Of a stretch of 64,000 nucleotides of DNA, positions 1 to 64,000 are shown piece after piece. The notes under the pieces are model-generated. The model had not been told where the DNA came from. It ran no database searches and was given only the letters and a program-made list of their open reading frames with translations. Source of the DNA: a virus. Location of the stretch: UHGV virus genome UHGV-0213393; one strand, written 5' to 3'. The translations under genes and the position numbers were made by a program. The first letter of the stretch is position 1; every line of letters starts with the position of its first letter.

Positions 1-4
1 CGAA

Positions 5-610
5 ATGGCGCAAATGCATCTTGAGCATGAACGCCGGATCAACGCCGTTAATGCCCAGGTAGCCGAAGTATCGGCACAAGTGTCCAAAGTCGCTGAAACC
101 GTCGAGCAAATAAAGAAAGGCAATATTCCGGAAGGCTACATTAGCTACCGCCAGTTAGCGGCAAAATGCGGCCTGACTGAAGCCAAATGCCGTAACCTGG
201 TCAATGCGTATCGGATTCCCACCGATACACATGAGTTTTTAACTCCCGATGGTTTGCTCGCGAGACGCTCCATTGTGGCCCTGGCCCCCTTCCGGAAAGC
301 CTTTAAGCAGGTTATGTCGGAGGCAGAACCACGTAACAAACGCTGGTATCATCCCAGGATGGGGCTATTTCAGGCCATTCACCATCCTGTGCCTGAAAGT
401 CCAAAGGCAAACCTGTCGTTGCATACCGCCAGAGAGAAGATTAAAACAGGGTATGCAACCGTATGCCGTCGAGCATCCTGGCCTGAAAGTGTCTGGGTAT
501 GGCCCGAAAGAGGCTCACGGAAAAACTGGCGCACCATTCGCGACGGCAAAATCTGTGCGATTGATTTACAGCCAGAAGATGTAGCAGCGACCGACTGGAT
601 TGTTAGTTAA
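5..610 (+). CDS. Rha-family phage regulatory protein, C-terminal part (5' end lies outside the window), fused in frame to a small Rha-associated domain
   Basis: Translation aligns by eye to the C-terminal half of the Rha-like ORF at 53402-54109 (VAETVEQIKKGNIPEGY...RWYHPRMG) and continues in frame into a homolog of the small ORF 54094-54306 (WVWP...DWIV). Confidence 0.6.
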   Translation: MAQMHLEHERRINAVNAQVAEVSAQVSKVAETVEQIKKGNIPEGYISYRQLAAKCGLTEAKCRNLVNAYRIPTDTHEFLTPDGLLARRSIVALAPFRKAFKQVMSEAEPRNKRWYHPRMGLFQAIHHPVPESPKANLSLHTAREKIKTGYATVCRRASWPESVWVWPERGSRKNWRTIRDGKICAIDLQPEDVAATDWIVS

Positions 611-617
611 TAGATTT

Positions 618-640
618 GCCCCGGTCATGCCGGGGCTTTA
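618..640 (+). terminator. GC-rich hairpin (GCCCCGG-loop-CCGGGGC) after the Rha-like gene, weak T tract
   Basis: Inverted repeat directly after the stop codon; a near-identical hairpin follows the second Rha module at 54315-54338. Confidence 0.4.
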
Positions 641-666
641 ACTACTAAGTGACCGGACACAGCAAA

Positions 667-963
667 ATGTATGCCACGAAAAAAATTGATTTCACTTATT
701 CTTCCGCCACAATTGAGCGGCGCTTCACCCTCATTAGAGAGTTGGAACTGTCAAAAGTCTGGTATCAAATTCTACTGGATGAAGAGTTCTCACTGATGAT
801 AATGGCTGAAAAAGAAGCAATGCCGAATGACCGGCATAAAGTCATTGCCAGCCTTGACCTGGTGACAAACAGATACTGGGAGACAGAGGAACTGCGTGAA
901 GCGGGAGTAATTCGTGACCTGATGGATAATTCCGTTCCCCGTCGTTATCGAGTAATGAGCTAA
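667..963 (+). CDS. hypothetical protein
   Basis: Open frame only; no recognisable motif, weak RBS. Confidence 0.3.
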   Translation: MYATKKIDFTYSSATIERRFTLIRELELSKVWYQILLDEEFSLMIMAEKEAMPNDRHKVIASLDLVTNRYWETEELREAGVIRDLMDNSVPRRYRVMS

Positions 964-1111
964 AACTCACCTACACACCGTCAGGCCCAACGCTAATAAA
1001 TGAAACACCCCGCTCTTAGTGTTTCAGGGAGCCAGCTCATTTTTAGCTTGGAAGCAACTTGATTATGAGCTAAGCCTGACATACACTTCAGCGAGAAAAT
1101 GATCAAGTTAA

Positions 1112-1149
1112 AGACACAAAAGCTCTGTTAAAACAGAGCTTTTGTGTCT
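1112..1149. repeat. perfect 38-bp palindrome (18-bp arms, 2-nt centre) upstream of the 1290-3294 cassette; terminator or operator
   Basis: AGACACAAAAGCTCTGTT-AA-AACAGAGCTTTTGTGTCT read directly from the sequence. Confidence 0.6.
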
Positions 1150-1289
1150 TTAAAACATAGATATCATGCCATATATAGTGCCAAAGTTAGTTTTAGACAC
1201 TATATATATTACAAAAGGTAAAAACCGCTTCTACTTTTAACATACACAGAAAAAAAGAAAGCGGTTATAGATAAGGGAAAGGAGGGGTT

Positions 1290-1595
1290 ATGCTCTATGC
1301 GGTTCCTCAGCAAGCTTCTGATTCTTTGAAGTTGATCAAGACTGTACTTCAGCTTATAGCATCTCAACAAGAAGTGTCACAGCAGTTAAAGTTACGGGTT
1401 TATGAGGTGATCAGAGAAGCCTCAAACTTAAGTGTAGATAAAGGTGATCAACTACAGATTCCCTCTCACAGAGAGTCCATCTCGCTCGCGGTAGAAATAC
1501 GCCATACTAAGGCGCTAGCCAAGGTGCTAACCAAAGTAACTAGCGAAGATATGTTAGAACCCGTAATGGCCCGGAATGTATTAGAGTACATTTAA
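1290..1595 (+). CDS. small hypothetical protein, first gene of a three-gene cassette
   Basis: Strong RBS AAGGAGGGG before the ATG; stop overlaps the next start (TAATG); AT-rich. Confidence 0.6.
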   Translation: MLYAVPQQASDSLKLIKTVLQLIASQQEVSQQLKLRVYEVIREASNLSVDKGDQLQIPSHRESISLAVEIRHTKALAKVLTKVTSEDMLEPVMARNVLEYI

Positions 1596-2680
1596 TGCTT
1601 GCATTTACACAACTTACATTAGTTCGAAATAAGCTAAGGGAGATTTCAGAATCTCCCTATTTTTCTAAAGACATGCATGAATATCTCGCTGTTCTACAAG
1701 AAGCAGCAGATAAGCTATATGAAAACCATGAGAAGGTTGCCGATGAAATAATTGCTGATTGTACTTTTTTTATCACCGATGCAGTTAATTTTTTCACTGG
1801 CAGTACTACAAAGAAAATTCCCTACGAGATTGTTTATTGCTTAAATGATGCCTGTAAAAAATGGATAAGTGAAAAAACACTTATTACAACGGCTCTATCG
1901 CCAGATATGAATGGGTTTTATTTTAAGTCTGTAAGTAAGAATTTCTACACTTTACTTAATGAAATTTTACATGTTAAATGCGATATCGAATTAATTCAGA
2001 TTTCATTACCTGAAATGTACCGAAGACGACCATTGTGCTCAACACCTTTATATCACGAGTTGGGCCACTTTGTTGATATTAGCAAAGGTATTTCTGAGCT
2101 TGCCAATCTAAACTTTCGTTCTATTAATCAAGGTACGCTTCCTGTGCCACATAAAGGTATTGAGTGGTCTAAATTACCTGATGTTATTTGGCTGAATCAC
2201 TGTAGGGAGTATTTTGCAGATCTTTTCAGTGCGCAATTTGTAGGGGAAAGCGGTGTGGATTTCTTATACAAATTAGCTGGTTCTCATCCTGCAAGCGAAA
2301 CTCACCCATCAACAGAAAACAGGGTTAAAGTTGTAAGCGACTTTTTGAACAAAGTGGAAAATCCAGTTATTGGCATGTTCAATGCTGTGATATCAGCCTT
2401 ACATAAGGGTGGGCAAATTATTTCTCCTTGTTTGACATTGCCGACACCTTTGCTTGATGTGAAATCAGCTTTTGATAATGTGCGTCCTTTTGTTATTCGC
2501 GACCACAATGAAATGCATGCTTTTATTAACAGCAGCTGGCAGTACTTATGCTCTGAATGGGAAAAACCTACGGGTATATGGTCTGGGTTGTCAAAAGAAG
2601 CCATAGAAAAAACTATAAATGATTTGGTTGAAAAATCGATTCGAAACGTAATGATTCTTGAAAAATGGAATGCACAATGA
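1595..2680 (+). CDS. HExxH zinc-metallopeptidase-like protein (possibly ImmA/IrrE-like)
   Basis: Single HELGH motif (PLYHELGHFVD) about residue 155; translationally coupled to both neighbours. Confidence 0.55.
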   Translation: MLAFTQLTLVRNKLREISESPYFSKDMHEYLAVLQEAADKLYENHEKVADEIIADCTFFITDAVNFFTGSTTKKIPYEIVYCLNDACKKWISEKTLITTALSPDMNGFYFKSVSKNFYTLLNEILHVKCDIELIQISLPEMYRRRPLCSTPLYHELGHFVDISKGISELANLNFRSINQGTLPVPHKGIEWSKLPDVIWLNHCREYFADLFSAQFVGESGVDFLYKLAGSHPASETHPSTENRVKVVSDFLNKVENPVIGMFNAVISALHKGGQIISPCLTLPTPLLDVKSAFDNVRPFVIRDHNEMHAFINSSWQYLCSEWEKPTGIWSGLSKEAIEKTINDLVEKSIRNVMILEKWNAQ

Positions 2681-3294
2681 ATCTCCTAAGCAAAGCTGAA
2701 TTACTGCAATATTATGAATCAGAAGAACCTGAATCGTTGTTCATTGAACCTCTTCTAAATAAAAACCAAATTGGGAACTTCACCATAGACCTTAGACTTG
2801 GTTACGATTTTTTAGTGTCTATTATGACAAGGAAGCCGTCAATAGAGTTAATTCCCTCTAAAAACAATGATACTCATCAACCAATCAGAACATTTTTCCA
2901 GGAAACAAGGAGAGATCTTGGGGATAGATTCATTGTTTACCCGAATCAAGTGGTACTGGCAACAACATTAGAATATGTTTGTTTGCCACCAGATTGCTAC
3001 GCTGATGTATTGTCCAGAAGCAGCTATACAAGGCTTGGTCTTTCATTAAATACCATGATACAACCAGGGTACAGAGGCTGTATATCTTTAGAGTTATTTA
3101 ATCATGGGAATAGCCCTGTGGAACTTATTGTTGGATCTCGCATATGTCAAATTCGTATATTCAAGAATGAAACTGTCGGTGAATACATAAGTCATGAGTC
3201 TCACAGGAAATATTTCGGAAATGTGAGGCCAACCGTCTCAGCAGCAGAAAGTGATAATGAATTAAATATGCTGGAAAAGATCCGACAAAAATGA
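2677..3294 (+). CDS. dCTP deaminase (Dcd)-like protein
   Basis: By-eye alignment to E. coli Dcd across the catalytic core: IDLRLG, SRSSYTRLGL (Ser/Arg), GYRGCISLELFNHG (Glu), ICQIRIF; ATGA start/stop overlap with upstream gene. Confidence 0.8.
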   Translation: MNLLSKAELLQYYESEEPESLFIEPLLNKNQIGNFTIDLRLGYDFLVSIMTRKPSIELIPSKNNDTHQPIRTFFQETRRDLGDRFIVYPNQVVLATTLEYVCLPPDCYADVLSRSSYTRLGLSLNTMIQPGYRGCISLELFNHGNSPVELIVGSRICQIRIFKNETVGEYISHESHRKYFGNVRPTVSAAESDNELNMLEKIRQK

Positions 3295-3327
3295 AAACTT
3301 TAATGCTTTATATTATAAAAGCATACA

Positions 3328-3359
3328 GCGACAACGCAGCCACCAAGATGTGTTGTCGC
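3328..3359. terminator. possible bidirectional hairpin between convergent genes
   Basis: GCGACAAC...GTTGTCGC inverted repeat with a long loop. Confidence 0.3.
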
Positions 3360-3382
3360 CATGTTCAAAGTTCTAACGCAGT

Positions 3383-3775
3383 TTAAAAATCACCTGCGCG
3401 CTGTTTTTCAAGCACAGATTTAACATTTGGCGCTTTCCCTTTAAAAGAATGGAAAGTGCCACATTTTTCTGTTTTAACCTCGCGCAGAGCTTCGCCATCG
3501 GCGTTCTGCCATTGATGGGATAATGTCATATCACCGCGAGAAGGAACATCCAGCGAGTACAGCGTGTAAGTTCCCCCCATCTCCGCATACTACTGGAACA
3601 CATAGCTCATTACGTCAGATTCAGTTTTTCGGTGTGCGTTATCAACCTTATTCCCATTCAGAAATATGGCATCTGGATAGATTTTTATATCAAACCGACC
3701 GCACTTAACTTGTAAATTTCCGGCGCTCGCGATCAAAGGGAAAGACGCCAGTAAAGCAATAGCAAATCTTTTCAA
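3383..3775 (-). pseudogene. secreted small protein gene interrupted by an in-frame amber codon (about 3590-3592)
   Basis: Track ORFs 3590-3775 and 3383-3580 are in the same frame, separated by TAG plus three sense codons; N-terminal signal peptide MKRFAIALLASFPLIASA. Confidence 0.35.
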
Positions 3776-3795
3776 TTCTGCCTCCGCTGCGTAAC

Positions 3796-4419
3796 TTATT
3801 GCCCGTATTTTTTACACCATTGCTCTGCCATTTGTTTGGCTAAAGGCCCGGCTACTGCACTGTATTCTGCTGTTTTACTTTGCACACATGAAGCAGATGG
3901 TTTTTTATTTCGCTGCTCGGTTAGTTTGCGCTCATAAGCCATCATGCTATCGAACCCGGCAATATCACTTTGGCGAAGCATTCCCTTTTTAACCAAAAAT
4001 TGCTGCCCCTCTGGCACCAACGCAAGCATAAAAAGAGGTTGCAATAACTCACCTAATCCTTGCTGGCGATACACTTCGAATTGCTGCCATCCCTGACTTA
4101 ATCTGGAAAGAGTATCTTTGGTTGAATAACCTGTTTTTGTTATAGCTTTGTCCGTCAGATATGCTGTATATGCAAAAACGCAAAAGTCAGTTTTACCAAT
4201 AAACTGAGTTCCAACAGGCCGTAATAGAATGCCCTCCCTCTTGCAAAAGTCCATAATTGCCGCTTGTGAATGATCCCCACCAGCGTTATTCATAACCTGC
4301 TGTCCTGCCCTGAATTGTGCAGGTAACGCAGTTGCATTGGCAGTATTAACAGATACGCATCCCAACATAGCCGCGAGCGCGGCCCCTAAAACCCTTAACT
4401 TCACTACACCATCCTTCAT
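3796..4419 (-). CDS. hypothetical secreted protein (N-terminal signal peptide)
   Basis: Hydrophobic N-terminus LRVLGAALAAMLGCVSVNTANA; no recognised catalytic motif. Confidence 0.5.
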   Translation of the reverse strand: MKDGVVKLRVLGAALAAMLGCVSVNTANATALPAQFRAGQQVMNNAGGDHSQAAIMDFCKREGILLRPVGTQFIGKTDFCVFAYTAYLTDKAITKTGYSTKDTLSRLSQGWQQFEVYRQQGLGELLQPLFMLALVPEGQQFLVKKGMLRQSDIAGFDSMMAYERKLTEQRNKKPSASCVQSKTAEYSAVAGPLAKQMAEQWCKKYGQ

Positions 4420-4633
4420 GTAAACAAAATGAAGTTTTATGTTATAAAAACAATTAACTACATCAACATGATTTAGGCCAAATTTCGGTCAAAAAATAAA
4501 ATCCACAAAAAGTGGTTGACACTATTTTGGAAATCACAAACTACACATAATCCATCGCGCTAACGGCTCCCGTTGAAGGTTCTTTTGACGATTAACTTTC
4601 AGCCGAAGCGCGGTAGGGAGTCATAACGCCAAA

Positions 4634-4661
4634 GCAGGCCGCCATGTGCGGCCTTTTTTTG
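4634..4661 (+). terminator. rho-independent terminator-like hairpin (GGCCGC-CATGT-GCGGCC plus T7) with no upstream plus-strand CDS
   Basis: GC stem followed by seven T; the upstream neighbour is on the minus strand. Confidence 0.5.
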
Positions 4662-4687
4662 TATCCGTCATCCGTGGAGGAAGGACA

Positions 4688-5341
4688 ATGGAAAAGATCG
4701 CAATATTCAGCCTGACCACCAGCAAGCCTCAAATGCTCACTGCAATACTGAAAGACGGTGCTCTCATTATTAACGAAGTAAAACCCCTTCCCGCGTCAGC
4801 ATTGGAGCAAAAGCAAAAAATTCCTCCAGCTATAGCAGCCCTGCGGAAAAGCAAATTTAAGGTACTGGTAGACGAAATTACGCCAACGATCTCCGCTGGC
4901 ACCGGAGCAAGCCAAGTGACTCTCAAGACACGTCATGCCGATGGCAGAGCAGCAATCATCGTCGGGATGGAAAGATACAGAGAGTTAAAACTCCAGAAGC
5001 TATTATCCCTGCCGCAAAATAACAAAGGTGCTTTCGAAATCCCCGACTCTATCGTTGATACCGAATACAACGGTAACGGAGAAGAAGTCTACAGGGTGAA
5101 CTGGCAGGATATCAGGCCGGAGCATATTCTGATGATCCTGTGTTGCTACGCGACCGTATACCACAACGTTGCCAGTGCGGATTACGTAGAGCAGATGACC
5201 GGGACAGTCGAGAAAGAGCAAAAAACAGGCATACTCGCTTCGTTCCTTTCCATTATTGGGCATGAAAAAGTTAAAGCAGGCACCTCCCAGCCAAAGTCAC
5301 TGGCTGGGAAAGAAGTTGATGAAGATACCGTGATACTTTGA
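4688..5341 (+). CDS. hypothetical protein
   Basis: ORF with RBS GGAGGAAGG before ATG (MEKIAIFSL...). Confidence 0.5.
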   Translation: MEKIAIFSLTTSKPQMLTAILKDGALIINEVKPLPASALEQKQKIPPAIAALRKSKFKVLVDEITPTISAGTGASQVTLKTRHADGRAAIIVGMERYRELKLQKLLSLPQNNKGAFEIPDSIVDTEYNGNGEEVYRVNWQDIRPEHILMILCCYATVYHNVASADYVEQMTGTVEKEQKTGILASFLSIIGHEKVKAGTSQPKSLAGKEVDEDTVIL

Positions 5342-5669
5342 TCACATTAGTAGCTTTGTTAACTCCCTCAATACTAGGTAGAAGAGTAACAAAAATACTG
5401 ACGCCAGTATTTGCGTGGTCAATGAGGCGTTCATAAACAGATCAATAAGCTTTAACAATTCTAGAATAACATCCATGTCATTCACTCCGTTTAATTTTTA
5501 ATCTAATGCCAGCAAATGAAGCTGGCCCCCGCATAAAGATTAATGAAAGTCACTTGTCACCAATGAGGGGATTTATGAACCACATCCCCCTGAACTGGTG
5601 GCCTGTCTGTTTCTCGCATTTCACACCCTGTATACAGTTTCCCCCAGGTTATGACTGTGAGGAACTGTT

Positions 5670-5999
5670 ATGAGTTACAGCAGGCTCGACGATCGATGCA
5701 TTGAAGACGATGTGCTGCGCGCACTATTCCATCAGGAGATGATCAAGCGGGTATCGGAGTATCACTCCGATAATTTCCAGTACACGATAAAAATTGATGA
5801 GGTTTATCGCTCAGACCTGGCGGCCTATCGCGCCTATGGCAACGCTGATTTGCGCTGGGTATTTCGCGTGCTGGTGGGCCATGAGTCAGAAATGGAAGAA
5901 ATGCCGGTAGGGACAACGTTAACTCTTCCTGACGCAGCATGGCTAAGAAACAAGATTCGCGATTACGCTGGCTCGGCACCGGAGATAGAAAATGCCTGA
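5670..5999 (+). CDS. hypothetical protein
   Basis: ORF overlapping the start of the downstream gene by 8 nt. Confidence 0.45.
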   Translation: MSYSRLDDRCIEDDVLRALFHQEMIKRVSEYHSDNFQYTIKIDEVYRSDLAAYRAYGNADLRWVFRVLVGHESEMEEMPVGTTLTLPDAAWLRNKIRDYAGSAPEIENA

Positions 6000-7188
6000 C
6001 TTCCTGAAAAATCAGGACGGGCGATATATCACTGACGGCCTGTCCTCTAAGGATTTCACACGCGTATTTGAACTCATCAGGAAAGAGCAAAACCGCAAAC
6101 GCCGCCAGGCGCACAGGACACTCACGCCGGGCAGGCTTAGGAATAAATCAGCCGAAGACATTCTTAAGCTGGGGAAAAAGAAAGGCGGCACGTTCTTTAC
6201 GCGTGACGATCTGAAAGGCTTCGAAAAGCTGCGAAGCAAAGCACGCGAAAAATACGACAGCAAGACGGCTGGCATTACATACGCACAACTGGTAGCGTCC
6301 AGCCAGGCTATCGATATTAAGCGAGCAAATAACGCCGTAGACGACGGTTCTGGTATCAAAAGAGCTACGCCCGTATCTCTTCGTCACAATGTGATTAATA
6401 TCCGCGTGGAAGCGTCCGATATATCCGTTCACCAGCACCACATTGTCCGGGTACGTTTTGAAGAATGGGATCAGATGGTCGATGACATCGCAGAAGACGA
6501 TAAATCAGCCCTGAAAGTCACAAAATCACTGTGTGCCGGGCGAGTGTCTTTCGATTGTGACTGCGGTCGCCATCAATACTGGTATCGCTACATCGCCACT
6601 GCGGGTAACTTTGCCCTGGCCCCGCCAAAAGAATACGCCTATCCAAAAGTTCGCAACCCTAAGCTGCAAGGCGTCGCCTGTAAACATGTGATCCACTCAA
6701 TGACACGACTACAGTCTGCCAGTTGGCAGATGAGTATTGCTCGCGCCCTGCAAAAAGCTGCAACGCAAGTTGCCTTTGGTGACGATCGCCGCCGCACGAC
6801 AAAACACTTCACAAAAGAAGACGAGAAGGCGTTCAATCGAAATCGTAGCAGCAAAACGAATGTTGAGGCAGCTAAACGTGAATGGAAGCTCTATCAGAAA
6901 CGCCAGGCCGCTTTAAGCACAAAACTGGCAAAGGACAACGGCAAGATTGACAAGCTACGTGATCAGCTGACCAGGGCCAGAAAGTTGTCCGATGCACAGA
7001 AAAAACGGGCAGCAGCAAAAGAAGCAGCCTTGCAACGTGAGAAACAGAAAAACAAGGAGCTTCAGCAACGCCTTGCCGATCAATTCGCACTGAAGAAGCA
7101 AGCGTTCATTGATGCGCTGGTCATGACAGGAACGTCACCTGAGCAAGCTGAAAAAATGTTTATGGAGTATGTGAAGAAAGGTTCTTAA
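5992..7188 (+). CDS. SWIM-type zinc-finger protein with basic coiled-coil C-terminus
   Basis: CxC...CxH pattern (FDCDCGRHQYW...GVACKHVIH); K/R/Q-rich helical tail. Confidence 0.5.
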   Translation: MPDFLKNQDGRYITDGLSSKDFTRVFELIRKEQNRKRRQAHRTLTPGRLRNKSAEDILKLGKKKGGTFFTRDDLKGFEKLRSKAREKYDSKTAGITYAQLVASSQAIDIKRANNAVDDGSGIKRATPVSLRHNVINIRVEASDISVHQHHIVRVRFEEWDQMVDDIAEDDKSALKVTKSLCAGRVSFDCDCGRHQYWYRYIATAGNFALAPPKEYAYPKVRNPKLQGVACKHVIHSMTRLQSASWQMSIARALQKAATQVAFGDDRRRTTKHFTKEDEKAFNRNRSSKTNVEAAKREWKLYQKRQAALSTKLAKDNGKIDKLRDQLTRARKLSDAQKKRAAAKEAALQREKQKNKELQQRLADQFALKKQAFIDALVMTGTSPEQAEKMFMEYVKKGS

Positions 7189-7197
7189 TTTACAACA

Positions 7198-7218
7198 AAG
7201 GCGGTTATCCCGCCTTTT
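7198..7218. terminator. bidirectional hairpin AAAGGCGG-TTATC-CCGCCTTT between convergent genes
   Basis: Inverted repeat read from sequence. Confidence 0.45.
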
Positions 7219-7221
7219 ATA

Positions 7222-7971
7222 TTACTTGTCCTTTGATGTCGATTGAGACTCATATATTGTCTCTACGTCATCTATTAGTTTATTAATACCCCACAATCCA
7301 GTGTCTTTATAAAAATCGCTTTCTTCAATTGCTTTTAATAAATCGGCAAAATCTTCTTGGGTGGAAATTCTTTTCTTTTTTGCTTTATATACATCGACAA
7401 TTACTTTTATGCCGTGATACAGAGCCACTCTGGCACTCTCAGTCTCTCTCTTCTTCTCTTCAATTGCAGACAATAATTTATATTGATCTTCTGTTTGCTT
7501 TTCTAGACTTAAAAGCTTGCTCTCTTTTTGCTTCAAGTTGATCTGCAACTCTTTTATTCTTGCCCTCTCTTCTAAATCAAACTCATAGTCAATGTATCTA
7601 ATTCTTGCATAGTTCCTGCCTGTTGCTTTTGATATATACATTGTTATATAAGGCATTACCACTGACGCAGTGGTTCCATATATAAATGGCATAACAAAAT
7701 GAGCCACAAACGGAGATACAATGATGGGGCCAACATAAGGAAAGTGATATTTCTCACCAACCCATACTATAGACAATGTTGTATATATATCGTACTTTGA
7801 TTTAAATAATATAATAATATCCTGCCAGTTAACGACAAAAAAAGAAACCACAACATATGCAAACAACTTATTAAATAACTTGTCTCTTATGGCTTCTTCT
7901 ATTGTGTTCCTGACTGTGACATTTTCATCTTTATTTTCTAATGATGAATCTTTGCTCATATAAAAATTCAA
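7222..7971 (-). CDS. membrane protein with C-terminal coiled-coil domain (possible exclusion or abortive-infection factor)
   Basis: Three to four hydrophobic segments in residues about 35-115, then a charged heptad-like region; AT-rich. Confidence 0.5.
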   Translation of the reverse strand: MNFYMSKDSSLENKDENVTVRNTIEEAIRDKLFNKLFAYVVVSFFVVNWQDIIILFKSKYDIYTTLSIVWVGEKYHFPYVGPIIVSPFVAHFVMPFIYGTTASVVMPYITMYISKATGRNYARIRYIDYEFDLEERARIKELQINLKQKESKLLSLEKQTEDQYKLLSAIEEKKRETESARVALYHGIKVIVDVYKAKKKRISTQEDFADLLKAIEESDFYKDTGLWGINKLIDDVETIYESQSTSKDK

Positions 7972-8020
7972 ACCTTCTTATCTTTATTTTTGGTGAAGGC
8001 GGTCTTCCAGACCGCCAGAC

Positions 8021-8380
8021 TCAAACACCAACCAGGCTTTCAAGAGGAATGCCAAACTGGGAATGTAAACGACGAATCATAGGTAACGTCAAATTTCGCG
8101 TGCCATTAAGCACTTCGTAAACACGGTTTGACTTACCAATTGCCGGTTCCAGATCCTTCACTGTCAGCCCTTGCTGTTCCATACGAAACTTAATGGCTTC
8201 AATAGGTGATGGTGGCTCAATTGGGTAATGCTTTTTCTCGTACTCTTCGATGAGCAGGCACATTACTTCAAAGAAATCGCCTTCCGGTGTGTTCATTTCC
8301 GGTTCGTTATCGAACATCGGTTCGACCGCACGCAGTGCGGCCTCATAATCTTGTTCTGTACGGATAGGTTTAATGTTCAT
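8021..8380 (-). CDS. higA: HigA-family HTH antitoxin
   Basis: Downstream of a HigB-like toxin; C-terminal XRE-type HTH; resembles E. coli HigA from memory. Confidence 0.7.
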   Translation of the reverse strand: MNIKPIRTEQDYEAALRAVEPMFDNEPEMNTPEGDFFEVMCLLIEEYEKKHYPIEPPSPIEAIKFRMEQQGLTVKDLEPAIGKSNRVYEVLNGTRNLTLPMIRRLHSQFGIPLESLVGV

Positions 8381-8383
8381 GAT

Positions 8384-8686
8384 TTACTCCAGTTCTATTG
8401 TATCCGCTTCAATGGCATCGTATTCCTTATGTGTTCCAATAAACTTAACGAACATCCATCCTCGCTGATAAGCAATTGCGACAATTAACCTGTAATCATT
8501 TCCCTTAATATTAAACACCACGCGCCTGTTTTTAAGGATGCTGGCTGTCCGGTACTGTTCTTTGATCTCAGCCGGGTTTTTCCAGTCAGCCTTTGTTGCT
8601 TCATCAACCCATGCCTTTAATGGCTGTTCTGCATCGGGATTCTTCGCCCAGAAATCCCTTAGTGTTTTTACCGAAATTATTTTCAT
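8384..8686 (-). CDS. higB: HigB-family (RelE/ParE superfamily) mRNA interferase toxin
   Basis: Start at MKIISVKTL; C-terminal NIKGNDYRLIVAIAYQRGWMFVKFIGTHKEYD matches the HigB signature; toxin-first operon. Confidence 0.7.
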   Translation of the reverse strand: MKIISVKTLRDFWAKNPDAEQPLKAWVDEATKADWKNPAEIKEQYRTASILKNRRVVFNIKGNDYRLIVAIAYQRGWMFVKFIGTHKEYDAIEADTIELE

Positions 8687-8830
8687 CACAGATTCCTTCT
8701 CTCTGAAAGTATAGTAGTCCCAATATGGGACAATGTAAAGCACTTTAGTCCCATGCTGGGATATGAATTGAAATCACAATCTCCAGACAATGCCCCTCGA
8801 TACCAGATAAATCGACCTTTGAGGACGCTT

Positions 8831-9622
8831 ATGGGCCGTTTTGATGAATGGCTTGCTGATGATGCAAGCCTGATGAGAAAGGGAACAGAACATGACAGCA
8901 CGCAGAGAGAAGAGACAACGACGGTTGAAGCGAATGAAGGAAGCACAACGGAAAATGGGAATGTCAGTGCAGGGCCATTCAGTATTCTGGAAGAGCACGC
9001 CGCCACCCAATCTAATAGCCATGATAATTGGCCTGATAATGCTGGTGACTCTGTTACGGAAGTGATTGAACCTGACATCGCTCCCCTACCGGCATCGCTC
9101 GCTAACAGAGAACCAAACCAGCAGCTTAAAACCCGATATAACGGACATAAAGCGTTCAACGACCAGATCCGCGCCGATTGGATGCTCATTATTGAATCAA
9201 GCCCTGACGCGTTCGAGGCGCTTTTATACCGCCCGGCTGATGGCACCTATGGCGTCGTAAACGATGAAACAGGTGAAGAGTCTTTCACGCAACTGGACAA
9301 CAACCAGCGTGAGCTTACCTATCTGGAACCGGAAATCGTATACGTCCTAGATAACCCGGACGGAAGGGATTCGTTTCATGCCATTGATGCCGATGGAGAA
9401 CAGGATGGTCTTGCTGATGAAGTGCTAATCCTACGTATTGCTGCAAACAACGTACCTGTTGGTTCAATCCTGGAATGGAACGAAGAAATGGCGAATGGCC
9501 TCGCCCGCCGCTGGTGGTACGTGCATCGAATCTTCAGCTACGGAACACAACACGTCGGCTCCCTTTATTACTGCATCCCGGCCAGGAACTTTGATACCAC
9601 TCAAAACGGAGTGATCGAATGA
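8831..9622 (+). CDS. hypothetical virion/morphogenesis protein
   Basis: Start at MGRFDEW after GAGGA RBS; first of a coupled four-gene plus-strand block. Confidence 0.4.
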   Translation: MGRFDEWLADDASLMRKGTEHDSTQREETTTVEANEGSTTENGNVSAGPFSILEEHAATQSNSHDNWPDNAGDSVTEVIEPDIAPLPASLANREPNQQLKTRYNGHKAFNDQIRADWMLIIESSPDAFEALLYRPADGTYGVVNDETGEESFTQLDNNQRELTYLEPEIVYVLDNPDGRDSFHAIDADGEQDGLADEVLILRIAANNVPVGSILEWNEEMANGLARRWWYVHRIFSYGTQHVGSLYYCIPARNFDTTQNGVIE

Positions 9623-10386
9623 CACCCAACAAAACTCTCCTGTCCCGCATTGGCGAGTGGCAGACAACGCGTACTGGAAAATTCCAGACAACTGGTCTGG
9701 AAAGAGTGGATAACGCTTTTGCTACGCTAATCAGTGACATTTTTTCTGACGTAACGCTGGTGGAACCAGCAAAAGAAGAAAGGCGCTTTGCATCATTCCT
9801 GAGTCGCCCACCAGCGGAGCGTGTTTATGTTGCCCGTTTTGATAACGCGGTCGAGTTCCTTAAAGCGGTTCGCCGTGCTAATGCCGGGCAAGGGAGAAAG
9901 CCAGAGAATCCGAACATTAATCGCGATGCACTCCCTCTGATTAATATCTCGCGCTCAATGGATATCAGCTATATCAACAATGACCAGCAGATAGACCGCA
10001 AAAGCTGTGATCACTTCTGCGAACCTGGCAGCGGTATGCCTTTAGTAGCCCTGGAATACACCCAGGCAAATCTGACGTATGACGTTACATTAATGGCGAC
10101 GGATAAGGCGACCATGAGTCTGATGTGTAATTCGCTAGGAGCACGTCTTCGCTTGATGGCAGGAACGCAGTTTGAAGCAACAACCCCGCTGGTACGAGTA
10201 CCCGTCCCGCTAATTTGCGCGATTCAGGATGCTAAAGACATCAGTTTTACTGATGTTTCAGCCCCAATTGGGGAAGAGCGTATTTATGCTGCACAAACGG
10301 CAATTAGTGTTATAGCAGACGTGATCACCGCCTGGGAGCTGGACGCGAAACGAATTATTACTGAAACCTCTCTGAGAATGGGGTAA
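9619..10386 (+). CDS. hypothetical virion/morphogenesis protein
   Basis: Start overlaps upstream stop (ATGA). Confidence 0.4.
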   Translation: MTPNKTLLSRIGEWQTTRTGKFQTTGLERVDNAFATLISDIFSDVTLVEPAKEERRFASFLSRPPAERVYVARFDNAVEFLKAVRRANAGQGRKPENPNINRDALPLINISRSMDISYINNDQQIDRKSCDHFCEPGSGMPLVALEYTQANLTYDVTLMATDKATMSLMCNSLGARLRLMAGTQFEATTPLVRVPVPLICAIQDAKDISFTDVSAPIGEERIYAAQTAISVIADVITAWELDAKRIITETSLRMG

Positions 10387-10389
10387 GCC

Positions 10390-11370
10390 ATGTCCCAGGA
10401 GCTACAGCAATACTTTCTACAGTCCGTTACCATCAACGGAAACAAAGTGCCCAGGGAGTGGATATTCACTGCCGTATATGTGGAAAAGGCAAACCTGCGT
10501 GCACCATTGCTGAAACTGGAAATTCACGATATTACCGGCACCATAATTGATGACTGGAAAACAAAATACGGCGCAGCACTGGTTGCAGAGATGGGTGATC
10601 CACAAGGCAATTCAGGCACGTTTAAAACAACTTTTTTCGTAACATCTGCGGTGCTGGCTGGTGATGTCATTACGGTCATTGCAGTCAGTGAAGACGTTCG
10701 GATATTTAAGATCCCCGCTCTACGGGCTAACCTGCATACAAACAAAACGCCTGATACCATTTTCAAGACGTATACCGGTACACTGAAAGTTTCCTCCAGC
10801 GCATTGAAACGAAGCTGTACGTACCATCTTTCCGCCGGGGAAAAACCCTCCAAAATGCTATCTGAAATGGCCCGCGACAAAGGCGCTTTATGCTGGGCCT
10901 GCCGTGGTCAGTTTAACTTTTATACATTAGCTGACCTTATGAAAGCTAAACCATCATTCACCTATGAAGGGAACAACCCCAGGGCGGAATACACGATTTC
11001 AAAAATGAGGCTTATACAGCAAGAGTATGCCGTTACGGCAAATACTCAGTATCGATTTACCGGCTATTCAATGACTGAAGGCTATGTCGAATATGGCGAT
11101 AGCTCACTTCCAATACGCTATATATCCGATCCGGATATGGAAACTCTGCGCAATATGCAATTGTCGCTCGTACCCAAAATGGATATTGAGGTCGCGGGTA
11201 ATCCCGACATCACGCCGGGAATGGTTATTGAGATCCTCGTGTATCGTTACGACCAGGAAAATAAGCTGGACGAATCGTTGCCTCGTAAGCTGTTGGTGAA
11301 AAACGTAGCCCATTTTGAGGACCGGATCGGCTATACAACACGAATGATATTAGGAGTACCCAACCAGTGA
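10390..11370 (+). CDS. putative baseplate hub-like protein
   Basis: Directly precedes a spike-like protein; size and position fit; no strong motif. Confidence 0.35.
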   Translation: MSQELQQYFLQSVTINGNKVPREWIFTAVYVEKANLRAPLLKLEIHDITGTIIDDWKTKYGAALVAEMGDPQGNSGTFKTTFFVTSAVLAGDVITVIAVSEDVRIFKIPALRANLHTNKTPDTIFKTYTGTLKVSSSALKRSCTYHLSAGEKPSKMLSEMARDKGALCWACRGQFNFYTLADLMKAKPSFTYEGNNPRAEYTISKMRLIQQEYAVTANTQYRFTGYSMTEGYVEYGDSSLPIRYISDPDMETLRNMQLSLVPKMDIEVAGNPDITPGMVIEILVYRYDQENKLDESLPRKLLVKNVAHFEDRIGYTTRMILGVPNQ

Positions 11371-12044
11371 AACGCAGAGCGCAAATCGTAGGGACCAAAC
11401 ACCCTGCCGGACTTATGCGAGCGCAGGTCCGCATACTGCCTGACTGGAACGGTGTACCGGATGAAGACCTCCCATGGGCAGAGTATCAAATGCCTATCGG
11501 TAACGCCTTTACACCTACAGTCAGCGGCGATTTAGTCTGGGTCGAATTTCCTTATCTGGATGCTAAAGGCAGGATAGACACGCGCCGACCTTTAATCGTT
11601 GGCGCGGCGCAGGATGCCCCAGGAGGCGTACCAAATGTGCCTCCGGAAGCCTCCGGACAAGGAAACGGATGGTCGCCAGAAGAAGTTGATGGTGCTCCTG
11701 CCCGCCCCCAGTTTTCGGCGACTGAAGATTTTGTTATTCACCGAAACAATATCCTTGAGGTCAGAACGGCTGGCGGTGGCTATGAAATAGCAAACACCGC
11801 CGCAGGATCAAGGATAGGGATGAACGAATCCGGCCAGATTTACATAATCGGCCCGGCGAATATAGTGCTTAATGCTGGAGGTGAGGTTAACGTCAAATCA
11901 AGCAGCAAAACCAATGTATCCTCAGATGGAGACGTTAATGTAAAAGGCAGCAATGTAACCGTCGCCGCTGATGGTGATATAGCCCTGAAAGCTGGTGGCG
12001 CGCTAAAAGCAACAGCGAGCAATTTCTCCTTTGTGAAGGGATAG
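11367..12044 (+). CDS. putative baseplate spike (gpV/gp5-like) protein
   Basis: C-terminal Gly/Val/Asn-rich beta-helix-like repeats (IVLNAGGEVNVKSSSKTNVSSDGDVNVKGSNVTVAADGDIALKAGG). Confidence 0.4.
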   Translation: MKRRAQIVGTKHPAGLMRAQVRILPDWNGVPDEDLPWAEYQMPIGNAFTPTVSGDLVWVEFPYLDAKGRIDTRRPLIVGAAQDAPGGVPNVPPEASGQGNGWSPEEVDGAPARPQFSATEDFVIHRNNILEVRTAGGGYEIANTAAGSRIGMNESGQIYIIGPANIVLNAGGEVNVKSSSKTNVSSDGDVNVKGSNVTVAADGDIALKAGGALKATASNFSFVKG

Positions 12045-12094
12045 CAAAATGCAAAACTGTGTTAGATAATTGAGTTTTATTTTCTAACATAGTT

Positions 12095-13009
12095 TTGCGA
12101 AACATGAGATTAGTCGCCTTTAAAAACATATACGTCTATCGCCTTGCCCGCGAAATAAAACTGGACTCAACCACCGTTAGTGATGCCTTAAGCCAATTCA
12201 CATTCACTCCATGCGCATCACAAGAAATGGCAAAAGTCGGATGGGTGCCGGTTCTGGCTGACAACCTGATCCATGAATACCACGGTTTTCTACTTCTCCA
12301 GCAACAGCGAGAAATTAAGCTCCTGCCCTCTCATGTCATTAAGGAGGAAGTGCAGAAAAAAGTGGAAAAGCTCGAAAATGAGCAATCTCGTAAGCTGAAG
12401 AAGTCGGAAAAAAACACCCTGAAGGATGAAGTTCTCCACTCTTTGTTGCCTCGCGCATTCACTCGCAAATCATTGTCGCGAATCCTTATTGATCGCGACA
12501 ACTATCTGGTCTTCGTAGAAGCTTCCAGCGCCAGAAAAGCAGAAGAAATGCTGGCGCTCTTACGTAAATCACTTGGCAGCCTGCCAGTGATTCCATTCAC
12601 GCCGATAGAACCGCTCGAAATGACTATGACCGAATGGTTCAAGTCAACATTTCCTCAAGGCTTTAAAGCAGGCGAAGAAGCCATATTGAAATCTCTGTTC
12701 GATGACGGCGGCGCAGTTCGTTGCAAGAAAGTAGACCTACAGTCAGAGGAAATAATGACTCATATTGAAGCCGGAAAAGTTGCAACAACAGTTGCAATCA
12801 ACTGGCAGGACCGCGCGACCTTCAGGTTAAACGATGACATGAGCATCAAAGCACTGACGTTTTGCGATGATCTCTATGACCAGAACGATGACATCGACCG
12901 TGAAGATGTTGCCCAGCGATTTGATGCTGACTTCATTCTGTTCACAAGCGAATTATCCGCGATGTTTAGCTCGCTGGTGGAGGCCATTGGCGGTGAAGCA
13001 GAGCATTAA
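12095..13009 (+). CDS. rdgC: recombination-associated protein RdgC
   Basis: Near full-length by-eye alignment to E. coli RdgC (FKNIYVYRL; LKDEVLHSLLPRAF; LALLRKSLGSLPV; DREDVAQRFDADFIL). Likely ATG start at 12104. Confidence 0.85.
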   Translation: MRNMRLVAFKNIYVYRLAREIKLDSTTVSDALSQFTFTPCASQEMAKVGWVPVLADNLIHEYHGFLLLQQQREIKLLPSHVIKEEVQKKVEKLENEQSRKLKKSEKNTLKDEVLHSLLPRAFTRKSLSRILIDRDNYLVFVEASSARKAEEMLALLRKSLGSLPVIPFTPIEPLEMTMTEWFKSTFPQGFKAGEEAILKSLFDDGGAVRCKKVDLQSEEIMTHIEAGKVATTVAINWQDRATFRLNDDMSIKALTFCDDLYDQNDDIDREDVAQRFDADFILFTSELSAMFSSLVEAIGGEAEH

Positions 13010-13052
13010 TAACCGACCGCTGGCGGTGAGTCTTTGTGATTATACAGGGAAT

Positions 13053-13673
13053 ATGGTTTCCCCCTGGCTGGAACACGGCATTGATGCAGTCATTGTCGAT
13101 CCGCAACACCAGGAGTCCGGCAGCCAATTGATGGAGTCAGGTGCTGTACTCACACGTATCAGCGCAATTATTGACAGTGATGAGGTCTACAATTTCCTTC
13201 GGAAAAATTTGCACAGAGTTGTATTTTTAGCCGGTTTCCCTCCATGTACTGACCTGGCTGTATCTGGCGCACGCTGGTTCGCAGATAAAGCGAAAAAAGA
13301 TCCGGTTTTCCAGTTCAAAGCAATGCAGGTTGTCTGGCAGTGTTACGACATTGCAAAGATGATTGGTTGCCCGTACATGATTGAAAACCCGGTCAGCCAA
13401 ATATCGACATTCTGGCGTAAACCTGATCACATATTCCATCCTTATCACTTCACTGCATATTGCAAGGAAGACAATTACACCAAAAAAACATGCCTGTGGA
13501 GCGGACAAGGATTCATCATGCCAACTCCGCGAATCGACGAGTCGTTAGGTGATCCAGACAACCGAATACACAAGGCACCGCCAGGACCTGAAAGAGCGAA
13601 TTTTCGTAGCGCGACACCTTACGGTTTTGCAAGAGCTGTATTTGAAGCAAATAAGGAGGGAATCCGTGGCTGA
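13053..13673 (+). CDS. C5-cytosine methyltransferase-like protein (catalytic motifs only)
   Basis: GFPPCTDLAVSGA resembles motif IV (PC), MIENP resembles motif VI (ENV); a motif-I-like SLCDYTGN would need a GTG start at about 12993. No obvious target-recognition domain. Confidence 0.4.
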   Translation: MVSPWLEHGIDAVIVDPQHQESGSQLMESGAVLTRISAIIDSDEVYNFLRKNLHRVVFLAGFPPCTDLAVSGARWFADKAKKDPVFQFKAMQVVWQCYDIAKMIGCPYMIENPVSQISTFWRKPDHIFHPYHFTAYCKEDNYTKKTCLWSGQGFIMPTPRIDESLGDPDNRIHKAPPGPERANFRSATPYGFARAVFEANKEGIRG

Positions 13674-14583
13674 TATTGGTGCTAAATTTATTTCTTATAG
13701 CGACAATCATCGTCCTGCGGCGGAAGCCACTATCAGCCATATGCGACGTATTCGCTCGGAGGACGAATTTGATCGCCCCGTCTTTAAGTGGGTCGGCGGC
13801 AAATTTTCTGCACTGCCCATTATCTTCGAACACCTGCCCCACGGAAAACGGTTGATAGAACCTTTCGTTGGAGGTGGCGCTGTTTTCACTAATGCCGGAT
13901 TTAAAAGCAACCTGCTGAACGATATCAATAATGACCTGATTAACTTCTATCAGACATTGCAGCGTGAAGGGCATTCTCTTATCACACTGGCATATCGTTT
14001 TTTTCAGGATTACAACTCTGCTGATGCATTTTTGAATGTTCGCAATGCATTCAACAATGGTGCTTATGATTCCCTTCACCATGCAGCGGCGTTCCTGTAT
14101 CTCAATCGTCATTGTTTTAATGGCGTCACTCGCTATAACCGTAAAGGAGAGTTCAACGTCGGATATGGAAAGCAGAAATCCCCCCACTTCCCTCTCGCGG
14201 AAATGGAGGCGTTCCTGGCTGACGATATTTCAAAGTATTCGGAATTTGTGTCCGGCGATTTTGCTGGTGTAATTGAGGCTGCAGGGAATGATGATGTGAT
14301 TTTCTGCGATCCCCCCTATGAACCATTGCCCGACACTACCGGATTTACAAATTACTCAGGGCATAGCTTTAGGTTTGAAGATCAACAACGGCTGGTGTCA
14401 CTGCTGGTGGATGCCCACAGACGCGGAGCGAAAATTGTGATAACAAACAGTGGTGCGCCTAACATTCGCGAACTTTACGTTGGCAATGGCTTCAAGGTGT
14501 ATCCTATGCCATCCCGTCGCTCTGTATCCTGTAAAGCATCAACCCGAATGATAGCTAACGACATTATAGCCACGCTCAATTAA
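13666..14583 (+). CDS. dam: Dam-family N6-adenine DNA methyltransferase
   Basis: KWVGGK, EPFVGGGAV, NDINNDLINFY, CDPPY all present and co-linear with E. coli Dam; GTG start after AAGGAGGG RBS. Confidence 0.8.
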   Translation: MADIGAKFISYSDNHRPAAEATISHMRRIRSEDEFDRPVFKWVGGKFSALPIIFEHLPHGKRLIEPFVGGGAVFTNAGFKSNLLNDINNDLINFYQTLQREGHSLITLAYRFFQDYNSADAFLNVRNAFNNGAYDSLHHAAAFLYLNRHCFNGVTRYNRKGEFNVGYGKQKSPHFPLAEMEAFLADDISKYSEFVSGDFAGVIEAAGNDDVIFCDPPYEPLPDTTGFTNYSGHSFRFEDQQRLVSLLVDAHRRGAKIVITNSGAPNIRELYVGNGFKVYPMPSRRSVSCKASTRMIANDIIATLN

Positions 14584-14584
14584 G

Positions 14585-14607
14585 AAAAGCCCCATATGGG
14601 GCTTTAT
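14585..14607 (+). terminator. rho-independent terminator after dam
   Basis: AAAAGCCCC-ATAT-GGGGCTTTT hairpin. Confidence 0.5.
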
Positions 14608-14717
14608 AACATCAAATAAACGCCATTACGGTACACTAATAACACCATTCTGGTACTAAAAAGGCATCAAGGTAGTATCAAAATACCACATGGAACCAAA
14701 ACGGTGTTATTCCGGCG

Positions 14718-15005
14718 TCATTTTGTATCCTCAGACTCTGCAAGCATGAGGATAGCATGGCGGATCATATTCAATTTGCTGCGATTATGCTTTTTGCTTA
14801 ACGCATCAAGTACCTGGTACTCGTATTCATTGAAGCCAACACGAATGGATTTAAAATCACGTGGGGCGTCCTTATCGAGCACTTTGTTGTCTTCTGGTTG
14901 CTCACCCGGCACCAAATCAGCCTTACTGGCAAAATCCTCAATTCGGCGTTCAAGATCGGGGTCTTTTACTTCGGGGGCTTTTACCGATTTACGAGGCTTA
15001 ATCAC
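14718..15005 (-). CDS. ParG-like ribbon-helix-helix partition/centromere-binding protein
   Basis: Small basic protein immediately downstream of and overlapping the ParA-type ATPase gene. Confidence 0.5.
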   Translation of the reverse strand: MIKPRKSVKAPEVKDPDLERRIEDFASKADLVPGEQPEDNKVLDKDAPRDFKSIRVGFNEYEYQVLDALSKKHNRSKLNMIRHAILMLAESEDTK

Positions 15006-15639
15006 TTAATAACTCCTTAACCAACATCTGGATTTCACCTTTAGCTTTCCCGTTGTCCATCTCAACAACGCCCTTCCCTTCAGCCATGCAATCGCGGTAA
15101 ACCTTACGATCACGAATGATGGTTTTCAGCAACTTCAGTTGCGGATATTCAGCCAGGTACTCTTTGGCCTCATTGGTTTCATTCACAACCGGATTGGATG
15201 GGGCCATTGTTAAGACTGCGAACGCCTTAATGCTAGGATTAGGCATCAGGTCCAAAGCCTCTTCAAACACTTCAACAAAGTGTGCCAGCGTGTCTAAATC
15301 TGGTTGAGATGGTCTAAATGGGACCAACACAATATCTGCAGCGGTTATGCCTGTACGCATCTCTTTGCTATCGCGCCCGGCTGTATCAACAACTACAAAT
15401 TCATAACGCTTATCCAGATCGAGAAGTGTTTCTCGAATATTACCAAACTTCTGGACACAATGAATTACAGGAGAAACCTCTGCCGTGTTACGGTCAGCTG
15501 CCCAGCGGGCAGCTGTTCCTTGCTTGTCTGCATCTAGTAACACTACATCCTTATTTTCGCGGGCAAGCTCCGCACAGATGTTTACGCTTGTGGTTGATTT
15601 TCCACAGCCACCTTTTTGGCTGACTACCAATATAATCAT
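14998..15639 (-). CDS. parA: ParA/ParF-type partition ATPase
   Basis: Deviant Walker A KGGCGKST at the N-terminus; size typical of small type-Ib ParA. Confidence 0.85.
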   Translation of the reverse strand: MIILVVSQKGGCGKSTTSVNICAELARENKDVVLLDADKQGTAARWAADRNTAEVSPVIHCVQKFGNIRETLLDLDKRYEFVVVDTAGRDSKEMRTGITAADIVLVPFRPSQPDLDTLAHFVEVFEEALDLMPNPSIKAFAVLTMAPSNPVVNETNEAKEYLAEYPQLKLLKTIIRDRKVYRDCMAEGKGVVEMDNGKAKGEIQMLVKELLSD

Positions 15640-15860
15640 ATCCGTTCCTCGGTGTTATTTTGGTATCAAACTGGTTCCAAACAGAAGCCTTATTGATGCG
15701 GTTTTGGCTCTATAGTGGAGTCACTATGCTTTGCAAAAGTATAACACTAAACACTCTAAATTTACCCTCTGTTGCATCCTGTTTAACACGAAATCAGCCT
15801 CAAAGTGGAACCAGACACAAAACAGCACCATAACAACACCGTTTTGGTACTAAAAGAACA
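15640..15860. promoter_or_regulatory. putative centromere/operator repeats for the ParA/ParG-like operon
   Basis: Repeated GGTAC/GGAACC-containing motifs; TGGTACTAAAAG also recurs at about 14650 on the other side of the operon. Confidence 0.35.
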
Positions 15861-15887
15861 CTAAATTAGAACCATAACAGTATAAAA

Positions 15888-15915
15888 AAGGCTGCAAATT
15901 GCAGCCTTTGAAGAT
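15888..15915. terminator. hairpin AAAAGGCTGCA-AATTGCAGCCTTT downstream of parR
   Basis: Inverted repeat read from sequence. Confidence 0.45.
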
Positions 15916-15924
15916 GTAGATTTG

Positions 15925-16290
15925 TTAATCAGGGAGTGAGTTTGCCAAATTCTGTGCAGAGCGGCTTTTCGAAACGCCAGGTTTTTTAACATCCGCTGAG
16001 GCTGAGGGGTTTCCTTCAGGGTTTTCCCGAACTTCAGGCGAAATTTCAAGAAATGAAACCAGCATTTTTCTGATCACTTCAGGGCTATTATCACCGGATA
16101 AAAGCGATGCCAACATGGGAGGTAATCTGCTATCAACCTCGCCAAGAGCGATACCTGCAAGCATCGCTGTGCGCGCCATATCATTGCGATCTCTTAATGG
16201 ATGGCCCTCAAGTTTTGCATCAGCATATTGCTCACTGGCGTTAAGACCAGGACGAAGATAAAACAATACTTTTCGACGTTCCTGAGACAT
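15925..16290 (-). CDS. parR: ParR-like centromere-binding adaptor
   Basis: Immediately downstream of parM; by-eye similarity to R1 ParR (RRKVLFYLRPGLNASE; RTAMLAGIAL). Confidence 0.6.
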   Translation of the reverse strand: MSQERRKVLFYLRPGLNASEQYADAKLEGHPLRDRNDMARTAMLAGIALGEVDSRLPPMLASLLSGDNSPEVIRKMLVSFLEISPEVRENPEGNPSASADVKKPGVSKSRSAQNLANSLPD

Positions 16291-16300
16291 GGCAACCTCA

Positions 16301-17260
16301 TCAACCGATAGATTTTAGACCATAGACAAGAGCAAGTTGTGGATCATCAGCAACGAAAAACCTATCGTCACGAATGTTTACCTGCTCACGGATAGCATCA
16401 GCAACAAGCGGCGCGCCGCCACCAATGACCATAACATGCGTGTATCCTTTGAAATCACTGATCACATCCAGTACGCGTGTACGGAGTCGTTCTATGCTTG
16501 ACGAAATGGCTTTCTTAACATCATCAATAGCAGACGGATCGTTAATATTGTCGGTCAAATAATCCTCATCATCACGATTAATGATTAATTGATCGACATT
16601 ATAATTAGAGGTTTCGGTATTCGCTTTTGCAAGTGCCTGTCTGACCTCTTTAGTTACCAGCGAAACGCCGAGATTAGAATCGCCAAATACGCGAGAAACG
16701 GCGGTCATTTGCCCGGCGACCATCGACACATCCAGAGTAGTCCCACCAAGATCAACAATAAGCACAGAATGCGCTGGCACAAGGCTGTCGCACAGACCGA
16801 TCCCTGCGGGTATTGACTCCGGGCGCACAGTCACTTTTTTGATAGTAAAAACCTGACCTTTGTTAAGGGTGACTGGTCGCATCAGGCTGGCCTTTTTCCG
16901 CTCAATATTTTTCATGTTGTATTGTGCGTCGTCGTCATAAAACTCTGCCAGTGGCAACGTGACAACTATTTCCACTTCTTGAGGCTCAATGCCACTTGTA
17001 AGCAGGGCATGATGAACAGCAAGCACATTAAGCGGGCTGTATTGCCATTCAACGTTATTCGTCGGCAGCACATCCGGCGAGATCAAGTCATATGAATATT
17101 TTTCGTCATCAATGATGTAGTTAAACGGCTTTCCTGCGCCAAATGTGGCGGACCATCCACGTTTAAAACTGTTCGGACAGATATGGGTTCGAGTTTCCCC
17201 GTCTTGTTCCCACAGCATTTTGATATTGGTAGAACCATCGTCGATAAAAATGCGCATCAT
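16301..17260 (-). CDS. parM: ParM actin-like plasmid segregation ATPase
   Basis: MMRIFIDDGSTNIK and NVLAVHHALLTSG match the R1 ParM N-terminal and phosphate-binding regions; start placed at the MM codons rather than the upstream track start. Confidence 0.85.
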   Translation of the reverse strand: MMRIFIDDGSTNIKMLWEQDGETRTHICPNSFKRGWSATFGAGKPFNYIIDDEKYSYDLISPDVLPTNNVEWQYSPLNVLAVHHALLTSGIEPQEVEIVVTLPLAEFYDDDAQYNMKNIERKKASLMRPVTLNKGQVFTIKKVTVRPESIPAGIGLCDSLVPAHSVLIVDLGGTTLDVSMVAGQMTAVSRVFGDSNLGVSLVTKEVRQALAKANTETSNYNVDQLIINRDDEDYLTDNINDPSAIDDVKKAISSSIERLRTRVLDVISDFKGYTHVMVIGGGAPLVADAIREQVNIRDDRFFVADDPQLALVYGLKSIG

Positions 17261-17329
17261 ATTGCTCCACTTCTGAGACACATTTGAGAAAGAATTGAAT
17301 TTTATATGAGAAAACAAAATAAGACCAGA

Positions 17330-17470
17330 AGTTAGATAGCGTAAAAAGCATCAAACTAGAGACGCAATAGAGACACAAAAGAGACTTAGATGATACATGA
17401 TGTACCCACGATACCCGTTTGAGACAAATCAGAGACAAATGTGAGAAGTAAGAAATCTGAAGAGTGAAAA
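17330..17470. repeat. parC-like centromere: about six direct 11-bp AGAGACA-type iterons upstream of parM
   Basis: AGAGACGCAAT, AGAGACACAAA, AGAGACTTAGA, TGAGACAAATC, AGAGACAAATG read from sequence. Confidence 0.5.
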
Positions 17471-17509
17471 TCACAAAGTGGAGAAGATTTAAGAAAAAGG
17501 AGGTGTTAG

Positions 17510-17794
17510 ATGAGTGCAATAGCGACCAGTGACACAGTTTGTTCTGGTCATGGAGGATTCCCTCCGCGACCTGTAGCAGAAACAGTTTCCTGGTTTACCG
17601 TAAATGGAAAGCCAGTGGTTGTAGATGGGGGAGCGTTCCCAAGCCATACAGACGGAAATAGCGCGCACCCCGGATCAGCCGTATCGACGCGCTCATGGTT
17701 TGCAATAGGCGGGAAAGGAGTTGTTTGTGTGGGAGATCCCCTTTCTTGTGGCTCAGTCATCGCCAATGGTGAAGCAATTTTTCAGGTGTCATAA
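17510..17794 (+). CDS. PAAR-like spike-tip protein (tentative)
   Basis: About 94 aa, Gly/Pro-rich with paired Cys and VGDPLSCG pattern. Confidence 0.4.
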   Translation: MSAIATSDTVCSGHGGFPPRPVAETVSWFTVNGKPVVVDGGAFPSHTDGNSAHPGSAVSTRSWFAIGGKGVVCVGDPLSCGSVIANGEAIFQVS

Positions 17795-18588
17795 TGCTTG
17801 ATTCAATCGCTGAAGTTAATGCATTCAAAATTCTAAATGCATCAGGCACAACTACGCCTGCATCTATCACGCTAAGTAAAACAGCGTCATCCAATGCCAG
17901 TTCTCTGGAAGAGAATATCCAGGCTCTTATCCTGAAGGATAAAGCATACCCGGCGTCGGTGGTTTCATGGGTCAATCAGCTTTCTGTCTTTTCAGAACAA
18001 CTGAAAACTGTCAGTGCAGAAGCAACCAATTTAGCCGACTCGCTGTCTCCGTATACTTCGCCAACTGAATTACTTCAGATGAAAATTGGCTGGGAATGTT
18101 ACGTCAAAGGTAATGAGTTATCTCCTGCGCCAGAATTTGCTCTCGTAACAGTTATGGGAGATACCCTGCATCCGCAATCGCTTATTGACGCGTTGGCAGC
18201 ATTTGAACTGGTGCCAATCACTTCAGCCATGACCGCTATAAATGCAAAAGTTCAGGCGTCAAGCGGGGAGGCTTCAGGCAACGGAAGTTCCACCGGAACA
18301 ACACAGCAACCAGCACTAACAGAAGAAGAGATCAAAGCACTAAAAGACGCTGTGGAAGCAGCAACAGAACAAATAAATGCAATAAACAACACGAGCAGTA
18401 GTCTCTCAACACTTGTACAGCAAGTTAAGGACTCTACCGGAAAAGCCAAACAGGGACTGGAGAATGCTGTAGCTATTACGTTAACCGGTTCTCTACTGGG
18501 CGATGAAGTAATGAGTCCGGCAATCAGTTTGATCATGCCACAAGGTGTGATCGATGCGCTCCAAAGCAACACTAAAAAGGAACCATAA
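17794..18588 (+). CDS. hypothetical protein
   Basis: ORF coupled to upstream stop (ATAATG). Confidence 0.45.
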   Translation: MLDSIAEVNAFKILNASGTTTPASITLSKTASSNASSLEENIQALILKDKAYPASVVSWVNQLSVFSEQLKTVSAEATNLADSLSPYTSPTELLQMKIGWECYVKGNELSPAPEFALVTVMGDTLHPQSLIDALAAFELVPITSAMTAINAKVQASSGEASGNGSSTGTTQQPALTEEEIKALKDAVEAATEQINAINNTSSSLSTLVQQVKDSTGKAKQGLENAVAITLTGSLLGDEVMSPAISLIMPQGVIDALQSNTKKEP

Positions 18589-18658
18589 CCACACCATTTA
18601 AGCCCATAAATGGTTACAAATTGGTACACATATCACACCAACAAAAAATCTGAAGAGG

Positions 18659-19117
18659 ATGGTTTTGAAAAAGATAATTTTGATAGTAGTTGCGCTTTTA
18701 GCCATTTATGGAATTTACCGTACTACGGCGGCAGTTATCGATCACATCAGGTATATCCGTTCCCTGGAAGACTCAAAATCACAACTTGAAAGCGAGAACA
18801 ACACGCTTTCTACCGCATTGCAGTTAAGTGAAAAATCGCGATCTGCCATGATGGCTGAAAACGAAAGAATTAAAACACTGGAGAAGGAGTACCAGCGCAA
18901 AACAGCAGAACTGAATACCAGCCTGATCAAACAACGGGAGGAAAGCCAGAATGAAATCAATCGTCTTGAAACTGCGTTACGCAATGCCGGGGTTAATGAT
19001 GTGCGTGTGCCTGATGACGTTATCAGGATGCAGCGGGAACGGGCAAAAGAAATCAATCAGCGTGCCAATGCAAATTACCGTAGAAGCCACCAGCAAACCG
19101 CAGGGAAATCTGATTGA
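18659..19117 (+). CDS. i-spanin (Rz-like)
   Basis: N-terminal transmembrane helix followed by a charged coiled-coil periplasmic domain. Confidence 0.5.
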   Translation: MVLKKIILIVVALLAIYGIYRTTAAVIDHIRYIRSLEDSKSQLESENNTLSTALQLSEKSRSAMMAENERIKTLEKEYQRKTAELNTSLIKQREESQNEINRLETALRNAGVNDVRVPDDVIRMQRERAKEINQRANANYRRSHQQTAGKSD

Positions 19118-19331
19118 TTATACCCCTTGCATAGTGCCAGAGGACACGCCTGTGCTGTTAAACAAGTATCCGGCATACACTGAACAGTTATTCAGCACTA
19201 TCGATGAATGCAACCAACGAAACGCACTGAATAACCAAAGGAATAGGGAGATTTGGGAAGGGAAGGGGGTTAAGGCTCCTGAAGCCAGATGTCCTGGCTG
19301 TCAGCTTCTTCGAAACCGTGACAGACGTTAA
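18984..19331 (+). CDS. o-spanin (Rz1-like) lipoprotein, start embedded in the +1 frame of the i-spanin gene
   Basis: Lipobox LMTLSGC after MPGLMMCVC; Pro-rich mature part; overlapping-gene architecture. Confidence 0.45.
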   Translation: MPGLMMCVCLMTLSGCSGNGQKKSISVPMQITVEATSKPQGNLIDYTPCIVPEDTPVLLNKYPAYTEQLFSTIDECNQRNALNNQRNREIWEGKGVKAPEARCPGCQLLRNRDRR

Positions 19332-19752
19332 AGTCACTCAAGCGATACTGGCGCTGACGGCCTCTATTTCGCTCATGCCAATGCATATATCCACCAGCAA
19401 ATGCCAGCGGACAATCGCTATAGTCGATGTAGCCAATACCATTACCCAAACGCGCTTCGCGCGCCCCGGCTTTCCAGGACAGCAGAAAAGAGTCACGATC
19501 TGCCAGCATGACTACAAAATCATCCGGATCGCCTATGCAGTGAAGAATGCCTGCCTTGCATAACTGTTTGAGTGCCTTGGACTGACTCAGGATGTCTTCA
19601 CCGTAATACTGAAAACAATCATCAACAATAGCAGGATAGCCAGCGGGTGGATTCAGGCTGGTTGGTATAGCTGACGCGATAGCCAGCATTAAACGATATT
19701 GTGTTTTCGATGGGTTCGCGTGACTCATGTTTCCTCTACTCACTGTCTCCAT
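19270..19752 (-). CDS. hypothetical protein
   Basis: ORF only; start may be the internal MSHANPSK. Confidence 0.4.
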   Translation of the reverse strand: METVSRGNMSHANPSKTQYRLMLAIASAIPTSLNPPAGYPAIVDDCFQYYGEDILSQSKALKQLCKAGILHCIGDPDDFVVMLADRDSFLLSWKAGAREARLGNGIGYIDYSDCPLAFAGGYMHWHERNRGRQRQYRLSDFNVCHGFEEADSQDIWLQEP

Positions 19753-20132
19753 GCATTTTTCAGCTCCGGAATATCAGCCATTTCAACCAGCTTCCGAAGC
19801 CCCGCGCTGACCTTCCCATTACCAACCGCAGCAAGCCAATCCCTTACTGACTTCGGCATATAAAGAGTGGTCGTTACAGGATCTTCCACTCTTACAGGCG
19901 TGCCAATTTGAGGCCACTTAACAGATGCCAAAACGTCAGAAGGCGGGGTAAGCGCGGGAACATTAAGAATAGCCTTTCCTGAATGGAGAATCACGATTCG
20001 TTCAGCCAGGGAAAGAATGTCTCTTTCAGTAAGGATTGATGACAGTTGAGCTTCTACAAGGCATCTGCTGCTTGTATTCAGAGAATGGCTTTTAGCACCA
20101 TTTTTGTATGAAACGAAGATCTTGTACGCCAT
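19740..20132 (-). CDS. hypothetical protein with possible C-terminal DNA-binding helix
   Basis: ORF divergent from the capsid-candidate operon across a motif-bearing intergenic region. Confidence 0.4.
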   Translation of the reverse strand: MAYKIFVSYKNGAKSHSLNTSSRCLVEAQLSSILTERDILSLAERIVILHSGKAILNVPALTPPSDVLASVKWPQIGTPVRVEDPVTTTLYMPKSVRDWLAAVGNGKVSAGLRKLVEMADIPELKNAWRQ

Positions 20133-20291
20133 TTGTTCTAATGTTTTATGTTAGAAAATTAAGATTAAACCATACTAACACAAGATTGTTAACGAAAATT
20201 ATTTTTCTAATGCTATTGACTAAATAACAAAGTGAGTATTGTCACCTCGTCAAAAGAATCTTCACGCCGCGCCCGAATTTAGGGTTTAACC
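20132..20291. promoter_or_regulatory. divergent control region carrying operator-like TTCTAAT/ATGTTAGAAAAT motifs
   Basis: TTGTTCTAATGTTTTATGTTAGAAAATTAAG and ATTTTTCTAATGC; the same 16-mer TATGTTAGAAAATTAA recurs at about 52813. Confidence 0.4.
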
Positions 20292-21989
20292 GTGAACAAG
20301 AACATTGAGCCAGCTCGTAAGCGCGAGCGCGAGATTATGAATCGGGCGGCAAGCGTCATGGCTATGACCGTCGATCCAACCACTGATGCTGCCGGTAACA
20401 TGATTACCGACAACGAAGTGATGATGGCTAACCTGGAAAAAGCTATCCAGAAAGAGCCTATGTTTGAAGGCGTTGGACCAGAAGCAGCTCGCCAGATCAT
20501 TGGTAGCTGGGCCATGTCTATTCATGAATACAAACGCCAGCATGGGCATTATCCGGCAAGCGATGTATTAGCCAACGCCCATGTAGCACTTGAGCGCCTG
20601 ATGATGGAGTCCGCTAAAGAGACGCATGAAGGCGCTGGCAAAGCCATGTTTGAATCAGTAGCCAAGGACATGCGCACCTCCGATGGTGTAATGAAGGTTG
20701 CACAATATGCCGCACTGATCCTGCCTGCTTCTCTCGGCGCAGCCACCAGCGACGCATGTACGTTTATCCCTTGTGATCGTGATGAAACCAATATTTACGA
20801 GCTGACCAACGTTGCTGGTACAAAATTCGGTACATTCGAGCAGGGCGATGAGCTGAACATGCAATCTGCGGGCGTGTATTCGCAGATGAAACGCCTGTAC
20901 ATCCTGACCGAAAAAGGCGATGGCAGCAAAACCACCTTCCAGTTTGATATCCAGAACTTCGAAGGCCAGGCCTGCCCGCTGCGCCAGGGCTACAACAAAC
21001 TGCTGATTAACCGCAAACCGTCCAAAGTAGATGATGGTGACGGCAACCTGTATTTCAACGACAAAGACGTCAACGGCAACTCTTTCTCTGCTACAGCAAA
21101 AGTTAAATACGATACCGGCGTTATCGATATCACCTTTACTGAAGCACCAGCAGAAGGCACAGAAATCGCTGTTCAGGTTGAAATCAACATTGAACGCAAT
21201 CCTAGCCTGATCCCAGTCATTAACCAGTCCATGCGCAATTACGCCCTGCGCCCGTCGCAGTACGTGATCGCATCCGAACATACGGTTATGACAGCATCTG
21301 ACCTGAGCCGTGAACACGGACTCGAACTGGCAGCATTGCAATTCTCCGCAATGCGCAACTGGATTTCCCACGAAATCGATATGATGCGCCTGCGCACCCT
21401 GGTATTCCATACCGTTTACGGTCGTGAATTTGACGTGGCACTGCCGGAAGCGCAGAACTACGAATCGTGGGTTGGTTTAATTCGCCATGTAGTGAACGCG
21501 CTGTCACAGGATATGGCTGACCGCACCCTGACTACCGGTATCCGTGGTGGCTTTGCTGGTGGCGATGCTGCTAACTTCCTGCGTTCCTTACCGCCGCAGC
21601 ACTTCCAGTTGGCACCTGGCTATGTACAGTCGCCATACATTCAATACATCGGCACCCTGTTTGGTTCCATTCGTATCTACGAAGTGCCGAAGCCTATCTG
21701 CAAACAATTCCAGGAACATGGCTACGACTTTGGCCTGGACGACATCTACTTCTATGGTCGTGGCGAAGGCATTGGTAAAGCTGGCCTGGTCGCTGGTGAT
21801 GCTGTGCCTGCTATTCCGTACGTCCACGAAACAAATCCAGCCCTGGTAAACCGCACCACTCTTTGGGGTACAGCAATCAACGATGTGCATCCGCGCAACG
21901 GTGAGAACTATTTCACTCGCCTTCGTCTGACACGTTCGAAAGAAGGTGCGATTGACATGTTGAGCGGGCAAATCAACGAAAAAAAGTAG
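20292..21989 (+). CDS. large virion structural protein (major capsid protein candidate)
   Basis: 565 aa, first gene of the structural operon; ends ...NEKK with an A_AAA_AAG heptamer at the stop; no signature motif. Confidence 0.4.
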   Translation: MNKNIEPARKREREIMNRAASVMAMTVDPTTDAAGNMITDNEVMMANLEKAIQKEPMFEGVGPEAARQIIGSWAMSIHEYKRQHGHYPASDVLANAHVALERLMMESAKETHEGAGKAMFESVAKDMRTSDGVMKVAQYAALILPASLGAATSDACTFIPCDRDETNIYELTNVAGTKFGTFEQGDELNMQSAGVYSQMKRLYILTEKGDGSKTTFQFDIQNFEGQACPLRQGYNKLLINRKPSKVDDGDGNLYFNDKDVNGNSFSATAKVKYDTGVIDITFTEAPAEGTEIAVQVEINIERNPSLIPVINQSMRNYALRPSQYVIASEHTVMTASDLSREHGLELAALQFSAMRNWISHEIDMMRLRTLVFHTVYGREFDVALPEAQNYESWVGLIRHVVNALSQDMADRTLTTGIRGGFAGGDAANFLRSLPPQHFQLAPGYVQSPYIQYIGTLFGSIRIYEVPKPICKQFQEHGYDFGLDDIYFYGRGEGIGKAGLVAGDAVPAIPYVHETNPALVNRTTLWGTAINDVHPRNGENYFTRLRLTRSKEGAIDMLSGQINEKK

Positions 21990-22130
21990 CAGTGGCGAAC
22001 GTGTCAGTTTCACCAACATCAATTGAAGTAAACGAAGGTGAAACTATCGCCGCGAGCACTTCAAAGACACGAAAAACACCCAAAAAGAAGTAAGACCAGC
22101 CCCTGAATAAGGGGCTATATGGAGGAAAAA

Positions 22131-22409
22131 ATGGCTGATATTCAGGTAACTATTACACCTTCCGATGCGACAGATAAATCTTTCACTATCGAGTCAGATC
22201 ATCCGGAAATTGTGAGCGTAGATGGCAAAACCTGTACCGCACTTAAAGCAGGTCAGGCAGTGCTCACTATCAAAACCACCGATGGCAATAAAACGGCAAC
22301 ATGCACCGTAACGGTTAATGAAGCCCCAAAGAGCGTCAGCGCCGTCAGCGTTGAACCGTCAACCAAAGAAGTGACGGTAGGTGACAGCTTCACGGTCGGC
22401 GAAGCCTGA
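22131..22409 (+). CDS. Ig-like (Big_2-type) domain protein, partial domain
   Basis: ITPSDATDKSFTIESDHPEIVSVDGKTCTALKAGQAVLTIKTTDGNKTATCTVTV fits the C-terminal two-thirds of a Big_2 domain; same frame as the upstream 565-aa gene. Confidence 0.55.
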   Translation: MADIQVTITPSDATDKSFTIESDHPEIVSVDGKTCTALKAGQAVLTIKTTDGNKTATCTVTVNEAPKSVSAVSVEPSTKEVTVGDSFTVGEA

Positions 22410-22474
22410 TAAAAGTCTCCCCATGCAAATGGGGAGGCTTCTCTAATCCGCTCGATAAAGAGGAAAAGAGCAGC

Positions 22475-24130
22475 ATGAATAAAATTGGTTTTTCTGTTGG
22501 TCAGGCGGCGGGCGTTGCGGTAGCGGACGTAAATGCCGATGCTACCCTGTCCAACACATCTGGCGGTGCTTCCGTCTTTGCCGGGTTGGTTATTTCCCGC
22601 AGAGGAGCACCAGGCAAGGTTTTGCAGGTTACAGCAGCCAACTATCAGAGCGTGTTAGGTTCACCTCTTCACCCGCGCACCGGGGCCGCATTTGAACCAT
22701 ATCGCCACGTTGAACGCGCAGTAAAAGGCGGCACCGGTTATGTGGTTCGCGTATGCGCAAAAGACATGAAAGTACCGGGCATTGCCGTTTCTGTTCAGGC
22801 CAGGTCGAAAAGCACCAAGTCTGCAAAAACTCTGCAAATTGCTCCGACCGAAGCAACGGTAAATATCGGCGATACACTGACCGTTCGTGCCGTTTCTGGA
22901 GTCACTTCTCCGGTAACTTTCGCTGCAAGCGAAACACCTGAAATTTCCGGCAGTGAACTGGCTATTTTCTACATAAAGGACGGTGATGCTTCGACAAACC
23001 GCACGTTATCACTGACCCGTGAGGACGAAGAAAATGACCTGTTCACTCTGGAACTGAAAGAGACACAGACCGATGGTTCTGTAGAAACGCTGGAAAGCTA
23101 CCAGGTTTCTTTCGATCCGGATGCAACGAACGATATGGGCCAGCCAGCATGGATTCCTGCGTTGTTAGAAAGTCAGTCCACCAGGCTTGGAGCTGTACTG
23201 GCTGATGGTGCCGAAGACTCCGCTCACTTGCTGACTTTCGAAGATGTAGCGTTTGAAGGCGGTACAGATGGCGATCTGTCCTCAATTGACACTGATGATT
23301 ATCTGAAAGCGTTAGAGGTTCTCGAAGCGTCAGAAGTTAATTATACCGCGCTGCTTTCTATGGGCTGCTACGACGCATCCGTGCTGGCAAAAATTAATTC
23401 GCTGGCAGAAGACGTTCGCGTGGATATGTTCTACGACCTGAAATGTGCTCAGACTGGTGATAACGCTATCGCGGAAGCTAAATCACATGGTTTCGGCAAA
23501 TCCCACCAGGCTGCACGTTATCACTTCCCGTACTCATGCCGTGACACTTTCAGCGGTATGAATGTGGTTTACGGAATCAGTTGCGACGCATTTGTGGCAA
23601 AAGCTAAAGGCGTTGCGCTTGTGTCTGATGTAGGCGGCTGGCATTACGCCCCGGCTGGTCTGTCTCGCGCAATCATTGATCGCCAGAACATCACCAGACT
23701 CTCCGGGATTGGCACAATCGATCGTGAAGCGTATGTGACCGCTCGTATTAACCCTGTAAGCGTTGCAGCGGATGGTTCTGTCTACATCGACGACTCCCTG
23801 ACGACATACAGCAAAAATAACTATCTGCGATTCCAGCACGTTTCATCACTGATGAATGCAATTGCCCGCAATTTCTATGAAGTTGCTCAGGCAATCAAGC
23901 ATGAACCTGATGGCGTAACGCAGGAAAGTCTGACTAACGCACTGACAGATCTTCTGGACCGTTTTTATGCGGCTGGTGCGCTGGTTACACCACGCGATGA
24001 ATCTCAAGGTTCTGCCCCTTATGTGGTCAAGGTAACTCAAAAAGACATCGACTTGTGGGAAGTGGAATGGTCCGTGTGTCCAACAGGCACTGCTCGTCGA
24101 ATCCTCGGCAAACCAATCCTGATGCGTTGA
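22475..24130 (+). CDS. putative tail sheath protein
   Basis: 551 aa between capsid candidate and tube candidate, upstream of a myovirus baseplate cluster; no signature motif. Confidence 0.5.
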   Translation: MNKIGFSVGQAAGVAVADVNADATLSNTSGGASVFAGLVISRRGAPGKVLQVTAANYQSVLGSPLHPRTGAAFEPYRHVERAVKGGTGYVVRVCAKDMKVPGIAVSVQARSKSTKSAKTLQIAPTEATVNIGDTLTVRAVSGVTSPVTFAASETPEISGSELAIFYIKDGDASTNRTLSLTREDEENDLFTLELKETQTDGSVETLESYQVSFDPDATNDMGQPAWIPALLESQSTRLGAVLADGAEDSAHLLTFEDVAFEGGTDGDLSSIDTDDYLKALEVLEASEVNYTALLSMGCYDASVLAKINSLAEDVRVDMFYDLKCAQTGDNAIAEAKSHGFGKSHQAARYHFPYSCRDTFSGMNVVYGISCDAFVAKAKGVALVSDVGGWHYAPAGLSRAIIDRQNITRLSGIGTIDREAYVTARINPVSVAADGSVYIDDSLTTYSKNNYLRFQHVSSLMNAIARNFYEVAQAIKHEPDGVTQESLTNALTDLLDRFYAAGALVTPRDESQGSAPYVVKVTQKDIDLWEVEWSVCPTGTARRILGKPILMR

Positions 24131-24173
24131 TTTATCTTCCCCGCTGAAACGCGGGGATGAATGAGGTTTCCTA

Positions 24174-24914
24174 ATGAAAAACTATTCTGTTGTTGATCCA
24201 TTCATGCGCGCGCTATTTGCAGGCAAAACAGCCGGTAACGCAGATACAGCCATACTGGAAAGCGCCAAAGATTCTGGTTGTTTTGAAAGTGGCGATAACG
24301 CCATCCTGGAAAGTGCCAAGAATGGAACCGATGGCGCGGATATCGAAGCCGCAATGATGGAAGCGGTGGAATCCCGTGCACAAAGTGACATCCGCAGTCT
24401 GGCAGCTTCAATGCTGGCGAGCTGGGTAGAAGATGGCGACCCTGAAGCGGATTCATTTGATGCGCTGGCAATCACAATGGCTGGCCTGGCCGACATTGAC
24501 GAAGACACGGAACTGACCGACGAACAGGTTGACGCATATAACGACGCACTCGCGGCGTTGGCTAACGCGGCTGTGGCCCTGGGCGCTGATCAGGACGACG
24601 TCACCGAGATGATCGATGACGAAGATGACGCGGCAGCAGAACGCGTATTTGACGCACTGTCAGAAAGCGATAGTGAAATGATGGAAGAAGCCATTGCGAT
24701 TTACACCGTTGCTGGTGGCAATGCCGCAATGCTCGAAGCTGTCAGCAAAAAAGTCGTTCGTGATGGCAAGGTTACTATCATCCGCAAACGCCCGCGTCGC
24801 ATGACGTCCTTACAAAAGCAGGCGCTGAAAAAAGCTCGCCGTAAGGCACATACGTCGATAGCTAACACTCGCCGCCGTAAGTCTATCCGCATTCGCAAAA
24901 AACGCGGTCTGTAA
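24174..24914 (+). CDS. acidic protein with strongly basic C-terminal tail
   Basis: Asp/Glu/Ala-rich body, C-terminal RKRPRR...RRRKSIRIRKKRGL. Confidence 0.45.
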   Translation: MKNYSVVDPFMRALFAGKTAGNADTAILESAKDSGCFESGDNAILESAKNGTDGADIEAAMMEAVESRAQSDIRSLAASMLASWVEDGDPEADSFDALAITMAGLADIDEDTELTDEQVDAYNDALAALANAAVALGADQDDVTEMIDDEDDAAAERVFDALSESDSEMMEEAIAIYTVAGGNAAMLEAVSKKVVRDGKVTIIRKRPRRMTSLQKQALKKARRKAHTSIANTRRRKSIRIRKKRGL

Positions 24915-24932
24915 TGATGTAAGCCACCTGTA

Positions 24933-25550
24933 ATGGTGGCCTGTTTGGGAGAAATAGCAGTGATTTGCGGCGCTAACGTTGCGGACGGAATCAGTCCGCT
25001 AATGAAAGCATACATCATATCAAGCGAGGATATGGTCATCGGATATATCGGAGAAGGTTCCTCTGCCGAATTAACGTCTCTGTGGCAGTCGCCGTTCGAA
25101 GATAAGGCAATGGGCAGTGTGTTAGGCGCTATCAGCGAGGCGACGTCAGCTCTTACTGGCGTGGCACAGGTGATAAGCGGGCGCACAACCAAAAGCCGCC
25201 TCAACTCCACCCTTGTGTGGGAAGGGCAGCAGCCGCCGGAGTTTACCCTGGTGCTGGATTTTTTAGCGATGTCCAACGCAAAAACTGAGGTAAACGACGC
25301 CATAACGACGTTGCTGAAAATGGCATCGCCAGAACTAAACGACGTTGCTCTTTTTGGTCGAATCCCGGAAGCCGTAACGATAAATATCGGCAGAAACGTG
25401 ATGTTAACGAACGTTGTGATCAAAAGCGTGAGCTATCAGCTTGACGCCCCACGCACATCGGAAGGCTATTTCACCCACAACACGGTCACTCTGCAATGCA
25501 GTGGTAACACATCTATTAACCGCAGCAATATCTCATCTGTTTTTGTTTAG
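24933..25550 (+). CDS. hypothetical tail protein
   Basis: ORF in the structural operon; start uncertain. Confidence 0.4.
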   Translation: MVACLGEIAVICGANVADGISPLMKAYIISSEDMVIGYIGEGSSAELTSLWQSPFEDKAMGSVLGAISEATSALTGVAQVISGRTTKSRLNSTLVWEGQQPPEFTLVLDFLAMSNAKTEVNDAITTLLKMASPELNDVALFGRIPEAVTINIGRNVMLTNVVIKSVSYQLDAPRTSEGYFTHNTVTLQCSGNTSINRSNISSVFV

Positions 25551-25558
25551 GAGTAATT

Positions 25559-26050
25559 ATGGCCGGTTTTTCAAACACAAAAGCCGATCTCGCCTTCCTG
25601 AAATCCAGATTCAACAAGAACCTGGCAGCAGGCGAAAAATTAATAGGCACTGAATACTGGATGACCATTAAGGGATACGAAAATCTGTCAGTGCTGATCC
25701 GCACTGCGCAGTTACCGGAAATGACGCGTGAAGACGTAGAAGATTACGCTCCAGGCGGTATGAAGTTCAACCAACACGGCCCGCTGCGTAACTCAGGTGA
25801 ATTTCAGGTTACCTGTGCGGAGACGATTGAAGGTGTTGTACTCGCTGCCGTCAAAGAGATGGTTTATGAGAAGAAATATCTGGATATCTCTTTCCAGGCT
25901 GCCGCTGAATCTAACAGCGGTGACAGCAAAGGTCTGTCACGTACTTACTCACACTGCAAAGTGTATTCCGATGCCGTTGATTTCTCATCAGAAGATGTAA
26001 CGGCGGTTGTCAGACCGACCCTGCGTATTGTGTACAACTGGGTTGAGTAA
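25559..26050 (+). CDS. putative tail tube protein
   Basis: 163 aa directly after the sheath region; size and position typical of a contractile-tail tube. Confidence 0.4.
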   Translation: MAGFSNTKADLAFLKSRFNKNLAAGEKLIGTEYWMTIKGYENLSVLIRTAQLPEMTREDVEDYAPGGMKFNQHGPLRNSGEFQVTCAETIEGVVLAAVKEMVYEKKYLDISFQAAAESNSGDSKGLSRTYSHCKVYSDAVDFSSEDVTAVVRPTLRIVYNWVE

Positions 26051-26101
26051 TACCGATCCCGCTCAAAAGAGCGGGGTTATCCCCTTCCGTCCGGAGCATC
26101 T

Positions 26102-26653
26102 ATGACACCTTCTGAACTATTAGAAAGCGTTAAAGCGCGATTCAATCCTCTTCTTGTACGGGAAGAGGAGACACTGAAAGCATTCCTGATCAAAGCATTG
26201 ACTACTTACCAGGACAGAGCGGGAGTAGTGAAGGCATTAAAGCTGGAGAAAGCAGACGGTACGGCGATCCCTGTTCCGGATGATTATCTGTCTCTGATCC
26301 ACGTCACTGACCACAACGGACTTCTGGTTTACGCCGACGAGATTGCCGGTTTTGTCGAACTTGAGCTTACCGGTTCTGAACGCTGGCCTTTCAAGATGCA
26401 ATACCTTGTAAATCTCCGCGATCGCAACCTGGATGAGTGGCAAGTTCCACCTGCGATTATCGGAATGCTTGAGGAATATCTTGAAGCACTTATCAATGTC
26501 CGCAACGTTGCCCGCCAGCGAAGGGCGTCAATTGATGGCAAGTTTGATTACTCCGATCTTCCTGATGAGGCGACGCTCTACGCGCGTGTTCAGGAGATAG
26601 AAGAAAAAATGGCAGCCAACCGGGCCATTATCCCTGGTGCTACCATTTTTTAA
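26102..26653 (+). CDS. hypothetical tail protein
   Basis: ORF in the structural operon. Confidence 0.45.
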   Translation: MTPSELLESVKARFNPLLVREEETLKAFLIKALTTYQDRAGVVKALKLEKADGTAIPVPDDYLSLIHVTDHNGLLVYADEIAGFVELELTGSERWPFKMQYLVNLRDRNLDEWQVPPAIIGMLEEYLEALINVRNVARQRRASIDGKFDYSDLPDEATLYARVQEIEEKMAANRAIIPGATIF

Positions 26654-26666
26654 CACGGAGGGCTAC

Positions 26667-27374
26667 GTGAGTATTTTTAGTGCTGCAACGCAAACGCTAG
26701 CCAGTGCGGTATCGTTTAGCGCGAAATCGTTCACCAGCAACCTTATCAGCGACATTCTGGATAGAGCGGTGTCTGGCAGTGGCGTTAGTGGGAGCTATGG
26801 CAATGACATCGCTTACGGAAAGAACGTAGTTGCTACGGCTATGCGTATCCGCTATGCCCAGGGCTGGCAGTGGACGGTAGATGTAGACGGATTAAGCGGC
26901 TTTGATATGTTCGTTAAGGACATAACTTACAGTAGCGGGAATATTGAAACAGAAAGCAAAATCATTGGTAGCGTCGAGTTCAATAAGCCAACGCACGTAA
27001 CCGCCGGACCGGTAACAATGACGGTCAGAGACACAGAAGACGGCAAAATAATGAATTGGTTCAAGGAGCGCCGCGCCCGTGTAACCAATAGCGATGGTAC
27101 GCTAAACCTGCCGCCAGATTATCTCATGAATATCAGGCTATACCGCGTTACACAGGAAGGCGGGAAAGAGCTGGAAGAGGAAATGCGTGTATTTCCTACT
27201 CAGATAGGAGAGATCAGCCGCTCACGTGATCAGGTGTCCGAATTCTTGTCCTATCCGATCACGTTCCAGCGATACACATCTGCTGGTTCCGGCCTGTCCG
27301 CATTAGTCAATGGAGCTGCTGGTTTAGCAACAAGCGCACTTAAAAGCGCCGCCAGCAACGTGATCAAGTTTTGA
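26667..27374 (+). CDS. hypothetical tail protein
   Basis: GTG start after GGAGGG RBS; overlaps upstream gene end. Confidence 0.4.
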   Translation: MSIFSAATQTLASAVSFSAKSFTSNLISDILDRAVSGSGVSGSYGNDIAYGKNVVATAMRIRYAQGWQWTVDVDGLSGFDMFVKDITYSSGNIETESKIIGSVEFNKPTHVTAGPVTMTVRDTEDGKIMNWFKERRARVTNSDGTLNLPPDYLMNIRLYRVTQEGGKELEEEMRVFPTQIGEISRSRDQVSEFLSYPITFQRYTSAGSGLSALVNGAAGLATSALKSAASNVIKF

Positions 27375-27725
27375 AATGCAATATTAAAGTGCGAGAAGGT
27401 GGGGAAGGGGCAAACTTGAGGGCAATTTCTACACCTGCTGTTTACGTCAATGATGGCATTTTTTACACATCACAACAAAATCAATGAGTTACATTCAAAA
27501 AACACTTAACAGGTGTGCTATAAAAATAGCTATAACATACGATGCTATCTGAGGGTGATTTTTACACATTACTTATTAATCAATAAATTACAAATGATGT
27601 TAGCCGTTAAAGCTCCAACCAACTCACTAATGGTGTAAGAATTGCCCTCAATCTCCCATCTTTAAGGGCAAATCCTACACCTACAGAGAGGTGTAGAAAT
27701 TGCCCTTAAGACTGCTGATGGAGAA

Positions 27726-27956
27726 ATGTTGACTATAGTCGAAATGGCTTACAACTAATGTTGACTGTACTCGATACCGATCACAAAACATTGACTACAC
27801 ACGACAAGAAATGAGGAAAGATTGACTATAAGCGACAAATACTCAATGAAATAGCTGGTTTATCCATTGATCATGTGAAAAAGTTAATAACTAAATCCGC
27901 CAGCATCAATGTTTGTCGCGTATAGTCAACGCTTGGAATCGCACACAGTCAATGTT
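27726..27956. repeat. incA-like iteron array downstream of repA (about six copies, both orientations)
   Basis: Units of the TGTTGACTATAGTCG type, same core as the upstream iterons. Confidence 0.55.
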
Positions 27957-28839
27957 ATGGATTTCGTTTATGGATCTGGAAACCTATTTTCCGACCATTC
28001 TTTATCTCTGAAAATTTAAGATATTCAACAGCTTCCAAGTCTTTCATGGCTTTACGAATCACACTGTTCTGAACGCTAACCGATGATTTGAGGTTCAATC
28101 TGGCGCGAAGGCGCTCAATACTCACTGGCGCAGGGTTTGAAGGTAACGCTTCGAAAAACGTATAAAGCACCTTGGCTGTCTCTTTCCTGCCAAGTTTATC
28201 GAGCATTTTGAGCTTCAATATTCGCTTATAGTCAACGTAATACAACTCAGACAACTGCTTCTGCGGTTGGATTCTTATAATGTCATTTTCAGTATCAAGT
28301 TCACTAAATGCCAATAAATTCATCTGGATATAACGAACATGTTCTTTGCTGGTGGGCAAGTTGAACTTCAGCAACGTCTGCTGAATACGCGTTAGAGAGT
28401 CGCCAATGCTCTTGCGAAAAGCCTTGGACAGCCGCTTCCTTGGATAACCGCAACGATCCACAAATTCAGAGAATGTCAGGGTGATCACACCATCATTATC
28501 TGGTTTATAGTCAAACAATGCAGATGTAATGCCTATCCACACCTTAAAATCAGTATCCATATCCAGCCGTGGCCCATGAATCTCAATACCCTGATACCCT
28601 TCCTGCTCTACAATCTTCAGGCTGGACAGTTCTTCTGTCGCATCAGTGGAGTTAGTTAAACCGGCGTTCTTGCGACGTAAAGCAACACTGGTAGATTTCA
28701 ATGTGGGAACAAACACCCCAAGCCGCAACAAAGCTATCGGCTGAATAGTGCTATTATTGTTAGGCTTTAAGCTGTGGATTTCTCCGGTATTCCCTGATAT
28801 TTCCTCAACGTTCAGAAAGCCTTTTTTGTCATCTACCAT
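27955..28839 (-). CDS. repA: RepA iteron-binding replication initiator (P1/RepFIB-type)
   Basis: Flanked by iteron arrays; N-terminal STIQPIALLRLGVFVP resembles P1 RepA as I recall it. Confidence 0.8.
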   Translation of the reverse strand: MVDDKKGFLNVEEISGNTGEIHSLKPNNNSTIQPIALLRLGVFVPTLKSTSVALRRKNAGLTNSTDATEELSSLKIVEQEGYQGIEIHGPRLDMDTDFKVWIGITSALFDYKPDNDGVITLTFSEFVDRCGYPRKRLSKAFRKSIGDSLTRIQQTLLKFNLPTSKEHVRYIQMNLLAFSELDTENDIIRIQPQKQLSELYYVDYKRILKLKMLDKLGRKETAKVLYTFFEALPSNPAPVSIERLRARLNLKSSVSVQNSVIRKAMKDLEAVEYLKFSEIKNGRKIGFQIHKRNP

Positions 28840-28879
28840 CCTGTTATTTCCTTGATTGACGGGGCTTTATAGCCAAATG

Positions 28880-29130
28880 AAAGATACTTATCCACAGCCG
28901 TCTGAGGGCTGAGAGAATTATCGCATACAGTCAATGTTTATATCGCATATAGTCAACATTAAATCGCGTACAGTCAACATTAAATCGCACATAGTCAACA
29001 TTAAATCGCACATAGTCAATGTTGATCTCCATTTAGGCCAGTGATGGCGCGGCTCGCAGCGATCCGGGATCTTCTTTGGATCTTACTGGTTCTCTTTGGG
29101 ATCTATTTATTGGATCTACCCTGTGGATAA
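28880..29130. other. oriR-like origin: DnaA box, five iterons, GATC cluster, second DnaA box
   Basis: TTATCCACA at about 28887; six GATC sites between about 29024 and 29115; TGTGGATAA at about 29121. Confidence 0.55.
28919..29024. repeat. incC-like iterons: five tandem 21-bp direct repeats (ATCGCACATAGTCAACATTAA consensus)
   Basis: Five contiguous units read directly from the sequence, immediately upstream of repA. Confidence 0.7.
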
Positions 29131-29203
29131 ATAGGTTAAAGTCAAAATCACACACTCCCTATCCTCCAGCCAAACGAGTACCGACTTTTCTGGAGGAATC
29201 CTT

Positions 29204-30023
29204 GAACATTCCCAAATTCCCATTACCTTCACAGCCTGAAATAGAAATTCAGTTTCATGCACCTACTGTGAAAGATGCCCTGAAATATTCAGACATCAAT
29301 CCGGCAGAAGACGAGGCAACCACAACAGAATACCTCAACGCCATGCAAGATGGCGAAATTAACGACAGCTCAAACTGGACAGTTCAGGATCGCAGAACCG
29401 CGCTATGGTGGATCTTTGTCAATTCCAGACCAGATGCCGTAATGACTTACTCATACGAGTGTGGTCACTGTGGAAACGTTCATCACGCAGATATTAACCT
29501 TTCAGACCTTGCCGAAACGGTAGAAATCCTGACTGTCCCGCCGTTTATTAAAACTATGGTCCCTATAAACGGAGTACCAACCGAGTGGACGCTTAAACCA
29601 CTAACAGGGAAAGGCGCTGAATTGCTTGAACGTATGCGCGCCACTTTGCCTGATATGAAAACTCCAGAGTACAGTGCTGAGGTTGCTCGTCTCCGCATAG
29701 CTGAGTTGGCCTTGTGTACATCTCTGAACGACGATCCAGAAGACTTCACACAAGCTGCAAACAGACGATTCGATATCATTGAAAACATGGCACTGGAAAC
29801 CGAGTTTACCCCTCTGGTAGCTCGCATTCAGCTCATGCAGAAAGACCTTCGCCACGGCTTAAAAATGGCTATTGAACGAGGCACAAGCCGCCTGATCCTA
29901 CCGCCACAACGCTGCAAAAACGCTAAGGAGGGTGCAGACGTGACTACCACGCTGTACGCCCCATTTCTCAATAGAGAGTTTATCCCATCAATTAGATCTG
30001 AATGGATGGCTAACCATTATTAA
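29204..30023 (+). CDS. hypothetical protein with CxxC pair
   Basis: Track ORF starts at 29076 inside the origin; the likely start is the TTG after GGAGGA RBS at about 29204. Confidence 0.35.
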
Positions 30024-30077
30024 TAACCTGACGTTATACGGCTACCAGCCAGTTAGTGACGTTGAACAATTACCGCA

Positions 30078-33000
30078 GTGGCGGGCACTCCATATGGAAA
30101 AAGCACTGGAAGAGAAATACAAAGCCCACGCCAAAAAAACAGGGTGATCACCGCCGATGTAAGTGAGGTTATTTTGAACGATAAAAAAGACCGAATAGCG
30201 ATAATCGACGCAATACAAACGGCAAACGCGAAAGAGCTAGCTGCGCTTTCAGAAATAAAAAAAGCACTTGAGTCTTACGGACGCAATCCTGATACCAGCG
30301 ACGCACCACAAGGACGCGTAAGTCGTCGCCTGGCCCGAACAGGGAAAGCAGGGGCGCAACGCAACAGTTTCACACAGGGGCCGTATAAAGACCGGCTCCC
30401 TACCAGGAAACAGAGATTACGTATAAACAACACTAGCGAGATAGATAATCCGCAAAAAGCAGCAGCAGATCACCGCACCGCTCATTCGGAATCAAAAACA
30501 GCACCACTGGCTGAAGGCAAAGCCACGAAGTCATCGCCAGAGCGCATTCAGTTGCTCACTCCTGACATTCAGCCTGCAAGGCAAGAACAACCAGTTAGAG
30601 AAAGCCAGAGCACCTCTGGTGCACCGTTACGGGATAGCAACGGACGATTTGCCTCTCAGAAAAAAAACGAGGATCTCGCACGCCAGAATGAGCTACGCGC
30701 ACAGGCAAAACTACAGGTTGGGTTCCTGCGAAAACTCGGTTCCATTATGGGGGTTGATGGTTCAGGGAAAGCCGACGATGGAGCTGTAACCGATGCTGCC
30801 GGGGTAGGGGCTGGTGGTCCACTATGGATGGCAGCACGGGGCGTATTTGATATCAGCCGCGAGATTACTGGTAAGGCTAAATCATTGAAAGAATGGATAG
30901 ATAATGGCAACGATAAAGCGGCTGGCGCACCGGTGGTCGCAAAAGCCCCCGCCATTACTTACCCGGCACCTGACAATGAAAGGAAGACTCCAGATAACGC
31001 GCCCGGTTCAGCAAAGGCATTTACTGAAGCCGTTAAAGAAAAATCTGTACGTGCGATCGAAGAACAAACGAAAGTTCTTCAACGCAACGACAGCCAGATA
31101 ATTGATGAGCTGGAAACTGTATCCGAAGAGATCCGGAAACTACGAAAGTCGCAGGAGAGTGGGCTAAAACTGAGCGACCTCCTCGGCGGTGGCAGATTAC
31201 GTTCCAAAATATCCCCTACACGCGGTCGTAGCAGTGCACGTGGTGGCAACACGGGCCGCACTGGAGACAGTAAAGAAAACAAGGGCAAGAAGGGAAAAAA
31301 CACCAGCAAACCTACTGAGACGGGCAGGAGTCAGGAAGGCAAAGAGGGGAAAAAAAATCAGCCAGGCAAAAACAACAGTGCGGGCGAGGAAAAAAATCGG
31401 ACAAAAAATGCTGGTGGGAACGAGGGTAGTACCTCACCAAAATCATCGGGTGATAAATCTTCAGTTAAAACCAGAGCAGGTAAGGTCACTGAAGAAAGCG
31501 TAGCCAAAACGGCGGCTGGTGGAGCGGCAGGGAAAGACGCTGGTAAAGCGGCAACTTCCGCTGGGGAAAGCCTTACCAGGAAAGAGGCGGGTAAGGTTGC
31601 CGTTGCCACTGGTGAAAACATCGCGAAAAAAGAAGCTGGAAAAGTGGCTCTCAAAGCTGCCGGAGGTGTTGCCGCAAGGGCCGGATTCAGGGCGATTCCA
31701 GTCATCGGCCAGGTGGCTATGGTTGGTTATGATGCCGTAGACGGCTACAGCGACACAGAAGCGCAGAGGGCGACTTATAACCTGAAGGAAGGGCAGGACG
31801 TTACAACACAGCAAAAGAGCGCCTACGCCGCTGCTAACGTCCTGGATATGGGCGGTCTGGTGACGGGAGCGGCTAACCTCATTGGCGAGGGGATGTCCGC
31901 GCTAGGCTTTGAAGGTGTCGGACAAAAACTTCAGAGTCTTGATACCAGCAATATCGCTCGCGGCATAAATAGTTCTATCGACGCGTCGAAGAACGCATTC
32001 AGCAGCCTAAAAGAATCGTTCTCATCAAGCAGCGAAGGCACTGCGCAGGTTAAGAAAGCCGTTGAAGATGGCACCAAGCAAACGGTAGCCGCAATTAATG
32101 ATCTGGCCCGACAGCTACAGGGCGGGCGCAGAGGTGAGGATGGCGTGGGTGAACACGGCTACAAATCGCCAGACGAATTTAAAGCGCCTGAAAAAAATAC
32201 AATAACGACTGATCTGAATATAGGCGGAAGCAACGCCAAGAACAGGAATTACCGGAATAACAACCTGGGGAACCTGGTTTTTGCAAATCAGGAGGGGGCG
32301 GTACTGGAAGCGCCGAACGCGAAAGGCGAACAGCGTTTTGCGCGGTTTAATACGCCCGAAGAAGGGATTCGGGCATTGGCAAACCAGGTATCGAGTTATT
32401 ACAACGGTACAAGTGCTGCCGCTGGGTATCAGAAGCTGCAAACAGTATCCAGCATCATTTCAAAATGGGCACCACCAACAGAGAACAACACCAATCAGTA
32501 CATTGAAAACGTCAGCAAATATCTAGGGGTATCCCCCAACGATAAAATAGACGTTAGCAACCCTGAAGTTATGACGCACCTTGTTCGCGCTATTGCGACG
32601 AAGGAGGGGGGTAACCCGGCGGTTAACAACAATTTCATCAAAACAGCTCTTGGTTCATTCAACGCTAAAACTGGGCGTTGGGAAGGGCAATTCAATGATG
32701 AAACGCTGGAACACATTAATAAAATCCAGAAGGAAAAGGGCGGTCCTCTAATCGCTCGCAACTCCCAATATAGTGTCGGTAGCAAAGTCAAATACGCCAA
32801 CGGCTCATCTTCTGCTATTCCTGCGTCAAGCGTAGCCCAGGCTGTAATGCCTAGCCCTACTGACGTGGTTCAACACGCACAGGCAGCTAAAAAACCGAAG
32901 GCAGCTCAACAGGAAAATGCCCAAGCGATCAGCCACGCGAAAGCTAGTGGCAATTCTTCCGCCGCAGCCGGATTGACGGAGCGGTTAATGAGTGCAGACG

Positions 33001-33941
33001 GTGTTGGGGGCGTCATCGCCGGGATAGTTGGGGGAGATCCCAATATGGGGCTAAATCTCGGCCCTGTCAGTTCTCCGGAAGAGATGTCCTCGTTAGCAGC
33101 AAAAGCCAAGCAATTGGATAAGTTTCTTGTTGAAAAAATATCCAGAGCAACGGGCAAAAACTTTAGTTTCCAGAAGGCGGAACAGATCGCCGATATCACT
33201 ACGGCTATACAGCAAAAGCGCAACGTTAACCGCGATACAGAAACCATTGGCCTGCTTCCGGAGAGTCCGGCAACCATCAGCGAGAAGCGTGCCACATCGA
33301 CACCGGCGGGTGTGCAGATGTACGACAACGGCTACAAGGTGGTTGAAGGTGAGGACAGGGGCTTCTTTGGCTCGCTATTTGATTCAACTGTGTCAGGGCT
33401 TAACCAGGTAGGCTCCGCCGTCCTCCCCGCCGTTGGAGATAACCTCTCGCGACTTGTGGGCGGTATTGATAGCACCGGAATGTTAAATGACTTTGTATTG
33501 CAGTCCTCTGGACAGAATACCGATGTTGCTCGCGCTATTAGTCCGTTAACAAGGAGTGTTGGCGGTTGGCTGAATGGTGGCATACAGAAAACGGCGGATA
33601 CGATCAGGGACACAACTGGCGCAATCAATCAAAGCCTGTTTGCTTCGGGCGTGGCTGCTAAAGAACCGTTCCTTGCAATGCCTCCGCAGCTACCAATCGT
33701 CACGGACCTCGCACGAAGCGGAATAAGGCAGATGCTAACAACAGATACCGCAAATAACGATCCGGCTATGTTGAAAGCACTGGAGAACGTTTATTCCGTT
33801 CTTAAAGAGATTCTTGGCGTAAGCAAAGACAACCGCAAAGGCGATCAGGACAAAGTTGTGAACACATCACAACCACAACCTCGTCAGCGTGCCAGCACGA
33901 CTATCAATGACCCATCTCTTGACAAATTACTGGAGGATTAA
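30078..33941 (+). CDS. large virion protein (tape-measure or injected protein candidate) with Lys/Gly-rich low-complexity centre
   Basis: 1287 aa immediately upstream of the baseplate genes; KEAGKVA repeated three times; start uncertain. Confidence 0.5.
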   Translation: MAGTPYGKSTGREIQSPRQKNRVITADVSEVILNDKKDRIAIIDAIQTANAKELAALSEIKKALESYGRNPDTSDAPQGRVSRRLARTGKAGAQRNSFTQGPYKDRLPTRKQRLRINNTSEIDNPQKAAADHRTAHSESKTAPLAEGKATKSSPERIQLLTPDIQPARQEQPVRESQSTSGAPLRDSNGRFASQKKNEDLARQNELRAQAKLQVGFLRKLGSIMGVDGSGKADDGAVTDAAGVGAGGPLWMAARGVFDISREITGKAKSLKEWIDNGNDKAAGAPVVAKAPAITYPAPDNERKTPDNAPGSAKAFTEAVKEKSVRAIEEQTKVLQRNDSQIIDELETVSEEIRKLRKSQESGLKLSDLLGGGRLRSKISPTRGRSSARGGNTGRTGDSKENKGKKGKNTSKPTETGRSQEGKEGKKNQPGKNNSAGEEKNRTKNAGGNEGSTSPKSSGDKSSVKTRAGKVTEESVAKTAAGGAAGKDAGKAATSAGESLTRKEAGKVAVATGENIAKKEAGKVALKAAGGVAARAGFRAIPVIGQVAMVGYDAVDGYSDTEAQRATYNLKEGQDVTTQQKSAYAAANVLDMGGLVTGAANLIGEGMSALGFEGVGQKLQSLDTSNIARGINSSIDASKNAFSSLKESFSSSSEGTAQVKKAVEDGTKQTVAAINDLARQLQGGRRGEDGVGEHGYKSPDEFKAPEKNTITTDLNIGGSNAKNRNYRNNNLGNLVFANQEGAVLEAPNAKGEQRFARFNTPEEGIRALANQVSSYYNGTSAAAGYQKLQTVSSIISKWAPPTENNTNQYIENVSKYLGVSPNDKIDVSNPEVMTHLVRAIATKEGGNPAVNNNFIKTALGSFNAKTGRWEGQFNDETLEHINKIQKEKGGPLIARNSQYSVGSKVKYANGSSSAIPASSVAQAVMPSPTDVVQHAQAAKKPKAAQQENAQAISHAKASGNSSAAAGLTERLMSADGVGGVIAGIVGGDPNMGLNLGPVSSPEEMSSLAAKAKQLDKFLVEKISRATGKNFSFQKAEQIADITTAIQQKRNVNRDTETIGLLPESPATISEKRATSTPAGVQMYDNGYKVVEGEDRGFFGSLFDSTVSGLNQVGSAVLPAVGDNLSRLVGGIDSTGMLNDFVLQSSGQNTDVARAISPLTRSVGGWLNGGIQKTADTIRDTTGAINQSLFASGVAAKEPFLAMPPQLPIVTDLARSGIRQMLTTDTANNDPAMLKALENVYSVLKEILGVSKDNRKGDQDKVVNTSQPQPRQRASTTINDPSLDKLLED

Positions 33942-33946
33942 GACCG

Positions 33947-34321
33947 ATGCTTTATGAGATTGATGCCCGCCTTCAGACAAACGAGAGCGGGGTGGTAATC
34001 GCTGAAGGCGACACAAACGCCTGGATAGCCCGACTCGATGAATGGCTACGGACACCAAATGGCAGCGTTTACGGATTGCCGTCATGGGGGAATCCGATGG
34101 AGGAGTTCAAACACGAACCCTTCGGTTCTGATACGTCACACATTGTTGAAGTGGCGATTGAAGCGCGAATGATGACGAAGCTACAGCAGGACTTACCAGG
34201 GCTTGGACTCCAGGCGATCCGCTGCGCGACTGTCTCTGAAGACCAGTTACTAATTAGCTTCCAGGCAAAAGGAGGCACCGTGAATGTTGTTATGCAGAAA
34301 GATAGCGGAGATACAGCGTGA
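33947..34321 (+). CDS. baseplate protein (gpW/gp25-like)
   Basis: About 124 aa directly preceding a J-like baseplate gene, translationally coupled. Confidence 0.5.
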   Translation: MLYEIDARLQTNESGVVIAEGDTNAWIARLDEWLRTPNGSVYGLPSWGNPMEEFKHEPFGSDTSHIVEVAIEARMMTKLQQDLPGLGLQAIRCATVSEDQLLISFQAKGGTVNVVMQKDSGDTA

Positions 34322-35748
34322 GTATTACCGAATTACTGGACAAGTTTAATGCCAAGCTGAACGAAAACCCCTGGTGGGCGCGATTTGTAAACAGCCAGTT
34401 TATTCAAATGCAGTCCGTTTTGGGCGCGCAGATTGTTTATATTGCGCGTACATTTGCAAGCCGTGCACTTACAGAAGGATTCATTTCCACCGCGACGCGT
34501 AGAGCAAGTATTCTCGCGGCAGCGGAAGACCGTGGCTATGTCGGTCGTTTGGTCGATGCGTCATACGGCACTGTTTCCATCACCAACAAAACCGACAGGG
34601 ATATTACTCTACCCGGAGGGGCTGAATTACTGACAAGTGACCAGACACCAATTGCAACCAGCAGTAGTGTTGTTATCCCTGCTGGTGAAACAGTACCCGG
34701 CATAGAAGTAAAACAGCATGAAGCAGTCAGCGTAACGTTCGACGTGGTGCAAGAAACACCATTCTTGACGCTGTTACTTTCCCGTGAGTTAACAGCAGAA
34801 GTCGCCAGCCTGGAAGTTGTCGTGATAACTAATGGTGTCGAGGAAAAATGGACACATAACCCCCTGTTCCGCATGTCCAGGGATAACAGTAAACATTATG
34901 TGTTGGTTTATAAGCCGACAGAACAGATCGGCGTGCGCTTCGGTGATGGATCAATGGGGATGATGCCAGCGGCAGGGAGTCAGGTACGCATTGATATTAT
35001 GGCAAGCCTCGGTGATTACACGCTGGCTGAAGGCCAGAAACTTGAACCAGCAGGGAACATCTCCGGGTATGTCGAATCACTGGAAGTAAAAACCGATTCG
35101 ATCATTTCTGGCGGTGGTGGCATGGAAACTACCGAGGAAACCCGAAACAGGGCGCAGTATTATGTGGCCTACGATGAGCAGGTTGTTTGGGGCGGTGATT
35201 ACCGCCAGTTCATTCAGAACGTGGTCAGTGGCACGTCATGGCTTAACGTGTGGGGGGAGGCGCTACAGGAGAAAATCACGGGCTTTGATGTGCGTAATAT
35301 CAACAAAATTTTCTTTTGTGGGCACAAGCCCGGCGTAACACAGGAAGCTCTGAAAACAGAGATATTATCAGCCCTTGAGAGTATCCCTAATGAGCTGAAT
35401 AAGAAGTTCGAATACGTCGCCACCAATGAACAGCCGTTCAACATCAAATTTACCGGTATCGTAAAAAAGAGTGTGCTGGTGGATGACGCGCTAACTGCAA
35501 TTAAAGCGGCACTGGAGGAGAACTTCGGTAAAGACTCCATGTCATTTAGCCAGCTATTGCAGAGTGATGACGACTCACAGCAATGTTATGCACAGGTCAA
35601 AGTAAAAGATATCTGGCGAGTAATCGAATCGCTGGATATGTTCCTGTCTTATGACGTGGCTACGCAGAACATGAAAGAAGCAGTGTACTTTAATGATTTT
35701 GTTTATCTGGACGTGGAATCATCAACGTTCAGCATAACCTATCCGTAA
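34318..35748 (+). CDS. baseplate J-like protein
   Basis: 476 aa following the gpW-like gene; canonical myovirus order. Confidence 0.5.
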   Translation: MSITELLDKFNAKLNENPWWARFVNSQFIQMQSVLGAQIVYIARTFASRALTEGFISTATRRASILAAAEDRGYVGRLVDASYGTVSITNKTDRDITLPGGAELLTSDQTPIATSSSVVIPAGETVPGIEVKQHEAVSVTFDVVQETPFLTLLLSRELTAEVASLEVVVITNGVEEKWTHNPLFRMSRDNSKHYVLVYKPTEQIGVRFGDGSMGMMPAAGSQVRIDIMASLGDYTLAEGQKLEPAGNISGYVESLEVKTDSIISGGGGMETTEETRNRAQYYVAYDEQVVWGGDYRQFIQNVVSGTSWLNVWGEALQEKITGFDVRNINKIFFCGHKPGVTQEALKTEILSALESIPNELNKKFEYVATNEQPFNIKFTGIVKKSVLVDDALTAIKAALEENFGKDSMSFSQLLQSDDDSQQCYAQVKVKDIWRVIESLDMFLSYDVATQNMKEAVYFNDFVYLDVESSTFSITYP

Positions 35749-35757
35749 GAGGTCACA

Positions 35758-36600
35758 ATGCAGAATAACTGGCTAAAAGAGCGTCTGACGCAATTTAAAC
35801 AGGACTCTAAATTGTGGGCTGCCTTTGTTGATACGATTCAGGACGTGTGGAATGAATCGGTTGAACCTATTCTCACGCGAATAAGCAACCGTAAATCGTT
35901 TTTCACAATGGCAAGCGAGGATATGGACACTCGCATTGCTGAATATGGTCGTTTCTTTGTTATCACAGAAACGGACAAAACACGCAGGCCAATGCTATTA
36001 GCTCAACGACTGGATGAGGTGCACTTCAAAGGAACTGTAAGGCCGATAGAGCAAACGTTCTGGCGTGAATTTGGCACAATTCCCGTCTCATGGGAACCCT
36101 TGTATGCGCCAGTCGATATAGAAAAACATCCCTATGGATCATTCTTCGCGACCGCAAATGAAATACCGACCGCTCAGGCACAATATGGTGAGTTTTTCCT
36201 GACATCCAGGGGGCTGGTTGTCGTCAACCAAAATAAGCTGTATCGAGCTTATGATAGCGATGACAGAGACGTTGCTGTACAGAAGCTACTTGCTGATTTT
36301 GATACGGTTATAGCGCCGCTATTGCCATTGCATATCGTGTTTGATGGTGTTTCTTTCCAGTTGAGCGCAACATTGCCGGAAATGGCGGAGATCCTGAATT
36401 GCTTATCTGCGGAAGTGTCCTTTATTGAGGGGGTGTACACGACGCAAGAGATGGTCGATGAGCTATCTATTAGCGATACGATCATTCAAATCGGCGGCAT
36501 CCAGTTCGCAGGAAGGCCAGACCGGACGACGGAAAGAGTGCTTCATCTCGATGAACTCCCGCTCGACGCCTGGGCGCTGGATTATAATTTTGCACCTTAG
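35758..36600 (+). CDS. baseplate/tail protein
   Basis: Position between baseplate J-like gene and tail fibre gene. Confidence 0.4.
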   Translation: MQNNWLKERLTQFKQDSKLWAAFVDTIQDVWNESVEPILTRISNRKSFFTMASEDMDTRIAEYGRFFVITETDKTRRPMLLAQRLDEVHFKGTVRPIEQTFWREFGTIPVSWEPLYAPVDIEKHPYGSFFATANEIPTAQAQYGEFFLTSRGLVVVNQNKLYRAYDSDDRDVAVQKLLADFDTVIAPLLPLHIVFDGVSFQLSATLPEMAEILNCLSAEVSFIEGVYTTQEMVDELSISDTIIQIGGIQFAGRPDRTTERVLHLDELPLDAWALDYNFAP

Positions 36601-36716
36601 CAAACCAGGCCCCGCCAACCTGGGTGGGGCCATTTCTCAAAACAAAAGACCACTGGAAATCACAAACTGAACATACTGCCCTTCGATTTATTGCTTGTTA
36701 AAGGGGCTATGTTCGT

Positions 36717-37163
36717 ATGGCTGAAACTTTAAAATCCCAAAGCGATTCCAGTATTTACAAGGCGCAACTCCTTTCTTACTACTACTCTCGCCGTGCAGAG
36801 TCTGCAATCGGCAGAGGTGAGCGTTTTGTTATGACAAAGGCTTATTGGTGCAAGTCCGATCTTGTGACGGTAAATAGTGCTGGTGGCTGGACTATTTCTG
36901 ATATTCCGCTCGACTTCAAGTTAAGTGATGCACAGCATTTTGCTGAATCCAATCTCATTCTTTCCAGCCTCGATGGTGTCATTACGATTAATGCCGCTTT
37001 TCCACAAGAAACGATGCCGGACGATACACCTTACGATTTCAATACGCTGGTTCTCGTAGATGCAGAGGATCAGGCTTTTGGGGTTGTTTGTACTCAACAG
37101 GACACCTTATTCAAAGGTAAGCGATACAGCTTGCTCATGACCATTGAACAGGTCGAGGGATAA
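36717..37163 (+). CDS. hypothetical tail protein
   Basis: Coupled to the tail fibre gene (stop 37163, next start 37166). Confidence 0.4.
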   Translation: MAETLKSQSDSSIYKAQLLSYYYSRRAESAIGRGERFVMTKAYWCKSDLVTVNSAGGWTISDIPLDFKLSDAQHFAESNLILSSLDGVITINAAFPQETMPDDTPYDFNTLVLVDAEDQAFGVVCTQQDTLFKGKRYSLLMTIEQVEG

Positions 37164-37165
37164 TT

Positions 37166-40100
37166 ATGTGCGCAGATAAAGTAAAGAACATTGTCACCTT
37201 ATCTTCGGACATTTCCGCGCCACTAATTGCAGACATGCAATACTTTGAGCTGTATAGCACCGAAGCTCTAAACAGGAAGATGAAAAATATCGTTCTGCCC
37301 GGTGTGTACTGTGGGTTTGAACCGATGCCAGGGGATGGCCTGTCTGTGCGGATTACATCCGAGAAAACAGATGGAAGAGGGGCGGCTTCAATTGATGTGG
37401 GTAAATGTCAGATATCCGTGCAGCAAGTCAGTGATGTTCTTGTTCCTGTAGAAGCTGGTGTAACGACAATCATCGTTCTTGAAGCTAATTACGAACACGG
37501 AGTGAAAACCAGCCAGGTAGATAGTTCATCGGATATTAGCGCAGCGAGAATTATTGCTCTCGTTGATGAGGAAATAGCATCTAACCAGATTGAGCTATGC
37601 CGCGTGACCGTGCCTGACAATGCTCAAGCCGTTACCGCAGATATGATTAGCACTAAATATCGCGCTAATCGTGCTGTTGGTGTTGAGTTCTCCAGTGCTT
37701 TGGATAGTGACGAAGAATATAAAGCCGCAACGCCTCTTGCTATCAGCACGTTAAACAAACTAAAAGCTCCGGTTGATAGCCCGGAGTTTATTGGTATACC
37801 TAAATCTCCAACTCCGGAACAAGGTACAAACAGTACACAAATCGCAAACACTGCCTTTGTTCAGGCCGCAATAACCGCCCTTATTGATGGTTCTCCTTCA
37901 GCGTTGGATACGCTGAAAAAAATTGCAGATGCAATTAACAATGATCCTCAGTTTAGCCAGACGATTAATGCTGCTTTAGCTCTTAAAGCACCGTTATTAA
38001 GCCCGGCATTTACAGGGGTGCCAACAGCGCCTACAGCGTCACAAGGTACGAACAACACTCAGATTGCAACAACCGCTTATGTTCGTGCCGCTATTTCTGC
38101 ATTGGTCGGCTCATCACCAGAAGCTCTTGATACTCTTAATGAGCTTGCTGCGGCGCTGGGCAATGACCCGAACTTTGCGACTACAATGACAAATGCCCTG
38201 GCAGGTAAGCAGCCTCTCGACGCAACCTTAACCGCGCTCGCTGGCCTGGCGACGGGGGCAAATAAATTACCGTACTTTACCGGAACAGACACTGTAGCCC
38301 AGACTGATTTAACGTCAGTCGGTCGCGATATTCTTGCTAAAACAAGCACACTGGCTGTTATCCAATACCTTGGTTTAAGAGAACTCGGAACCAGCGGAGA
38401 AAAGCTCCCCCTGTTGAGCACAGCTAATACCTGGAGTGCACGCCAGACTTTCAGCGCGGGGATCACTGGTACGCTGACCGGGAACGCCGATACTGCGACG
38501 AAATTAAAAACAGCCAGAAAGATTAACGGTGTGGCATTTGATGGGTCGGCAGATATTACTCTGACCCCTGAAGATCTTGGCTTAACGGATATTGCTTCTC
38601 AAGCTGGTAACGCAGTTCAGCGTTCTGGCGACACAATGGGGGGGCAGCTAAAAATTGGCACAATAAATGCCCTTCGAATATTTAACCAGGACTTTGGCCT
38701 TATCTTCAGGAGATCCGAGGAATATCTTCATCTTATCCCGACAAATGAAGGGGAGGGTGAAAATGGTGACATCGGGCCATTAAGACCATTTTCTATAAAC
38801 TTAAGAACTGGGTTGGTGTCCATCGGTAACGGCGTAAAAGTTGGCGGTGGTATTACTGGTAATTTGACGGGAAACGCAGATACTGCCACAAAGCTCAAGA
38901 CAGCTCGAACGATCGGCGGAGTGTCATTTGATGGCAGCGCCAATATCGACCTGCCTGGCGTGAATAAAACAGGTAATCAGAGCACTACCGGCAATGCTGC
39001 AACCGCAACGAAACTTCAGACGGCACGCACAATCGGTGGGGTGTCATTTGATGGCAGCGCCAATATTGACCTGCCTGGCGTGAATAAAACGGGTAATCAG
39101 AGCACTACCGGCAATGCCGCAACCGCTACAAAACTTCAGACGGCACGCACAATCGGTGGGGTGGCATTTGATGGCACTGCCAATATCAACCTGCCGGGTG
39201 TGAACATTGCTGGTAACCAGAACACAACAGGTAATGCTGCAACCGCTACAAAACTGCAAACAGCCCGCACAATCAACGGTGTTAAGTTTGATGGTTCTGC
39301 GAACATTTCGATACCAACAATTACGTCCAGAGGGCGTGTTACTGCGCTCACCAGTACAACGCAAGGTGCTACCACTGGATTGCAGATGTATGAGGCGTAC
39401 AACAACGGCTATCCTTCTGCTTACGGCAATGTGCTTCATCTTAAGGGCGCAACAGCCGCTGGTGAAGGCGAGTTGTTCATAGGTTGGGGCGGTACAAGTG
39501 GTGCTCATGCGCCTGTACATGTACGTTCGCGACGAGATACTGATACATCCAGTTGGTCTGAGTGGGCGCAGGTCTACACATCGAAAGATTCCATCCCTGG
39601 TGTAAATACCACGGGCAACCAGAACACAACTGGGAACGCGGCGTCTGCAACGAAATTACAAACGGCAAGAACTATTGGTGGTGTTTCATTTAATGGCACC
39701 GCAAATATCGACCTGCCGGGCGTGAATAAAACAGGTAATCAGAGTACTACCGGCAATGCTGCAACTGCAACGAAACTACAAACAGCGCGCACAATAGGCG
39801 GGGTTTCGTTTGATGGTACAGCAAACATCAATCTTCCGGGCGTTAATATTGCCGGAAATCAAAATACAAGTGGTAATGCAGCTACAGCTACAAAGTTAAA
39901 AACAGCCAGAAAAATAAGTGGCGTGGCTTTTGATGGTTCCGCCGATATCACATTAACGGCAAGTCATGTTGGTGCGCTAGCAACAAAAGGTGGTACTGTT
40001 ACCGGTGAAATTATATCCAGCAGCCAAAATGCTATACGCCTAACTTATAATAATAACTATGGATTCCTAATAACTAATACTGGATATAGTTTCCAGATAT

Positions 40101-40555
40101 CAACCACTGGGCAAAATGTTAATGGTGATGTTGTTTACACTCCATTAAAGATAGATGGCGGTGATGGTCGCGTAGAATTAGGACGTGCTGATGGTCATGT
40201 AAGGGTTATGGGGAATTTATCTGCTGCTGGTCAGATTACCCCTGGCAACTATAGTAATTTCAACACGAAATATCAGGCTAAAAACACTGCATATGCCAAC
40301 ATTCATGGATGGCATAAGGATACATCAACTAAGGTGATGATGCAGTGGGGGACTATAGCGGCTGTTACTCCAGGAAGCGTAGTTAAATTTCCGACTTCTT
40401 TTCCTGAGTCGTGTGCGGCAGTTGTGATTTCACCTCATAGCGGGAATGCTGTTAATGCAATTCTTTATACATACAACAACTCTGCCACTGGTTTTACAGT
40501 AAAAAGTAGCTCCACTGATAAAATATATGCACAGTATGTTGCTTATGGGTATTAA
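37166..40555 (+). CDS. tail fibre protein with tandem fibre repeats
   Basis: Repeated 40-aa unit GNQSTTGNAATATKLQTARTIGGVSFDGSANIDLPGVNKT; followed by a tail fibre assembly gene. Confidence 0.8.
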   Translation: MCADKVKNIVTLSSDISAPLIADMQYFELYSTEALNRKMKNIVLPGVYCGFEPMPGDGLSVRITSEKTDGRGAASIDVGKCQISVQQVSDVLVPVEAGVTTIIVLEANYEHGVKTSQVDSSSDISAARIIALVDEEIASNQIELCRVTVPDNAQAVTADMISTKYRANRAVGVEFSSALDSDEEYKAATPLAISTLNKLKAPVDSPEFIGIPKSPTPEQGTNSTQIANTAFVQAAITALIDGSPSALDTLKKIADAINNDPQFSQTINAALALKAPLLSPAFTGVPTAPTASQGTNNTQIATTAYVRAAISALVGSSPEALDTLNELAAALGNDPNFATTMTNALAGKQPLDATLTALAGLATGANKLPYFTGTDTVAQTDLTSVGRDILAKTSTLAVIQYLGLRELGTSGEKLPLLSTANTWSARQTFSAGITGTLTGNADTATKLKTARKINGVAFDGSADITLTPEDLGLTDIASQAGNAVQRSGDTMGGQLKIGTINALRIFNQDFGLIFRRSEEYLHLIPTNEGEGENGDIGPLRPFSINLRTGLVSIGNGVKVGGGITGNLTGNADTATKLKTARTIGGVSFDGSANIDLPGVNKTGNQSTTGNAATATKLQTARTIGGVSFDGSANIDLPGVNKTGNQSTTGNAATATKLQTARTIGGVAFDGTANINLPGVNIAGNQNTTGNAATATKLQTARTINGVKFDGSANISIPTITSRGRVTALTSTTQGATTGLQMYEAYNNGYPSAYGNVLHLKGATAAGEGELFIGWGGTSGAHAPVHVRSRRDTDTSSWSEWAQVYTSKDSIPGVNTTGNQNTTGNAASATKLQTARTIGGVSFNGTANIDLPGVNKTGNQSTTGNAATATKLQTARTIGGVSFDGTANINLPGVNIAGNQNTSGNAATATKLKTARKISGVAFDGSADITLTASHVGALATKGGTVTGEIISSSQNAIRLTYNNNYGFLITNTGYSFQISTTGQNVNGDVVYTPLKIDGGDGRVELGRADGHVRVMGNLSAAGQITPGNYSNFNTKYQAKNTAYANIHGWHKDTSTKVMMQWGTIAAVTPGSVVKFPTSFPESCAAVVISPHSGNAVNAILYTYNNSATGFTVKSSSTDKIYAQYVAYGY
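38440..39960. repeat. tandem near-identical 120-bp repeats inside the tail fibre gene (at least seven units in two blocks)
   Basis: Two adjacent units are nearly identical at DNA level (about 38980-39100 and 39100-39220). Confidence 0.7.
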
Positions 40556-40586
40556 AAATATAGCTAATTAGAATGAAGGTTTTTAA

Positions 40587-41009
40587 ATGGCAAAGTATTA
40601 CAGCAAAGAGACTGGTGGTTTCTACGACGATAGACTAAAAGAAGATTACGATAAAAACGGTTCATGGCCGTCCGATGCTGTACATATACCTGATGACTTA
40701 TATGATGAACTGTTATCAGGGTATGGCAATGGGAAAATAATAATTGCAAATGGCGATGGTTACCCAATGTTATCTGACCCACAACCTATGAGCTTAGAGG
40801 ATAGAGTCAGCATTGCTGAAAACACCAAAAGTAGTCTTATGAATGATGTGAGCATAAAAATATCAACGCTTCAGGATGCTATTGATATGGATATTGCCAC
40901 TGATGAGGAAATAGAAATGTTGACAAAGTTAAAGAGGTATAGAGTTCTTCTTAATAGAGTTGACACTTCTGTTGATGCAGATATCTCATGGCCTGAGATG
41001 CCTGCATAA
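40587..41009 (+). CDS. tail fibre assembly protein
   Basis: N-terminus MAKYYSKETGGFYDD and about 140 aa, typical of Tfa chaperones. Confidence 0.7.
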   Translation: MAKYYSKETGGFYDDRLKEDYDKNGSWPSDAVHIPDDLYDELLSGYGNGKIIIANGDGYPMLSDPQPMSLEDRVSIAENTKSSLMNDVSIKISTLQDAIDMDIATDEEIEMLTKLKRYRVLLNRVDTSVDADISWPEMPA

Positions 41010-41472
41010 ACAATCATAACAATCCAATCAGCACTATTTTTTTGATATTTCAAGCCCTCTTTTGTTGAGGGCTTCATTAGCGTGCGGTTTTGTGTTTTTT
41101 TTGAGCAGCACTGTCCTTCGGCACAAAAAAAGCCCGCCCTCTGGTCAATGACGGCGGGCATAATGAACACCCAGTTAGTAGTATCTGAGAGAGTCGGTAT
41201 TATATTCACTGAATGACGTTTGTGAAGACTCACATGTCATCATTTTGTCCTCAAGAATCAGCTCACATCTTGCGCATTCAAGCGTATTTCTCTTTAAAGC
41301 CGTGTTTGGACCATTTTGTTGATACGCGAATTTGGCATCCTCCACGCTCTGAGTGACGAGGTTTACGGACCACCGGGCCATCATATGCATCCATTTTGTG
41401 TGAATAGCATTTAGTCGGGAAATAACAAACTGGATAAGTTGAAGCCGCGTTAAACGTCATTTCTGGAGGGGT

Positions 41473-41799
41473 ATGTTTGCAGATTATGAAAATCTGGCTG
41501 TAGCAGTCATAACATCCCTGCTGAGTGGAACCGGCGTATTCCTTCTCGGAGTTAGAGACGGGCGCATTTCTGCGTCACTGCTCAACCTCGCGAGTGAATT
41601 GTTTACTGCGGTAACTGCCGGGCTTGCGGGGTTTTGGGTGGCTGATAGCTATGAATGGCCGGAAGGCATCATTTACTGCGTTGTTCTGATTGCCAGTAAC
41701 AACGGAAGTGAAATTTTACAGGGCTTGAAGTCCAGAGCTAGTAACGTCTTGAATCTCTTAAGCGTAATAGCGAGTGGGGGAAAAGGTGGAGAGAAGTAA
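41473..41799 (+). CDS. holin-like membrane protein (LydA-like?)
   Basis: 108 aa with three hydrophobic segments and a charged C-terminus. Confidence 0.4.
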   Translation: MFADYENLAVAVITSLLSGTGVFLLGVRDGRISASLLNLASELFTAVTAGLAGFWVADSYEWPEGIIYCVVLIASNNGSEILQGLKSRASNVLNLLSVIASGGKGGEK

Positions 41800-42245
41800 T
41801 GGGTGACTTTGGAAATTATTTCATTTTTATCATGGCATTTGTTGCCGTTATTGACCGTTTCTTATTTCGTCGCAAGAGTGTTGATATTTTGAGCATTGGC
41901 GAAGCTGTAGTGAAAGAGTCTGCTATAGCGTTTCCTGTGTCGCTTCGCGTTAAGCGAAGCTGGGTAAGCAATGCACAAATCGAATATTGGTTGCAGGACT
42001 TGAAAAATCCATCTGTGGTTATTTCGGGGAAAACAAGACCAGTTGACGCATCAAAACGCGGTGAGAGAGAAGAATATTTGCTCATCGACACGAAATATCT
42101 TGAGCCAGCGAAGTGGGATCTTAAGGTCACATTGACTAACGGTAATTGCCGCCTGAATCCGCTTTATCGCATTTTCCCTATCAATGACTGCATAGAACGC
42201 CAGTTTATGATTGAAAAGTGTGAAGGAGACTGGAATGTCAAATAA
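41799..42245 (+). CDS. hypothetical membrane-anchored protein (antiholin candidate)
   Basis: N-terminal hydrophobic helix; start overlaps upstream stop (TAATG). Confidence 0.35.
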   Translation: MGDFGNYFIFIMAFVAVIDRFLFRRKSVDILSIGEAVVKESAIAFPVSLRVKRSWVSNAQIEYWLQDLKNPSVVISGKTRPVDASKRGEREEYLLIDTKYLEPAKWDLKVTLTNGNCRLNPLYRIFPINDCIERQFMIEKCEGDWNVK

Positions 42246-42852
42246 GTCTAATTATGTTCTTCTTAATTATGATGAGTTAAACGAAAAGGGGCTGGCAAAA
42301 CTCGTCAAAGAAATCGGTAAAGGAGGCTACAAGATAGCGAGAGTGATCCCCGCCAGTAATGGCAGGAAGAAAGACGGGATCATGACGCGCACGTTTACCC
42401 TTATCGGAATCGATGAGCAGACGATGGACGTTCAGGTTAATGATACTGGTGATATTTCTGGTGTAAAACTGAACGGAAAAATTGTTCCTTTCAAGCCAGT
42501 TAAAACGCTGATGGCTTTAGGGCAATCACTGGCTGCTTTATTTAATAAAGGCGCATCATCATTTCAGAAATCATTGGCGCGTAAGTTAGCTCGTGCGGCG
42601 AAATATATTGATGATGGGAATAAGAAAATAAAAGGCGTTAAGTCCAATGCGCAGAAACTAGCAGAGGCAAAGGAATCTCGCGATGCGATCCGCGAGGATA
42701 TTGAAAGGGCCAAAGAAAAATTAAATCAGGTGCAAGGTAATTCAGACCGCGCAACAAGAGAAACTGAAATCATTAGAACCGAGATGGCGCAGGAACTGGC
42801 GAAAACTCGCGTATTGAAAGAAGAAATAGCGCGCCTGGAGGAAGATGCATGA
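42235..42852 (+). CDS. hypothetical coiled-coil protein
   Basis: Start at MSNKSNYV after GGAGA RBS. Confidence 0.4.
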   Translation: MSNKSNYVLLNYDELNEKGLAKLVKEIGKGGYKIARVIPASNGRKKDGIMTRTFTLIGIDEQTMDVQVNDTGDISGVKLNGKIVPFKPVKTLMALGQSLAALFNKGASSFQKSLARKLARAAKYIDDGNKKIKGVKSNAQKLAEAKESRDAIREDIERAKEKLNQVQGNSDRATRETEIIRTEMAQELAKTRVLKEEIARLEEDA

Positions 42853-44801
42853 TAAAGAAACCTATTCGAATAAATATCCAGTCCACTTTTGCAGATACGC
42901 TCACTGGATATACGCCTAATCGTTGGGTGGCGGAGGATATCACCGAGGATGATTTACTTATCGAGCCTGCGACGCTGGAAGATATCGAGCTGGCCTATAT
43001 GGGCAACGAAATTTTGGTAACTACCAATGAGGCAATGTTCGAAGCTATAACCACAACAAAATTGCGGTTAGCGCAAACAATGCGAGCATTTGTCCGGGCG
43101 CTTAATCGCGGCCTGAATGGCACTGACATTGCTGCGGGTACGGATGAGGCAGGTGAATATGAAGACGGACGTAATAGTATCGGTGGGGCAATCATTGGGC
43201 GCGTGCGCCGGGTTGCTAATATCCCTGTTGTAACAGCACAAATACCTCTAACCGATGGGCAAACGACAAGCATAATTTTCCATTCTCCAACCGCAGACGG
43301 CACAAGAATTAAAGGGGATGACGAGCTGGTTGCGTTTCAGTTTCTTCTTAACAAAAGAAACGTTACGCATGTTGTTGCGCCAATCGGTGGGCGTGATGTA
43401 TCTCTGAGCCAGGTGTGTCAGGCGCTTTCTAACCTCATTGAGCGTAACAGTGCAAAATTCAAAAAAGCAAAGGAGCGCCAGGACAAAATGAAGGCTGATA
43501 TTGAGGGGTATCTCAATGAAGCCGACAAGCTGGCAGAAGAACGTTCTGTGCTGATTGAGCAGGTTGAAGACGCACAGCGGGGGCTGGCAGAGAAACGCTC
43601 AACACTCAATGATATGCAGAATAAATTAGACGCACAAAAAGCCCTTAACGCGGAATTGCAGGCTAAACGCGATAATTTATTGTCAGCTAAGAGCCAAGGA
43701 ACTAAAGAGCGTGCCTTCAATGATCAACTGCGACACATAAAACATAATCTTGCTACAGAAGGCCAAACAACGCTGGATAATGGTGCTGTAGTTAAGTATG
43801 TCACGTCAGGCAGTGATAGCTTTGTCACTATTGAGGCACCAGAAGGCAATTTCAGTATTGATGTCAGTGCTGTTAAAGGTGGGAGTTCAGCGGACGCTGC
43901 AACCAAATTACTTAAAGCCTATCGTGAACATAATGCTGATCAATACAAAGTGGATGTGTTGCCGGGCCAGCCTGAGCCAACTGATCAGCCGCAGCCTGAA
44001 CAGGAGCCACAACCAGCATCACATCCTGATCCCCTGGAGGTTGGTAAATATCGCTATGCGCTCCAATCTCGCCCGGCGGGTGTTGGTGCGGTTCCTGAAG
44101 GAAATAAAGCTGTACTTGACCGTCCTGATCAGGCTGATCCGTATTACGAATATGCTCGTCACGGAATCATTACGTATGACCGCAAACTGACAGACGAAGA
44201 AGTCAGTCAGTACGAGTTGCTATATCTCCCTGGTGACGATGAATTGAAAGAGATTGCAGGCGAATTGGTTGCGTCCAGTATGTCGAACCATATTGATGGC
44301 TATGTTGATCTGTTTGGAAGCGACTTGAAAACCTTTAAGGCGCAGATAAAAATCCTCTTCCGCAAAGCATTTCCTAACGTCGCTTATCCACTTGGAGATG
44401 GGGAGAACCTTTTTATAATGGATATCTATGACGCGCTTCAGAATCAATCAGAAGTAGTCGAAGCTGAACAGACATTAGATCAGGCACCGGAAGCTGTACA
44501 AGAACCAGAACCTGAGTCTGAACCTGAATCCCCCCAAGAGTCTGATACAGGTTCAGATGGGCCAGTAGTTAGTGAGGCTGATCAGGAGGCGGACAGTGCG
44601 CTGGAATATCTGAAATCCGTGCCGTTGCAGTTTACGTCCCGTGATTTGACGGTGATTAGAGCGGAGTTTGATCGCATTCAGGAGGCAGCTAATGTTCTTA
44701 TCAACGCAGGTCGATATGATGAGAACGAGTCACTTGTTGGTGCGGCAGCCGATCACCTGATCAACATTCTGGCAGAGATACAACAAGGGGGCGTGTGGTG
44801 A
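42849..44801 (+). CDS. large acidic virion-associated protein (DarA-like candidate)
   Basis: 650 aa with central coiled coil and Pro/Glu-rich linkers; position after holin-like genes recalls the P1 lydAB-hdf-darA order (from memory). Confidence 0.4.
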   Translation: MIKKPIRINIQSTFADTLTGYTPNRWVAEDITEDDLLIEPATLEDIELAYMGNEILVTTNEAMFEAITTTKLRLAQTMRAFVRALNRGLNGTDIAAGTDEAGEYEDGRNSIGGAIIGRVRRVANIPVVTAQIPLTDGQTTSIIFHSPTADGTRIKGDDELVAFQFLLNKRNVTHVVAPIGGRDVSLSQVCQALSNLIERNSAKFKKAKERQDKMKADIEGYLNEADKLAEERSVLIEQVEDAQRGLAEKRSTLNDMQNKLDAQKALNAELQAKRDNLLSAKSQGTKERAFNDQLRHIKHNLATEGQTTLDNGAVVKYVTSGSDSFVTIEAPEGNFSIDVSAVKGGSSADAATKLLKAYREHNADQYKVDVLPGQPEPTDQPQPEQEPQPASHPDPLEVGKYRYALQSRPAGVGAVPEGNKAVLDRPDQADPYYEYARHGIITYDRKLTDEEVSQYELLYLPGDDELKEIAGELVASSMSNHIDGYVDLFGSDLKTFKAQIKILFRKAFPNVAYPLGDGENLFIMDIYDALQNQSEVVEAEQTLDQAPEAVQEPEPESEPESPQESDTGSDGPVVSEADQEADSALEYLKSVPLQFTSRDLTVIRAEFDRIQEAANVLINAGRYDENESLVGAAADHLINILAEIQQGGVW

Positions 44802-45166
44802 AAATATCAGTAACGGAGCGCCTTAGCTTAGGCAAAGAACTGTCTGAGCTGATGTCAGCGCAAAAAAGCGCGACTGCGGTACAACGTGTCACTATTGGCG
44901 TGCGGATAGTTGAAGTGATGATGAAGCTGGGGCTTGGTTCATCGAATAATCCAGCACAACAGCAAGAAGAGGAAGTGCAACCGGCGGCACAAGAAACGCC
45001 TAAAATTGTTGCTGACTTCCTTAGTGGTGCATTTACTAAATCATCACAAATGGAGTTCATCGATGCTTTGAGAGGCATATCTCAATATATTGGTGAATTT
45101 TTGACACTCGATCAGGCCAAAGAACAGACCGTAAACTGGGTTTCAGCTAACGGGTACGCAGCGTGA
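44795..45166 (+). CDS. hypothetical protein
   Basis: ORF overlapping the end of the upstream gene. Confidence 0.4.
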   Translation: MVKISVTERLSLGKELSELMSAQKSATAVQRVTIGVRIVEVMMKLGLGSSNNPAQQQEEEVQPAAQETPKIVADFLSGAFTKSSQMEFIDALRGISQYIGEFLTLDQAKEQTVNWVSANGYAA

Positions 45167-45176
45167 AAGAAAGGGG

Positions 45177-45198
45177 CAGCAATGCCCCATTTTTAATC
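45177..45198 (+). terminator. rho-independent terminator GGGGCA-GCAA-TGCCCC plus T5
   Basis: Hairpin and T run read from sequence. Confidence 0.55.
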
Positions 45199-45955
45199 AG
45201 AAAATAATGTCGTCAACCTTTATATTATTGTTTATTTTACTTCTGAGAACGGCTATCTGGATCACTGCAGGTATTGTAACGCGATAAGCTGTGCCCCCAA
45301 TGTCAACTAACGTCCATGCGGCCGTTATTGCCCATCCAATTGGACCGGCTAAAAGGCTTACTATTCTAACTAAAGTAGCATTTGCTGCAATTGTTAAACC
45401 ACGACCGATCAATGCCTTTAGTATAACATTGGCTAACATAACTGTAATTTGATATGATCGGAATCCGCCACTATTAAAAATATATTGTATTGCAGCCAGC
45501 ATCGCTTCACGATTGAATGTTTTTAAGTTTACTAAGCCAAATTCTAAAGCAAGTTCTTTTATGTCTTGCTGCGACATCTTATCTAAAGCATCACTTAAAA
45601 TCTTCATAAGAAGATTTCTCTCAATCACACCCACTTCGCTTTCAGAATTAAAGTTTACTTTTAGCCTTTTACATACATCAATAAGAATTTCTTTATAGTA
45701 AACTCCTTTTCCACCACGCAACAATGTTGCAAATGTATTTCCACCATAGCATTGGATTTCGGCTGCAATTTCACGCCAGTATAAGCTATGTTGAGGTCTA
45801 AATTGCTTATATAGTGGGTTGTTTGATAATTCTTCAGTCCAGCGTTTTTTCCCATCGCTGTCATAAATCAACAGATTGACCAGATCATCTAGATCACAAT
45901 CGCTGCACTGCGATAAAAATGTTAAATCTCTATCTGCGCGATAAGCCATATCCAC
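45197..45955 (-). CDS. hypothetical protein with C-terminal hydrophobic helices
   Basis: Soluble N-terminal region then two hydrophobic segments (ITVMLANVILKALIG...LLAGPIGWAITAAWTLV); AT-rich. Confidence 0.5.
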   Translation of the reverse strand: MDMAYRADRDLTFLSQCSDCDLDDLVNLLIYDSDGKKRWTEELSNNPLYKQFRPQHSLYWREIAAEIQCYGGNTFATLLRGGKGVYYKEILIDVCKRLKVNFNSESEVGVIERNLLMKILSDALDKMSQQDIKELALEFGLVNLKTFNREAMLAAIQYIFNSGGFRSYQITVMLANVILKALIGRGLTIAANATLVRIVSLLAGPIGWAITAAWTLVDIGGTAYRVTIPAVIQIAVLRSKINNNIKVDDIIF

Positions 45956-45966
45956 ACTCCACTTGC

Positions 45967-46428
45967 TTAAATAATGTTTACACCTAACTTATTGACAATA
46001 ACCATATAAATTGTTGAGCATTTTGTTATGCTGTCTTTATATTCTTTTGTTAATATTTCCTCCAAATGCTCACCAACAAATTTCCTCATAATATTATTCA
46101 TTGTATGTAGCTTGGTATATATATTTTTCCCATCTATAAGATTATCACGCTCAACAGGTGAATAAGATACTACCCAGCCTTTTTCAATTAACACCCGTGC
46201 GGACTCTGTAGATATGTTAAGTAGGACGCATGGATCTATATCCACAACCTTACAAAACTTTAACATATTCTCTACTGAGAGAGCCGATTTACCATTTTCA
46301 ATTTTCCCCCAACCAGCACTTGTCATACCTAGCTTGTTTGCTATGTCTAATTGGGTGATTCCTTTCTCCTCGCGAAGGTCTCGAATATGAAATGCCAAAA
46401 TTGTCAAATAAGATGTTTTCATCATCAC
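45967..46428 (-). CDS. XRE-family helix-turn-helix regulator
   Basis: N-terminal HTH ITQLDIANKLGMTSAGWGKIENGKSALSVENMLKFCKVV. Confidence 0.6.
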   Translation of the reverse strand: MMMKTSYLTILAFHIRDLREEKGITQLDIANKLGMTSAGWGKIENGKSALSVENMLKFCKVVDIDPCVLLNISTESARVLIEKGWVVSYSPVERDNLIDGKNIYTKLHTMNNIMRKFVGEHLEEILTKEYKDSITKCSTIYMVIVNKLGVNII

Positions 46429-46743
46429 CCTCCGATATCTACCATGATACTAATTTTTTATTAAACTGCAAGTTTAATAAACTGGGTGTAGCACTGATTT
46501 TCTGTTAGAGATGTCGATGAGATAAATTCGGTTGATATTTATCCTGTAAAAATGGGGGAGGGGGGGAAGGGCTTAACCTCATGATGTTCGAAGACAAAAC
46601 AGAACAAAGTGATTTCAGGCTGAAAACCTGACCTGGCTGCTGGACACCCCGGATAACCTCCGGGGGATTCGGTATTTCTTCTTTGAATAGAGCGTTTTTA
46701 ACAAATACCCCGTAAATCCTCGCCCAGCCAGGGCGGGGAGCAG

Positions 46744-47175
46744 TCACCGCATTGGTGTGACAGATACGGCGATATTTTTATTCAGTTGATGCAGTGCCAG
46801 CTCGACAGTTTCAACTTTTGATGAATGTTCGACGTCGAGAAGCCGATCAATCTGTGTTCCATTTTTTCCGAGTTTGCGCGCCAACTCTGCTTTGCGTGTG
46901 CCGGTTTCTATCATCGCGTTGTGGAGTGCAGCCTTCATTGCTGGTAGCACTGGCAAAGAGACAACGTACTCACCTTCTTTTGGCTCGCTACCAGTGGGCA
47001 CAGGTCGGCGTTCTTCAATCTCAATCGCAACCGCTGCGACCAATCCATAACCAGCCTCAAGCAACGCTTCTTCAACTGATTCACCCACGGAATTAAACAA
47101 TGGTAGGTCGCGGCATGATACGACATACGCGCCGGTTCTGTCGTCGCGCTCCAGCTTTACCGGAAAGTTAAACAT
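46744..47175 (-). CDS. hicB: HicB-family antitoxin
   Basis: MFNFPVKLERDDRTGAYVVSCRDLP N-terminus and C-terminal HTH (KAELARKLGKNGTQIDRLL) resemble E. coli HicB. Confidence 0.75.
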   Translation of the reverse strand: MFNFPVKLERDDRTGAYVVSCRDLPLFNSVGESVEEALLEAGYGLVAAVAIEIEERRPVPTGSEPKEGEYVVSLPVLPAMKAALHNAMIETGTRKAELARKLGKNGTQIDRLLDVEHSSKVETVELALHQLNKNIAVSVTPMR

Positions 47176-47185
47176 AAAGAAGCTC

Positions 47186-47254
47186 CTAGTGAAAAAGGCT
47201 GGGGCTTAAAGCCCCCTGGTCCTTCATTATTTTCTTGCGTAGCGGTTCAGGCAT
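47186..47254 (-). pseudogene. hicA: probable hicA 3' remnant (22 codons) immediately upstream of hicB
   Basis: Minus-strand translation MPEPLRKKIMKDQGALSPSLFH resembles the HicA C-terminus (EPLRKAILKQLGL) as I recall it; abuts the IS end. Confidence 0.4.
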
Positions 47255-48660
47255 TTCCTTTGAACCGTGGCCCGGGAAAAACGACCGCTTTCCGTTCAGG
47301 TTCGCTTTCTGATGACTGCCGCCACCAGGCGCTTTCGTGACTGCTCCCCGCCCTGTCGGGCAAGGCTTCCCACTTCTCAGGCCGCAACCGTCTGTTCGAC
47401 GGATTTACGCTGGCCTCCATGGACAGAAACGACGAGTCCCGCCGCCTTTAGTTCCAGTATTCCTTTTTGCCGGATGTTGAGTGCCGCATTGATATCGCGG
47501 TCATGTTCTCCTCCACATTCAGGGCATCGCCAGATGCGTTTATGAAGTGGCATTTCCGGCGTTTTGTAACCACAACAATGGCACGTTTTCGAACTGGCAA
47601 ACCACTGGTCGAGTTTTACCAGGTGAACGCCTTTTGTCGCTGCCTTGTACTCCAGCTTTGTGATGAAGCTGTGCCAGCCAGCATCACCTATCGCTCTTGC
47701 CAGATTGTGGTTTTTCATCATGTTGGCTGTTTTCAGCGTCTCCACAATTACCGCTTGGTTTTCGTCGACAATCGCGCGAGAGAGCTTGTGTTGAAAATCA
47801 GCACGGGCATTCGCCACCCGTTCGTGTAAGGCCGCAAGACGGATTCTGGCCTTTTTACGATTCGCGCTTCCCTTTTGCTTACGGGATAATGCTTTTTGTT
47901 TGCGTCGCAGATTACGACCTGCATTGATGAGATGGCGAGGATTCGGAACTTTTACAGCATCAGAAGTGATGGCATAGTGCTCCAGCCCCATATCCAGACC
48001 TGTAATCTTTTCTTCCTTCAGGTACGTGGGTTTCTCTGGTGCGGAAGCGCCATCGTCACGAAGAATGGAAGCGTAGTATTTCCCCGTTGCAGAACGGGTG
48101 ACAGTGATGCTTTTCAGCTTTCCATGAAGTTCACGATGAAGGCGTGCTTCTATCGGGGCCAGTTTGGGGATTTTGATGGCATTATCCAGCACCTTAATCC
48201 CGACACAGTGATAGCTCGATTGTTTTCCGTGTTTGCGTTTAAACGTCGGGAACCGCGCTTTCAGCTTCGGATTAAAAAAGTTGGAAAATGCCACATCAAG
48301 ATTGATTACCGCCTGTTGCAATGCCATTGAATCAAATTCTTTGAGCCAGGCATACTTACGGGACTTCTTCGCTACAGACAGCAACGGCTTCAAATCTTTG
48401 CGCGGATTTAAATTCACCCCATATCGCCGGTAAGCGTGTTTTTTGATGTGAAGAGCTTTATTGTACGCAAAGCGTACCGCGCCGAACTGGGCATTGAGAT
48501 ACTTTGCCTGTTCCGGTGTTGGATAGATGCGTACTTTTGTTGCTCTTAACATAGTCACTGCTCATTGGTACAGGTTTTTATGCTAACACCGTAATAATAT
48601 TTTTAAAGCCCTGTGGGCTTTTCCGCCTTTCCTCCCCGCCCGCATTGGGCGAGGGTTCTC
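47255..48660 (-). mobile_element. IS200/IS605-family element carrying tnpB only (IS1341-like); boundaries approximate
   Basis: TnpB ORF flanked by subterminal regions sharing CTCCCCGCCC (about 47343 and 48632) and hairpins; no tnpA. Confidence 0.55.
47377..48558 (-). CDS. tnpB: TnpB (OrfB) RNA-guided endonuclease-type transposon protein
   Basis: 393 aa with C-terminal zinc finger CHCCGYK...CPECGGEHDRDINAALNI and typical basic N-terminus. Confidence 0.8.
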   Translation of the reverse strand: MTMLRATKVRIYPTPEQAKYLNAQFGAVRFAYNKALHIKKHAYRRYGVNLNPRKDLKPLLSVAKKSRKYAWLKEFDSMALQQAVINLDVAFSNFFNPKLKARFPTFKRKHGKQSSYHCVGIKVLDNAIKIPKLAPIEARLHRELHGKLKSITVTRSATGKYYASILRDDGASAPEKPTYLKEEKITGLDMGLEHYAITSDAVKVPNPRHLINAGRNLRRKQKALSRKQKGSANRKKARIRLAALHERVANARADFQHKLSRAIVDENQAVIVETLKTANMMKNHNLARAIGDAGWHSFITKLEYKAATKGVHLVKLDQWFASSKTCHCCGYKTPEMPLHKRIWRCPECGGEHDRDINAALNIRQKGILELKAAGLVVSVHGGQRKSVEQTVAA

Positions 48661-48917
48661 GGCGGTTGTTTGCTGAATACTTCACAAGTTTCCTTATGCG
48701 ATTTATCCATCGTGGGCGATAAGAATGGCAACACAAAAGATATAAAACACAACAAAAATGTTTATAAATATAACTTTTGTGTTTGGTGGTTGCGTTTTTG
48801 GAAAAGCATTTCTGCATATGAAAAAACATCAGCATATGGTGAAAACAACGAAAAATTACTGATGAAATCACACACTGGATAAGCTGCCACGAAATCGGAA
48901 ACCTTTTGCGGTGAATC

Positions 48918-50603
48918 ATGGCAACGAAAGACAAAAACAAGGGCTTTATGTCGGCATTGAAGAAAGCCTTCAGCGGTGGTGATGTTACGCCTGCCGATCC
49001 GGTCGTATTTGCGAGCGGGCATAGCGTCGTTGCTCGTTCTGGCCTGTCCGCCTTGCGTCCTGGCATCCTGGGGAGCAATAGCGATGGCATGACAAGCGCG
49101 GCGGATACTGTATCTATATCGGCAGAATTACCGAGTGACCGCCTGCAAAAATACAACATACTGGAGACGATGGCGAAAAGTCCGACTATCTCCACAGCAT
49201 TAAACATTCACATTGCGCATTCTCTGGCTCCATCAAAAAAAACAGGCCTCGCATTTATTCTCTCTCCGAAAAATGGGGCGGATAAGGAGGCTGTAAGTCG
49301 ATGTGAGGAATTGACCGCTGATTTAAGCTCAATGATTAATGATGGCCTGCCATCGTGGGCCATGATCATGGCTATTTTCGGTGTGTCGTATATCCGTCCA
49401 TATGCAGAGCAAGGGAAGGGGATAACTGGAATTGAGTCGAGCTATTACACGCTCCCTCATTTCGTTCAGGAGTTTTATCGCGGTAGCCAACTTGTCGGAT
49501 TCAGCGGTGATTATATTCTGGATACGCATACTTTGCGCAGAGTTATAACCGAACCGTGGAATCTGGTTTCCATGAAAAACCCGTACTGGACGCCTCAGCA
49601 TAAAGTAATGCCAGTAACTTACGGCACTAAAGGCTATTCCTTGCTTAGTGAACAGCAGGACAAGCCGTTAATGGAGACGCAGAACTACGGTACGTCGTTT
49701 CTTGAATACAGTTATGAACCCTACCTGAATTTATGTGCCGCGCTTGCTGCGCTGAAAGCAACGCGAAACAACGCTGCAAAAATTGATCGCCTGATTGCAC
49801 TCACAACGAACACGATAGATCCGGTAAATGCGGCGAATTATACGCGCGGGGTCAGCCAGGCACTGAAGCGTCATAGCGACCTCGTAGCGCAACGGTCGAT
49901 TAATTCTAATGCTCTCCCATCTGTACTTAACCATCTGATACCCGTCATGGGGGATGGGAAGAACGGGATCACCATTGATACGCAATCTATACCCGCAGAT
50001 ATCAGTGGTATCGAAGACGTTATGTTTCATCTCCGACAGCTCGCGGCAAGCCTCGGTATTGACGCAACAATGCTTGGCTGGGCTGATCAGATGAGTGGTG
50101 GACTTGGAGAAGGCGGTTGGCAGCAAACAGCTATCCAGGCCGCCTTACGCGCGAACTGGATCAGACAGGCCGCCCAGCGGACTATTTATCGGCTTCATGA
50201 CATTCACCTCGCTTATAAATACGGGAAGGTTTACACCGAAAAAAACCGTCCTTATGACGTGCAATTCAACTCAATGAACACAGCTATCCAGGAAGAGGAA
50301 AACCGAGAGCTGGATGCGCGCGCCAACTTCGTAGCTGTCATCTCGCAAATAATGGACCAGATCCAGAACAACCCGAAACTGGCGGGTAGCGACGCGTTTA
50401 TGCGTTATCTGTTCACCGAACAGCTTCGTATCGACGATGACACTCTCAACACAATGATCAAAGAGTTTAAGGCGAATGAATCAGAGCAAAACAACGAGCA
50501 TGGTATGTACGAATCCGCGCCGTTGTCGTCCGGTGACGATCCGGAAAACTGGACGCAAGAACAATTAATCAACTTTGCAAAATTTGTGATGAGCAATAAT
50601 TAA
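48918..50603 (+). CDS. putative portal protein
   Basis: 561 aa followed by a protease/scaffold-like gene; assignment by size and position only. Confidence 0.4.
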   Translation: MATKDKNKGFMSALKKAFSGGDVTPADPVVFASGHSVVARSGLSALRPGILGSNSDGMTSAADTVSISAELPSDRLQKYNILETMAKSPTISTALNIHIAHSLAPSKKTGLAFILSPKNGADKEAVSRCEELTADLSSMINDGLPSWAMIMAIFGVSYIRPYAEQGKGITGIESSYYTLPHFVQEFYRGSQLVGFSGDYILDTHTLRRVITEPWNLVSMKNPYWTPQHKVMPVTYGTKGYSLLSEQQDKPLMETQNYGTSFLEYSYEPYLNLCAALAALKATRNNAAKIDRLIALTTNTIDPVNAANYTRGVSQALKRHSDLVAQRSINSNALPSVLNHLIPVMGDGKNGITIDTQSIPADISGIEDVMFHLRQLAASLGIDATMLGWADQMSGGLGEGGWQQTAIQAALRANWIRQAAQRTIYRLHDIHLAYKYGKVYTEKNRPYDVQFNSMNTAIQEEENRELDARANFVAVISQIMDQIQNNPKLAGSDAFMRYLFTEQLRIDDDTLNTMIKEFKANESEQNNEHGMYESAPLSSGDDPENWTQEQLINFAKFVMSNN

Positions 50604-50616
50604 CCGGAGGGAAATA

Positions 50617-51615
50617 ATGCAATCACTGAATACCGTTACGGATCGCTTCTCCCTGGTAGAGAAAATCCGCAAACACACACCTCAGAACAATCGCAATTAC
50701 GTTATCCAGTCGGTACGAGACACATTCAACTCGCCAGAAACAAAAGAGCGTATCGCACTGGGTGAGATGTATGGTTATTACGGTCATGGTCGCCGGGCGA
50801 TGCACTATAACAAAACGAAAAGCCTGGACTTGCCGGAAGTCTCTGTTGTGATGGTAGATGGGAAGCCTGTTGTATTGGAGAACGTGCCGTCAAACAGGAC
50901 TATCGACATTTCAATTGACGACAACGGCATTGTTACCCATACACAGGAAATACTGGATACGGACACCGGACGTATTGTTCAGGGTATGATTAATTCTGGC
51001 GCAGGTGGTTGGTCATGGGCTACATCTGGTCCAGATTACTCTGTATCCCTGGTAAAGTCTTTTCACGGTTTTGATTACGTAACTGTGCCTAACTATATCA
51101 GCCTCGACAAGAAAAGCCTGATGCTTGAATCAGCAGAAGAACGCGACGCGGCGATTCATGCGGCACTTATCGAACAAGGTTTTACCGATAATGCTGCTAC
51201 GGATCTGGTTCACCACTTTTCAGCAATGAAGAGTCAGCAAGCCATACTCGAATCAGCACAACGTGAAGTTCTGGAGTCGGAACTGATACATCTTGAAGTG
51301 GAAAATATGCAGCTTCGCGACAAACTACGTGACCAGGCCGCGATGATGGAAAGCCAGGGGGAGAACGCGAAGAAATGCCGCCGTATTTTGCGTGATGCTA
51401 TCCAGGAAATGCCTGTTTTTATCAGCACAGAGCAGCGCCGGGCGCTCTGCCGTATGCAGTCAGAGGATGATGCACGCATTGTCGCAGCGATGCTTGAATC
51501 CCTGGGGGCTAATGCCACTTATGGTTTGCCAATATCAGCCAATAAACAACAAGAAATACCGGTGAAAGAGAATAAGACGGTGACTCCGCTGATCTTTGTT
51601 TCTAAGAGGATGTGA
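50617..51615 (+). CDS. putative prohead protease/scaffold protein
   Basis: Position after portal candidate; coiled-coil C-terminal half. Confidence 0.35.
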   Translation: MQSLNTVTDRFSLVEKIRKHTPQNNRNYVIQSVRDTFNSPETKERIALGEMYGYYGHGRRAMHYNKTKSLDLPEVSVVMVDGKPVVLENVPSNRTIDISIDDNGIVTHTQEILDTDTGRIVQGMINSGAGGWSWATSGPDYSVSLVKSFHGFDYVTVPNYISLDKKSLMLESAEERDAAIHAALIEQGFTDNAATDLVHHFSAMKSQQAILESAQREVLESELIHLEVENMQLRDKLRDQAAMMESQGENAKKCRRILRDAIQEMPVFISTEQRRALCRMQSEDDARIVAAMLESLGANATYGLPISANKQQEIPVKENKTVTPLIFVSKRM

Positions 51616-51734
51616 GATAAAAGCTGGATTAATTTTCTAACACAGTGTGTTTTTATACACTGTTGATCCGACGGCACGTGATCGAGTAGGATCGCGGTCA
51701 CTGCTCCGGTAGCGACTGCCAAAAAAAGCAAAAG

Positions 51735-51758
51735 CCGCTGAGTAGCGGCTTTTGGGTG
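51735..51758 (+). terminator. rho-independent terminator AAGCCGCT-GAGT-AGCGGCTTTT
   Basis: Hairpin and T run read from sequence. Confidence 0.5.
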
Positions 51759-51814
51759 TATAAATCCACTGGCATAGATTTATACGGTAGATAGATTTTT
51801 CACGGAACTATCTG

Positions 51815-52762
51815 GTGAGTATTTTAAATTCAGTTTCAGTTACTTTCAACACTTCTGAGTATAAAAACAACACTGAATACCACAAAAAAATCAAAGGTCA
51901 TCAGTTGAGTTTTTTTGCTCGTCATAGCGGTTTTCTTTCCCCTTCACATAGCGCCATTATTGCCGAGTTTGCCAACCTGGCAGGAGCTACCGATGAATAC
52001 ATGATCCGTCGCTCATATGCTGATATGTCCGTGATTACAGGACGCAGCATTTCTACTGTGCGCCGGGCATTTACCGAAGCGACGAAGTGCGGAATGCTTG
52101 TTAAGCAGCATCAGGTAGCGAGTAACAATGCTCAGGTGTGTAACGTGTACCGGTTTACAACACAATTTCTCCACTTCATTCATGTAGCAATGGAGATAGG
52201 GAGTAAGCAGGGCATCAAATTTGCCAACGCCACAAAACTGGTTAAGCAGTTGATTTCAAAGGTTCGTTATTTTTTTGAAACTGGGAACCCCCTGTTCAAA
52301 TTGAACAAGTCCCCCCATGTTCAAAATGAACAGCCAATAGAAAATAAGAGTCACTCTATAGCCAAAAGAAGAGAAAGATCATGCGCGGTTCAGCCAAAGG
52401 CTTCACCAGCAGATAGTTCTCAAGCGGATAATGGCTTGACAGTAATCAGGGAAGAACATACCAACCACTGCCTGGCGGCAGCAAAAGCGAGAGCTGCAAA
52501 GCGTCGTTCAGACGAGGGGTACGCAAAACGGCAGGCTCTGTATCGTACCGCTGAAAAACTGGCAAAAAAATTTGCATGGTTACGTAGTGCTACCACAGTG
52601 AATAAGCCCAAACGATCCAGCGCCCTGGATTTCTCTATGGATTATTCTGCTTCCCAGGGATGTGCAACCATCAATGAAGCATTTGACCTGATGAAACAGC
52701 GTGGCTATAGGTCTGAATTTGACCGGGAAGACTGGTCAATTCCGGAGGGCTTTCGGGGATGA
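51815..52762 (+). CDS. HTH-domain protein (regulator or replication-associated), function unknown
   Basis: HTH-like segment YADMSVITGRSISTVRRAFTEA; operator-like motif upstream at about 51640. Confidence 0.45.
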   Translation: MSILNSVSVTFNTSEYKNNTEYHKKIKGHQLSFFARHSGFLSPSHSAIIAEFANLAGATDEYMIRRSYADMSVITGRSISTVRRAFTEATKCGMLVKQHQVASNNAQVCNVYRFTTQFLHFIHVAMEIGSKQGIKFANATKLVKQLISKVRYFFETGNPLFKLNKSPHVQNEQPIENKSHSIAKRRERSCAVQPKASPADSSQADNGLTVIREEHTNHCLAAAKARAAKRRSDEGYAKRQALYRTAEKLAKKFAWLRSATTVNKPKRSSALDFSMDYSASQGCATINEAFDLMKQRGYRSEFDREDWSIPEGFRG

Positions 52763-53401
52763 TGTTGCGATTGACTGTACAATAACCGTGCGGCGGGAAT
52801 TTCATCGCTCGAAAATGTATGTTAGAAAATTAAATTGATGTTTCTAATCAAGAATGTATGATTTACATCGTCACAAAAAAACAGCATCTGATAAAAATTC
52901 TGTTGATCTTTCTAATGTTCAGGCTTATATTCATGCCGTCGTAGCAAATTCTGCGACCAGGTTTGACAGCCTGAATGTTAGTGCGGACAACCGCAGATTT
53001 CCGATATTGCGGTATTTTTGTGTCCGTAAACCGCGTTACGCCCGAATTATGGTGGGGCGTGATGGGGAGGCTTCGGCCTGCTGGTTTCACTAACGCCAGT
53101 CTGTCAACCCTGTCACGTCCTGCCACCTGTTTGACAGCGGGTAGCAGGTTGTTAAACCTGTTAGTGAGGCCGTAACTATGGTTAATGCCAATCCTTGCTC
53201 ACGTCCAGAATTCATCTGGCGTTTCCACTCCCTGCAAAAACACTGCGATCACTTCGCAATTGCCGCAACCGAAAAAGAAGCCCGTTCTCTGATCCCTGAT
53301 CAATATGGTGTTCTTACTGGTCGTTTCTCTACTTCCCCACAACCAAACACTAATCCCTGGTATCGCAATATTACCAATCCCGGCATTGCGGAGGCTCACT
53401 G

Positions 53402-54109
53402 ATGGATATCTGCATTCTCGAAAAGCCATCAATGACCAGCATTGAGATCGCGGAGCTGGTGGGAAGTCGTCCAGATAACGTAAAAATATCAATAGAGCGC
53501 CTGGCTAAATCTGGAGTTATTCAACTTCCTGCATTGCAGGTTTTCGAAAAAATCAATAACTTAGGACTACGCCGTAGTGTCGAGGCTTACGTCTTCGAAG
53601 GCGAGCAAGGCAAGCGCGATAGTATTATCGTCGTCGCGCAGCTCTCTCCCGAATTCACCGCCCGGCTGGTGGACCGCTGGCGCGAACTGGAAGAACAAGT
53701 ACGCCAGCCGTTGACCGAAATAGAGATGATCGCTGCAATGGCTGCAAATGCAGTTCAGCAGCAAAAGCGGCTTCATGTTGTTGAGTCAAAGGTTAGCCAG
53801 GTTGCTGAAACCGTCGAGCAAATAAAGAAAGGCAATATTCCGGAAGGCTACATTGGCTATCGCCAGTTAGCGGCGAAATGCGGCCTGACTGAAGCCAAAT
53901 GCCGCAACCTGGTCAACGCTTACCAGATCCCCACAGATACTCATGAGTTTTTGACGCCAGAGGGGGTATTGTCGCGTCGTACTATTGTGGCCTTATCTCC
54001 CTTCATGAATGCCTTTACCCTGATGATGTCGGAGGCTGAACACCGAGGAAAACGCTGGTATCACCCAAGGATGGGGCAATTCCAGGTGATCGGTTGGGGA
54101 GGCGAGTGA
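53402..54109 (+). CDS. rha: Rha-family phage regulatory protein
   Basis: N-terminal MTSIEIAELVGSRPDNV typical of Rha; likely start at the internal MTSIEIAEL. Confidence 0.75.
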   Translation: MDICILEKPSMTSIEIAELVGSRPDNVKISIERLAKSGVIQLPALQVFEKINNLGLRRSVEAYVFEGEQGKRDSIIVVAQLSPEFTARLVDRWRELEEQVRQPLTEIEMIAAMAANAVQQQKRLHVVESKVSQVAETVEQIKKGNIPEGYIGYRQLAAKCGLTEAKCRNLVNAYQIPTDTHEFLTPEGVLSRRTIVALSPFMNAFTLMMSEAEHRGKRWYHPRMGQFQVIGWGGE

Positions 54110-54306
54110 TGGACATCATGCAGGCGGTAAAAAAAATCAGGGAAGGACAGGCTGAAGTGTGCCGCCGTGAAGCATGGAGTGTTGGTGTATGGGTCTGGCC
54201 TGATAATTGCTCTACTACCGGATGGTTTTGTATTAATGGATGCCAGATCCGGGAAGTCGATTTATCGACGGCGGATGCAGTCGGTAATGATTGGATCGTA
54301 ACTTGA
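54094..54306 (+). CDS. small Rha-associated protein
   Basis: Overlaps the rha stop by 16 nt in another frame; homologous segment is fused in frame in the first copy (5-610). Confidence 0.5.
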   Translation: MGRRVMDIMQAVKKIREGQAEVCRREAWSVGVWVWPDNCSTTGWFCINGCQIREVDLSTADAVGNDWIVT

Positions 54307-54314
54307 AGTGTGAT

Positions 54315-54338
54315 GCCCCGGCCTGGCCGGGGCTTTTT
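54315..54338 (+). terminator. rho-independent terminator GCCCCGGCC-T-GGCCGGGGC plus T5
   Basis: Hairpin and T run read from sequence. Confidence 0.55.
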
Positions 54339-54829
54339 CATACCTCATTAGTTGAGGTCGCTGCGTCTCCGACTGGTAACAGAGCTGTATTGCGTGGTTC
54401 TCCAGTAGGCCAGCGATAGCCAGACACTCTTGATGTGGGGAATGCGCGAATATTAACAGCATCCCCCTGGTTCCCACCCAAGACAAGCAGATCGCCATTG
54501 GCGCGGCGTCCGACAACAAAGCCTACATGCCCACCGCCTGTGCGAGTAAATACAACGATACATCCATATGCCGGTGTATCTAATTTCTCGCCCCAATCCA
54601 GATAGGATTTTGCCGACTCAAATCTTGTTGAGCGGATGCCTACACGTTCCAGCATTGCACCAACAAATGCAGCGCACCACGGCGTTTCGTCGTCTTTAAT
54701 TCCGCTGCGCTTAATATCCCGCCAGAACTGGACGATCTCAGGATTGTGTTTCGCTCCTTTTATTTCGGTGACTCCAATATTTTTACGGGCTTCAATAAGC
54801 CAGCGAGGTTCATTATTGATCATAATCAT
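54338..54829 (-). CDS. cysteine-peptidase-type peptidoglycan hydrolase (CHAP/NlpC-P60 superfamily)
   Basis: Candidate catalytic Cys (ETPWCAAFVG) and His (GGHVGFVV); N-terminus MIMINNEPRWLIEARKNIGVTEIKG typical of this phage-associated family. Confidence 0.55.
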   Translation of the reverse strand: MIMINNEPRWLIEARKNIGVTEIKGAKHNPEIVQFWRDIKRSGIKDDETPWCAAFVGAMLERVGIRSTRFESAKSYLDWGEKLDTPAYGCIVVFTRTGGGHVGFVVGRRANGDLLVLGGNQGDAVNIRAFPTSRVSGYRWPTGEPRNTALLPVGDAATSTNEV

Positions 54830-55016
54830 GCTCCGAATGAAAAAAGAGCAATAACTATGTTGAGAATGTGATTTCTATTACACCAAACATTATTAAACGG
54901 CATTCATCTTTAACTTTATTCAATGTATTATCTAACAGAAAAGTTAAACTGCGCTAAGTTAGTGATAACATTGGTTATTGTTAGCTTGCGTTATCTATTT
55001 GAGTAAAGAGATTGTC

Positions 55017-55490
55017 ATGAAAAAAACAATATTAGCGGCTATTGTTTGTGCATTTGCATTATCAGGATGTGCGCCTATTCAAAAGCAAGTCGTAAAACGC
55101 CCTGCATTTCCCGTAGAAGAGTACCAGGCATTGCCGAAAGAAGGCACTGGCAAGGTTAAGGGGGAGTTATTTGGTATGACGCGTGGCGGCGATGTGAAGA
55201 TTGGGGCTGGTTCTAAAATTACTCTCCGCCCATATACGACGTATATCAAAAACACCCCACAAATTAATTACAATACGCAGATCTTGGAAACAATCGATGG
55301 CCGGGCTGTGGAATATGACAAAACTGTCCTGACAGATGCTCAAGGCAAATTTGAATTTGAAAACGTACCACCAGGCCAATATGAGGTGTTTGGTTCGTTC
55401 AGTTGGTATGCAGGTAATTATCCGCAAGTTATTATTCTGGATGAAATCATCACCGTTAAGAACGGGGATGTTATCCAGGTACAACCATGA
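55017..55490 (+). CDS. lipoprotein
   Basis: Signal peptide with lipobox MKKTILAAIVCAFALSGC. Confidence 0.6.
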   Translation: MKKTILAAIVCAFALSGCAPIQKQVVKRPAFPVEEYQALPKEGTGKVKGELFGMTRGGDVKIGAGSKITLRPYTTYIKNTPQINYNTQILETIDGRAVEYDKTVLTDAQGKFEFENVPPGQYEVFGSFSWYAGNYPQVIILDEIITVKNGDVIQVQP

Positions 55491-55585
55491 TCCCTTTTGA
55501 GTAAGAACCTTCGGGGTGTGATTCTGCGAAATTAACACACTCCATACCCTCTCAAACCGTACCGCTTAAGGCGGATTTAACGGTT

Positions 55586-58500
55586 TTGAGGGGGCTTCCT
55601 TTGGACAAAATAATTGATTCAATTAGCCAGGCCACCAGCATTGGGGCGCTGATTGAAATTGTTAGTCGGTTGCATAAACCGCGAGCTGTAGTGACCTTTG
55701 GCGTTAAGAAAGTCGATGGCGTCAGTATTCAGAAAACACGCCGGGCAGCAAACAACGCCGCAGTAAATCTTCTTAATTCCCTTCCGCCTGGCTTCGATGG
55801 GGCGAAATTAACTGACGAACAGCGCCAGATTCTTGCCGGGTATACCGGTGAAGGCGGCCTGACAGATGGTGAGGGCAGCCAATACGAATACTATACGCCA
55901 CAGTTTATGGCAGAAGGTATATGGGATCTCTTCGGCGACTACGGTATTGATAGCGGTCACGTACTGGAACCGTCAGCAGGCACAGGTATTTTCCAGGAGA
56001 CAAAACGGCAGGGCATGATAATGACCAGCGCCGAACTGTCTCCGATCTCCGGTCGAATAAACCAGCTTTTGCACCCGGAAGATGATGTGAATATCGGGGC
56101 GTTTGAGGCGCTGGCGGCGAAAGATGCAATGTATGACCACGCAGTTGGTAACGTACCGTTTGGCGAAGGGCGTTCCGGCGTCGCCGGGCTTGATCCGGCA
56201 TATGCAAACGAGAAGAACGTTGGCAATTATTTTGTGCTGCGCACGATCGACAAGGTTAAGCCTGGTGGACTAATTGTATTGGTGGTGCCGAATGGCATGA
56301 CCGATGGTACGAAATACAAAAAATTGCGCGATAAAGTCAGCCGTAAAGCGGAATTTTTGGGCGCGCATCGTATGCCTTCTGGTACGTTCAGCGAATCCGG
56401 TACAGATACCGTGGTGGACGTATGGGTATTGCGTAAACACCCGGAAACCTTCCTGGAGATGATCCCCGACACGGATGATGCAACGCTCAAATCGGCAAAC
56501 GTCCTTTGGGATACCTTCCTCAAAGGGAAATGGTTTACAACCGAAGGGAAGCGATTTGTTTACGGCGACATGGAACGCACCAGCTTCCGCAATACCCTGG
56601 TGGTGAAAAAGGACGGTCGTGTATCCAATGAGTCGATGAAAACCGCGTTATCACGCCGCTTTGAAAGCCGTATTAATTGGGATTTGCTCGGAGTAACTAC
56701 CCAGGCATGGCAGGGCGCAAAAGTAGGGGATAAGCGTCTTGTAGGCGGTATCTGGCATGAGTTTGATGGCCTGAAATGGGTTAAGGACACGACAACCAAA
56801 TCCTCCGCGCTTGATGTAAGTCGATATGGTGTTTCGACGTTTGGCGATCTGCAGATCGCGTTCCAGTCAACAAACGGGATTCTGGCTTTGTCATGGGACC
56901 AGATATCGGCGATCGCGTCCGACTATCCATCGGTTGTCAGTGATGAAGTGGCAGCAATGATTCGCTTTGCTGGCAAACAGCGAGAAAAAGACAGGGAGCG
57001 CGTTATGCGCGGTGCGTTGATAGGGCAGTTGATCAACAAGGCACTTGATTTGCGTAACCTGGGGGTGAACGTTGATGACAAACTGGCAGATGCATCCCGT
57101 CTGGCGGCAGCAGAAGTTGCGAAGTATGGACCACCGCACGCGATTAAGCTGAATGGGCTTGCTGAAGCTGGCGCTAAAAACTGGATGACGTTCACTGGCA
57201 ATGTGAAACAGGATGGTTCCACTTCTGACCTTCTGGCAGGGCGACTTGATGTAACGGATGGTGCTGCCGGTATTGACTTTACACGTCCGGAACAAGTGAT
57301 AGCACATCTTTTCAGTGATGTAGCCCTTAATCCTATAACGCTGGGCGACTTTCGTGAGGCGTTTGCTGGTGAACTGCCAGAGGACGACGACGCGGCCCTT
57401 GAATACCTGGCGAAATTTGATGATATCGCTATTGATGGGTATGGCTGCCTGCTGCCGATGGACCGCGCCACCAGCGGCGATATTGTAACCAAAACAGCAT
57501 TGCTGGTGGGCTGGCGTGATGCATCAACAGGTGAGCAGAAAGCGAACTTTGAGCGTCAGTTGGCGAAAATCGAAGAGAAACGCATTTTCACGCCACTAAA
57601 TAAAGTCACCGTTAATCTGAACGCCCGCTGGCTGGATCGCCGCTTGATAAAAGAGTTCCTGGCAGAGCAGGGCTATGACGAGTTTAAGTACACTGAACCT
57701 GATCTGAAGGTCGTCGATGGCATTCTGGTATCTCCGGACGATTACGAAGGTAAGGACGGGGTATTTACCGGCTATCAGCTACGAACCGTAAACGGCAAAA
57801 ACGGGAATGAGTTCAAGAAGGCCAACAATAAAGACGGCTTCCTGAACCAGTTAGAAAACTACCTGAACGGTGTTAAACCGCGTGGGCAGAACGCTAACGA
57901 GTACCTGGATAAAATTGCTCAACTGGAAGTTAGCTTTAACGACTGGTTACGCACCCACCCGCAGGCGGATCAGATAGCCCGTGACTATAACGACGCATTC
58001 AATGGCTTCATTCCGTTCACGCACTCTAACGCACCGCTTGGCCTGGAAGGGATTAGTGGAAAGCGCATTCCTCTGACTTATCAGAATGAAGAAGTTCGTC
58101 GCTTGTCAGAAGATGGGCGCGGCATCATGGGATTTGGTACCGGGCTGGGTAAAACCACGACCGCGCTTGCGCTTGAGGCGTATAACTTCGAAACAGGTCG
58201 TACTAAACGCACGTGTATTGTTGTTCCGAAGGCGGTTTATCAGAACTGGTATCACGAGGCACAGAGCTTCTACAGTGCTGATGCCTTCGCCAATATGATG
58301 TTTATCGGTCTGGATGAAGTTCGTGATGACAGCGGAAATATTCTGACCGCTCCGGTGCTTGATGAAAATGGCGAACCCCGCCTCGACAGTAACGGGCAGC
58401 CTCTTACCAGAAATGTTGTGAAAGAGTCCGCCAGCGCCGTTATCGTTCAGCGCATGAACATGATCCCGTCGTCAAATTGGCGAACGGTCATCATGACAAA

Positions 58501-61500
58501 AGAACAATTCGCGTCTATCCCGCTACGAGAAAAAACCATCGAGGAGAACTCACAGCAAGCTGTCTTTAATGCTGTGGAAATGGGGCGTCTTGACCTGGCG
58601 TCTGGTAAACACCGTGATGCGCAGAAGAAGAACAAGATTAAGGATCAGGCCGCGAATACCGGTACAACGAAGAAGCAGAATATCCCGTACTTTGAGGATA
58701 TGAACTTCGATAGCGTGATAGCCGACGAGGGGCATAACTACCGCAACTCCTTTAATGCCGGGCGTGAAGCGGGACAACTGGCATATTTGCCTAACCCGGC
58801 AGTATCCAAGATGGCCCGCGACATGGCTGTAAAAGCTGCGTACATGATGAAACGCAACAACGGGCGTGGTGTAGTCATGCTGACGGCAACACCGCTGGTG
58901 AACAGTCCGATTGATGCCTTCAACATGCTGTCTACTGTCATTCCGCAGGAAGAGTGGATGCGCATGGGCATCATTACGCCTGATGATTTCGTTCGTGTGT
59001 TTGGTAAAACAGCCACAGTTCAGGTCCAGAAAATTTCCGGGGAAGTGGAAGAGAAGCAGGGGCTGGTTGGCTTCCAGAACCTTGATGGCCTGCGTGGTAT
59101 TTTCCATCGCTGGACTACTCTGAAGACTGCTGCGGACGTCGGGGCGACGGTTAAAATCCCTGATATTGTCGAGAATACCTTGCAGATCCCGATGACAGGG
59201 GAGCAGGAGGCTGCTTATGAAGAGCTTCGTAAGCGTGCACAGGAGTTAAGTAGTAAAGATGCGCTGACGGTTGATGAAAACGGGCATATCACAAACGAAA
59301 AACCGGATGATTTCATCTTCTCCATCATCCGCGACATGGATAAGGTTGCTATAGATCCGGATCTGTATGCCAGTGCGATTACATTCCAGTTCCCCGTTGA
59401 GCTTGCAGACAAGGTAAAAGCTATTGCTGATGCCCTGCCAAAAGTAGCTGGCGGTAAAGTGGCAGATGATGCAGACGAGGCCGAAGAAGACGGCGCTGGT
59501 GGGCTGGTTAGTACGCGCACCAGTAAGGTAGTGAAGACCACCTTTAGTGAACATCCGGCGCATGTTGAAATACGTGCCAGCATTGAACTGGAAGCTGAAA
59601 TACTGAAGGCCATTGCTGCCGCCGGGATTGATATGCAGCAGGTATCACACCCAATCCCGCCGAAGTATGCCGCGCTGATCGAAAACCTTCGTGAAGGTCT
59701 GAAGAACGGTAAACAAATTGTCTTCATTGATGAAAAAGCCCAGCACCAGAAGCTGCGCCGTATTATCGCCAGTGCACTGCAAATGCCGGAGCAGGAGATA
59801 GGCATTATCAATGCGACGACCGTTAGCCAGGCTGGCGGCATCAAGCTGAAGAAGGTGAATAAGCCGACTGAACCTACTCCGAATAAAAATGGTGAATACA
59901 AAGAAGGGGCATGGGAAACCTACTACAGCAAACTTGCCCAATATGAGGATTATCTCTCAGCTAAAAATGATGCTGGCCTTGAGGGTATGGAAGGCATTGC
60001 CGCCGACTATAACGAAGGGCGCACGCGCATAATTATCTGTAACAAGAAGGCTGAAGTAGGTATTAACCTGCATATCGGGACAACCGATATCCACCACCTG
60101 ACACTACCCTGGACACCAGCCAGTATCGACCAACGAAATGGGCGCGGTGCGCGCGTAGGTTCACCGCAAGAGAAGGTCAATGTTCACTACTATTGTGGCA
60201 AAGGCACATTCGACGACTTCCGTCTGGATACGCTGAAACGTAAGAAAGACTGGATCAAGATGGTGATGACCTCCGACATGTCAGAGATCGCCAATGGTGA
60301 TGCGGATGATGCTGATGAACGCGCCATTATGCTGGCGGCAAACCCGGAAGAACGCCGCGCAATCATGGCTCGCCAGACGCAAGAGCGTGAAGAACGTCTG
60401 AAACTGAAAGCACAGCGCGAGGCCAACAATGCTCTCGATATCTACCTGAAAGCGGCAAACGCCGCTGGAAAAGATATCGGCATGATGGAGACAGAACTGA
60501 AAAGCGCGATGGAACAGATAGAGTATTACCAGCGAAATCTTGACGACCTGATAAAAGCGGGTACGAACAGGAATGGGCAAAAATTCGCGCTTGAGCAGTT
60601 GAGTAGCTACAGAAAACGTGCGCGGGTGCTGCGGTTTGCGATCACCAGGGCAAAAGACGCGGATACCATAATGAAACGCTCTCGTGGTGATGTGGAGCGC
60701 GCTATTAAGTCTGGTGTGCTGGATATCAGTATCGATGTTATTCAGAACCCACAGGAATATATGCGCACTGACAAGAATATCCTGTTGCATAAAGGTAGTT
60801 ATTACCGTGCAGTCATTGATGATCGCGAAACAACAGCGATTGTCCGGGTGGAAAAAATTGACGGTGAAAAAGCACAATACCTCTGCCGTATCGCCTGGCT
60901 GGATAGAGCAAGTCGTTACGCTCGAGCACCGGGGTCAATCGTTACATTGCCGTTTGACTCTGTGATTGAAGCGGTAACTTTTGAAGAGGGGGTAGCTGAA
61001 TCGCGCGCAACGGCTGCGCGTGGTGTTCAGTGCCACCAGCTATCAACAATACTTACTCGCGATCAGTTCTATGATGCTATTCGCAATGGGGTAATGAATG
61101 TTATTGCTGGTAAACCTGGTAATGCATGGGGCGGTGGGTCAGCTATTAAATACTGGGCATATCGCACAGATGATGGTCAGATCGCGCTGTCATCGGCCTA
61201 TGATGGCGTGATAGGCCAAAAAATCGGGCGAGCATCGGATATAGCACCTGAACGATGGATATATCCAGATGGCAACGATGAGGCGCTGAAGCGTGAAGTG
61301 GCAAAAATACAAGCCAGTGATAACCCGCTGAATATCGTGGACGGCGAGGGATTCCTCCAGGCATTGTATGGGTATGATTACATCCAGGGAATGCAGGCAT
61401 GGGGCGCACAGGCAACGATGGATGATGTTGTCCAGGAGTTCGAAAACTGGATGGCTGGGCGTGGTCTGTCAGGTCGTTCGCTTAATAAAGTCACTTCTGA

Positions 61501-62437
61501 GGATATTCTTAGCTTGTTCCGCAAACCGTCCGGAGAAGGTCTGGAATCATTCTGGAGGACCGTGCTGGCATACCGTTTATTCAAGGGCAGAATGAAAGCC
61601 TTTAGCAATATCGATGATATTGAACGGATGTTTAATCAGGTCAAGATCGCCAAAATTAAGACGAAGATCGAAAAAACACGTTCTGCGCTGGTGGCCTGGC
61701 GCGATGCATTGTTTGAGCAATATAAATCACTCAGTGATGCAGATGGATGGGCGGCATTGGAACAGTTGGCGAATAATGGGGTAGATGGAGCGAAACTCGC
61801 CATAGTTCAGGCTGATAACCCCCTGGAATCACCGGCAGCACAGTGGATTAAGGTGGGGGCTGTCATCAATGCATTTGATGAAAAACACATTAGTAAGGAC
61901 GATTTTGCTGATGCTGTTTCTGTTAATCGCCTGGTAGAAATGGCTACCCGCCGCGCCCGTGAGTTGAAAGACGGTGACTATGTGAATGAGTTGCCGGATG
62001 CGCTCAAATCAGCAACGTGGCAAGACTATGTATCGCTGAAAAACGGCGGGGCCACCGAATCAGAGATCGCGGAAAGGCTTGAACAGGCTGAAAGCAAAAG
62101 AGAAGAGCAGGCGGCAGTGGCTGAAGCCAGAGCTGATGAAGCGGCGAATGATGACTATATCATTGTGGTTAATGATAAGCCGATTCGCGCTAAGGCGCGT
62201 GTTCGCGGGCGCTGGTGGAGTGTCAGCGAGGACGTCGGTGCGGTTTATCTCATTGCCGACCAACCAGGTTCCTCGACAATACGGAACGCCAAAGACGCGA
62301 TTAAGAAGATTGGCGGGCGTTTCTGGAATTTTGAAGCAAACCCGGTTGCTGATGTGAACTTTGACCGTCCTGCATGGATGGTATCTACGCGTTACTCGGT
62401 AGATGAACTGCGTAAAATAATCGCCGATGCGGCCTAA
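55586..62437 (+). CDS. darB: DarB-like giant N6-adenine methyltransferase / SNF2-type helicase fusion (anti-restriction candidate)
   Basis: 2283 aa; MTase motifs VLEPSAGTGIF and GNVPFG at the N-terminus; helicase motifs GFGTGLGKTT, DEGHNYRN, LTATPL, QRNGRGARVG; TTG start, no nearby ATG. Confidence 0.75.
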   Translation: MRGLPLDKIIDSISQATSIGALIEIVSRLHKPRAVVTFGVKKVDGVSIQKTRRAANNAAVNLLNSLPPGFDGAKLTDEQRQILAGYTGEGGLTDGEGSQYEYYTPQFMAEGIWDLFGDYGIDSGHVLEPSAGTGIFQETKRQGMIMTSAELSPISGRINQLLHPEDDVNIGAFEALAAKDAMYDHAVGNVPFGEGRSGVAGLDPAYANEKNVGNYFVLRTIDKVKPGGLIVLVVPNGMTDGTKYKKLRDKVSRKAEFLGAHRMPSGTFSESGTDTVVDVWVLRKHPETFLEMIPDTDDATLKSANVLWDTFLKGKWFTTEGKRFVYGDMERTSFRNTLVVKKDGRVSNESMKTALSRRFESRINWDLLGVTTQAWQGAKVGDKRLVGGIWHEFDGLKWVKDTTTKSSALDVSRYGVSTFGDLQIAFQSTNGILALSWDQISAIASDYPSVVSDEVAAMIRFAGKQREKDRERVMRGALIGQLINKALDLRNLGVNVDDKLADASRLAAAEVAKYGPPHAIKLNGLAEAGAKNWMTFTGNVKQDGSTSDLLAGRLDVTDGAAGIDFTRPEQVIAHLFSDVALNPITLGDFREAFAGELPEDDDAALEYLAKFDDIAIDGYGCLLPMDRATSGDIVTKTALLVGWRDASTGEQKANFERQLAKIEEKRIFTPLNKVTVNLNARWLDRRLIKEFLAEQGYDEFKYTEPDLKVVDGILVSPDDYEGKDGVFTGYQLRTVNGKNGNEFKKANNKDGFLNQLENYLNGVKPRGQNANEYLDKIAQLEVSFNDWLRTHPQADQIARDYNDAFNGFIPFTHSNAPLGLEGISGKRIPLTYQNEEVRRLSEDGRGIMGFGTGLGKTTTALALEAYNFETGRTKRTCIVVPKAVYQNWYHEAQSFYSADAFANMMFIGLDEVRDDSGNILTAPVLDENGEPRLDSNGQPLTRNVVKESASAVIVQRMNMIPSSNWRTVIMTKEQFASIPLREKTIEENSQQAVFNAVEMGRLDLASGKHRDAQKKNKIKDQAANTGTTKKQNIPYFEDMNFDSVIADEGHNYRNSFNAGREAGQLAYLPNPAVSKMARDMAVKAAYMMKRNNGRGVVMLTATPLVNSPIDAFNMLSTVIPQEEWMRMGIITPDDFVRVFGKTATVQVQKISGEVEEKQGLVGFQNLDGLRGIFHRWTTLKTAADVGATVKIPDIVENTLQIPMTGEQEAAYEELRKRAQELSSKDALTVDENGHITNEKPDDFIFSIIRDMDKVAIDPDLYASAITFQFPVELADKVKAIADALPKVAGGKVADDADEAEEDGAGGLVSTRTSKVVKTTFSEHPAHVEIRASIELEAEILKAIAAAGIDMQQVSHPIPPKYAALIENLREGLKNGKQIVFIDEKAQHQKLRRIIASALQMPEQEIGIINATTVSQAGGIKLKKVNKPTEPTPNKNGEYKEGAWETYYSKLAQYEDYLSAKNDAGLEGMEGIAADYNEGRTRIIICNKKAEVGINLHIGTTDIHHLTLPWTPASIDQRNGRGARVGSPQEKVNVHYYCGKGTFDDFRLDTLKRKKDWIKMVMTSDMSEIANGDADDADERAIMLAANPEERRAIMARQTQEREERLKLKAQREANNALDIYLKAANAAGKDIGMMETELKSAMEQIEYYQRNLDDLIKAGTNRNGQKFALEQLSSYRKRARVLRFAITRAKDADTIMKRSRGDVERAIKSGVLDISIDVIQNPQEYMRTDKNILLHKGSYYRAVIDDRETTAIVRVEKIDGEKAQYLCRIAWLDRASRYARAPGSIVTLPFDSVIEAVTFEEGVAESRATAARGVQCHQLSTILTRDQFYDAIRNGVMNVIAGKPGNAWGGGSAIKYWAYRTDDGQIALSSAYDGVIGQKIGRASDIAPERWIYPDGNDEALKREVAKIQASDNPLNIVDGEGFLQALYGYDYIQGMQAWGAQATMDDVVQEFENWMAGRGLSGRSLNKVTSEDILSLFRKPSGEGLESFWRTVLAYRLFKGRMKAFSNIDDIERMFNQVKIAKIKTKIEKTRSALVAWRDALFEQYKSLSDADGWAALEQLANNGVDGAKLAIVQADNPLESPAAQWIKVGAVINAFDEKHISKDDFADAVSVNRLVEMATRRARELKDGDYVNELPDALKSATWQDYVSLKNGGATESEIAERLEQAESKREEQAAVAEARADEAANDDYIIVVNDKPIRAKARVRGRWWSVSEDVGAVYLIADQPGSSTIRNAKDAIKKIGGRFWNFEANPVADVNFDRPAWMVSTRYSVDELRKIIADAA

Positions 62438-62448
62438 CAGATAAGGAG

Positions 62449-62464
62449 CGGCCCCAACCGGGGC
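62449..62464 (+). terminator. hairpin GGCCCC-AACC-GGGGCC after the giant gene
   Basis: Inverted repeat; weak T tract. Confidence 0.35.
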
Positions 62465-62473
62465 CGAATTTGA

Positions 62474-62908
62474 ATGACGACATTAATTGACACTGTAAAA
62501 CCGACGGAATCCTACCTTGAGGACATTTTGCCGCAGGCGCTCAATGGCAGGAGTGAAGAGGCGTTTCTGGATGCATATCTGGATGGCATGGCGGAAAGGC
62601 TGAAAAGAGATCCACAGCTTTATCATCTTTATGGGCCGTGGTGGCCTGCGCTTAAAACGTTATTGCTGGAGCGTGGCGACATATCATTTGGACAAGTTGT
62701 AGATAGTGATGTGGCAGAAATCTACAAAATGAGTCGCCCGGCGCTTACGGTTTTAGCCGGGCATCTGTATTCGAGCGATCGCCTGGAAAATGACGCGGTA
62801 TACAATCCCGTTCATGCTCTGGAAGTCGCGCCTTATGCTGATGATACAGAGCCATACGTATACACAAGTTACGACGAATCTATAGAGAAATATCGAATCG
62901 TGGGGTAG
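62474..62908 (+). CDS. hypothetical protein
   Basis: ORF after the darB-like gene. Confidence 0.45.
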   Translation: MTTLIDTVKPTESYLEDILPQALNGRSEEAFLDAYLDGMAERLKRDPQLYHLYGPWWPALKTLLLERGDISFGQVVDSDVAEIYKMSRPALTVLAGHLYSSDRLENDAVYNPVHALEVAPYADDTEPYVYTSYDESIEKYRIVG

Positions 62909-62910
62909 CC

Positions 62911-63171
62911 ATGCGGAAGAATCGTAGGTTTACGATCGACGACTTAAAAGCGTACTCACAAGGGAAGGGATACGCCCTTGAATACCACCGTTATAAGCGG
63001 GTATTTACCCTGCGGCATATAGAAAACCCTTCGAAATGGGGATGGATTTATTTTCCGCACACTGACGATAAGCTGGTGGGACTTGTTGATGATTTATCCT
63101 ATGAAGGATGGATGATTGCTATCGACAAGGCGGTTACGGAAATTAACGAACCTGATAAAATAAACCATTAA
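62911..63171 (+). CDS. hypothetical protein
   Basis: ORF coupled to the upstream gene. Confidence 0.4.
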   Translation: MRKNRRFTIDDLKAYSQGKGYALEYHRYKRVFTLRHIENPSKWGWIYFPHTDDKLVGLVDDLSYEGWMIAIDKAVTEINEPDKINH

Positions 63172-63357
63172 AAATAACAAGTTGGGTAAATGACATACAA
63201 TTTACCCGGCTTGTTGACCCGCATCACCATTTACTCTAAAAACAAGTCCGACCTGTTGCATCCGCCTATCTCTTCAGTAGTATTCCCCTCGGTTTTGATA
63301 AAACTAACGCTCTTGTTATTATCGTGTTCATGATTTCAGGAAGTTTGTGTTAGAAAT

Positions 63358-63804
63358 TTGATGCGAAGACGCAGGCATCATAGTGCGTATTCTGAAATAT
63401 CCCCGCACGCTGCTGCACTGAGAGAGTTAGAAAGAAATCCTGACTTATTAAAACGGAATTACGAACATTACGAACAGGTTCGCGTTCTGGATTGGCTGTA
63501 TCGCAACATGCGATACGTGTATGAGCACACACACTCAACACCGAACGGCGGCCTGAGAGGCAAAAGGACAGCCATTAAGATGGTGGCAGAAGGTCAGAAG
63601 AAGGGCTATCCGGACCTTTCTATTGACCTTGCTCGTGGTGGGTATCACGGAATGCGCATTGAGATGAAGCACGGGAGAAACCGTCTGACTCCCGAACAGC
63701 TCGTCTGGATGACTCGCCTCACGGAAGCAGGCTATTACTGCTTTGAGGCGCGCAGTGCCGATGAAGCCATAAAAGCTATCACGGAATATGTAAATCTTGA
63801 TTAA
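63358..63804 (+). CDS. VRR-NUC domain nuclease
   Basis: PD-(D/E)xK-type pattern GYPDLSIDL...GMRIEMKHG; operator-like motif immediately upstream. Confidence 0.55.
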   Translation: MMRRRRHHSAYSEISPHAAALRELERNPDLLKRNYEHYEQVRVLDWLYRNMRYVYEHTHSTPNGGLRGKRTAIKMVAEGQKKGYPDLSIDLARGGYHGMRIEMKHGRNRLTPEQLVWMTRLTEAGYYCFEARSADEAIKAITEYVNLD

Positions 63805-63819
63805 ACGGAGAAATCGTTT

Positions 63820-64000
63820 TGCGTTTACTTAACGTGGCTGAACTTATCCCTGCCGGCGCTAACGTTGTTGCTCGTCGCTGCTCATGGCCTCATTCTTTCT
63901 GTATAGAGCTTAAAAAGATGGATGATGGGGCATTAGAAGCCCGAAACATAGTTACCGGCGACAAGGTATGCATTACCCCGGAAAGCGCGAAAGCCAATGA
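63820..64000 (+). CDS. partial ORF running off the window end (TTG start after GGAGAAA)
   Basis: Open frame to the window edge; resembles the small Rha-associated proteins (RRCSWP...). Confidence 0.3.

What the first reader, a model, noticed from the sequence alone, without database searches (positions are those of the whole stretch)
1290..3294. Candidate undescribed three-gene module: small protein + HExxH metallopeptidase-like + dCTP-deaminase-like
Three plus-strand ORFs are translationally coupled (TAATG and ATGA overlaps), preceded by a strong RBS, and sit in an AT-rich islet between a Rha module and minus-strand cargo, which is the typical look of an acquired accessory operon. ORF3 aligns by eye to E. 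coli Dcd through the catalytic core with the Ser/Arg/Glu positions conserved, so it is probably an active dCTP deaminase-type enzyme. ORF2 has one HELGH zincin motif. Dcd-type enzymes are known anti-phage nucleotide-depletion effectors (established knowledge), but I do not know of a described system pairing a Dcd-like enzyme with an HExxH peptidase and a small partner. An alternative reading is a phage nucleotide-metabolism or counter-defence module.
Basis: partly seen in the sequence, partly recalled or inferred. Interest (0 to 1): 0.8.

Follow-up and report, generated by a model that had tools for sequence, protein, structure and literature searches.

The report
Conserved protease–dCTP-deaminase three-gene module
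Three tightly linked genes on an E. coli phage-plasmid (a small protein, a soluble zinc protease and a dCTP-deaminase-type enzyme) are a conserved, apparently undescribed module that sits among anti-phage genes in many bacteria, so it is a strong candidate for a new immune system that starves viruses of a DNA building block.

Summary
Three translationally coupled + strand genes (1290-1595, 1595-2680, 2677-3294) lie in a 2.4-kb AT-rich cargo segment (951-3380) of a D6-like phage-plasmid.

- **ORF3** is a Dcd/dUTPase-fold dCTP deaminase above NCBI's curated cut-off, with catalytic Ser/Arg/Glu intact. An invariant Gln replaces the canonical motif-III Asp.
- **ORF2** has invariant HExxH, ExxAD and HPxxxxR motifs. 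Its modelled core matches zincin peptidases best, with Ste24/M48 on top.
- **ORF1** is a fast-evolving ~100-aa protein with no known domain.

The triad is strictly syntenic in about 50 loci from alpha-, beta- and gamma-proteobacteria, Desulfobulbaceae, Geobacter and Bacteroidota. The three proteins co-evolve, and one lineage encodes ORF1 plus an ORF2::ORF3 fusion. It is nearly absent from phages.

Neighbours include BREX, R-M, RosmerTA, MADS and CapH/CapP regulators. Bub ubiquitination-like operons are adjacent in 18 of 48 species-level loci. A distant ORF1-ORF2 subfamily carries a STAND NTPase or nuclease-like genes instead of Dcd.

PADLOC and the searched literature hold no such system. The known defensive dCTP deaminase is a zinc CDA-fold enzyme fused to a kinase, a different fold.

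Best reading: a new protease-gated dCTP-depletion defence module. Function is inferred, not shown.

The parts
951..3380 (.). Cargo segment: present in this phage-plasmid, replaced by 31 bp in an empty-site relative
   Evidence: blastn of window 1-7200 against plasmid AR_0119 unitig_3 (L056): homology stops at 950 and resumes at 3381. Only 12 of 132 related PLSDB plasmids carry it. GC is 32-40% against 45-52% in the flanks.
1108..1153 (.). 46-bp perfect palindrome (22-nt arms, 2 nt apart) at the upstream end of the cargo; possible bidirectional terminator or protein-binding site
   Evidence: the repeat finder I1, 100% complementary
1150..1207 (+). Candidate promoter (TTAAAA-18-TATAGT, 1150-1179) overlapped by an imperfect inverted repeat (1171-1185 / 1193-1207) that could be an operator
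   Evidence: Consensus scan; the number of sites in the region is not above chance, so this is weak. IR I2 has 87% complementarity.
1281..1286 (+). Shine-Dalgarno AGGAGG for ORF1
   Evidence: Read directly from the sequence
1290..1595 (+). ORF1: 101-aa small partner protein with no known domain, the fastest-evolving component
   Evidence: No Pfam, NCBIfam or PADLOC family. It matches phrog_27938, unknown function. A homologue lies directly upstream of ORF2 in all loci with enough sequence, across Proteobacteria and Bacteroidota. Mean pairwise identity is 21%.
1595..2680 (+). ORF2: 361-aa soluble M48-like zinc metallopeptidase with N- and C-terminal helical domains
2677..3294 (+). ORF3: 205-aa Dcd/dUTPase-fold dCTP deaminase-type enzyme, the predicted effector
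   Evidence: TIGR02274 113.3 bits against a cut-off of 92.8, and PF22769 1.3e-30. It aligns to E. coli Dcd 1xs1 and to 4xjc with S/R/E conserved. S119/S120, R123 and E143 are invariant, and Q133 replaces the canonical Asp in 117 of 118 members.

Best explanation
The segment 951-3380 is an autonomous, horizontally mobile three-gene anti-phage module, carried here as lysogenic-conversion cargo of a D6-like phage-plasmid next to the immI/sim (immunity and superinfection-exclusion) region.

Proposed working:
- ORF3, a trimeric-type Dcd-fold enzyme, is the effector. It deaminates dCTP to dUTP, depleting dCTP and possibly loading uracil, so phage DNA replication stalls.
- Its activity is held in check until infection by the ORF1-ORF2 pair. 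ORF2, a soluble M48-like zinc protease flanked by helical domains, acts as the switch.
- The fast-evolving small protein ORF1 is its substrate, inhibitor or adaptor. Cleavage or release of ORF1, or of a Dcd tail, on a phage cue would unleash the deaminase.

Shown here: the genes, their conserved linkage, co-evolution and fusion, intact catalytic motifs in both enzymes, the peptidase fold, the mobile and defence-island context, and absence from known-system libraries.

Inferred: the defence function, dCTP as substrate, Dcd as effector, and proteolytic gating with ORF1 as the target.
For: - **Strict synteny.** In 53 loci the Dcd gene overlaps or abuts the end of the peptidase gene in 51. An ORF1 homologue lies directly upstream. 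Starting from ORF3 homologues, 4 of 4 have both partners.
- **Co-evolution.** Pairwise-identity matrices correlate at r about 0.85, Mantel p = 0.001. Conservation runs ORF3 48% > ORF2 32% > ORF1 21%, as expected for an enzyme effector with a diversifying sensor or regulator.
- **Rosetta-stone fusion.** ORF2::ORF3 is a single 631-aa protein, preceded by an ORF1 homologue with a TAATG junction, on two contigs.
- **Catalytic competence.** ORF3 exceeds the curated dCTP_deam cut-off with Ser/Arg/Glu invariant. ORF2 has invariant HExxH, ExxAD and HPxxxxR motifs and a zincin fold.
- **Mobility.** The module is present in 12 of 132 related phage-plasmids and 8 of 5,426 complete E. coli genomes, as a clean 2.4-kb AT-rich indel. 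Elsewhere it sits next to integrases, Tn7-like genes and transposases.
- **Defence-island context.** Neighbours include RosmerTA RmrA at 4.6e-105, BREX PglZ/BrxL, a type II R-M plus Mrr, MADS mad2/mad8, PD-Lambda-2_B, and capP in 11 and capH in 10 of 266 neighbour ORFs. Bub operons are adjacent in 18 of 48 loci.
- **Swappable third gene.** In a distant ORF1-ORF2 subfamily the third gene is a NACHT/STAND NTPase, a NERD-like protein, or a pP_pnuc nuclease neighbour.
- **Rare in viruses.** ORF2 has no match in 50,697 phage records, and 3 loci were found in 2.9 million IMG/VR contigs.
- **Precedent.** dCTP depletion is an established defence strategy.
Against: - No phenotype, enzyme assay or nucleotide-pool measurement exists.
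- PADLOC 2.0 has no model for any of the three proteins, so nothing ties it to a validated system.
- The invariant Asp-to-Gln change in ORF3 could mean a different substrate or a non-catalytic role.
- Nothing shows that ORF2 cleaves ORF1. ORF1's fold was not modelled.
- In two Hymenobacteraceae the triad lies right after nrdA, a metabolic context.
- Several Bub-linked loci may descend from one spreading island, so the counts are not all independent events.
- The swapped-partner evidence rests on a few short contigs and weak Pfam hits.
Confidence: 0.55

Rival explanations
1. The triad is a functional partner module of Bub (bacterial ubiquitination-like, 6E/DUF6527) pathways. It would be an effector or a regulated target that Bub conjugation or BubE proteolysis controls. 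The stand-alone enterobacterial copies would be a reduced form. This overlaps with, rather than excludes, a defence role.
For: Bub genes lie next to the triad in 18 of 48 species-level loci, and in 2 of 4 further loci, in at least five different arrangements and three phyla. In alpha-proteobacteria the order BubAB-BubCD-BubE-ORF1-ORF2-Dcd runs on one strand with gaps of -55 to +55 nt, with a divergent CapH/CapP pair. Bub operons are rare (544 catalogued) and their biological role and targets are unknown.
Against: The window and the Dickeya, Aeromonas, Dechloromonas, Methylophaga and Methylotuvimicrobium loci have the triad without any Bub gene, so the triad can stand alone. The Bub papers do not report such neighbours. 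Defence systems often co-localise without interacting.
Confidence: 0.2
2. Roles are reversed: the ORF2 protease is the toxic effector, in the manner of the Lit protease, and the Dcd-fold protein is a nucleotide-binding sensor or signal generator. For example, it could recognise phage-modified dCTP or pool shifts. ORF1 would be the protease inhibitor.
For: ORF1-ORF2 is the constant pair, while the third gene can be a STAND NTPase, typically a sensor. The invariant Asp-to-Gln change in ORF3 suggests altered nucleotide handling. An ORF2::ORF3 fusion exists.
Against: ORF3 keeps all three deamination residues invariant, and it is the most conserved component. Other swapped partners look like nucleases, that is, effectors. 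The STAND case is one distant lineage.
Confidence: 0.1
3. The triad is a toxin-antitoxin-type addiction module that stabilises mobile elements: Dcd as toxin, ORF1 as labile antitoxin degraded by ORF2. It would have no dedicated anti-phage role.
For: Small labile-looking first gene, translational coupling, location on plasmids and islands, and a neighbouring HigBA/RelE module on the same plasmid family.
Against: Many copies are chromosomal and embedded among defence systems and CapH/CapP regulators. A system encoding its own antitoxin-degrading protease is unusual. TA and abortive-infection roles are not mutually exclusive.
Confidence: 0.08
4. The triad is a phage-plasmid nucleotide-metabolism or counter-defence module that serves the element's own replication, for example by supplying dUMP for dTTP or by countering host nucleotide-based immunity.
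For: It lies on a phage-plasmid. Phages do encode Dcd enzymes (239 phage records). PHROG families exist for all three proteins.
Against: The best phage Dcd matches are at most 35-40% identical and are mostly from archaeal viruses. ORF2 has no tblastn match in 50,697 phage records, including phage D6 itself. Only 3 IMG/VR loci were found. Most occurrences are in bacterial chromosomes. Only 12 of 132 related phage-plasmids carry it.
Confidence: 0.04
5. The triad is a regulated housekeeping pyrimidine-metabolism operon: a Dcd isozyme with a dedicated maturation protease.
For: nrdB-nrdA lie directly upstream on the same strand in Adhaeribacter and Hymenobacter. ORF3 passes the equivalog cut-off for dCTP deaminase.
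Against: The distribution is very patchy (8 of 5,426 E. coli genomes, all on plasmids; 527 clusters at 50% identity among 1.84 billion). It is associated with mobile elements and has an AT-rich foreign composition. Its neighbours are defence genes.
Confidence: 0.03

Closest known systems
Defensive dCTP deaminase (Tal et al.) / AvcD of AvcID
   Same: The predicted chemistry and strategy match: deaminate dCTP so the phage lacks a DNA precursor. Both are found in defence islands and on mobile elements.
   Different: The known enzyme is a single 576-aa protein with an N-terminal kinase and a zinc-dependent CDA-fold deaminase. ORF3 is a 205-aa metal-independent Dcd/dUTPase-fold enzyme with two obligate partners. 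No PADLOC hit at E <= 1. If the function is confirmed, this would be convergence, not homology.
Housekeeping dCTP deaminase Dcd (E. coli 1xs1; TIGR02274)
   Same: Same fold and family. The score is above the curated cut-off. Catalytic Ser111/Arg115/Glu138 equivalents and the C-terminal KY..G...S arm are conserved.
   Different: PDB E-values are only about 1e-15 to 1e-16. An invariant Gln sits at the Asp128 position. There are family-specific invariant motifs (TRKP, FQETRR, C-terminal D-x-E-L extension). It is always linked to ORF1/ORF2, and it is mobile and rare.
Protease switches of mobile elements and immunity: CapH/CapP, ImmR/ImmA, BlaR1/BlaI
   Different: ORF2 is not an M78 or M56 member by sequence. 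ORF1 has no HTH, so any control is post-translational rather than transcriptional. Cleavage has not been demonstrated.
M48 peptidases (Ste24/ZMPSTE24, HtpX, BepA)
   Different: ORF2 is below Pfam's gathering score. It is soluble, with a 3-helix N-domain and a long helical C-domain carrying an invariant NDLxEKSIRN motif. No whole-protein structural match was found in the PDB.
Bub (bacterial ubiquitination-like, 6E/DUF6527) operons
   Same: They are frequent immediate neighbours and sometimes apparently co-operonic. Both share CapH/CapP-type regulators and a mobile-element context.
   Different: No Bub gene lies near the triad in this window or in other gamma-proteobacterial loci. The triad has no Ubl, E1, E2 or DUF6527 domain.
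Lit protease of prophage e14 (from my own knowledge, not tested here)
   Same: A prophage-encoded HExxH zinc metalloprotease that acts in abortive infection.
   Different: Lit is a single gene that cleaves EF-Tu. No similarity to ORF2 was detected in Pfam or PADLOC scans, and there is no nucleotide enzyme partner.

Membership tests
dCTP deaminase Dcd (TIGR02274 / PF22769, dUTPase superfamily) | Profile score above the curated family cut-off | tested here: met
   TIGR02274 113.3 bits against 92.8; PF22769 107 bits against 27
dCTP deaminase Dcd (TIGR02274 / PF22769, dUTPase superfamily) | Catalytic Ser111, Arg115 and Glu138 (E. coli numbering) | tested here: met
   Aligned to 1xs1 and 4xjc. S119/S120, R123 and E143 are invariant in 118 relatives.
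dCTP deaminase Dcd (TIGR02274 / PF22769, dUTPase superfamily) | Motif-III Asp (E. coli D128, 'IDPGW') | tested here: not met
   Gln in 117 of 118 family members and in the fusion protein
dCTP deaminase Dcd (TIGR02274 / PF22769, dUTPase superfamily) | dCTP to dUTP deamination activity | not testable with these tools
   Needs an enzyme assay
Known defensive dCTP deaminase (Tal et al.; PADLOC dCTPdeaminase / AvcD) | Zinc-dependent cytidine-deaminase-fold domain | tested here: not met
   ORF3 is Dcd/dUTPase fold. No PADLOC hit at E <= 1. The published enzyme relies on zinc-binding Cys370/Cys401.
Known defensive dCTP deaminase (Tal et al.; PADLOC dCTPdeaminase / AvcD) | N-terminal kinase / P-loop domain on the same protein; single-gene system | tested here: not met
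   ORF3 is a 205-aa single-domain protein. The system has three obligate genes.
Known defensive dCTP deaminase (Tal et al.; PADLOC dCTPdeaminase / AvcD) | dCTP depletion on phage infection and protection | not testable with these tools
   Needs phage challenge and LC-MS
Peptidase family M48 | HExxH plus a downstream Glu zinc ligand (gluzincin) and a C-terminal HPxxxxR motif | tested here: met
   H154, E155, H158, E205, D209, H237, P238 and R243 are invariant in 48 sequences
Peptidase family M48 | Pfam PF01435 gathering score | tested here: not met
   17.4 bits against 20.3. 23 of 48 members hit at E < 0.1, best 7e-4.
Peptidase family M48 | Zincin catalytic-domain fold | tested here: met
Peptidase family M48 | Proteolytic activity and zinc binding | not testable with these tools
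   Needs biochemistry
CapH/CapP or ImmR/ImmA regulator pair | M78 (IrrE/ImmA) peptidase domain paired with an HTH repressor | tested here: not met
   ORF2 has no PF06114 hit and ORF1 has no HTH. True capH/capP pairs are separate neighbouring genes.
Bub operon | Ubl, E2, E1 and DUF6527 (BubE) genes | tested here: not met
   None within the window segment or in the RefSeq annotation of the twin plasmid. They are present as neighbours in 18 of 48 other loci.
Anti-phage defence system (generic) | Enrichment next to known defence genes and on mobile elements | tested here: met
   Neighbours are capP, capH, RmrA, MADS, PD-Lambda-2, BREX, R-M/Mrr and Bub. No formal background rate was computed.
Anti-phage defence system (generic) | Protection against phage when expressed | not testable with these tools
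   Needs experiment

The most novel reading that the evidence does not exclude
The triad is a new class of protease-gated nucleotide-depletion immunity built on the Dcd/dUTPase fold, convergent with the CDA-fold dCTP deaminases. It is also the long-missing functional partner (effector or regulated target) of many Bub ubiquitination-like operons, so Bub conjugation or BubE cleavage would control a dCTP deaminase through ORF1/ORF2.
Probability: 0.15. Interest if true: 0.85.

Novelty: new variant of a known kind. Interest (0 to 1): 0.68.

Why it matters
If the triad is confirmed, it adds a second, structurally unrelated enzyme family to nucleotide-depletion immunity. It also provides a compact three-gene example of how a soluble zinc protease and a small partner could gate a metabolic effector.

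The module is small (2.4 kb), comes from E. coli and has its own promoter region, so it can be cloned and challenged directly.

Its recurrent physical linkage to Bub operons, whose biological role and targets are still unknown, gives a concrete and testable handle on that question.

It also shows that D6/P1-like phage-plasmids carry exchangeable cargo at the immI-sim region. That cargo may shape which phages can infect clinical and livestock E. coli and Salmonella.

Tried and rejected
- **ORF1 as a paralogue of part of ORF2 or ORF3.** hhalign probabilities were about 1%. Rejected.
- **ORF1 as an HTH, Csx1 or Crn1 relative.** Only sub-threshold hits with E of 0.008-0.09. Treated as noise.
- **Megablast of the module against phages.** No match.
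- **Literature.** Ten full-text searches covered Dcd with peptidase, metalloprotease, defence or ubiquitin-like terms, the RefSeq accessions and the PHROG ids. None found a description. The Bub papers and their supplement list no such neighbours. The library lacks many subscription papers, so absence is not proof.
- **Locating M78 neighbours by jackhmmer from one seed.** This was too insensitive. It was replaced by several seeds and the PADLOC/Pfam census.
- **'Two places per record' in the BLAST hits.** This is just the 46-bp palindrome matching both strands, not a second copy.
Full report
**1. The observation**

The three + strand ORFs exist as described: 1290-1595 (101 aa), 1595-2680 (361 aa) and 2665/2677-3294 (209/205 aa).
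- The sequence shows AGGAGG at 1281-1286 just upstream of the first ATG, a TAATG junction between ORF1 and ORF2, and an ATGA junction between ORF2 and ORF3.
- The family alignment puts the true ORF3 start at the ATG at 2677. RefSeq annotates the twin plasmid the same way.
- GC is 32-40% over the module against 45-52% on both sides.

**2. Where the window comes from**

The segment is 99% identical to E. coli plasmid pEC213_2 (92.7 kb).
- It occurs in 8 of 5,426 complete E. coli genomes, always on non-mobilizable plasmids of about 90-95 kb, and in 12 PLSDB plasmids of E. coli and Salmonella.
- The flanks match phage D6, a P1-like phage-plasmid, and 132 related plasmids.
- The local gene order is Ref, ash, Icd-like, Rha/Ant, a pmgF-like gene, the triad, two minus-strand signal-peptide genes where D6 has a simB-like gene, and then mat.
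- Compared with an empty-site relative, homology stops at 950 and resumes at 3381, where the relative has 31 bp.
- The triad is therefore a discrete 2.4-kb cargo insert in the immunity/superinfection-exclusion region. It brings its own upstream region: a 46-bp perfect palindrome at 1108-1153, a weak promoter-like site at 1150-1179, and an inverted repeat over its -10.

**3. The proteins**

*ORF3*
- It scores 113.3 bits on NCBIfam TIGR02274 (dCTP deaminase; cut-off 92.8) and 1.3e-30 on Pfam DCD.
- It aligns to solved Dcd structures (4xjc 1.9e-16; E. coli 1xs1 8e-15) with the catalytic Ser, Arg and Glu in register.
- In 118 relatives these residues are invariant.
- The motif-III Asp of canonical Dcd (IDPGW) is Gln in 117 of 118. 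This is unexplained.

*ORF2*
- It has no family above threshold.
- Across 48 diverse homologues, H154-E155-x-x-H158, E205-x-x-A-D209 and H237-P238...R243 are invariant. This is the M48-type gluzincin signature. A C-terminal NDLxEKSIRN motif is also invariant.
- The full AF2 model is confident (pLDDT 92). Whole-model searches were dominated by its helical N-domain or found nothing.
- So ORF2 folds as a zincin peptidase, closest to M48, but it is soluble and highly derived.

*ORF1*
- It has no detectable domain and is unrelated to ORF2 or ORF3.
- It keeps only an N-terminal M-L-x-A and a few hydrophobic positions.

**4. Is the triad a unit?**

Yes.
- ORF2 has 372 indexed homologues and 527 clusters at 50% identity among 1.84 billion representatives. 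It is a small, rare family.
- Look-ups in Dickeya, Aeromonas and Dechloromonas all show small gene, peptidase, then DCD.
- A scan of one genome per species returned 48 loci from gamma-, beta- and alpha-proteobacteria and Bacteroidota.
- In 51 of 53 loci a Dcd-clade ORF overlaps or abuts the peptidase gene's end. The exceptions are a contig end and one distant variant.
- An ORF1 homologue sits directly upstream throughout. A jackhmmer search seeded from a Bacteroidota copy retrieves the window's ORF1 at 7e-22.
- Starting from four ORF3 homologues in other taxa, all four have both partners.
- The three proteins' pairwise-identity matrices correlate (r about 0.85; Mantel p = 0.001). Mean identities are 21%, 32% and 48% for ORF1, ORF2 and ORF3.
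- One lineage encodes ORF1 followed by a single 631-aa ORF2::ORF3 fusion, seen on two contigs.

**5. Context**

The loci lie in islands with integrases, Tn7-like genes or transposases.

I took a census of the three nearest ORFs on each side of 48 loci, 266 ORFs in all.
- Pfam found Peptidase_M78 in 11, HTH_3 in 12, ThiF in 9, Multi_ubiq in 9 and Prok-JAB in 7.
- PADLOC found capP in 11, capH in 10, RmrA, E1-E2, MADS mad2/mad8, PD-Lambda-2_B and PDC-M69B.

Individual loci show specific neighbours.
- RosmerTA lies next to the triad in Dickeya.
- A type II R-M plus Mrr lies next to it in Methylophaga.
- In a Desulfobulbaceae contig the triad sits between BREX (PglZ, BrxL) and a Bub operon with CapH/CapP.

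The most striking neighbour is the Bub operon (Ubl-E2, JAB-E1, DUF6527).
- It is adjacent in 18 of 48 loci, in several arrangements.
- In alpha-proteobacteria the triad follows bubE on the same strand within -55 to +55 nt.
- The Bub papers report neither this neighbour nor a biological role for Bub.

**6. Variants**

A distant Bacteroidales subfamily keeps ORF1 and ORF2 but lacks Dcd.
- In one case the third gene is a 1,271-aa NACHT/STAND NTPase.
- In another it is a NERD-like 617-aa protein plus a 1,150-aa protein.
- In another a pP_pnuc nuclease lies directly upstream.

This modularity suggests that ORF1-ORF2 is a constant control module with exchangeable partners. The evidence is thin: short contigs and weak domain calls.

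**7. Rivals**

*Phage nucleotide metabolism is unlikely.*
- ORF2 has no tblastn match in 50,697 phage records, including D6.
- Phage Dcd enzymes are at most 35-40% identical to ORF3.
- Only 3 of 2.9 million IMG/VR contigs carry an ORF2 relative.

*A housekeeping role is unlikely.* The distribution is too patchy, although two Hymenobacteraceae have the triad right after nrdA.

*Still open:* an addiction-module reading, a reversed-roles reading (protease as effector, Dcd as sensor), and functional integration with Bub.

**8. Comparison with the known**

- The published defensive dCTP deaminase is a 576-aa kinase plus zinc-dependent cytosine deaminase.
- ORF3 shares neither that fold nor that architecture, and PADLOC has no hit for any of the three proteins.
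- The triad is therefore not a member of that system, though it may work like it.
- It resembles protease-partner switches (CapH/CapP, ImmR/ImmA, BlaR1/BlaI) in logic only.
- No description was found in ten full-text searches, with the caveat that the library is incomplete.

**9. Verdict**

- The module is real, conserved, mobile, embedded in defence islands, and apparently undescribed.
- The most likely function is anti-phage dCTP depletion gated by a zinc protease and a small partner (confidence about 0.55 for defence, lower for the exact gating).
- It is a new variant of nucleotide-depletion immunity.
- The unexpected link to Bub operons raises its interest.

Noticed in passing
L028:2884-7574; also L008, L013, L023-L025, L027, L029, L030, L032, L034, L035, L038, L045, L046, L048, L051, L053, L057, L060: Bub (bacterial ubiquitination-like, 6E/DUF6527) operons, usually with a CapH/CapP-like HTH plus M78 pair, lie directly next to the triad in 18 of 48 species-level loci. 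In alpha-proteobacteria they appear co-operonic (BubAB-BubCD-BubE-ORF1-ORF2-Dcd). The Bub literature held here does not mention this.
   Followed up: partly
L054:5417-10804; L063:192-6909; L061:1071-3336: A distant Bacteroidales subfamily of the ORF1-ORF2 pair lacks Dcd. It is joined instead to a 1,271-aa NACHT/STAND NTPase, to a NERD-like protein plus a 1,150-aa protein, or to a pP_pnuc-type nuclease.
   Followed up: partly
L068:1745-3945: A natural fusion of the peptidase and Dcd-like proteins (631 aa) is preceded by an ORF1 homologue with a TAATG junction. It was seen on two metagenomic contigs.
   Followed up: yes
window 2677-3294 (residue Q133 of the 209-aa ORF, codon at 3061-3063): An invariant Gln replaces the motif-III Asp that canonical Dcd and dUTPases use. 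It is conserved in 117 of 118 relatives and its functional meaning is unknown.
   Followed up: partly
window 52925-53130: Rfam finds a C4 antisense RNA (53045-53130) and its a1/b1 target element (52925-52977). This is a P1-type immI control region about 50 kb from the triad. The twin plasmid also has an ash/Icd-like/Rha set just upstream of the window start, so the element seems to carry two immI-like regions.
   Followed up: no
window 7222-7971 (- strand): A second AT-rich islet (GC 32-36%) encodes a 249-aa protein with hydrophobic segments and a coiled-coil-like C-terminal half, of unknown function. On the twin plasmid it lies next to a HigB/HigA-type toxin-antitoxin pair. It may be another cargo gene.
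   Followed up: no
window 3590-4419 (- strand): Two backbone ORFs with signal-peptide-like N-termini (61 aa and 207 aa) occupy the place where phage D6 has a simB-like superimmunity gene. They have no Pfam hit.
   Followed up: partly
L001:25765-26300 (NZ_CP061103.1 65061-66722): The twin phage-plasmid is annotated as carrying a full-length glutamine--tRNA ligase (glnS) gene, unusual cargo for a P1/D6-like element.
   Followed up: no
L047:2950-5343 and L052:3108-5489: In Adhaeribacter and Hymenobacter the triad lies immediately downstream of the class I ribonucleotide reductase large subunit (ATP-cone NrdA) on the same strand. This is the only metabolic context seen.
   Followed up: partly
window 55586-62437: A 2,283-aa ORF of the size of P1 DarB (antirestriction protein) is present. 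It was not analysed.
   Followed up: no

What the first reader, a model, noticed from the sequence alone, without database searches (positions are those of the whole stretch)
14640..17470. Two different partition systems back to back with distinct centromere-like repeats
A ParF/ParG-like operon and a ParM/ParR operon lie adjacent on the minus strand. Upstream of parM there is an array of about six 11-bp AGAGACA-type direct repeats (parC-like). The ParF/ParG-like operon is flanked on both sides by GGTAC-containing repeats, with TGGTACTAAAAG present at about 14650 and 15840. Two segregation systems of different types on one replicon, located away from the repA replicon, is unusual and suggests modular acquisition.
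Basis: partly seen in the sequence, partly recalled or inferred. Interest (0 to 1): 0.45.

Follow-up and report, generated by a model that had tools for sequence, protein, structure and literature searches.

The report
Tandem double partition locus, D6-like phage-plasmid
This stretch of a D6-like (P1-family) plasmid prophage of E. coli carries two intact plasmid-segregation systems of different types next to each other, each with its own repeat sites; the arrangement is real but is a known and fairly common way to keep low-copy plasmids stable.

Summary
Four intact genes lie on the minus strand: parM (16301-17260), parR (15925-16290), a 213-aa ParA ATPase (14998-15639) and a 95-aa ribbon-helix-helix protein (14718-15005). 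A terminator separates the two operons. Upstream of parM are 10 TCTC-core iterons (6 exact GAGAC) in three clusters with exact 11-bp phasing, the densest such spot in the 64 kb. The ParA operon is flanked on both sides by degenerate TGGTRY/RYACCA boxes. A 16-bp element, AACACCNTTNTGGTAC, occurs 5 times against 0.24 expected, 4 of them in the flanks.

The window is a D6-like phage-plasmid. Phage D6 already has these genes annotated as StbA, StbB and "possible ParA". A 2026 survey found the RHH-type-I plus type-II combination in 971 PLSDB plasmids, and pB171 is the classic case. So "unusual" is not supported.

"Modular" is supported. The parA/RHH cassette is 99.7% identical to D6 on a backbone that is 75-83% identical, while another D6-type plasmid carries a divergent cassette. 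parMRC follows the backbone. Both motors are under strong purifying selection (dN/dS 0.01-0.03), so neither module looks dead.

New but small points: the RHH partner and its candidate boxes, which recur in Serratia and Thiothrix relatives. Interest is low.

The parts
14586..14605 (.). Palindromic G+C-rich hairpin (AAAGCCCCAT/ATGGGGCTTT). It is the likely bidirectional terminator that ends the parA-RHH operon (minus strand) and the convergent dam gene (plus strand).
14619..14711 (.). Downstream box cluster (site 1, parC2-like). It holds three copies of the 16-bp element AACACCNTTNTGGTAC (14619+, 14641+, 14693-), each an inverted pair of TGGTRY/RYACCA hexamers with a 3-bp spacer, plus the 11-mer TGGTACTAAAA at 14651. 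It is a candidate binding site for the RHH protein.
   Evidence: D6 has a non-alignable but box-rich region at the same place, 7 boxes per 100 bp and the top of its locus.
14718..15005 (-). 95-aa centromere-binding-protein candidate. The N-terminal tail carries a conserved M-x-K-x-R and I-E-x-F-A motif, and residues ~53-92 form a C-terminal ribbon-helix-helix. It starts at GTG and overlaps the parA stop by 8 nt.
   Evidence: No Pfam or NCBIfam hit. PHROG Arc-like repressor 4e-4. 101 homologues at E<=1e-3. Family members hit RHH_1, NikA and TraY. AlphaFold2 with alignment gives pLDDT 88, and the top Foldseek hits are all RHH proteins such as CopG and Arc at rmsd 1.2-1.7 A. It is syntenic with a ParA gene in Serratia, Aeromonas and Thiothrix, and tblastn hits in Acinetobacter and Moraxella plasmids also lie next to an AAA family ATPase gene.
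14998..15639 (-). Type Ib ParA ATPase, 213 aa. It has the deviant Walker A motif KGGCGKS and no N-terminal DNA-binding domain.
   Evidence: It is 43% identical to the pB171-type ParA of pCE10A and 100% identical in amino acids to D6 orf60. dN/dS is 0.025 against the L003 allele.
15650..15880 (.). Upstream box cluster (site 2, parC1/operator-like) with the probable parA promoter. About 9 TGGTRY/RYACCA boxes are present, including the full 16-bp element at 15835-15850 and TGGTACTAAAA at 15845. A conserved extended -10-like TGTTATACT lies on the minus strand at about 15747-15739.
   Evidence: Box cores (GGT/ACC) are conserved 23/24 between window and D6, against 151/207 for other positions (Fisher p=0.007). 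TGTTATACT is conserved in window, D6 and L003. The promoter is an inference, because the consensus scan found none.
15887..15909 (-). Intrinsic-terminator-like hairpin with a T-run after parR. It separates the two operons.
   Evidence: It is conserved in D6 and L003.
15925..16290 (-). parR (StbB), 121 aa. It has an N-terminal RHH-type DNA-binding domain, a variable Pro/Ala-rich linker and a conserved C-terminal tail (SAQNLANSLPD), presumed to bind ParM.
   Evidence: PF10784 3e-14. pB171 ParR 2jd3 4e-7. Alignment A2. It is only 59% identical to D6 ParR.
16301..17260 (-). parM (StbA), an actin-like segregation ATPase of 318-319 aa (ATG at 17260 or 17257).
   Evidence: PF06406 2e-69 and PF21523 9e-56. 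R1 ParM structures 1e-110. dN/dS is 0.013 against D6 with saturated dS.
17278..17450 (-). parC-like centromere/operator. Ten TCTC-core iterons (consensus TTTGTCTCaaA) form three clusters with exact 11-bp phasing. The proximal pair abuts the parM ribosome-binding site.
   Evidence: The same three-cluster 11-bp layout, with core TTCTCA, is found in D6, L003 and a Klebsiella parMR locus.
18578..18640 (.). Possible third cluster of TGGTRY/RYACCA boxes, beyond the PAAR and upfB-like genes. Whether it belongs to the system is uncertain.
   Evidence: It is the densest TGGTNY spot of the window, but its sequence similarity to site 2 is within chance and D6 keeps only 3 of the 4 boxes.

Best explanation
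This is the plasmid-maintenance (segregation) region of a D6-like, P1-family phage-plasmid prophage. It is a tandem double par locus made of two independent operons.

(1) A type II ParMRC system. ParR dimers bind cooperatively to the 11-bp iterons upstream of parM and thereby also repress the operon. The ParR C-terminal tails capture the ends of ATP-ParM actin-like filaments. Filaments growing between two ParR/parC complexes push sister plasmids apart.

(2) A type Ib system. The 95-aa RHH protein binds the degenerate TGGTRY boxes that flank its own operon, upstream as operator and centromere and downstream as a second centromere, as with parC1 and parC2 of pB171. Its N-terminal tail stimulates the ATPase of nucleoid-bound ParA, so that plasmid copies are spaced evenly over the nucleoid.

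Together the two give redundant, more robust inheritance of a 1-2-copy prophage.

Shown here: gene identities, intactness, purifying selection, repeat statistics, the RHH fold, and conservation of sites. Inferred from the families: who binds what, autoregulation, and the actual stabilising activity.
For: Family assignments and intact catalytic motifs.

Two operons separated by a terminator.

Iteron array highly non-random and phased at 11 bp, with the same layout in D6, L003 and Klebsiella relatives.

RHH fold of the 95-aa protein and its fixed synteny and translational overlap with ParA across distant bacteria.

The 16-bp box element occurs 5 times against 0.24 expected, with 4 copies in the two flanks.

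Box cores are preferentially conserved against D6 (p=0.007).

The composite YGGYACTAAAW occurs once on each side of the operon both in the window and in the Serratia module (ParG-like protein 47% identical), and immediately upstream of parA in Thiothrix.

Strong purifying selection on both motors (dN/dS 0.013-0.025).

The locus is kept in about 120 plasmids and 102 E. coli genomes.

Precedent of the pB171 double par locus with parC1-parA-parB-parC2.
Against: There is no experimental binding or stability data for this element.

The RHH protein matches no curated partition family. It has no Pfam ParG hit, and its similarity to pB171 ParB is not significant (E=0.13).

The ParA scores below the NCBIfam ParA_partition cut-off, 163 against 180 bits.

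The boxes are short and degenerate. The exact hexamer TGGTAC is not enriched window-wide, 22 against about 29 expected.

No consensus sigma-70 promoter was detected in either control region.

The Aeromonas relative has boxes only upstream.
Confidence: 0.85

Rival explanations
1. The ParA/RHH pair is not a segregation system. It would be a regulatory or copy-number-control module (a CopG-like repressor, as implied by the 'cop' label used for pYU39_89) or a ParA-like ATPase with another positioning role. Only ParMRC would then partition the prophage.
For: The RHH protein's best structural matches are transcriptional repressors such as CopG and Arc. PMC6799933 lists 'cop, parA, stbB and parM'. 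No curated partition family matches the RHH protein.
Against: The small-ParA plus overlapping small-RHH gene pair, with repeats on both sides, is the defining layout of type Ib par loci. The ParA is 43% identical to pB171-type ParA over its full length. The pair travels as the only par-like genes next to replication genes in other plasmids, for example near trfA in Thiothrix. The N-terminal tail is conserved family-wide (M1, R5, F25, A29), which is not needed for a plain repressor.
Confidence: 0.08
2. One of the two modules is a decaying or redundant relic with no present function.
For: In other double-par plasmids one system can dominate (SCP1, PMC13245405).
Against: All four ORFs are intact. 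The motors show dN/dS of 0.013-0.025 at saturated or high dS. Both modules are retained in every D6-like relative examined.
Confidence: 0.05
3. The flanking TGGTRY/GGTAC boxes are not centromeres. They would be chance occurrences, or only an upstream operator is real, and the downstream cluster and the third cluster have no role.
For: The boxes are degenerate and the exact TGGTAC hexamer is not enriched window-wide. The Aeromonas module lacks downstream boxes. The similarity between the third cluster and site 2 is within chance expectation, by my estimate of about 0.6 expected.
Against: The 16-bp element occurs 5 times against 0.24 expected, with 3 copies downstream. Downstream clusters recur in D6 (non-homologous sequence, 7 boxes per 100 bp), L003, Serratia and Thiothrix.
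Confidence: 0.2

Closest known systems
Phage D6 orf58-orf61 (MF356679; Gilcrease & Casjens 2018) and D6-like plasmid prophages such as pYU39_89
   Same: The four genes are the same, in the same order and strand, and the flanking genes are the same (rdgC/dam on one side, PAAR/upfB-like on the other). ParA is 100%, the RHH protein 98% and ParM 94% identical. D6 annotates StbA, StbB and 'possible ParA'.
   Different: ParR is only 59% identical. The iteron core differs, GTCTC here against TTCTCA in D6. The parC region is essentially not alignable. D6 has a glnS gene inserted next to the RHH gene. D6 annotates the RHH gene as hypothetical, and the record shows no centromere features.
pB171 double par locus (par1 type II + par2 type Ib; Ebersbach & Gerdes 2001), seen here in pCE10A
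   Same: A type II ParMR and a type Ib ParA plus ~91-95-aa CBP lie adjacent on one replicon. The ParA operon is bracketed by two repeat sites (parC1, parC2). ParA is 43% and ParM 42% identical.
   Different: pB171 operons are divergent and share the parC1 region, whereas here they are tandem on one strand with a terminator between them. The CBPs are not detectably related (E=0.13), and the repeats differ, TTCATA/ATCACA-type hexamers against TGGTRY.
R1/NR1 parMRC (stbAB)
   Same: An actin-like ParM (E 1e-110; about 54% identity to IncFII-type ParM). ParR is encoded downstream. 11-bp iterons in clusters lie upstream of parM.
   Different: Here there are three clusters of 3-4 iterons, rather than the two sets of five flanking the promoter that I recall for R1 parC from the literature. 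ParR belongs to a distinct subgroup with a conserved ...NLxxSLPD C-terminus.
TP228 parFGH
   Same: A small ParA (ParF is the best PDB match, 1.5e-18). The partner has a disordered N-terminal tail plus a C-terminal RHH. Short degenerate boxes occur in direct and inverted orientation and would serve as operator and centromere (the parH description is from the literature).
   Different: The partner has no sequence match to Pfam ParG. The boxes are TGGTRY hexamers rather than ACTC tetramers, and sites lie on both sides of the operon.

Membership tests
Type II partition system (ParMRC) | Actin-fold ATPase ParM with both ParM/StbA domains and intact phosphate-binding motifs | tested here: met
   PF06406 2e-69 and PF21523 9e-56. 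R1 ParM structures 1e-110. The DDGST, DLGGTT and IGGGAP motifs are present.
Type II partition system (ParMRC) | Adaptor ParR encoded directly downstream, with an N-terminal RHH-type DNA-binding domain | tested here: met
   PF10784 3e-14. pB171 ParR N-domain structure 2jd3 4e-7.
Type II partition system (ParMRC) | parC: an array of ~11-bp iterons upstream of parM | tested here: met
   Ten TCTC-core iterons in three clusters with exact 11-bp phasing. It is the densest GAGAC spot of the window.
Type II partition system (ParMRC) | ParR binds parC and the locus stabilises a plasmid | not testable with these tools
   This needs EMSA or footprinting and plasmid-loss assays.
Type Ib partition system (small ParA + RHH CBP) | ParA of about 200-220 aa with the deviant Walker A motif (KGGxxK[ST]) and no N-terminal HTH domain | tested here: met
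   213 aa with KGGCGKS at residues 9-15. It aligns end to end with ParF, 206 aa, and with pB171-type ParA, 214 aa.
Type Ib partition system (small ParA + RHH CBP) | Small CBP gene immediately downstream with a ribbon-helix-helix fold and a flexible N-terminal tail | tested here: met
   8-nt overlap with parA. AlphaFold2 pLDDT 88, with the top Foldseek hits all RHH proteins. Family members hit RHH Pfam models.
Type Ib partition system (small ParA + RHH CBP) | Repeated CBP-binding boxes next to the operon (centromere/operator) | tested here: inconclusive
   Statistically enriched and phylogenetically recurrent boxes lie on both sides. Binding was not tested.
Type Ib partition system (small ParA + RHH CBP) | NCBIfam NF041546 ParA_partition equivalog score at or above the cut-off | tested here: not met
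   162.8 bits against a cut-off of 180. It is a family relative, not an equivalog.
ParG family (Pfam PF09274, TP228) | Sequence match to the ParG model | tested here: not met
   No Pfam hit at E<=0.01 for the window protein, and ParG is not among the families hit by the 51 homologues. ParG 1p94 appears only as a weak structural match at rank 20.
pB171-type double par locus | Type II and type Ib loci adjacent on one replicon | tested here: met
   Compare pCE10A.
pB171-type double par locus | Divergent operons that share the parC1 control region (regulatory cross-talk) | tested here: not met
   Both operons are on the minus strand and a terminator separates them.
pB171-type double par locus | CBP homologous to pB171 ParB | tested here: not met
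   BLASTP E=0.13.

The most novel reading that the evidence does not exclude
The type Ib parA/RHH cassette is a horizontally exchanged specificity or incompatibility determinant of D6-like phage-plasmids. It was swapped at least twice between diverged backbones while parMRC stayed vertical. Its RHH protein belongs to an uncharacterised, widely spread CBP family that recognises conserved TGGTAC-type boxes. With box clusters on both sides of its operon and possibly a third beyond parMRC (18578-18640), it might bridge sites or cross-regulate the neighbouring type II system, as pB171 ParB does.
Probability: 0.25. Interest if true: 0.4.

Novelty: new member of a known kind. Interest (0 to 1): 0.22.

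Why it matters
It matters modestly. D6-like phage-plasmids occur in about 2% of complete E. coli genomes, and their stable inheritance depends on this region. Three things are gained here. The 'hypothetical' D6 orf61-type protein is identified as the RHH centromere-binding partner. Candidate centromeres are proposed for both systems. The type Ib cassette is shown to reassort independently of the backbone. Together these give concrete targets for stability and incompatibility experiments, and for curing or engineering these prophages. None of it changes the general picture of plasmid partition.

Tried and rejected
- Pfam and NCBIfam gave nothing for the 95-aa protein, and phmmer against PDB gave nothing.
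- A single-sequence AlphaFold2 model was poor, pLDDT 55. A 51-sequence alignment was needed.
- The word-indexed protein search found only close relatives.
- The D6 genome paper, the pB171 PNAS paper and the P1 genome paper are not held. pB171 accessions are not in the collections. A pB171-type locus was instead found through the 2jd3 ParR sequence.
- The simple 'GGTAC' idea was tested and weakened. GGTNC and exact TGGTAC are not enriched window-wide. The signal lies in the degenerate TGGTRY box and in its 16-bp inverted-pair form.
- The strongest k-mer signals in the window flanks (ATAACA/GTGTTA) are not shared by the D6 downstream site.
- The third cluster was considered as a P1-type late promoter, but the region upstream of the capsid gene shows no similar motif. 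Its 16/18 match to site 2 is within chance.
- The promoter scan found no consensus promoter in either control region.
- The Rfam scan of 14300-18800 found nothing.
- L004 (pSa1423-90k) was discarded because its par genes are riddled with frameshifts, probably sequencing errors.
- The idea that ParR/parC divergence allows co-residence with D6-type elements could not be tested. No genome among the 102 carries two loci, but fewer than one would be expected by chance.
Full report
**What is there**

The region 14586-17500 holds four intact ORFs, all on the minus strand.
- parM lies at 16301-17260. It has the StbA_N and ParM C-terminal domains, and R1 ParM structures match at 1e-110.
- parR lies at 15925-16290. 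It matches PF10784, and the pB171 ParR N-domain structure 2jd3 matches at 4e-7.
- A 213-aa ParA lies at 14998-15639. It has the deviant Walker A motif KGGCGKS and no N-terminal DNA-binding domain. TP228 ParF matches at 1.5e-18.
- A 95-aa ORF lies at 14718-15005. Its GTG start overlaps the parA stop by 8 nt.

Terminator-like hairpins follow parR (15909-15887) and the 95-aa ORF (14605-14586). These are therefore two tandem operons.

**The 95-aa protein**

It has no Pfam, NCBIfam or PDB sequence match. Other evidence identifies its fold.
- It hits a PHROG of Arc-like repressors.
- An exhaustive HMMER search found 101 relatives of about 90 aa at E<=1e-3.
- In the alignment of 51 of these proteins the conserved features are an N-terminal M-x-K-x-R, an I-E-x-F-A motif and a C-terminal block K-x-I-x-V-x-F-N-E-Y-E-Y...G-R-S-K-L-N-x-I-R.
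- Members hit the RHH Pfam models RHH_1, NikA-like and TraY.
- An AlphaFold2 model built with this alignment has pLDDT 88. Its best structural matches are all ribbon-helix-helix proteins: CopG, Arc and the CopA antitoxin at rmsd 1.2-1.7 A, with ParG itself further down the list.

A disordered tail followed by an RHH, encoded just after and overlapping a small ParA, is the type Ib centromere-binding-protein architecture. By sequence, however, it is not a member of the ParG family, nor a relative of pB171 ParB (E=0.13).

**Repeats upstream of parM**

On the minus strand the TCTC core occurs 10 times between 17278 and 17484 (the most distal, at 17484, stands alone and is not counted in the mapped array). 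The other nine lie between 17278 and 17450 in three clusters with exact 11-bp phasing:
- 17446/17435/17424
- 17384/17373/17362
- 17311, 17289/17278

Six copies are perfect GAGAC on the plus strand, against a window-wide rate of 0.4 per kb per strand. This is the densest spot of the 64 kb. The same three-cluster 11-bp layout, with a slightly different core (TTCTCA), occurs in D6, in plasmid CP022228 (locus L003) and in a Klebsiella parMR locus. This is a conventional parC.

**Repeats around the ParA operon**

The underlying unit is a degenerate hexamer TGGTRY/RYACCA, often as an inverted pair with a 3-bp spacer. The 16-bp form AACACCNTTNTGGTAC (up to 2 mismatches) occurs 5 times in the window against 0.24 expected. 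Three copies are downstream of the RHH gene (14619, 14641, 14693) and one is upstream of parA (15835).

Several comparisons support a function for these boxes.
- Between window and D6 the upstream region is 75% identical, yet the GGT/ACC box cores are conserved 23/24 against 151/207 elsewhere (p=0.007).
- The D6 downstream region is not alignable because D6 has a glnS insertion there, yet it is the most box-rich 100 bp of the D6 locus.
- A Serratia conjugative plasmid carries the same ParA/RHH module (ParA 69%, RHH protein 47% identical). The composite YGGYACTAAAW occurs there once on each side of the operon.
- In a Thiothrix plasmid, TTTTGGTACTAAAAAAACACC sits 29 bp upstream of parA, and further boxes lie downstream.

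The RHH beta-strand (IRVxFNEYEY) is nearly invariant across these relatives. That fits a conserved recognition motif.

There are caveats. Exact TGGTAC or GGTNC alone is not enriched window-wide. The Aeromonas relative has boxes only upstream. Binding is inferred, not shown.

**Origin and what is already known**

The window is a D6-like, P1-family phage-plasmid.
- It is 99.8% identical over this stretch to E. coli plasmid NZ_CP104667.1 (91.75 kb). That plasmid carries capsid, portal, tail and pacase genes, a RepB initiator about 10 kb from parM, and no other annotated par genes.
- In the window a Rep_3-type ORF lies at 27955-28839.
- Phage D6 (MF356679) matches the coding parts at 87.7%. It annotates orf58 as StbA, orf59 as StbB, orf60 as 'possible ParA partitioning function' and orf61 as hypothetical.
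- The D6-like plasmid pYU39_89 was described as having 'cop, parA, stbB and parM' (PMC6799933).
- About 120 PLSDB plasmids and 102 of 5426 complete E. coli genomes carry the locus. It is always on a plasmid and never present twice in one genome.

More generally, a 2026 survey found multiple partition systems in about 19% of par-bearing plasmids. The type-I-RHH plus type-II combination occurred in 971 accessions, with pB171, pINV and R27 cited as precedents (PMC13245405). A pB171-type double locus in pCE10A has ParA 43% and ParM 42% identical to those here. It has the order parC1-parA-parB-parC2, but its operons are divergent and its hexamer repeats are unrelated. Two different par systems on one replicon is therefore not unusual.

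**Modularity**

Nucleotide identity between window and D6 is mosaic.
- The backbone is 75-83% identical.
- parM is 80% identical in nucleotides and 94% in amino acids, with dS about 2.9 and dN/dS 0.013.
- parR is 62% identical in nucleotides and 59% in amino acids.
- The parC region is essentially not alignable.
- The block at about 14745-15655, which holds parA and most of the RHH gene, is 99.6-99.7% identical, with dS 0.014.

Conversely, plasmid CP022228 (L003) has a D6-type backbone (97%) and D6-type parMR (dS 0.15). Its parA/RHH allele, however, is divergent: ParA 93% and RHH protein 77% identical, with dS 1.25 or saturated.

The type Ib cassette has therefore been exchanged at least twice among D6-like elements, while parMRC tracks the backbone. 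Each module also occurs alone elsewhere: parMR in Klebsiella and Providencia replicons, and parA/RHH in Serratia, Aeromonas and Thiothrix plasmids.

The adaptors evolve much faster than the motors. The differences in ParR are concentrated in helix 1 and in the linker, while the C-terminal tail ...NLxxSLPD is conserved.

Intact ORFs and a dN/dS of 0.01-0.03 for both motors argue against either module being dead.

**Mechanism**

The following is inferred from the families.
- ParR bound to the iterons forms the partition complex and represses the operon.
- ParM filaments captured by the ParR tails push sister plasmids apart.
- The RHH protein bound at the flanking box clusters stimulates nucleoid-bound ParA through its N-terminal tail, which positions the copies evenly.
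- The two systems give redundancy for a prophage kept at 1-2 copies.

Promoters were not found by the consensus scan. A conserved extended -10-like TGTTATACT at about 15747-15739 is my candidate for the parA promoter. Rfam finds no RNA family in 14300-18800.

**Unresolved**

A third cluster of boxes lies at 18578-18640, beyond the PAAR and upfB-like genes. It is the densest TGGTNY spot of the window and is partly kept in D6. Its similarity to site 2 is within chance, however, and I do not count it as part of the system.

**Verdict**

This is a new member, in tandem arrangement, of a known kind of double par locus. The genes are already annotated in phage D6. The small additions are the RHH partner, its candidate boxes and the cassette reassortment. 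Interest is low.

Noticed in passing
window 18578-18640: A third cluster of TGGTRY/RYACCA boxes (GAACCA, ACACCA, TGGTTA, TGGTAC) with the inverted repeat ACCATTTA-N6-TAAATGGT. It lies between the upfB-like ORF and the next gene. It is the densest TGGTNY spot of the 64 kb, but its significance is uncertain.
   Followed up: partly
window 18659-19117 (+) and 18951-19331 (+): A 152-aa ORF with an N-terminal membrane helix and a coiled coil overlaps a 126-aa ORF that has a lipoprotein signal (LSGC). Together they look like an overlapped i-spanin/o-spanin lysis pair. Neither has a Pfam hit.
   Followed up: partly
L001 (phage D6) 2069-3730, against window 14584-14717: D6 carries a glutaminyl-tRNA synthetase gene (glnS) inserted between dam and the RHH gene. 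The window and plasmid CP022228 lack it, so the sequence just downstream of the RHH gene is unrelated between the lineages.
   Followed up: partly
window 17510-17794 (+) and 17794-18588 (+): A PAAR-domain protein (P1 upfC-like) and an upfB-like gene are transcribed divergently from parM. Their ribosome-binding site lies within 30 bp of the distal end of the parC region.
   Followed up: no
window 12867-13673 (+): A 268-aa ORF with no Pfam hit overlaps the end of rdgC. The D6 homologue is annotated as a putative DNA-cytosine methylase. It sits just before the Dam-type methylase at 13549-14583.
   Followed up: no
L004 (Salmonella pSa1423-90k, NZ_MK356557.1): The par genes of this D6-like plasmid are broken by many frameshifts and the region is almost unannotated. 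This is most likely sequencing error rather than decay.
   Followed up: partly
E. coli complete genomes: 102 of 5426 genomes carry this double par locus. It is always on a plasmid, and no genome has two copies. 18 genomes have the window-type parR/parC allele and about 84 the D6 type.
   Followed up: partly
window 15700-15800 (minus strand): Blocks conserved between window and D6 in the parR-parA spacer are not box-like: TTTCGTGTTAAAYAGGATGCAA, ATGACTCCAYTATAGAGCC and CCGCATCAAWAAGGCT. They may be promoter or host-factor sites.
   Followed up: no

What the first reader, a model, noticed from the sequence alone, without database searches (positions are those of the whole stretch)
21978..22131. 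dnaX-type A_AAA_AAG slippery heptamer at the capsid-candidate stop, leading into a split Ig-like domain
The 565-aa gene ends ...GAA AAA AAG TAG, so an A_AAA_AAG heptamer is in the correct phase for -1 frameshifting, as confirmed by the track translation ending EKK. The -1 frame continues for about 35 codons (VAVANVSVSPTSIEVNEGETIAAS...), which looks like the first strands of a Big_2 Ig-like domain. The next ORF (22131-22409) encodes the rest of a Big_2 domain and is in the same frame as the capsid-candidate gene. Ig-like domains added to phage structural proteins by programmed frameshifting are established; here the domain appears spread over two frames, suggesting either a recoding event or recent decay.
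Basis: partly seen in the sequence, partly recalled or inferred. Interest (0 to 1): 0.55.

Follow-up and report, generated by a model that had tools for sequence, protein, structure and literature searches.

The report
Frameshift-anchored split Ig domain on phage capsid
A D6/P1-like phage-plasmid most likely uses a ribosomal frameshift to add the first fifth of an Ig-like domain to some capsid subunits, while a separate small gene encodes the rest, so the domain may be assembled from two proteins on the virion.

Summary
The P1-gp23-type capsid gene (20292-21989) ends GAA AAA AAG TAG, with A_AAA_AAG in phase. The -1 frame stays open for 35 codons, and the next gene (22131-22409) is a Big_2 domain that lacks its first strands.

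It is not decay. The heptamer and the extension are kept in nine sequence contexts, at 69-100% capsid identity. In one lineage the extension frame has no start codon. In two lineages the same peptide is fused in frame to the capsid.

The split is a conserved design.
- The extension carries strands b1-b2-b3a.
- The 92-aa protein carries b3-b8 plus a second b1-b3a piece at its C-terminus. That piece is under purifying selection (pN/pS 0.10-0.24).
- Relatives with a complete in-frame Big_2 on the capsid have no such gene.
- Sheath proteins of the split lineages carry a third b1-b3a-like insertion.

Best reading: -1 frameshifting makes a minority of capsid subunits carry a donor tag. That tag docks the incomplete Ig protein by strand complementation, and chains may form. 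The frameshift is well supported by comparison. The complementation is inferred. No second recoding event links the two ORFs.

The parts
20292..21989 (+). Major capsid protein gene (P1 gp23 family), 565 aa, 0-frame product ending ...GQINEKK*
   Evidence: phrog_1014 E 1.4e-215. 88% identical to the D6 major capsid protein. Matches P1 Gp23 of PDB 9UKM at E 2.6e-166.
21980..21986 (+). Slippery heptamer A_AAA_AAG in X_XXY_YYZ phase, directly followed by the 0-frame stop TAG (21987-21989)
   Evidence: Invariant in nine sequence contexts although the preceding codon varies (GAA, GCA, GGA, always ending in A) and the following 0-frame codon varies (TAG, TGA, TAA, TCC, TCG).
21986..22093 (+). -1 frame extension of 35 codons plus stop. 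VAVANVSVSPTSIEVNEGETIAAS corresponds to Big_2 strands b1, b2 and b3a (the 'donor'); it is followed by the Lys-rich tail TSKTRKTPKKK.
   Evidence: In this frame pN/pS is 0.32-0.43 for the window against D6, L002 and L021 (0.55-0.74 between the D6-type and L021 lineages), lower than the other two frames in every comparison between lineages. No start codon in this frame in L026, and only a late one in L218. The homologous peptide is fused in frame to the capsid in L024 and L221. Strands were mapped on the AF2 model of P0060.
21992..22053 (+). Predicted RNA stem-loop starting 5 nt 3' of the heptamer. Outer stem 21992-21998 pairs with 22047-22053; inner stem 22007-22014 pairs with 22037-22044. Candidate frameshift stimulator.
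   Evidence: -22.8 kcal/mol, z -2.97. Kept in the D6, L021 and L219 types, but the outer stem is invariant, so there is no covariation. Synonymous divergence of the extension (pS 0.2-0.33) lies in the lowest 2-5% of equal-sized capsid windows.
22097..22117 (+). GC-rich hairpin CAGCCCCTgaataAGGGGCTA between the extension stop and the ORF2 ribosome-binding site. There is no T-run on the + strand.
   Evidence: An equivalent hairpin follows the capsid gene in P1 and in most relatives shown; L216 has none between the extension stop and ORF2a.
22131..22409 (+). ORF2, 92 aa. Residues 1-66 are an incomplete Big_2 core (b3-b8, the 'acceptor'). Residues 67-90 (22329-22400), KSVSAVSVEPSTKEVTVGDSFTVG, are a second b1-b2-b3a 'donor'. 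RBS GGAGG at 22121-22125.
   Evidence: Big_2 profile positions 22-79, 29.9 bits. phrog_215 'structural protein with Ig domain'. pN/pS is 0.10-0.15 for the core and 0.10-0.24 for the C-terminal piece. In the AF2 model the core has pLDDT 64-82 and residues 66-92 are below 50, with no fold-back in cis.
22417..22436 (+). Second GC-rich hairpin, between ORF2 and the sheath gene
22475..24130 (+). Tail sheath gene (551 aa). It carries a clade-specific insertion (about aa 108-160, nt 22796-22954). Inside it, KSAKTLQIAPTEATVNIGDTLTVR (aa 115-138, nt 22817-22888) resembles the same b1-b3a donor motif.
   Evidence: phrog_1036 E 2.7e-190. The insertion is present in all ORF2-bearing lineages and absent from P1, L029 and L217. 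The donor HMM hits this site at about 15 bits in D6, L021 and L216 but only 3.8 bits in the window.

Best explanation
The window is a D6-like (P1-related) phage-plasmid.

Step 1, frameshift. While ribosomes translate the major capsid gene, a fraction slip back one base on A_AAA_AAG (21980-21986). The single E. coli tRNA-Lys re-pairs from AAA-AAG to AAA-AAA. These ribosomes miss the TAG and add 35 residues. The product is a capsid subunit with a C-terminal tag made of Big_2 strands b1, b2 and b3a, followed by a Lys-rich tail.

Step 2, the partner. The next gene makes a 92-aa protein that is a Big_2 domain lacking exactly those strands. At its own C-terminus it carries a second copy of them.

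Step 3, proposed assembly. The capsid tag completes the Ig fold of one ORF2 molecule in trans (strand complementation), which anchors ORF2 to the head. The C-terminal donor of that ORF2 can complete the next ORF2. This would rebuild a 'nicked' tandem Big_2 string. A similar donor-like insertion in the sheath may dock the same protein on the tail. The frameshift frequency would set how many capsid subunits carry an anchor.

Status of each step:
- Shown by sequence comparison: the site, its phase, its conservation, coding selection on both half-domains, and the either/or distribution of 'complete fused Ig' versus 'half Ig plus ORF2'.
- Inferred: that the shift is ribosomal rather than transcriptional, its efficiency, and the whole complementation and chain step.

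My estimates: about 0.8 that an extended capsid protein is made by slippage at this site, and about 0.45 that ORF2 is anchored by strand complementation. The confidence given for this entry (0.55) is for the explanation as a whole.
For: Frameshift:
- The heptamer is invariant and in phase in nine contexts: the window, D6, L002, L021, L219, L218, L220, L026 and L216 (69-100% capsid identity). The flanking codons change.
- The extension frame has no ATG, GTG or TTG in L026. In L218 the only one is 16 codons in.
- L024 and L221 fuse the homologous peptide in frame to the capsid.
- pN/pS is 0.32-0.43 in the -1 frame for the window against the other lineages and is higher in the other two frames.
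- Synonymous divergence is depressed in the extension.
- A stem-loop is predicted 5 nt downstream (z -2.97). L216 has a different strong stem-loop 6 nt downstream (z -3.65).
- A_AAA_AAG is the most shift-prone heptamer tested in E. coli, and phages add Ig-like domains to capsid proteins by frameshifting (review PMC5009743).

Split domain:
- Extension plus ORF2 gives a full-length Big_2 match; ORF2 alone matches only profile positions 22-79.
- The AF2 model of a relative with a complete fused Ig (P0060, pLDDT 88) places the split after b3a.
- Capsids with a complete in-frame Big_2 (L217, L222) have no ORF2 and a short sheath. Every capsid with a half-domain has ORF2.
- The ORF2 C-terminal half-domain is under purifying selection as strong as the core. 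AF2 does not fold it back in cis.
- ORF2 alone models worse (core pLDDT 64-82) than the complete domain (88-98).
- L216 has a second acceptor gene without a donor, which could cap a chain.
- ORF2 aligns to one period of tandem Big_2 arrays in a shifted register.
- The sheath insertion carries the donor motif.
Against: - There is no experimental evidence. No proteomics for D6-like virions was found, and the D6 genome paper could not be read.
- The downstream RNA structure shows no covariation and is weak or absent in L218 and L220.
- There is no Rfam frameshift element.
- The run of seven A could also give the same protein through transcriptional slippage.
- In the window, D6, L021, L219 and L216 a GTG or ATG lies 1-2 codons into the extension, so an independent small peptide cannot be excluded in those lineages.
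- The MSA for the ORF2 model had only 14 sequences, so the disordered C-terminus is weak evidence.
- Donor and acceptor overlap by a few residues (b3a is present in both), which a simple complementation model does not require.
- The sheath motif is weak in the window itself (3.8 bits).
- All ORF2-bearing lineages form one clade, so the co-occurrences may reflect a single ancestral event.
- Extension and C-terminal donors show no within-genome co-variation.
Confidence: 0.55

Rival explanations
1. The same extended capsid protein is made by transcriptional slippage. RNA polymerase adds one extra A in the A7 run (21979-21985), and the ribosome then reads the altered mRNA normally.
For: The site is a run of seven A followed by G. 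An mRNA with one extra A encodes exactly the same ...EKKVAVANV... product. Downstream RNA stimulators are not conserved in all lineages. The review PMC5009743 treats both mechanisms as used in bacteria and phages.
Against: From my own knowledge, seven A is short for efficient slippage by E. coli RNA polymerase, while A_AAA_AAG is among the best ribosomal shift sites there. The zero-frame phase X_XXY_YYZ is kept in all nine contexts, and polymerase slippage does not need that phase. A stem-loop lies at the canonical 5-6 nt spacing in several lineages. The two mechanisms are not exclusive.
Confidence: 0.12
2. There is no recoding. The 'extension' is an independent small gene (D6 orf50, a 34-aa peptide) translated by termination-reinitiation at the ATG or GTG next to the capsid stop. 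The free peptide, not a capsid fusion, is what interacts with ORF2, if anything does.
For: D6 is annotated this way, with the ATG overlapping the TGA. The window has GTG at 21992, 2 nt after TAG. L021, L219 and L216 also have GTG at extension codon 3.
Against: L026 has no start codon at all in that frame, and L218 has one only 16 codons in. There is no Shine-Dalgarno sequence upstream of these starts. L024 and L221 carry the homologous peptide as an in-frame part of the capsid protein, and P0060-type capsids carry the whole domain in frame. The heptamer would have no reason to be conserved.
Confidence: 0.06
3. The frameshift is real, but the half-domains are not a complementation system. The extension and the ORF2 C-terminus are flexible linkers or tags with another role, such as binding the capsid surface or host glycans. 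ORF2 would be a self-sufficient truncated Ig protein, and the split would be a frozen accident of a cassette inserted out of register from a tandem Big_2 array.
For: ORF2 equals one repeat period of tandem Big_2 arrays in a shifted register, as expected from out-of-register recombination. Donor and acceptor overlap at b3a. Extension and C-terminal donors show no within-genome co-variation. AF2 still builds a sandwich-like core for ORF2 alone.
Against: The same truncation point is kept in donors on two proteins, and probably three, across lineages down to 46% ORF2 identity, with pN/pS 0.10-0.24. Complete fused Ig and ORF2 are mutually exclusive among relatives. From general knowledge of Ig folds, a core missing three strands would expose hydrophobic surface. 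The ORF2 core also models with lower confidence than the complete domain.
Confidence: 0.25
4. This is recent decay or a sequencing error: a once-contiguous Ig extension broken by indels, or a miscounted homopolymer.
For: The domain is spread over two frames, and there are homopolymer runs nearby.
Against: The identical architecture is found in D6 (77% nucleotide identity), in nine sequence contexts and in dozens of independent assemblies. Both pieces are under purifying selection. ORF2 has its own RBS and start codon in every lineage.
Confidence: 0.01
5. A second recoding event (stop-codon readthrough, +1 shift or ribosome hop over the hairpin) joins the extension to ORF2 and makes a contiguous capsid-Ig fusion.
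For: A hairpin and an SD-like GGAGG lie between the extension stop and ORF2. The Lys take-off codon (AAG 22088-90) and AAA at 22128-30 could be read by the same tRNA. This superficially recalls T4 gene 60.
Against: The frame relation between the extension and ORF2 differs among lineages. The last sense codons differ (AAG, GAG, TCC, GAT, CCT...) and have no matching landing codon. The gap length varies from 22 to about 70 nt. A joined product would duplicate b3a and insert a Lys-rich loop inside the fold.
Confidence: 0.02

Closest known systems
Ig-like domains added to phage capsid or tail proteins by programmed frameshifting (phage T3 coat protein, Lactobacillus phage A2, Listeria phages A118 and A500; reviewed in PMC5009743)
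   Same: A -1 shift near the 3' end of a major structural gene gives a minority product with a C-terminal Ig-like (here Big_2) sequence on the virion surface. In different relatives the same payload is in frame or out of frame, as the review describes. Here L024, L221 and P0060 are in frame and the window and D6 are shifted.
   Different: Here the shifted extension carries only about 22 residues (strands b1-b3a) of the roughly 80-residue domain. The remainder is a separate gene with its own RBS. That gene ends in another b1-b3a piece, and the sheath has a third. No such split is described in the papers I could search.
E. coli dnaX tau/gamma -1 frameshift
   Same: The slippery heptamer A_AAA_AAG is identical and is read by the single tRNA-Lys. 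A stem-loop is predicted 5 nt downstream (dnaX has one at about 6 nt).
   Different: I saw no conserved upstream Shine-Dalgarno stimulator. There is no Rfam match to any frameshift element. The stem-loop is not conserved in all lineages and has no covariation. In dnaX the shift truncates the product; here it bypasses the stop and extends the product.
Donor-strand complementation and exchange in chaperone-usher pili (Fim, Pap, Caf1) and type V pili
   Same: This is the proposed logic only. Subunits have an incomplete Ig-like fold that is completed by strands donated from the neighbouring subunit. This gives non-covalent head-to-tail polymers with an anchor, and in L216 a possible donor-less cap.
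   Different: There is no homology, chaperone or usher. The donor here is C-terminal and has three short strands (b1-b3a), not a single N-terminal strand replacing strand G. The assembly is on a virion. Nothing has been shown experimentally.
Engineered split Ig-like domains (SpyTag/SpyCatcher from the CnaB2 domain of FbaB)
   Same: A short peptide tag fused to one protein completes a truncated Ig-like domain on another protein.
   Different: That system is engineered and locks with an isopeptide bond. No such chemistry is expected in Big_2. Here the split would be natural and non-covalent.
Ig-domain capsid decoration proteins (T4 Hoc, T5 pb10, N4 gp17)
   Same: Small Ig-like proteins displayed on HK97-fold capsids and encoded near structural genes.
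   Different: Those proteins bind through a dedicated capsid-binding domain to the assembled lattice. Here the anchor would be a piece of the Ig fold itself, carried by the capsid protein.

Membership tests
Programmed -1 ribosomal frameshift site (tandem-slippage type) | X_XXY_YYZ heptamer in the zero-frame phase | tested here: met
   A_AAA_AAG at 21980-21986, with codons GA[A AAA AAG]. The phase is kept in nine contexts.
Programmed -1 ribosomal frameshift site (tandem-slippage type) | A -1 frame ORF downstream that is conserved as coding and not independently initiated | tested here: met
   pN/pS is lower in the -1 frame (0.32-0.74) than in the other two frames in every comparison between lineages. 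There is no start codon in L026 and only a late one in L218. The peptide is fused in frame in L024 and L221.
Programmed -1 ribosomal frameshift site (tandem-slippage type) | A 3' stimulatory RNA structure at 5-9 nt, supported by covariation | tested here: inconclusive
   A stem-loop starts 5 nt downstream, z -2.97. It is invariant, so there is no covariation. L216 has a different strong stem (z -3.65), while L218 and L220 have weak ones. Synonymous sites in the extension are depressed.
Programmed -1 ribosomal frameshift site (tandem-slippage type) | The trans-frame protein product is detected | not testable with these tools
   No proteomic data for D6-like virions were found. The D6 paper is not held.
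dnaX frameshifting element (Rfam family) | Match to the curated covariance model (upstream SD, heptamer and stem-loop) | tested here: not met
   cmscan of 21900-22500 at E<=10 returned only two sub-threshold, unrelated hits at the intergenic hairpins.
Phage structural proteins with a frameshift-appended Ig-like domain | The frameshift extension encodes a complete Ig-like domain | tested here: not met
   The extension covers only Big_2 strands b1-b3a plus a Lys-rich tail. It has no Pfam hit on its own. Strands were mapped on the P0060 model.
Pfam Big_2 (PF02368) | ORF2 scores above the gathering threshold | tested here: met
   29.9 bits against a cutoff of 22.8, but only profile positions 22-79 of 79 are matched. 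Foldseek hits to Big_2 structures 7QUZ and 2L04.
P1 gp23-type major capsid protein (HK97/T4-like fold) | Homology to an experimentally established capsid protein | tested here: met
   P1 Gp23 in the cryo-EM head structure 9UKM, E 2.6e-166 over residues 5-560. The model of relative P0060 matches 9ukm_A at E 1.5e-55.
Donor-strand complementation assemblies (pilus-like) | A subunit with an Ig-like fold missing strand(s), and a matching donor segment on a partner | tested here: met
   By sequence only. ORF2 lacks b1-b3a. Donors with those strands are on the capsid extension and on the ORF2 C-terminus.
Donor-strand complementation assemblies (pilus-like) | Physical complementation in trans demonstrated or modelled | not testable with these tools
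No multimer prediction was available. The ORF2 monomer model leaves the C-terminal donor unstructured.
Donor-strand complementation assemblies (pilus-like) | Periplasmic chaperone and usher | tested here: not met
   Neighbouring genes are phage head and tail genes. No chaperone-usher-like gene lies at the locus. This is an analogy, not membership.

The most novel reading that the evidence does not exclude
D6-like phages may carry a natural split-Ig 'tag and catcher' system. A ~22-residue b1-b2-b3a donor is displayed on a frameshift-limited subset of capsid subunits, on the tail sheath, and on the C-terminus of the 92-aa acceptor itself. One tiny gene would then polymerise by donor-strand complementation into non-covalent Big_2 strings that decorate both head and tail. 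This is a pilus-like assembly principle not previously described for virions, with frameshift efficiency setting anchor density. L216's donor-less paralog would act as a chain cap.
Probability: 0.3. Interest if true: 0.85.

Novelty: new variant of a known kind. Interest (0 to 1): 0.68.

Why it matters
Frameshift-appended Ig domains on phage structural proteins are textbook, but they are whole domains. Here a frameshift appends only a fragment of a fold, and a second gene supplies the rest. Relatives show all the intermediate states: no tail, a disordered tail, a complete in-frame Ig, an in-frame half Ig plus ORF2, and a frameshifted half Ig plus ORF2.

If the halves reassemble, this would matter in three ways.
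- It would be a natural example of gene fission inside a beta-sandwich that is maintained by selection.
- It would be a new way to attach decoration proteins to capsids, and possibly to sheaths.
- It would be a ready-made, genetically compact, non-covalent tag/catcher pair for phage display on P1/D6-type vectors.

There is also a practical point for annotation. In the D6 reference record the extension is a separate 'hypothetical protein', and the E. coli and E. marmotae plasmid records I checked annotate no frameshift there.

Tried and rejected
- **Fused construct.** I tried AlphaFold on an extension-linker-ORF2 fusion to test complementation.
- **Representative search.** Searching ORF2 against 1.84 billion proteins to find other split systems gave output swamped by giant tandem Big_2 proteins. 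It only shows that ORF2 equals one repeat period in a shifted register.
- **Within-genome co-variation.** Extension versus C-terminal donor gave no signal (p 0.83), and extension versus sheath gave none (p 0.24). C-terminal donor versus sheath was weakly higher within genomes (p 0.012, not corrected for phylogeny). An earlier run had the sheath register wrong and is discarded.
- **Covariation in the stem-loop.** None was found because the stem is invariant.
- **Rfam.** No frameshift element matched.
- **Hop or readthrough joining the extension to ORF2.** Rejected because frames, gap lengths and last codons differ among lineages.
- **Upstream SD-like stimulator.** None is conserved, by inspection.
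- **Heptamer enrichment in the window.** None: 24 observed against 20.9 expected.
- **D6 genome paper (PMC5800970).** Not held, so I cannot say whether its authors discussed the site. The GenBank record annotates orf50 separately.
- **Big_2-CBM56 oligomer.** A literature search for its structure (7QUZ), as a possible precedent for Big_2 strand swapping, found nothing usable.
Full report
**1. The observation**

- ORF 20292..21989 (565 aa) ends AAC GAA AAA AAG TAG, so A_AAA_AAG (21980-21986) is in X_XXY_YYZ phase.
- From G21986 the -1 frame reads VAVANVSVSPTSIEVNEGETIAASTSKTRKTPKKK, with stop at 22091-22093.
- ORF2 starts at ATG 22131, behind GGAGG at 22121-22125, and lies in the capsid's frame.
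- Pfam finds Big_2 in ORF2 only from profile position 22 to 79 (29.9 bits).
- Joining extension residues 1-24 to ORF2 gives a full-length match, profile 1-79, E 2.7e-9.
- The heptamer alone is not unusual: it occurs 24 times in the window against 20.9 expected.

**2. What the genes are**

- The 565-aa protein is the major capsid protein of the P1 gp23 family. It hits phrog_1014, is 88% identical to the D6 major capsid protein, and matches P1 Gp23 of the cryo-EM head structure 9UKM at E 2.6e-166.
- The 551-aa gene downstream is the tail sheath (phrog_1036).
- The window is 98-99.8% identical over this region to ~90-kb E. coli and E. marmotae plasmids. These are D6-like phage-plasmids.

**3. Not decay and not an error**

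D6 is 77% identical in nucleotides and has the same layout: GAA AAA AAG TGA, a -1 extension VMVANVSVSPTSLDVDEGETIAANTSKAQKKTKQK (annotated as orf50), a hairpin, an RBS, and a 92-aa Ig ORF.

I collected relatives from IMG/VR, GTDB genomes, metagenomes and the protein collection. Among capsids 69-100% identical to the window's, nine sequence contexts keep A_AAA_AAG in phase.
- The codon before the heptamer varies (GAA, GCA, GGA) but always ends in A.
- The 0-frame codon after it varies (TAG, TGA, TAA, TCC, TCG).
- In L026, L218 and L220 the heptamer sits two codons before the stop, and the capsid tail there is unrelated in sequence.

In L026 the -1 frame has no ATG, GTG or TTG at all. In L218 the only such codon is 16 codons in. 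In those lineages the extension can be reached only by a frame change.

In L024/L025 and L221 the homologous peptide is fused in frame to the capsid with no heptamer...TVVEGVTLSPASITVSAGDEITAGNTKKDS*. This shows that the peptide belongs to the capsid protein.

Between the window, D6 and L021, pN/pS of the extension in the -1 frame is 0.32-0.55. It is lower than in the other two frames in each of these comparisons.

**4. Possible stimulators**

- A stem-loop is predicted 5 nt after the heptamer: 21992-21998 pairs with 22047-22053, with an inner helix. It folds at -22.8 kcal/mol with z -2.97.
- The D6, L021 and L219 types keep it, but the outer stem never varies, so covariation is absent.
- L216 has a different, strong stem-loop 6 nt downstream (z -3.65). 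L218 and L220 have nothing convincing.
- Synonymous divergence in the extension (pS 0.2-0.33) lies in the lowest 2-5% of equal-sized windows of the capsid gene, whose mean is 0.55-0.70. This fits an overlapping RNA constraint.
- No Rfam frameshift element matches, and I saw no conserved upstream SD-like element.
- According to the review PMC5009743, A_AAA_AAG is far more shift-prone in E. coli than related heptamers because of the single tRNA-Lys. Frameshift-derived Ig-like extensions of phage coat proteins are also established there.
- Transcriptional slippage on the A7 run would give the same protein and cannot be excluded from sequence.

**5. The split is a conserved design**

ORF2 has the same shape in every lineage, down to 46-47% identity. 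It starts at M-[AP]-[DNQ]-I-[QK]-V..P..A-T-[DN]-K and ends, after the last Ig strand and a 4-6-residue linker, in a second V-x-[GA]-V-S-V...G-[DE]-x-[FI]-[TS]-V piece.
- The C-terminal piece is under purifying selection as strong as the core: pN/pS 0.10-0.24 against 0.10-0.15.
- AlphaFold2 of ORF2 alone (14-sequence MSA) gives a moderately confident sandwich core (pLDDT 64-82) and leaves residues 66-92 unstructured. They do not fold back in cis.
- The model's best PDB matches are Big_2 domains, including the lambda gpV C-terminal domain.

**6. The unsplit version exists in relatives**

Capsid homologs at 47-51% identity (P0060, P0061, P0071, P0072, P0082; 652-674 aa) carry a complete Big_2 in frame at the C-terminus. 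Their loci (L217, L222) have no ORF2, and the sheath gene follows directly.

AlphaFold2 of P0060 (78-sequence MSA, mean pLDDT 88) gives a P1-like capsid body. Foldseek matches it to 9ukm_A at E 1.5e-55. A lower-confidence linker leads to a high-confidence Ig domain with these strands:

| Strand | P0060 residues |
|---|---|
| b1 | 576-580 |
| b2 | 583-587 |
| b3a | 591-593 |
| b3b | 595-599 |
| b4 | 608-612 |
| b5 | 618-620 |
| b6 | 625-628 |
| b7 | 632-640 |
| b8 | 646-654 |

By alignment, the window's extension carries b1, b2 and b3a, and ORF2 begins at the b3a position. The two halves overlap by a few residues.

Other relatives have only low-complexity C-terminal tails or none, and no ORF2. 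These are P1, JK004, L029, and the Pantoea, Enterobacter, Citrobacter and Xenorhabdus loci.

So among relatives, 'complete Ig on the capsid' and 'half Ig on the capsid plus ORF2' are alternatives.

**7. A third donor-like segment**

Sheath proteins of all ORF2-bearing lineages are 550-589 aa and have an insertion at one site. It is absent from P1, L029 and L217, whose sheaths are 525-532 aa.

The insertion contains a motif like the donors:
- L220: VPVTSVTATPDSLEVAVGDEIQVI
- L216: AVEGVSLSDTAIDLAVGESLTFE
- window: KSAKTLQIAPTEATVNIGDTLTVR

An HMM built from 16 capsid and ORF2 donors hits this site at about 15 bits in D6, L021 and L216, but only at 3.8 bits in the window. This is suggestive. All these lineages form one clade, so the co-occurrence may be a single event.

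L216 has two acceptor genes, and one of them (68 aa) has no C-terminal donor.

**8. Interpretation**

The best-supported reading has two parts.
- A fraction of capsid subunits acquire, by -1 slippage at A_AAA_AAG, a C-terminal b1-b3a tag. I put this at about 0.8, whether the slippage is ribosomal or transcriptional.
- This tag completes the incomplete Ig fold of ORF2 in trans, and ORF2's own C-terminal donor can complete another ORF2. That would rebuild a nicked tandem Big_2 string, the geometry seen in the contiguous arrays to which ORF2 aligns across a domain boundary. I put this at about 0.45. It is inference only.

Rivals are listed in the Rival explanations section with their evidence. 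A hop or readthrough joining the two ORFs is rejected because the frame relations, gaps and last codons are not conserved.

**9. Comparison with what is known, and novelty**

The recoding part is a new member of a known kind. The D6 reference record annotates the extension as a separate 'hypothetical protein', and the plasmid records I checked annotate no frameshift there. I could not read the D6 genome paper.

The split of the Ig fold between a recoded capsid extension and a separate gene has no counterpart in the literature I could search, nor do the extra donor copies. I classify it as a new variant of a known kind. If complementation and polymerisation are shown, it would amount to a pilus-like donor-strand principle on a virion.

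Noticed in passing
L089 5695-5920 (Rosenbergiella metrosideri JB07 contig; capsid 58% identical to the window's): This capsid gene ends GCG GGA AAG TGA. That is the lambda G/GT-type heptamer G_GGA_AAG in phase, right at the stop. An 11-bp perfect hairpin starts 4 nt downstream. The -1 frame stays open for about 72 codons and encodes an Ala/Lys/Asp-rich sequence. This looks like a second, independent candidate -1 frameshift at the C-terminus of a P1-gp23-family capsid gene, with a different payload.
   Followed up: partly
window 22796-22954 (sheath aa ~108-160; donor-like motif 22817-22888): The tail sheath has a clade-specific insertion resembling Big_2 strands b1-b4. It is present in all ORF2-bearing lineages and absent from P1, L029 and L217. 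It scores about 15 bits against a donor HMM in D6, L021 and L216 but only 3.8 bits in the window.
   Followed up: partly
L216 4330-4868: This lineage has two Ig acceptor genes after the capsid. One is a 68-aa protein with strands b3-b8 only. It lies 19 nt after the extension stop, in the same frame, with no hairpin between. The other is a 91-aa protein with b3-b8 plus a C-terminal donor.
   Followed up: partly
L017 5696-5818 and L113 (D6-type loci): The Lys-rich tail of the extension varies through a one-base difference in an internal A-run (cagaaaaaaac versus cagaaaaaac). The alternative ends are KKQSRSKAKTRP* and KKPKHK*. The tail seems loosely constrained and is itself prone to homopolymer changes. 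L026 and L216 lack it entirely.
   Followed up: no
window 22097-22117 and 22417-22436: Two GC-rich hairpins flank ORF2. P1 has one such hairpin between genes 23 and 22. The scan scores them as terminators only on the minus strand, because the + strand has no T-run. Their role is unknown; it could be mRNA stability, partial termination, or setting the capsid:ORF2:sheath expression ratio.
   Followed up: no
L220 461-1546: An IS605 OrfB/TnpB-like gene (Cas12f1-like_TNB) lies about 1 kb upstream of the capsid gene in this D6-like metagenomic contig.
   Followed up: no
window 24747-24753 and 24828-24834; 30183-30189 and 30258-30264: These are paired AAAAAAG heptamers on the + strand inside other late genes. 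The first pair lies in the Lys/Arg-rich C-terminus of the gp21-like ORF 24174-24914. I did not check their phase or any alternative-frame ORFs.
   Followed up: no
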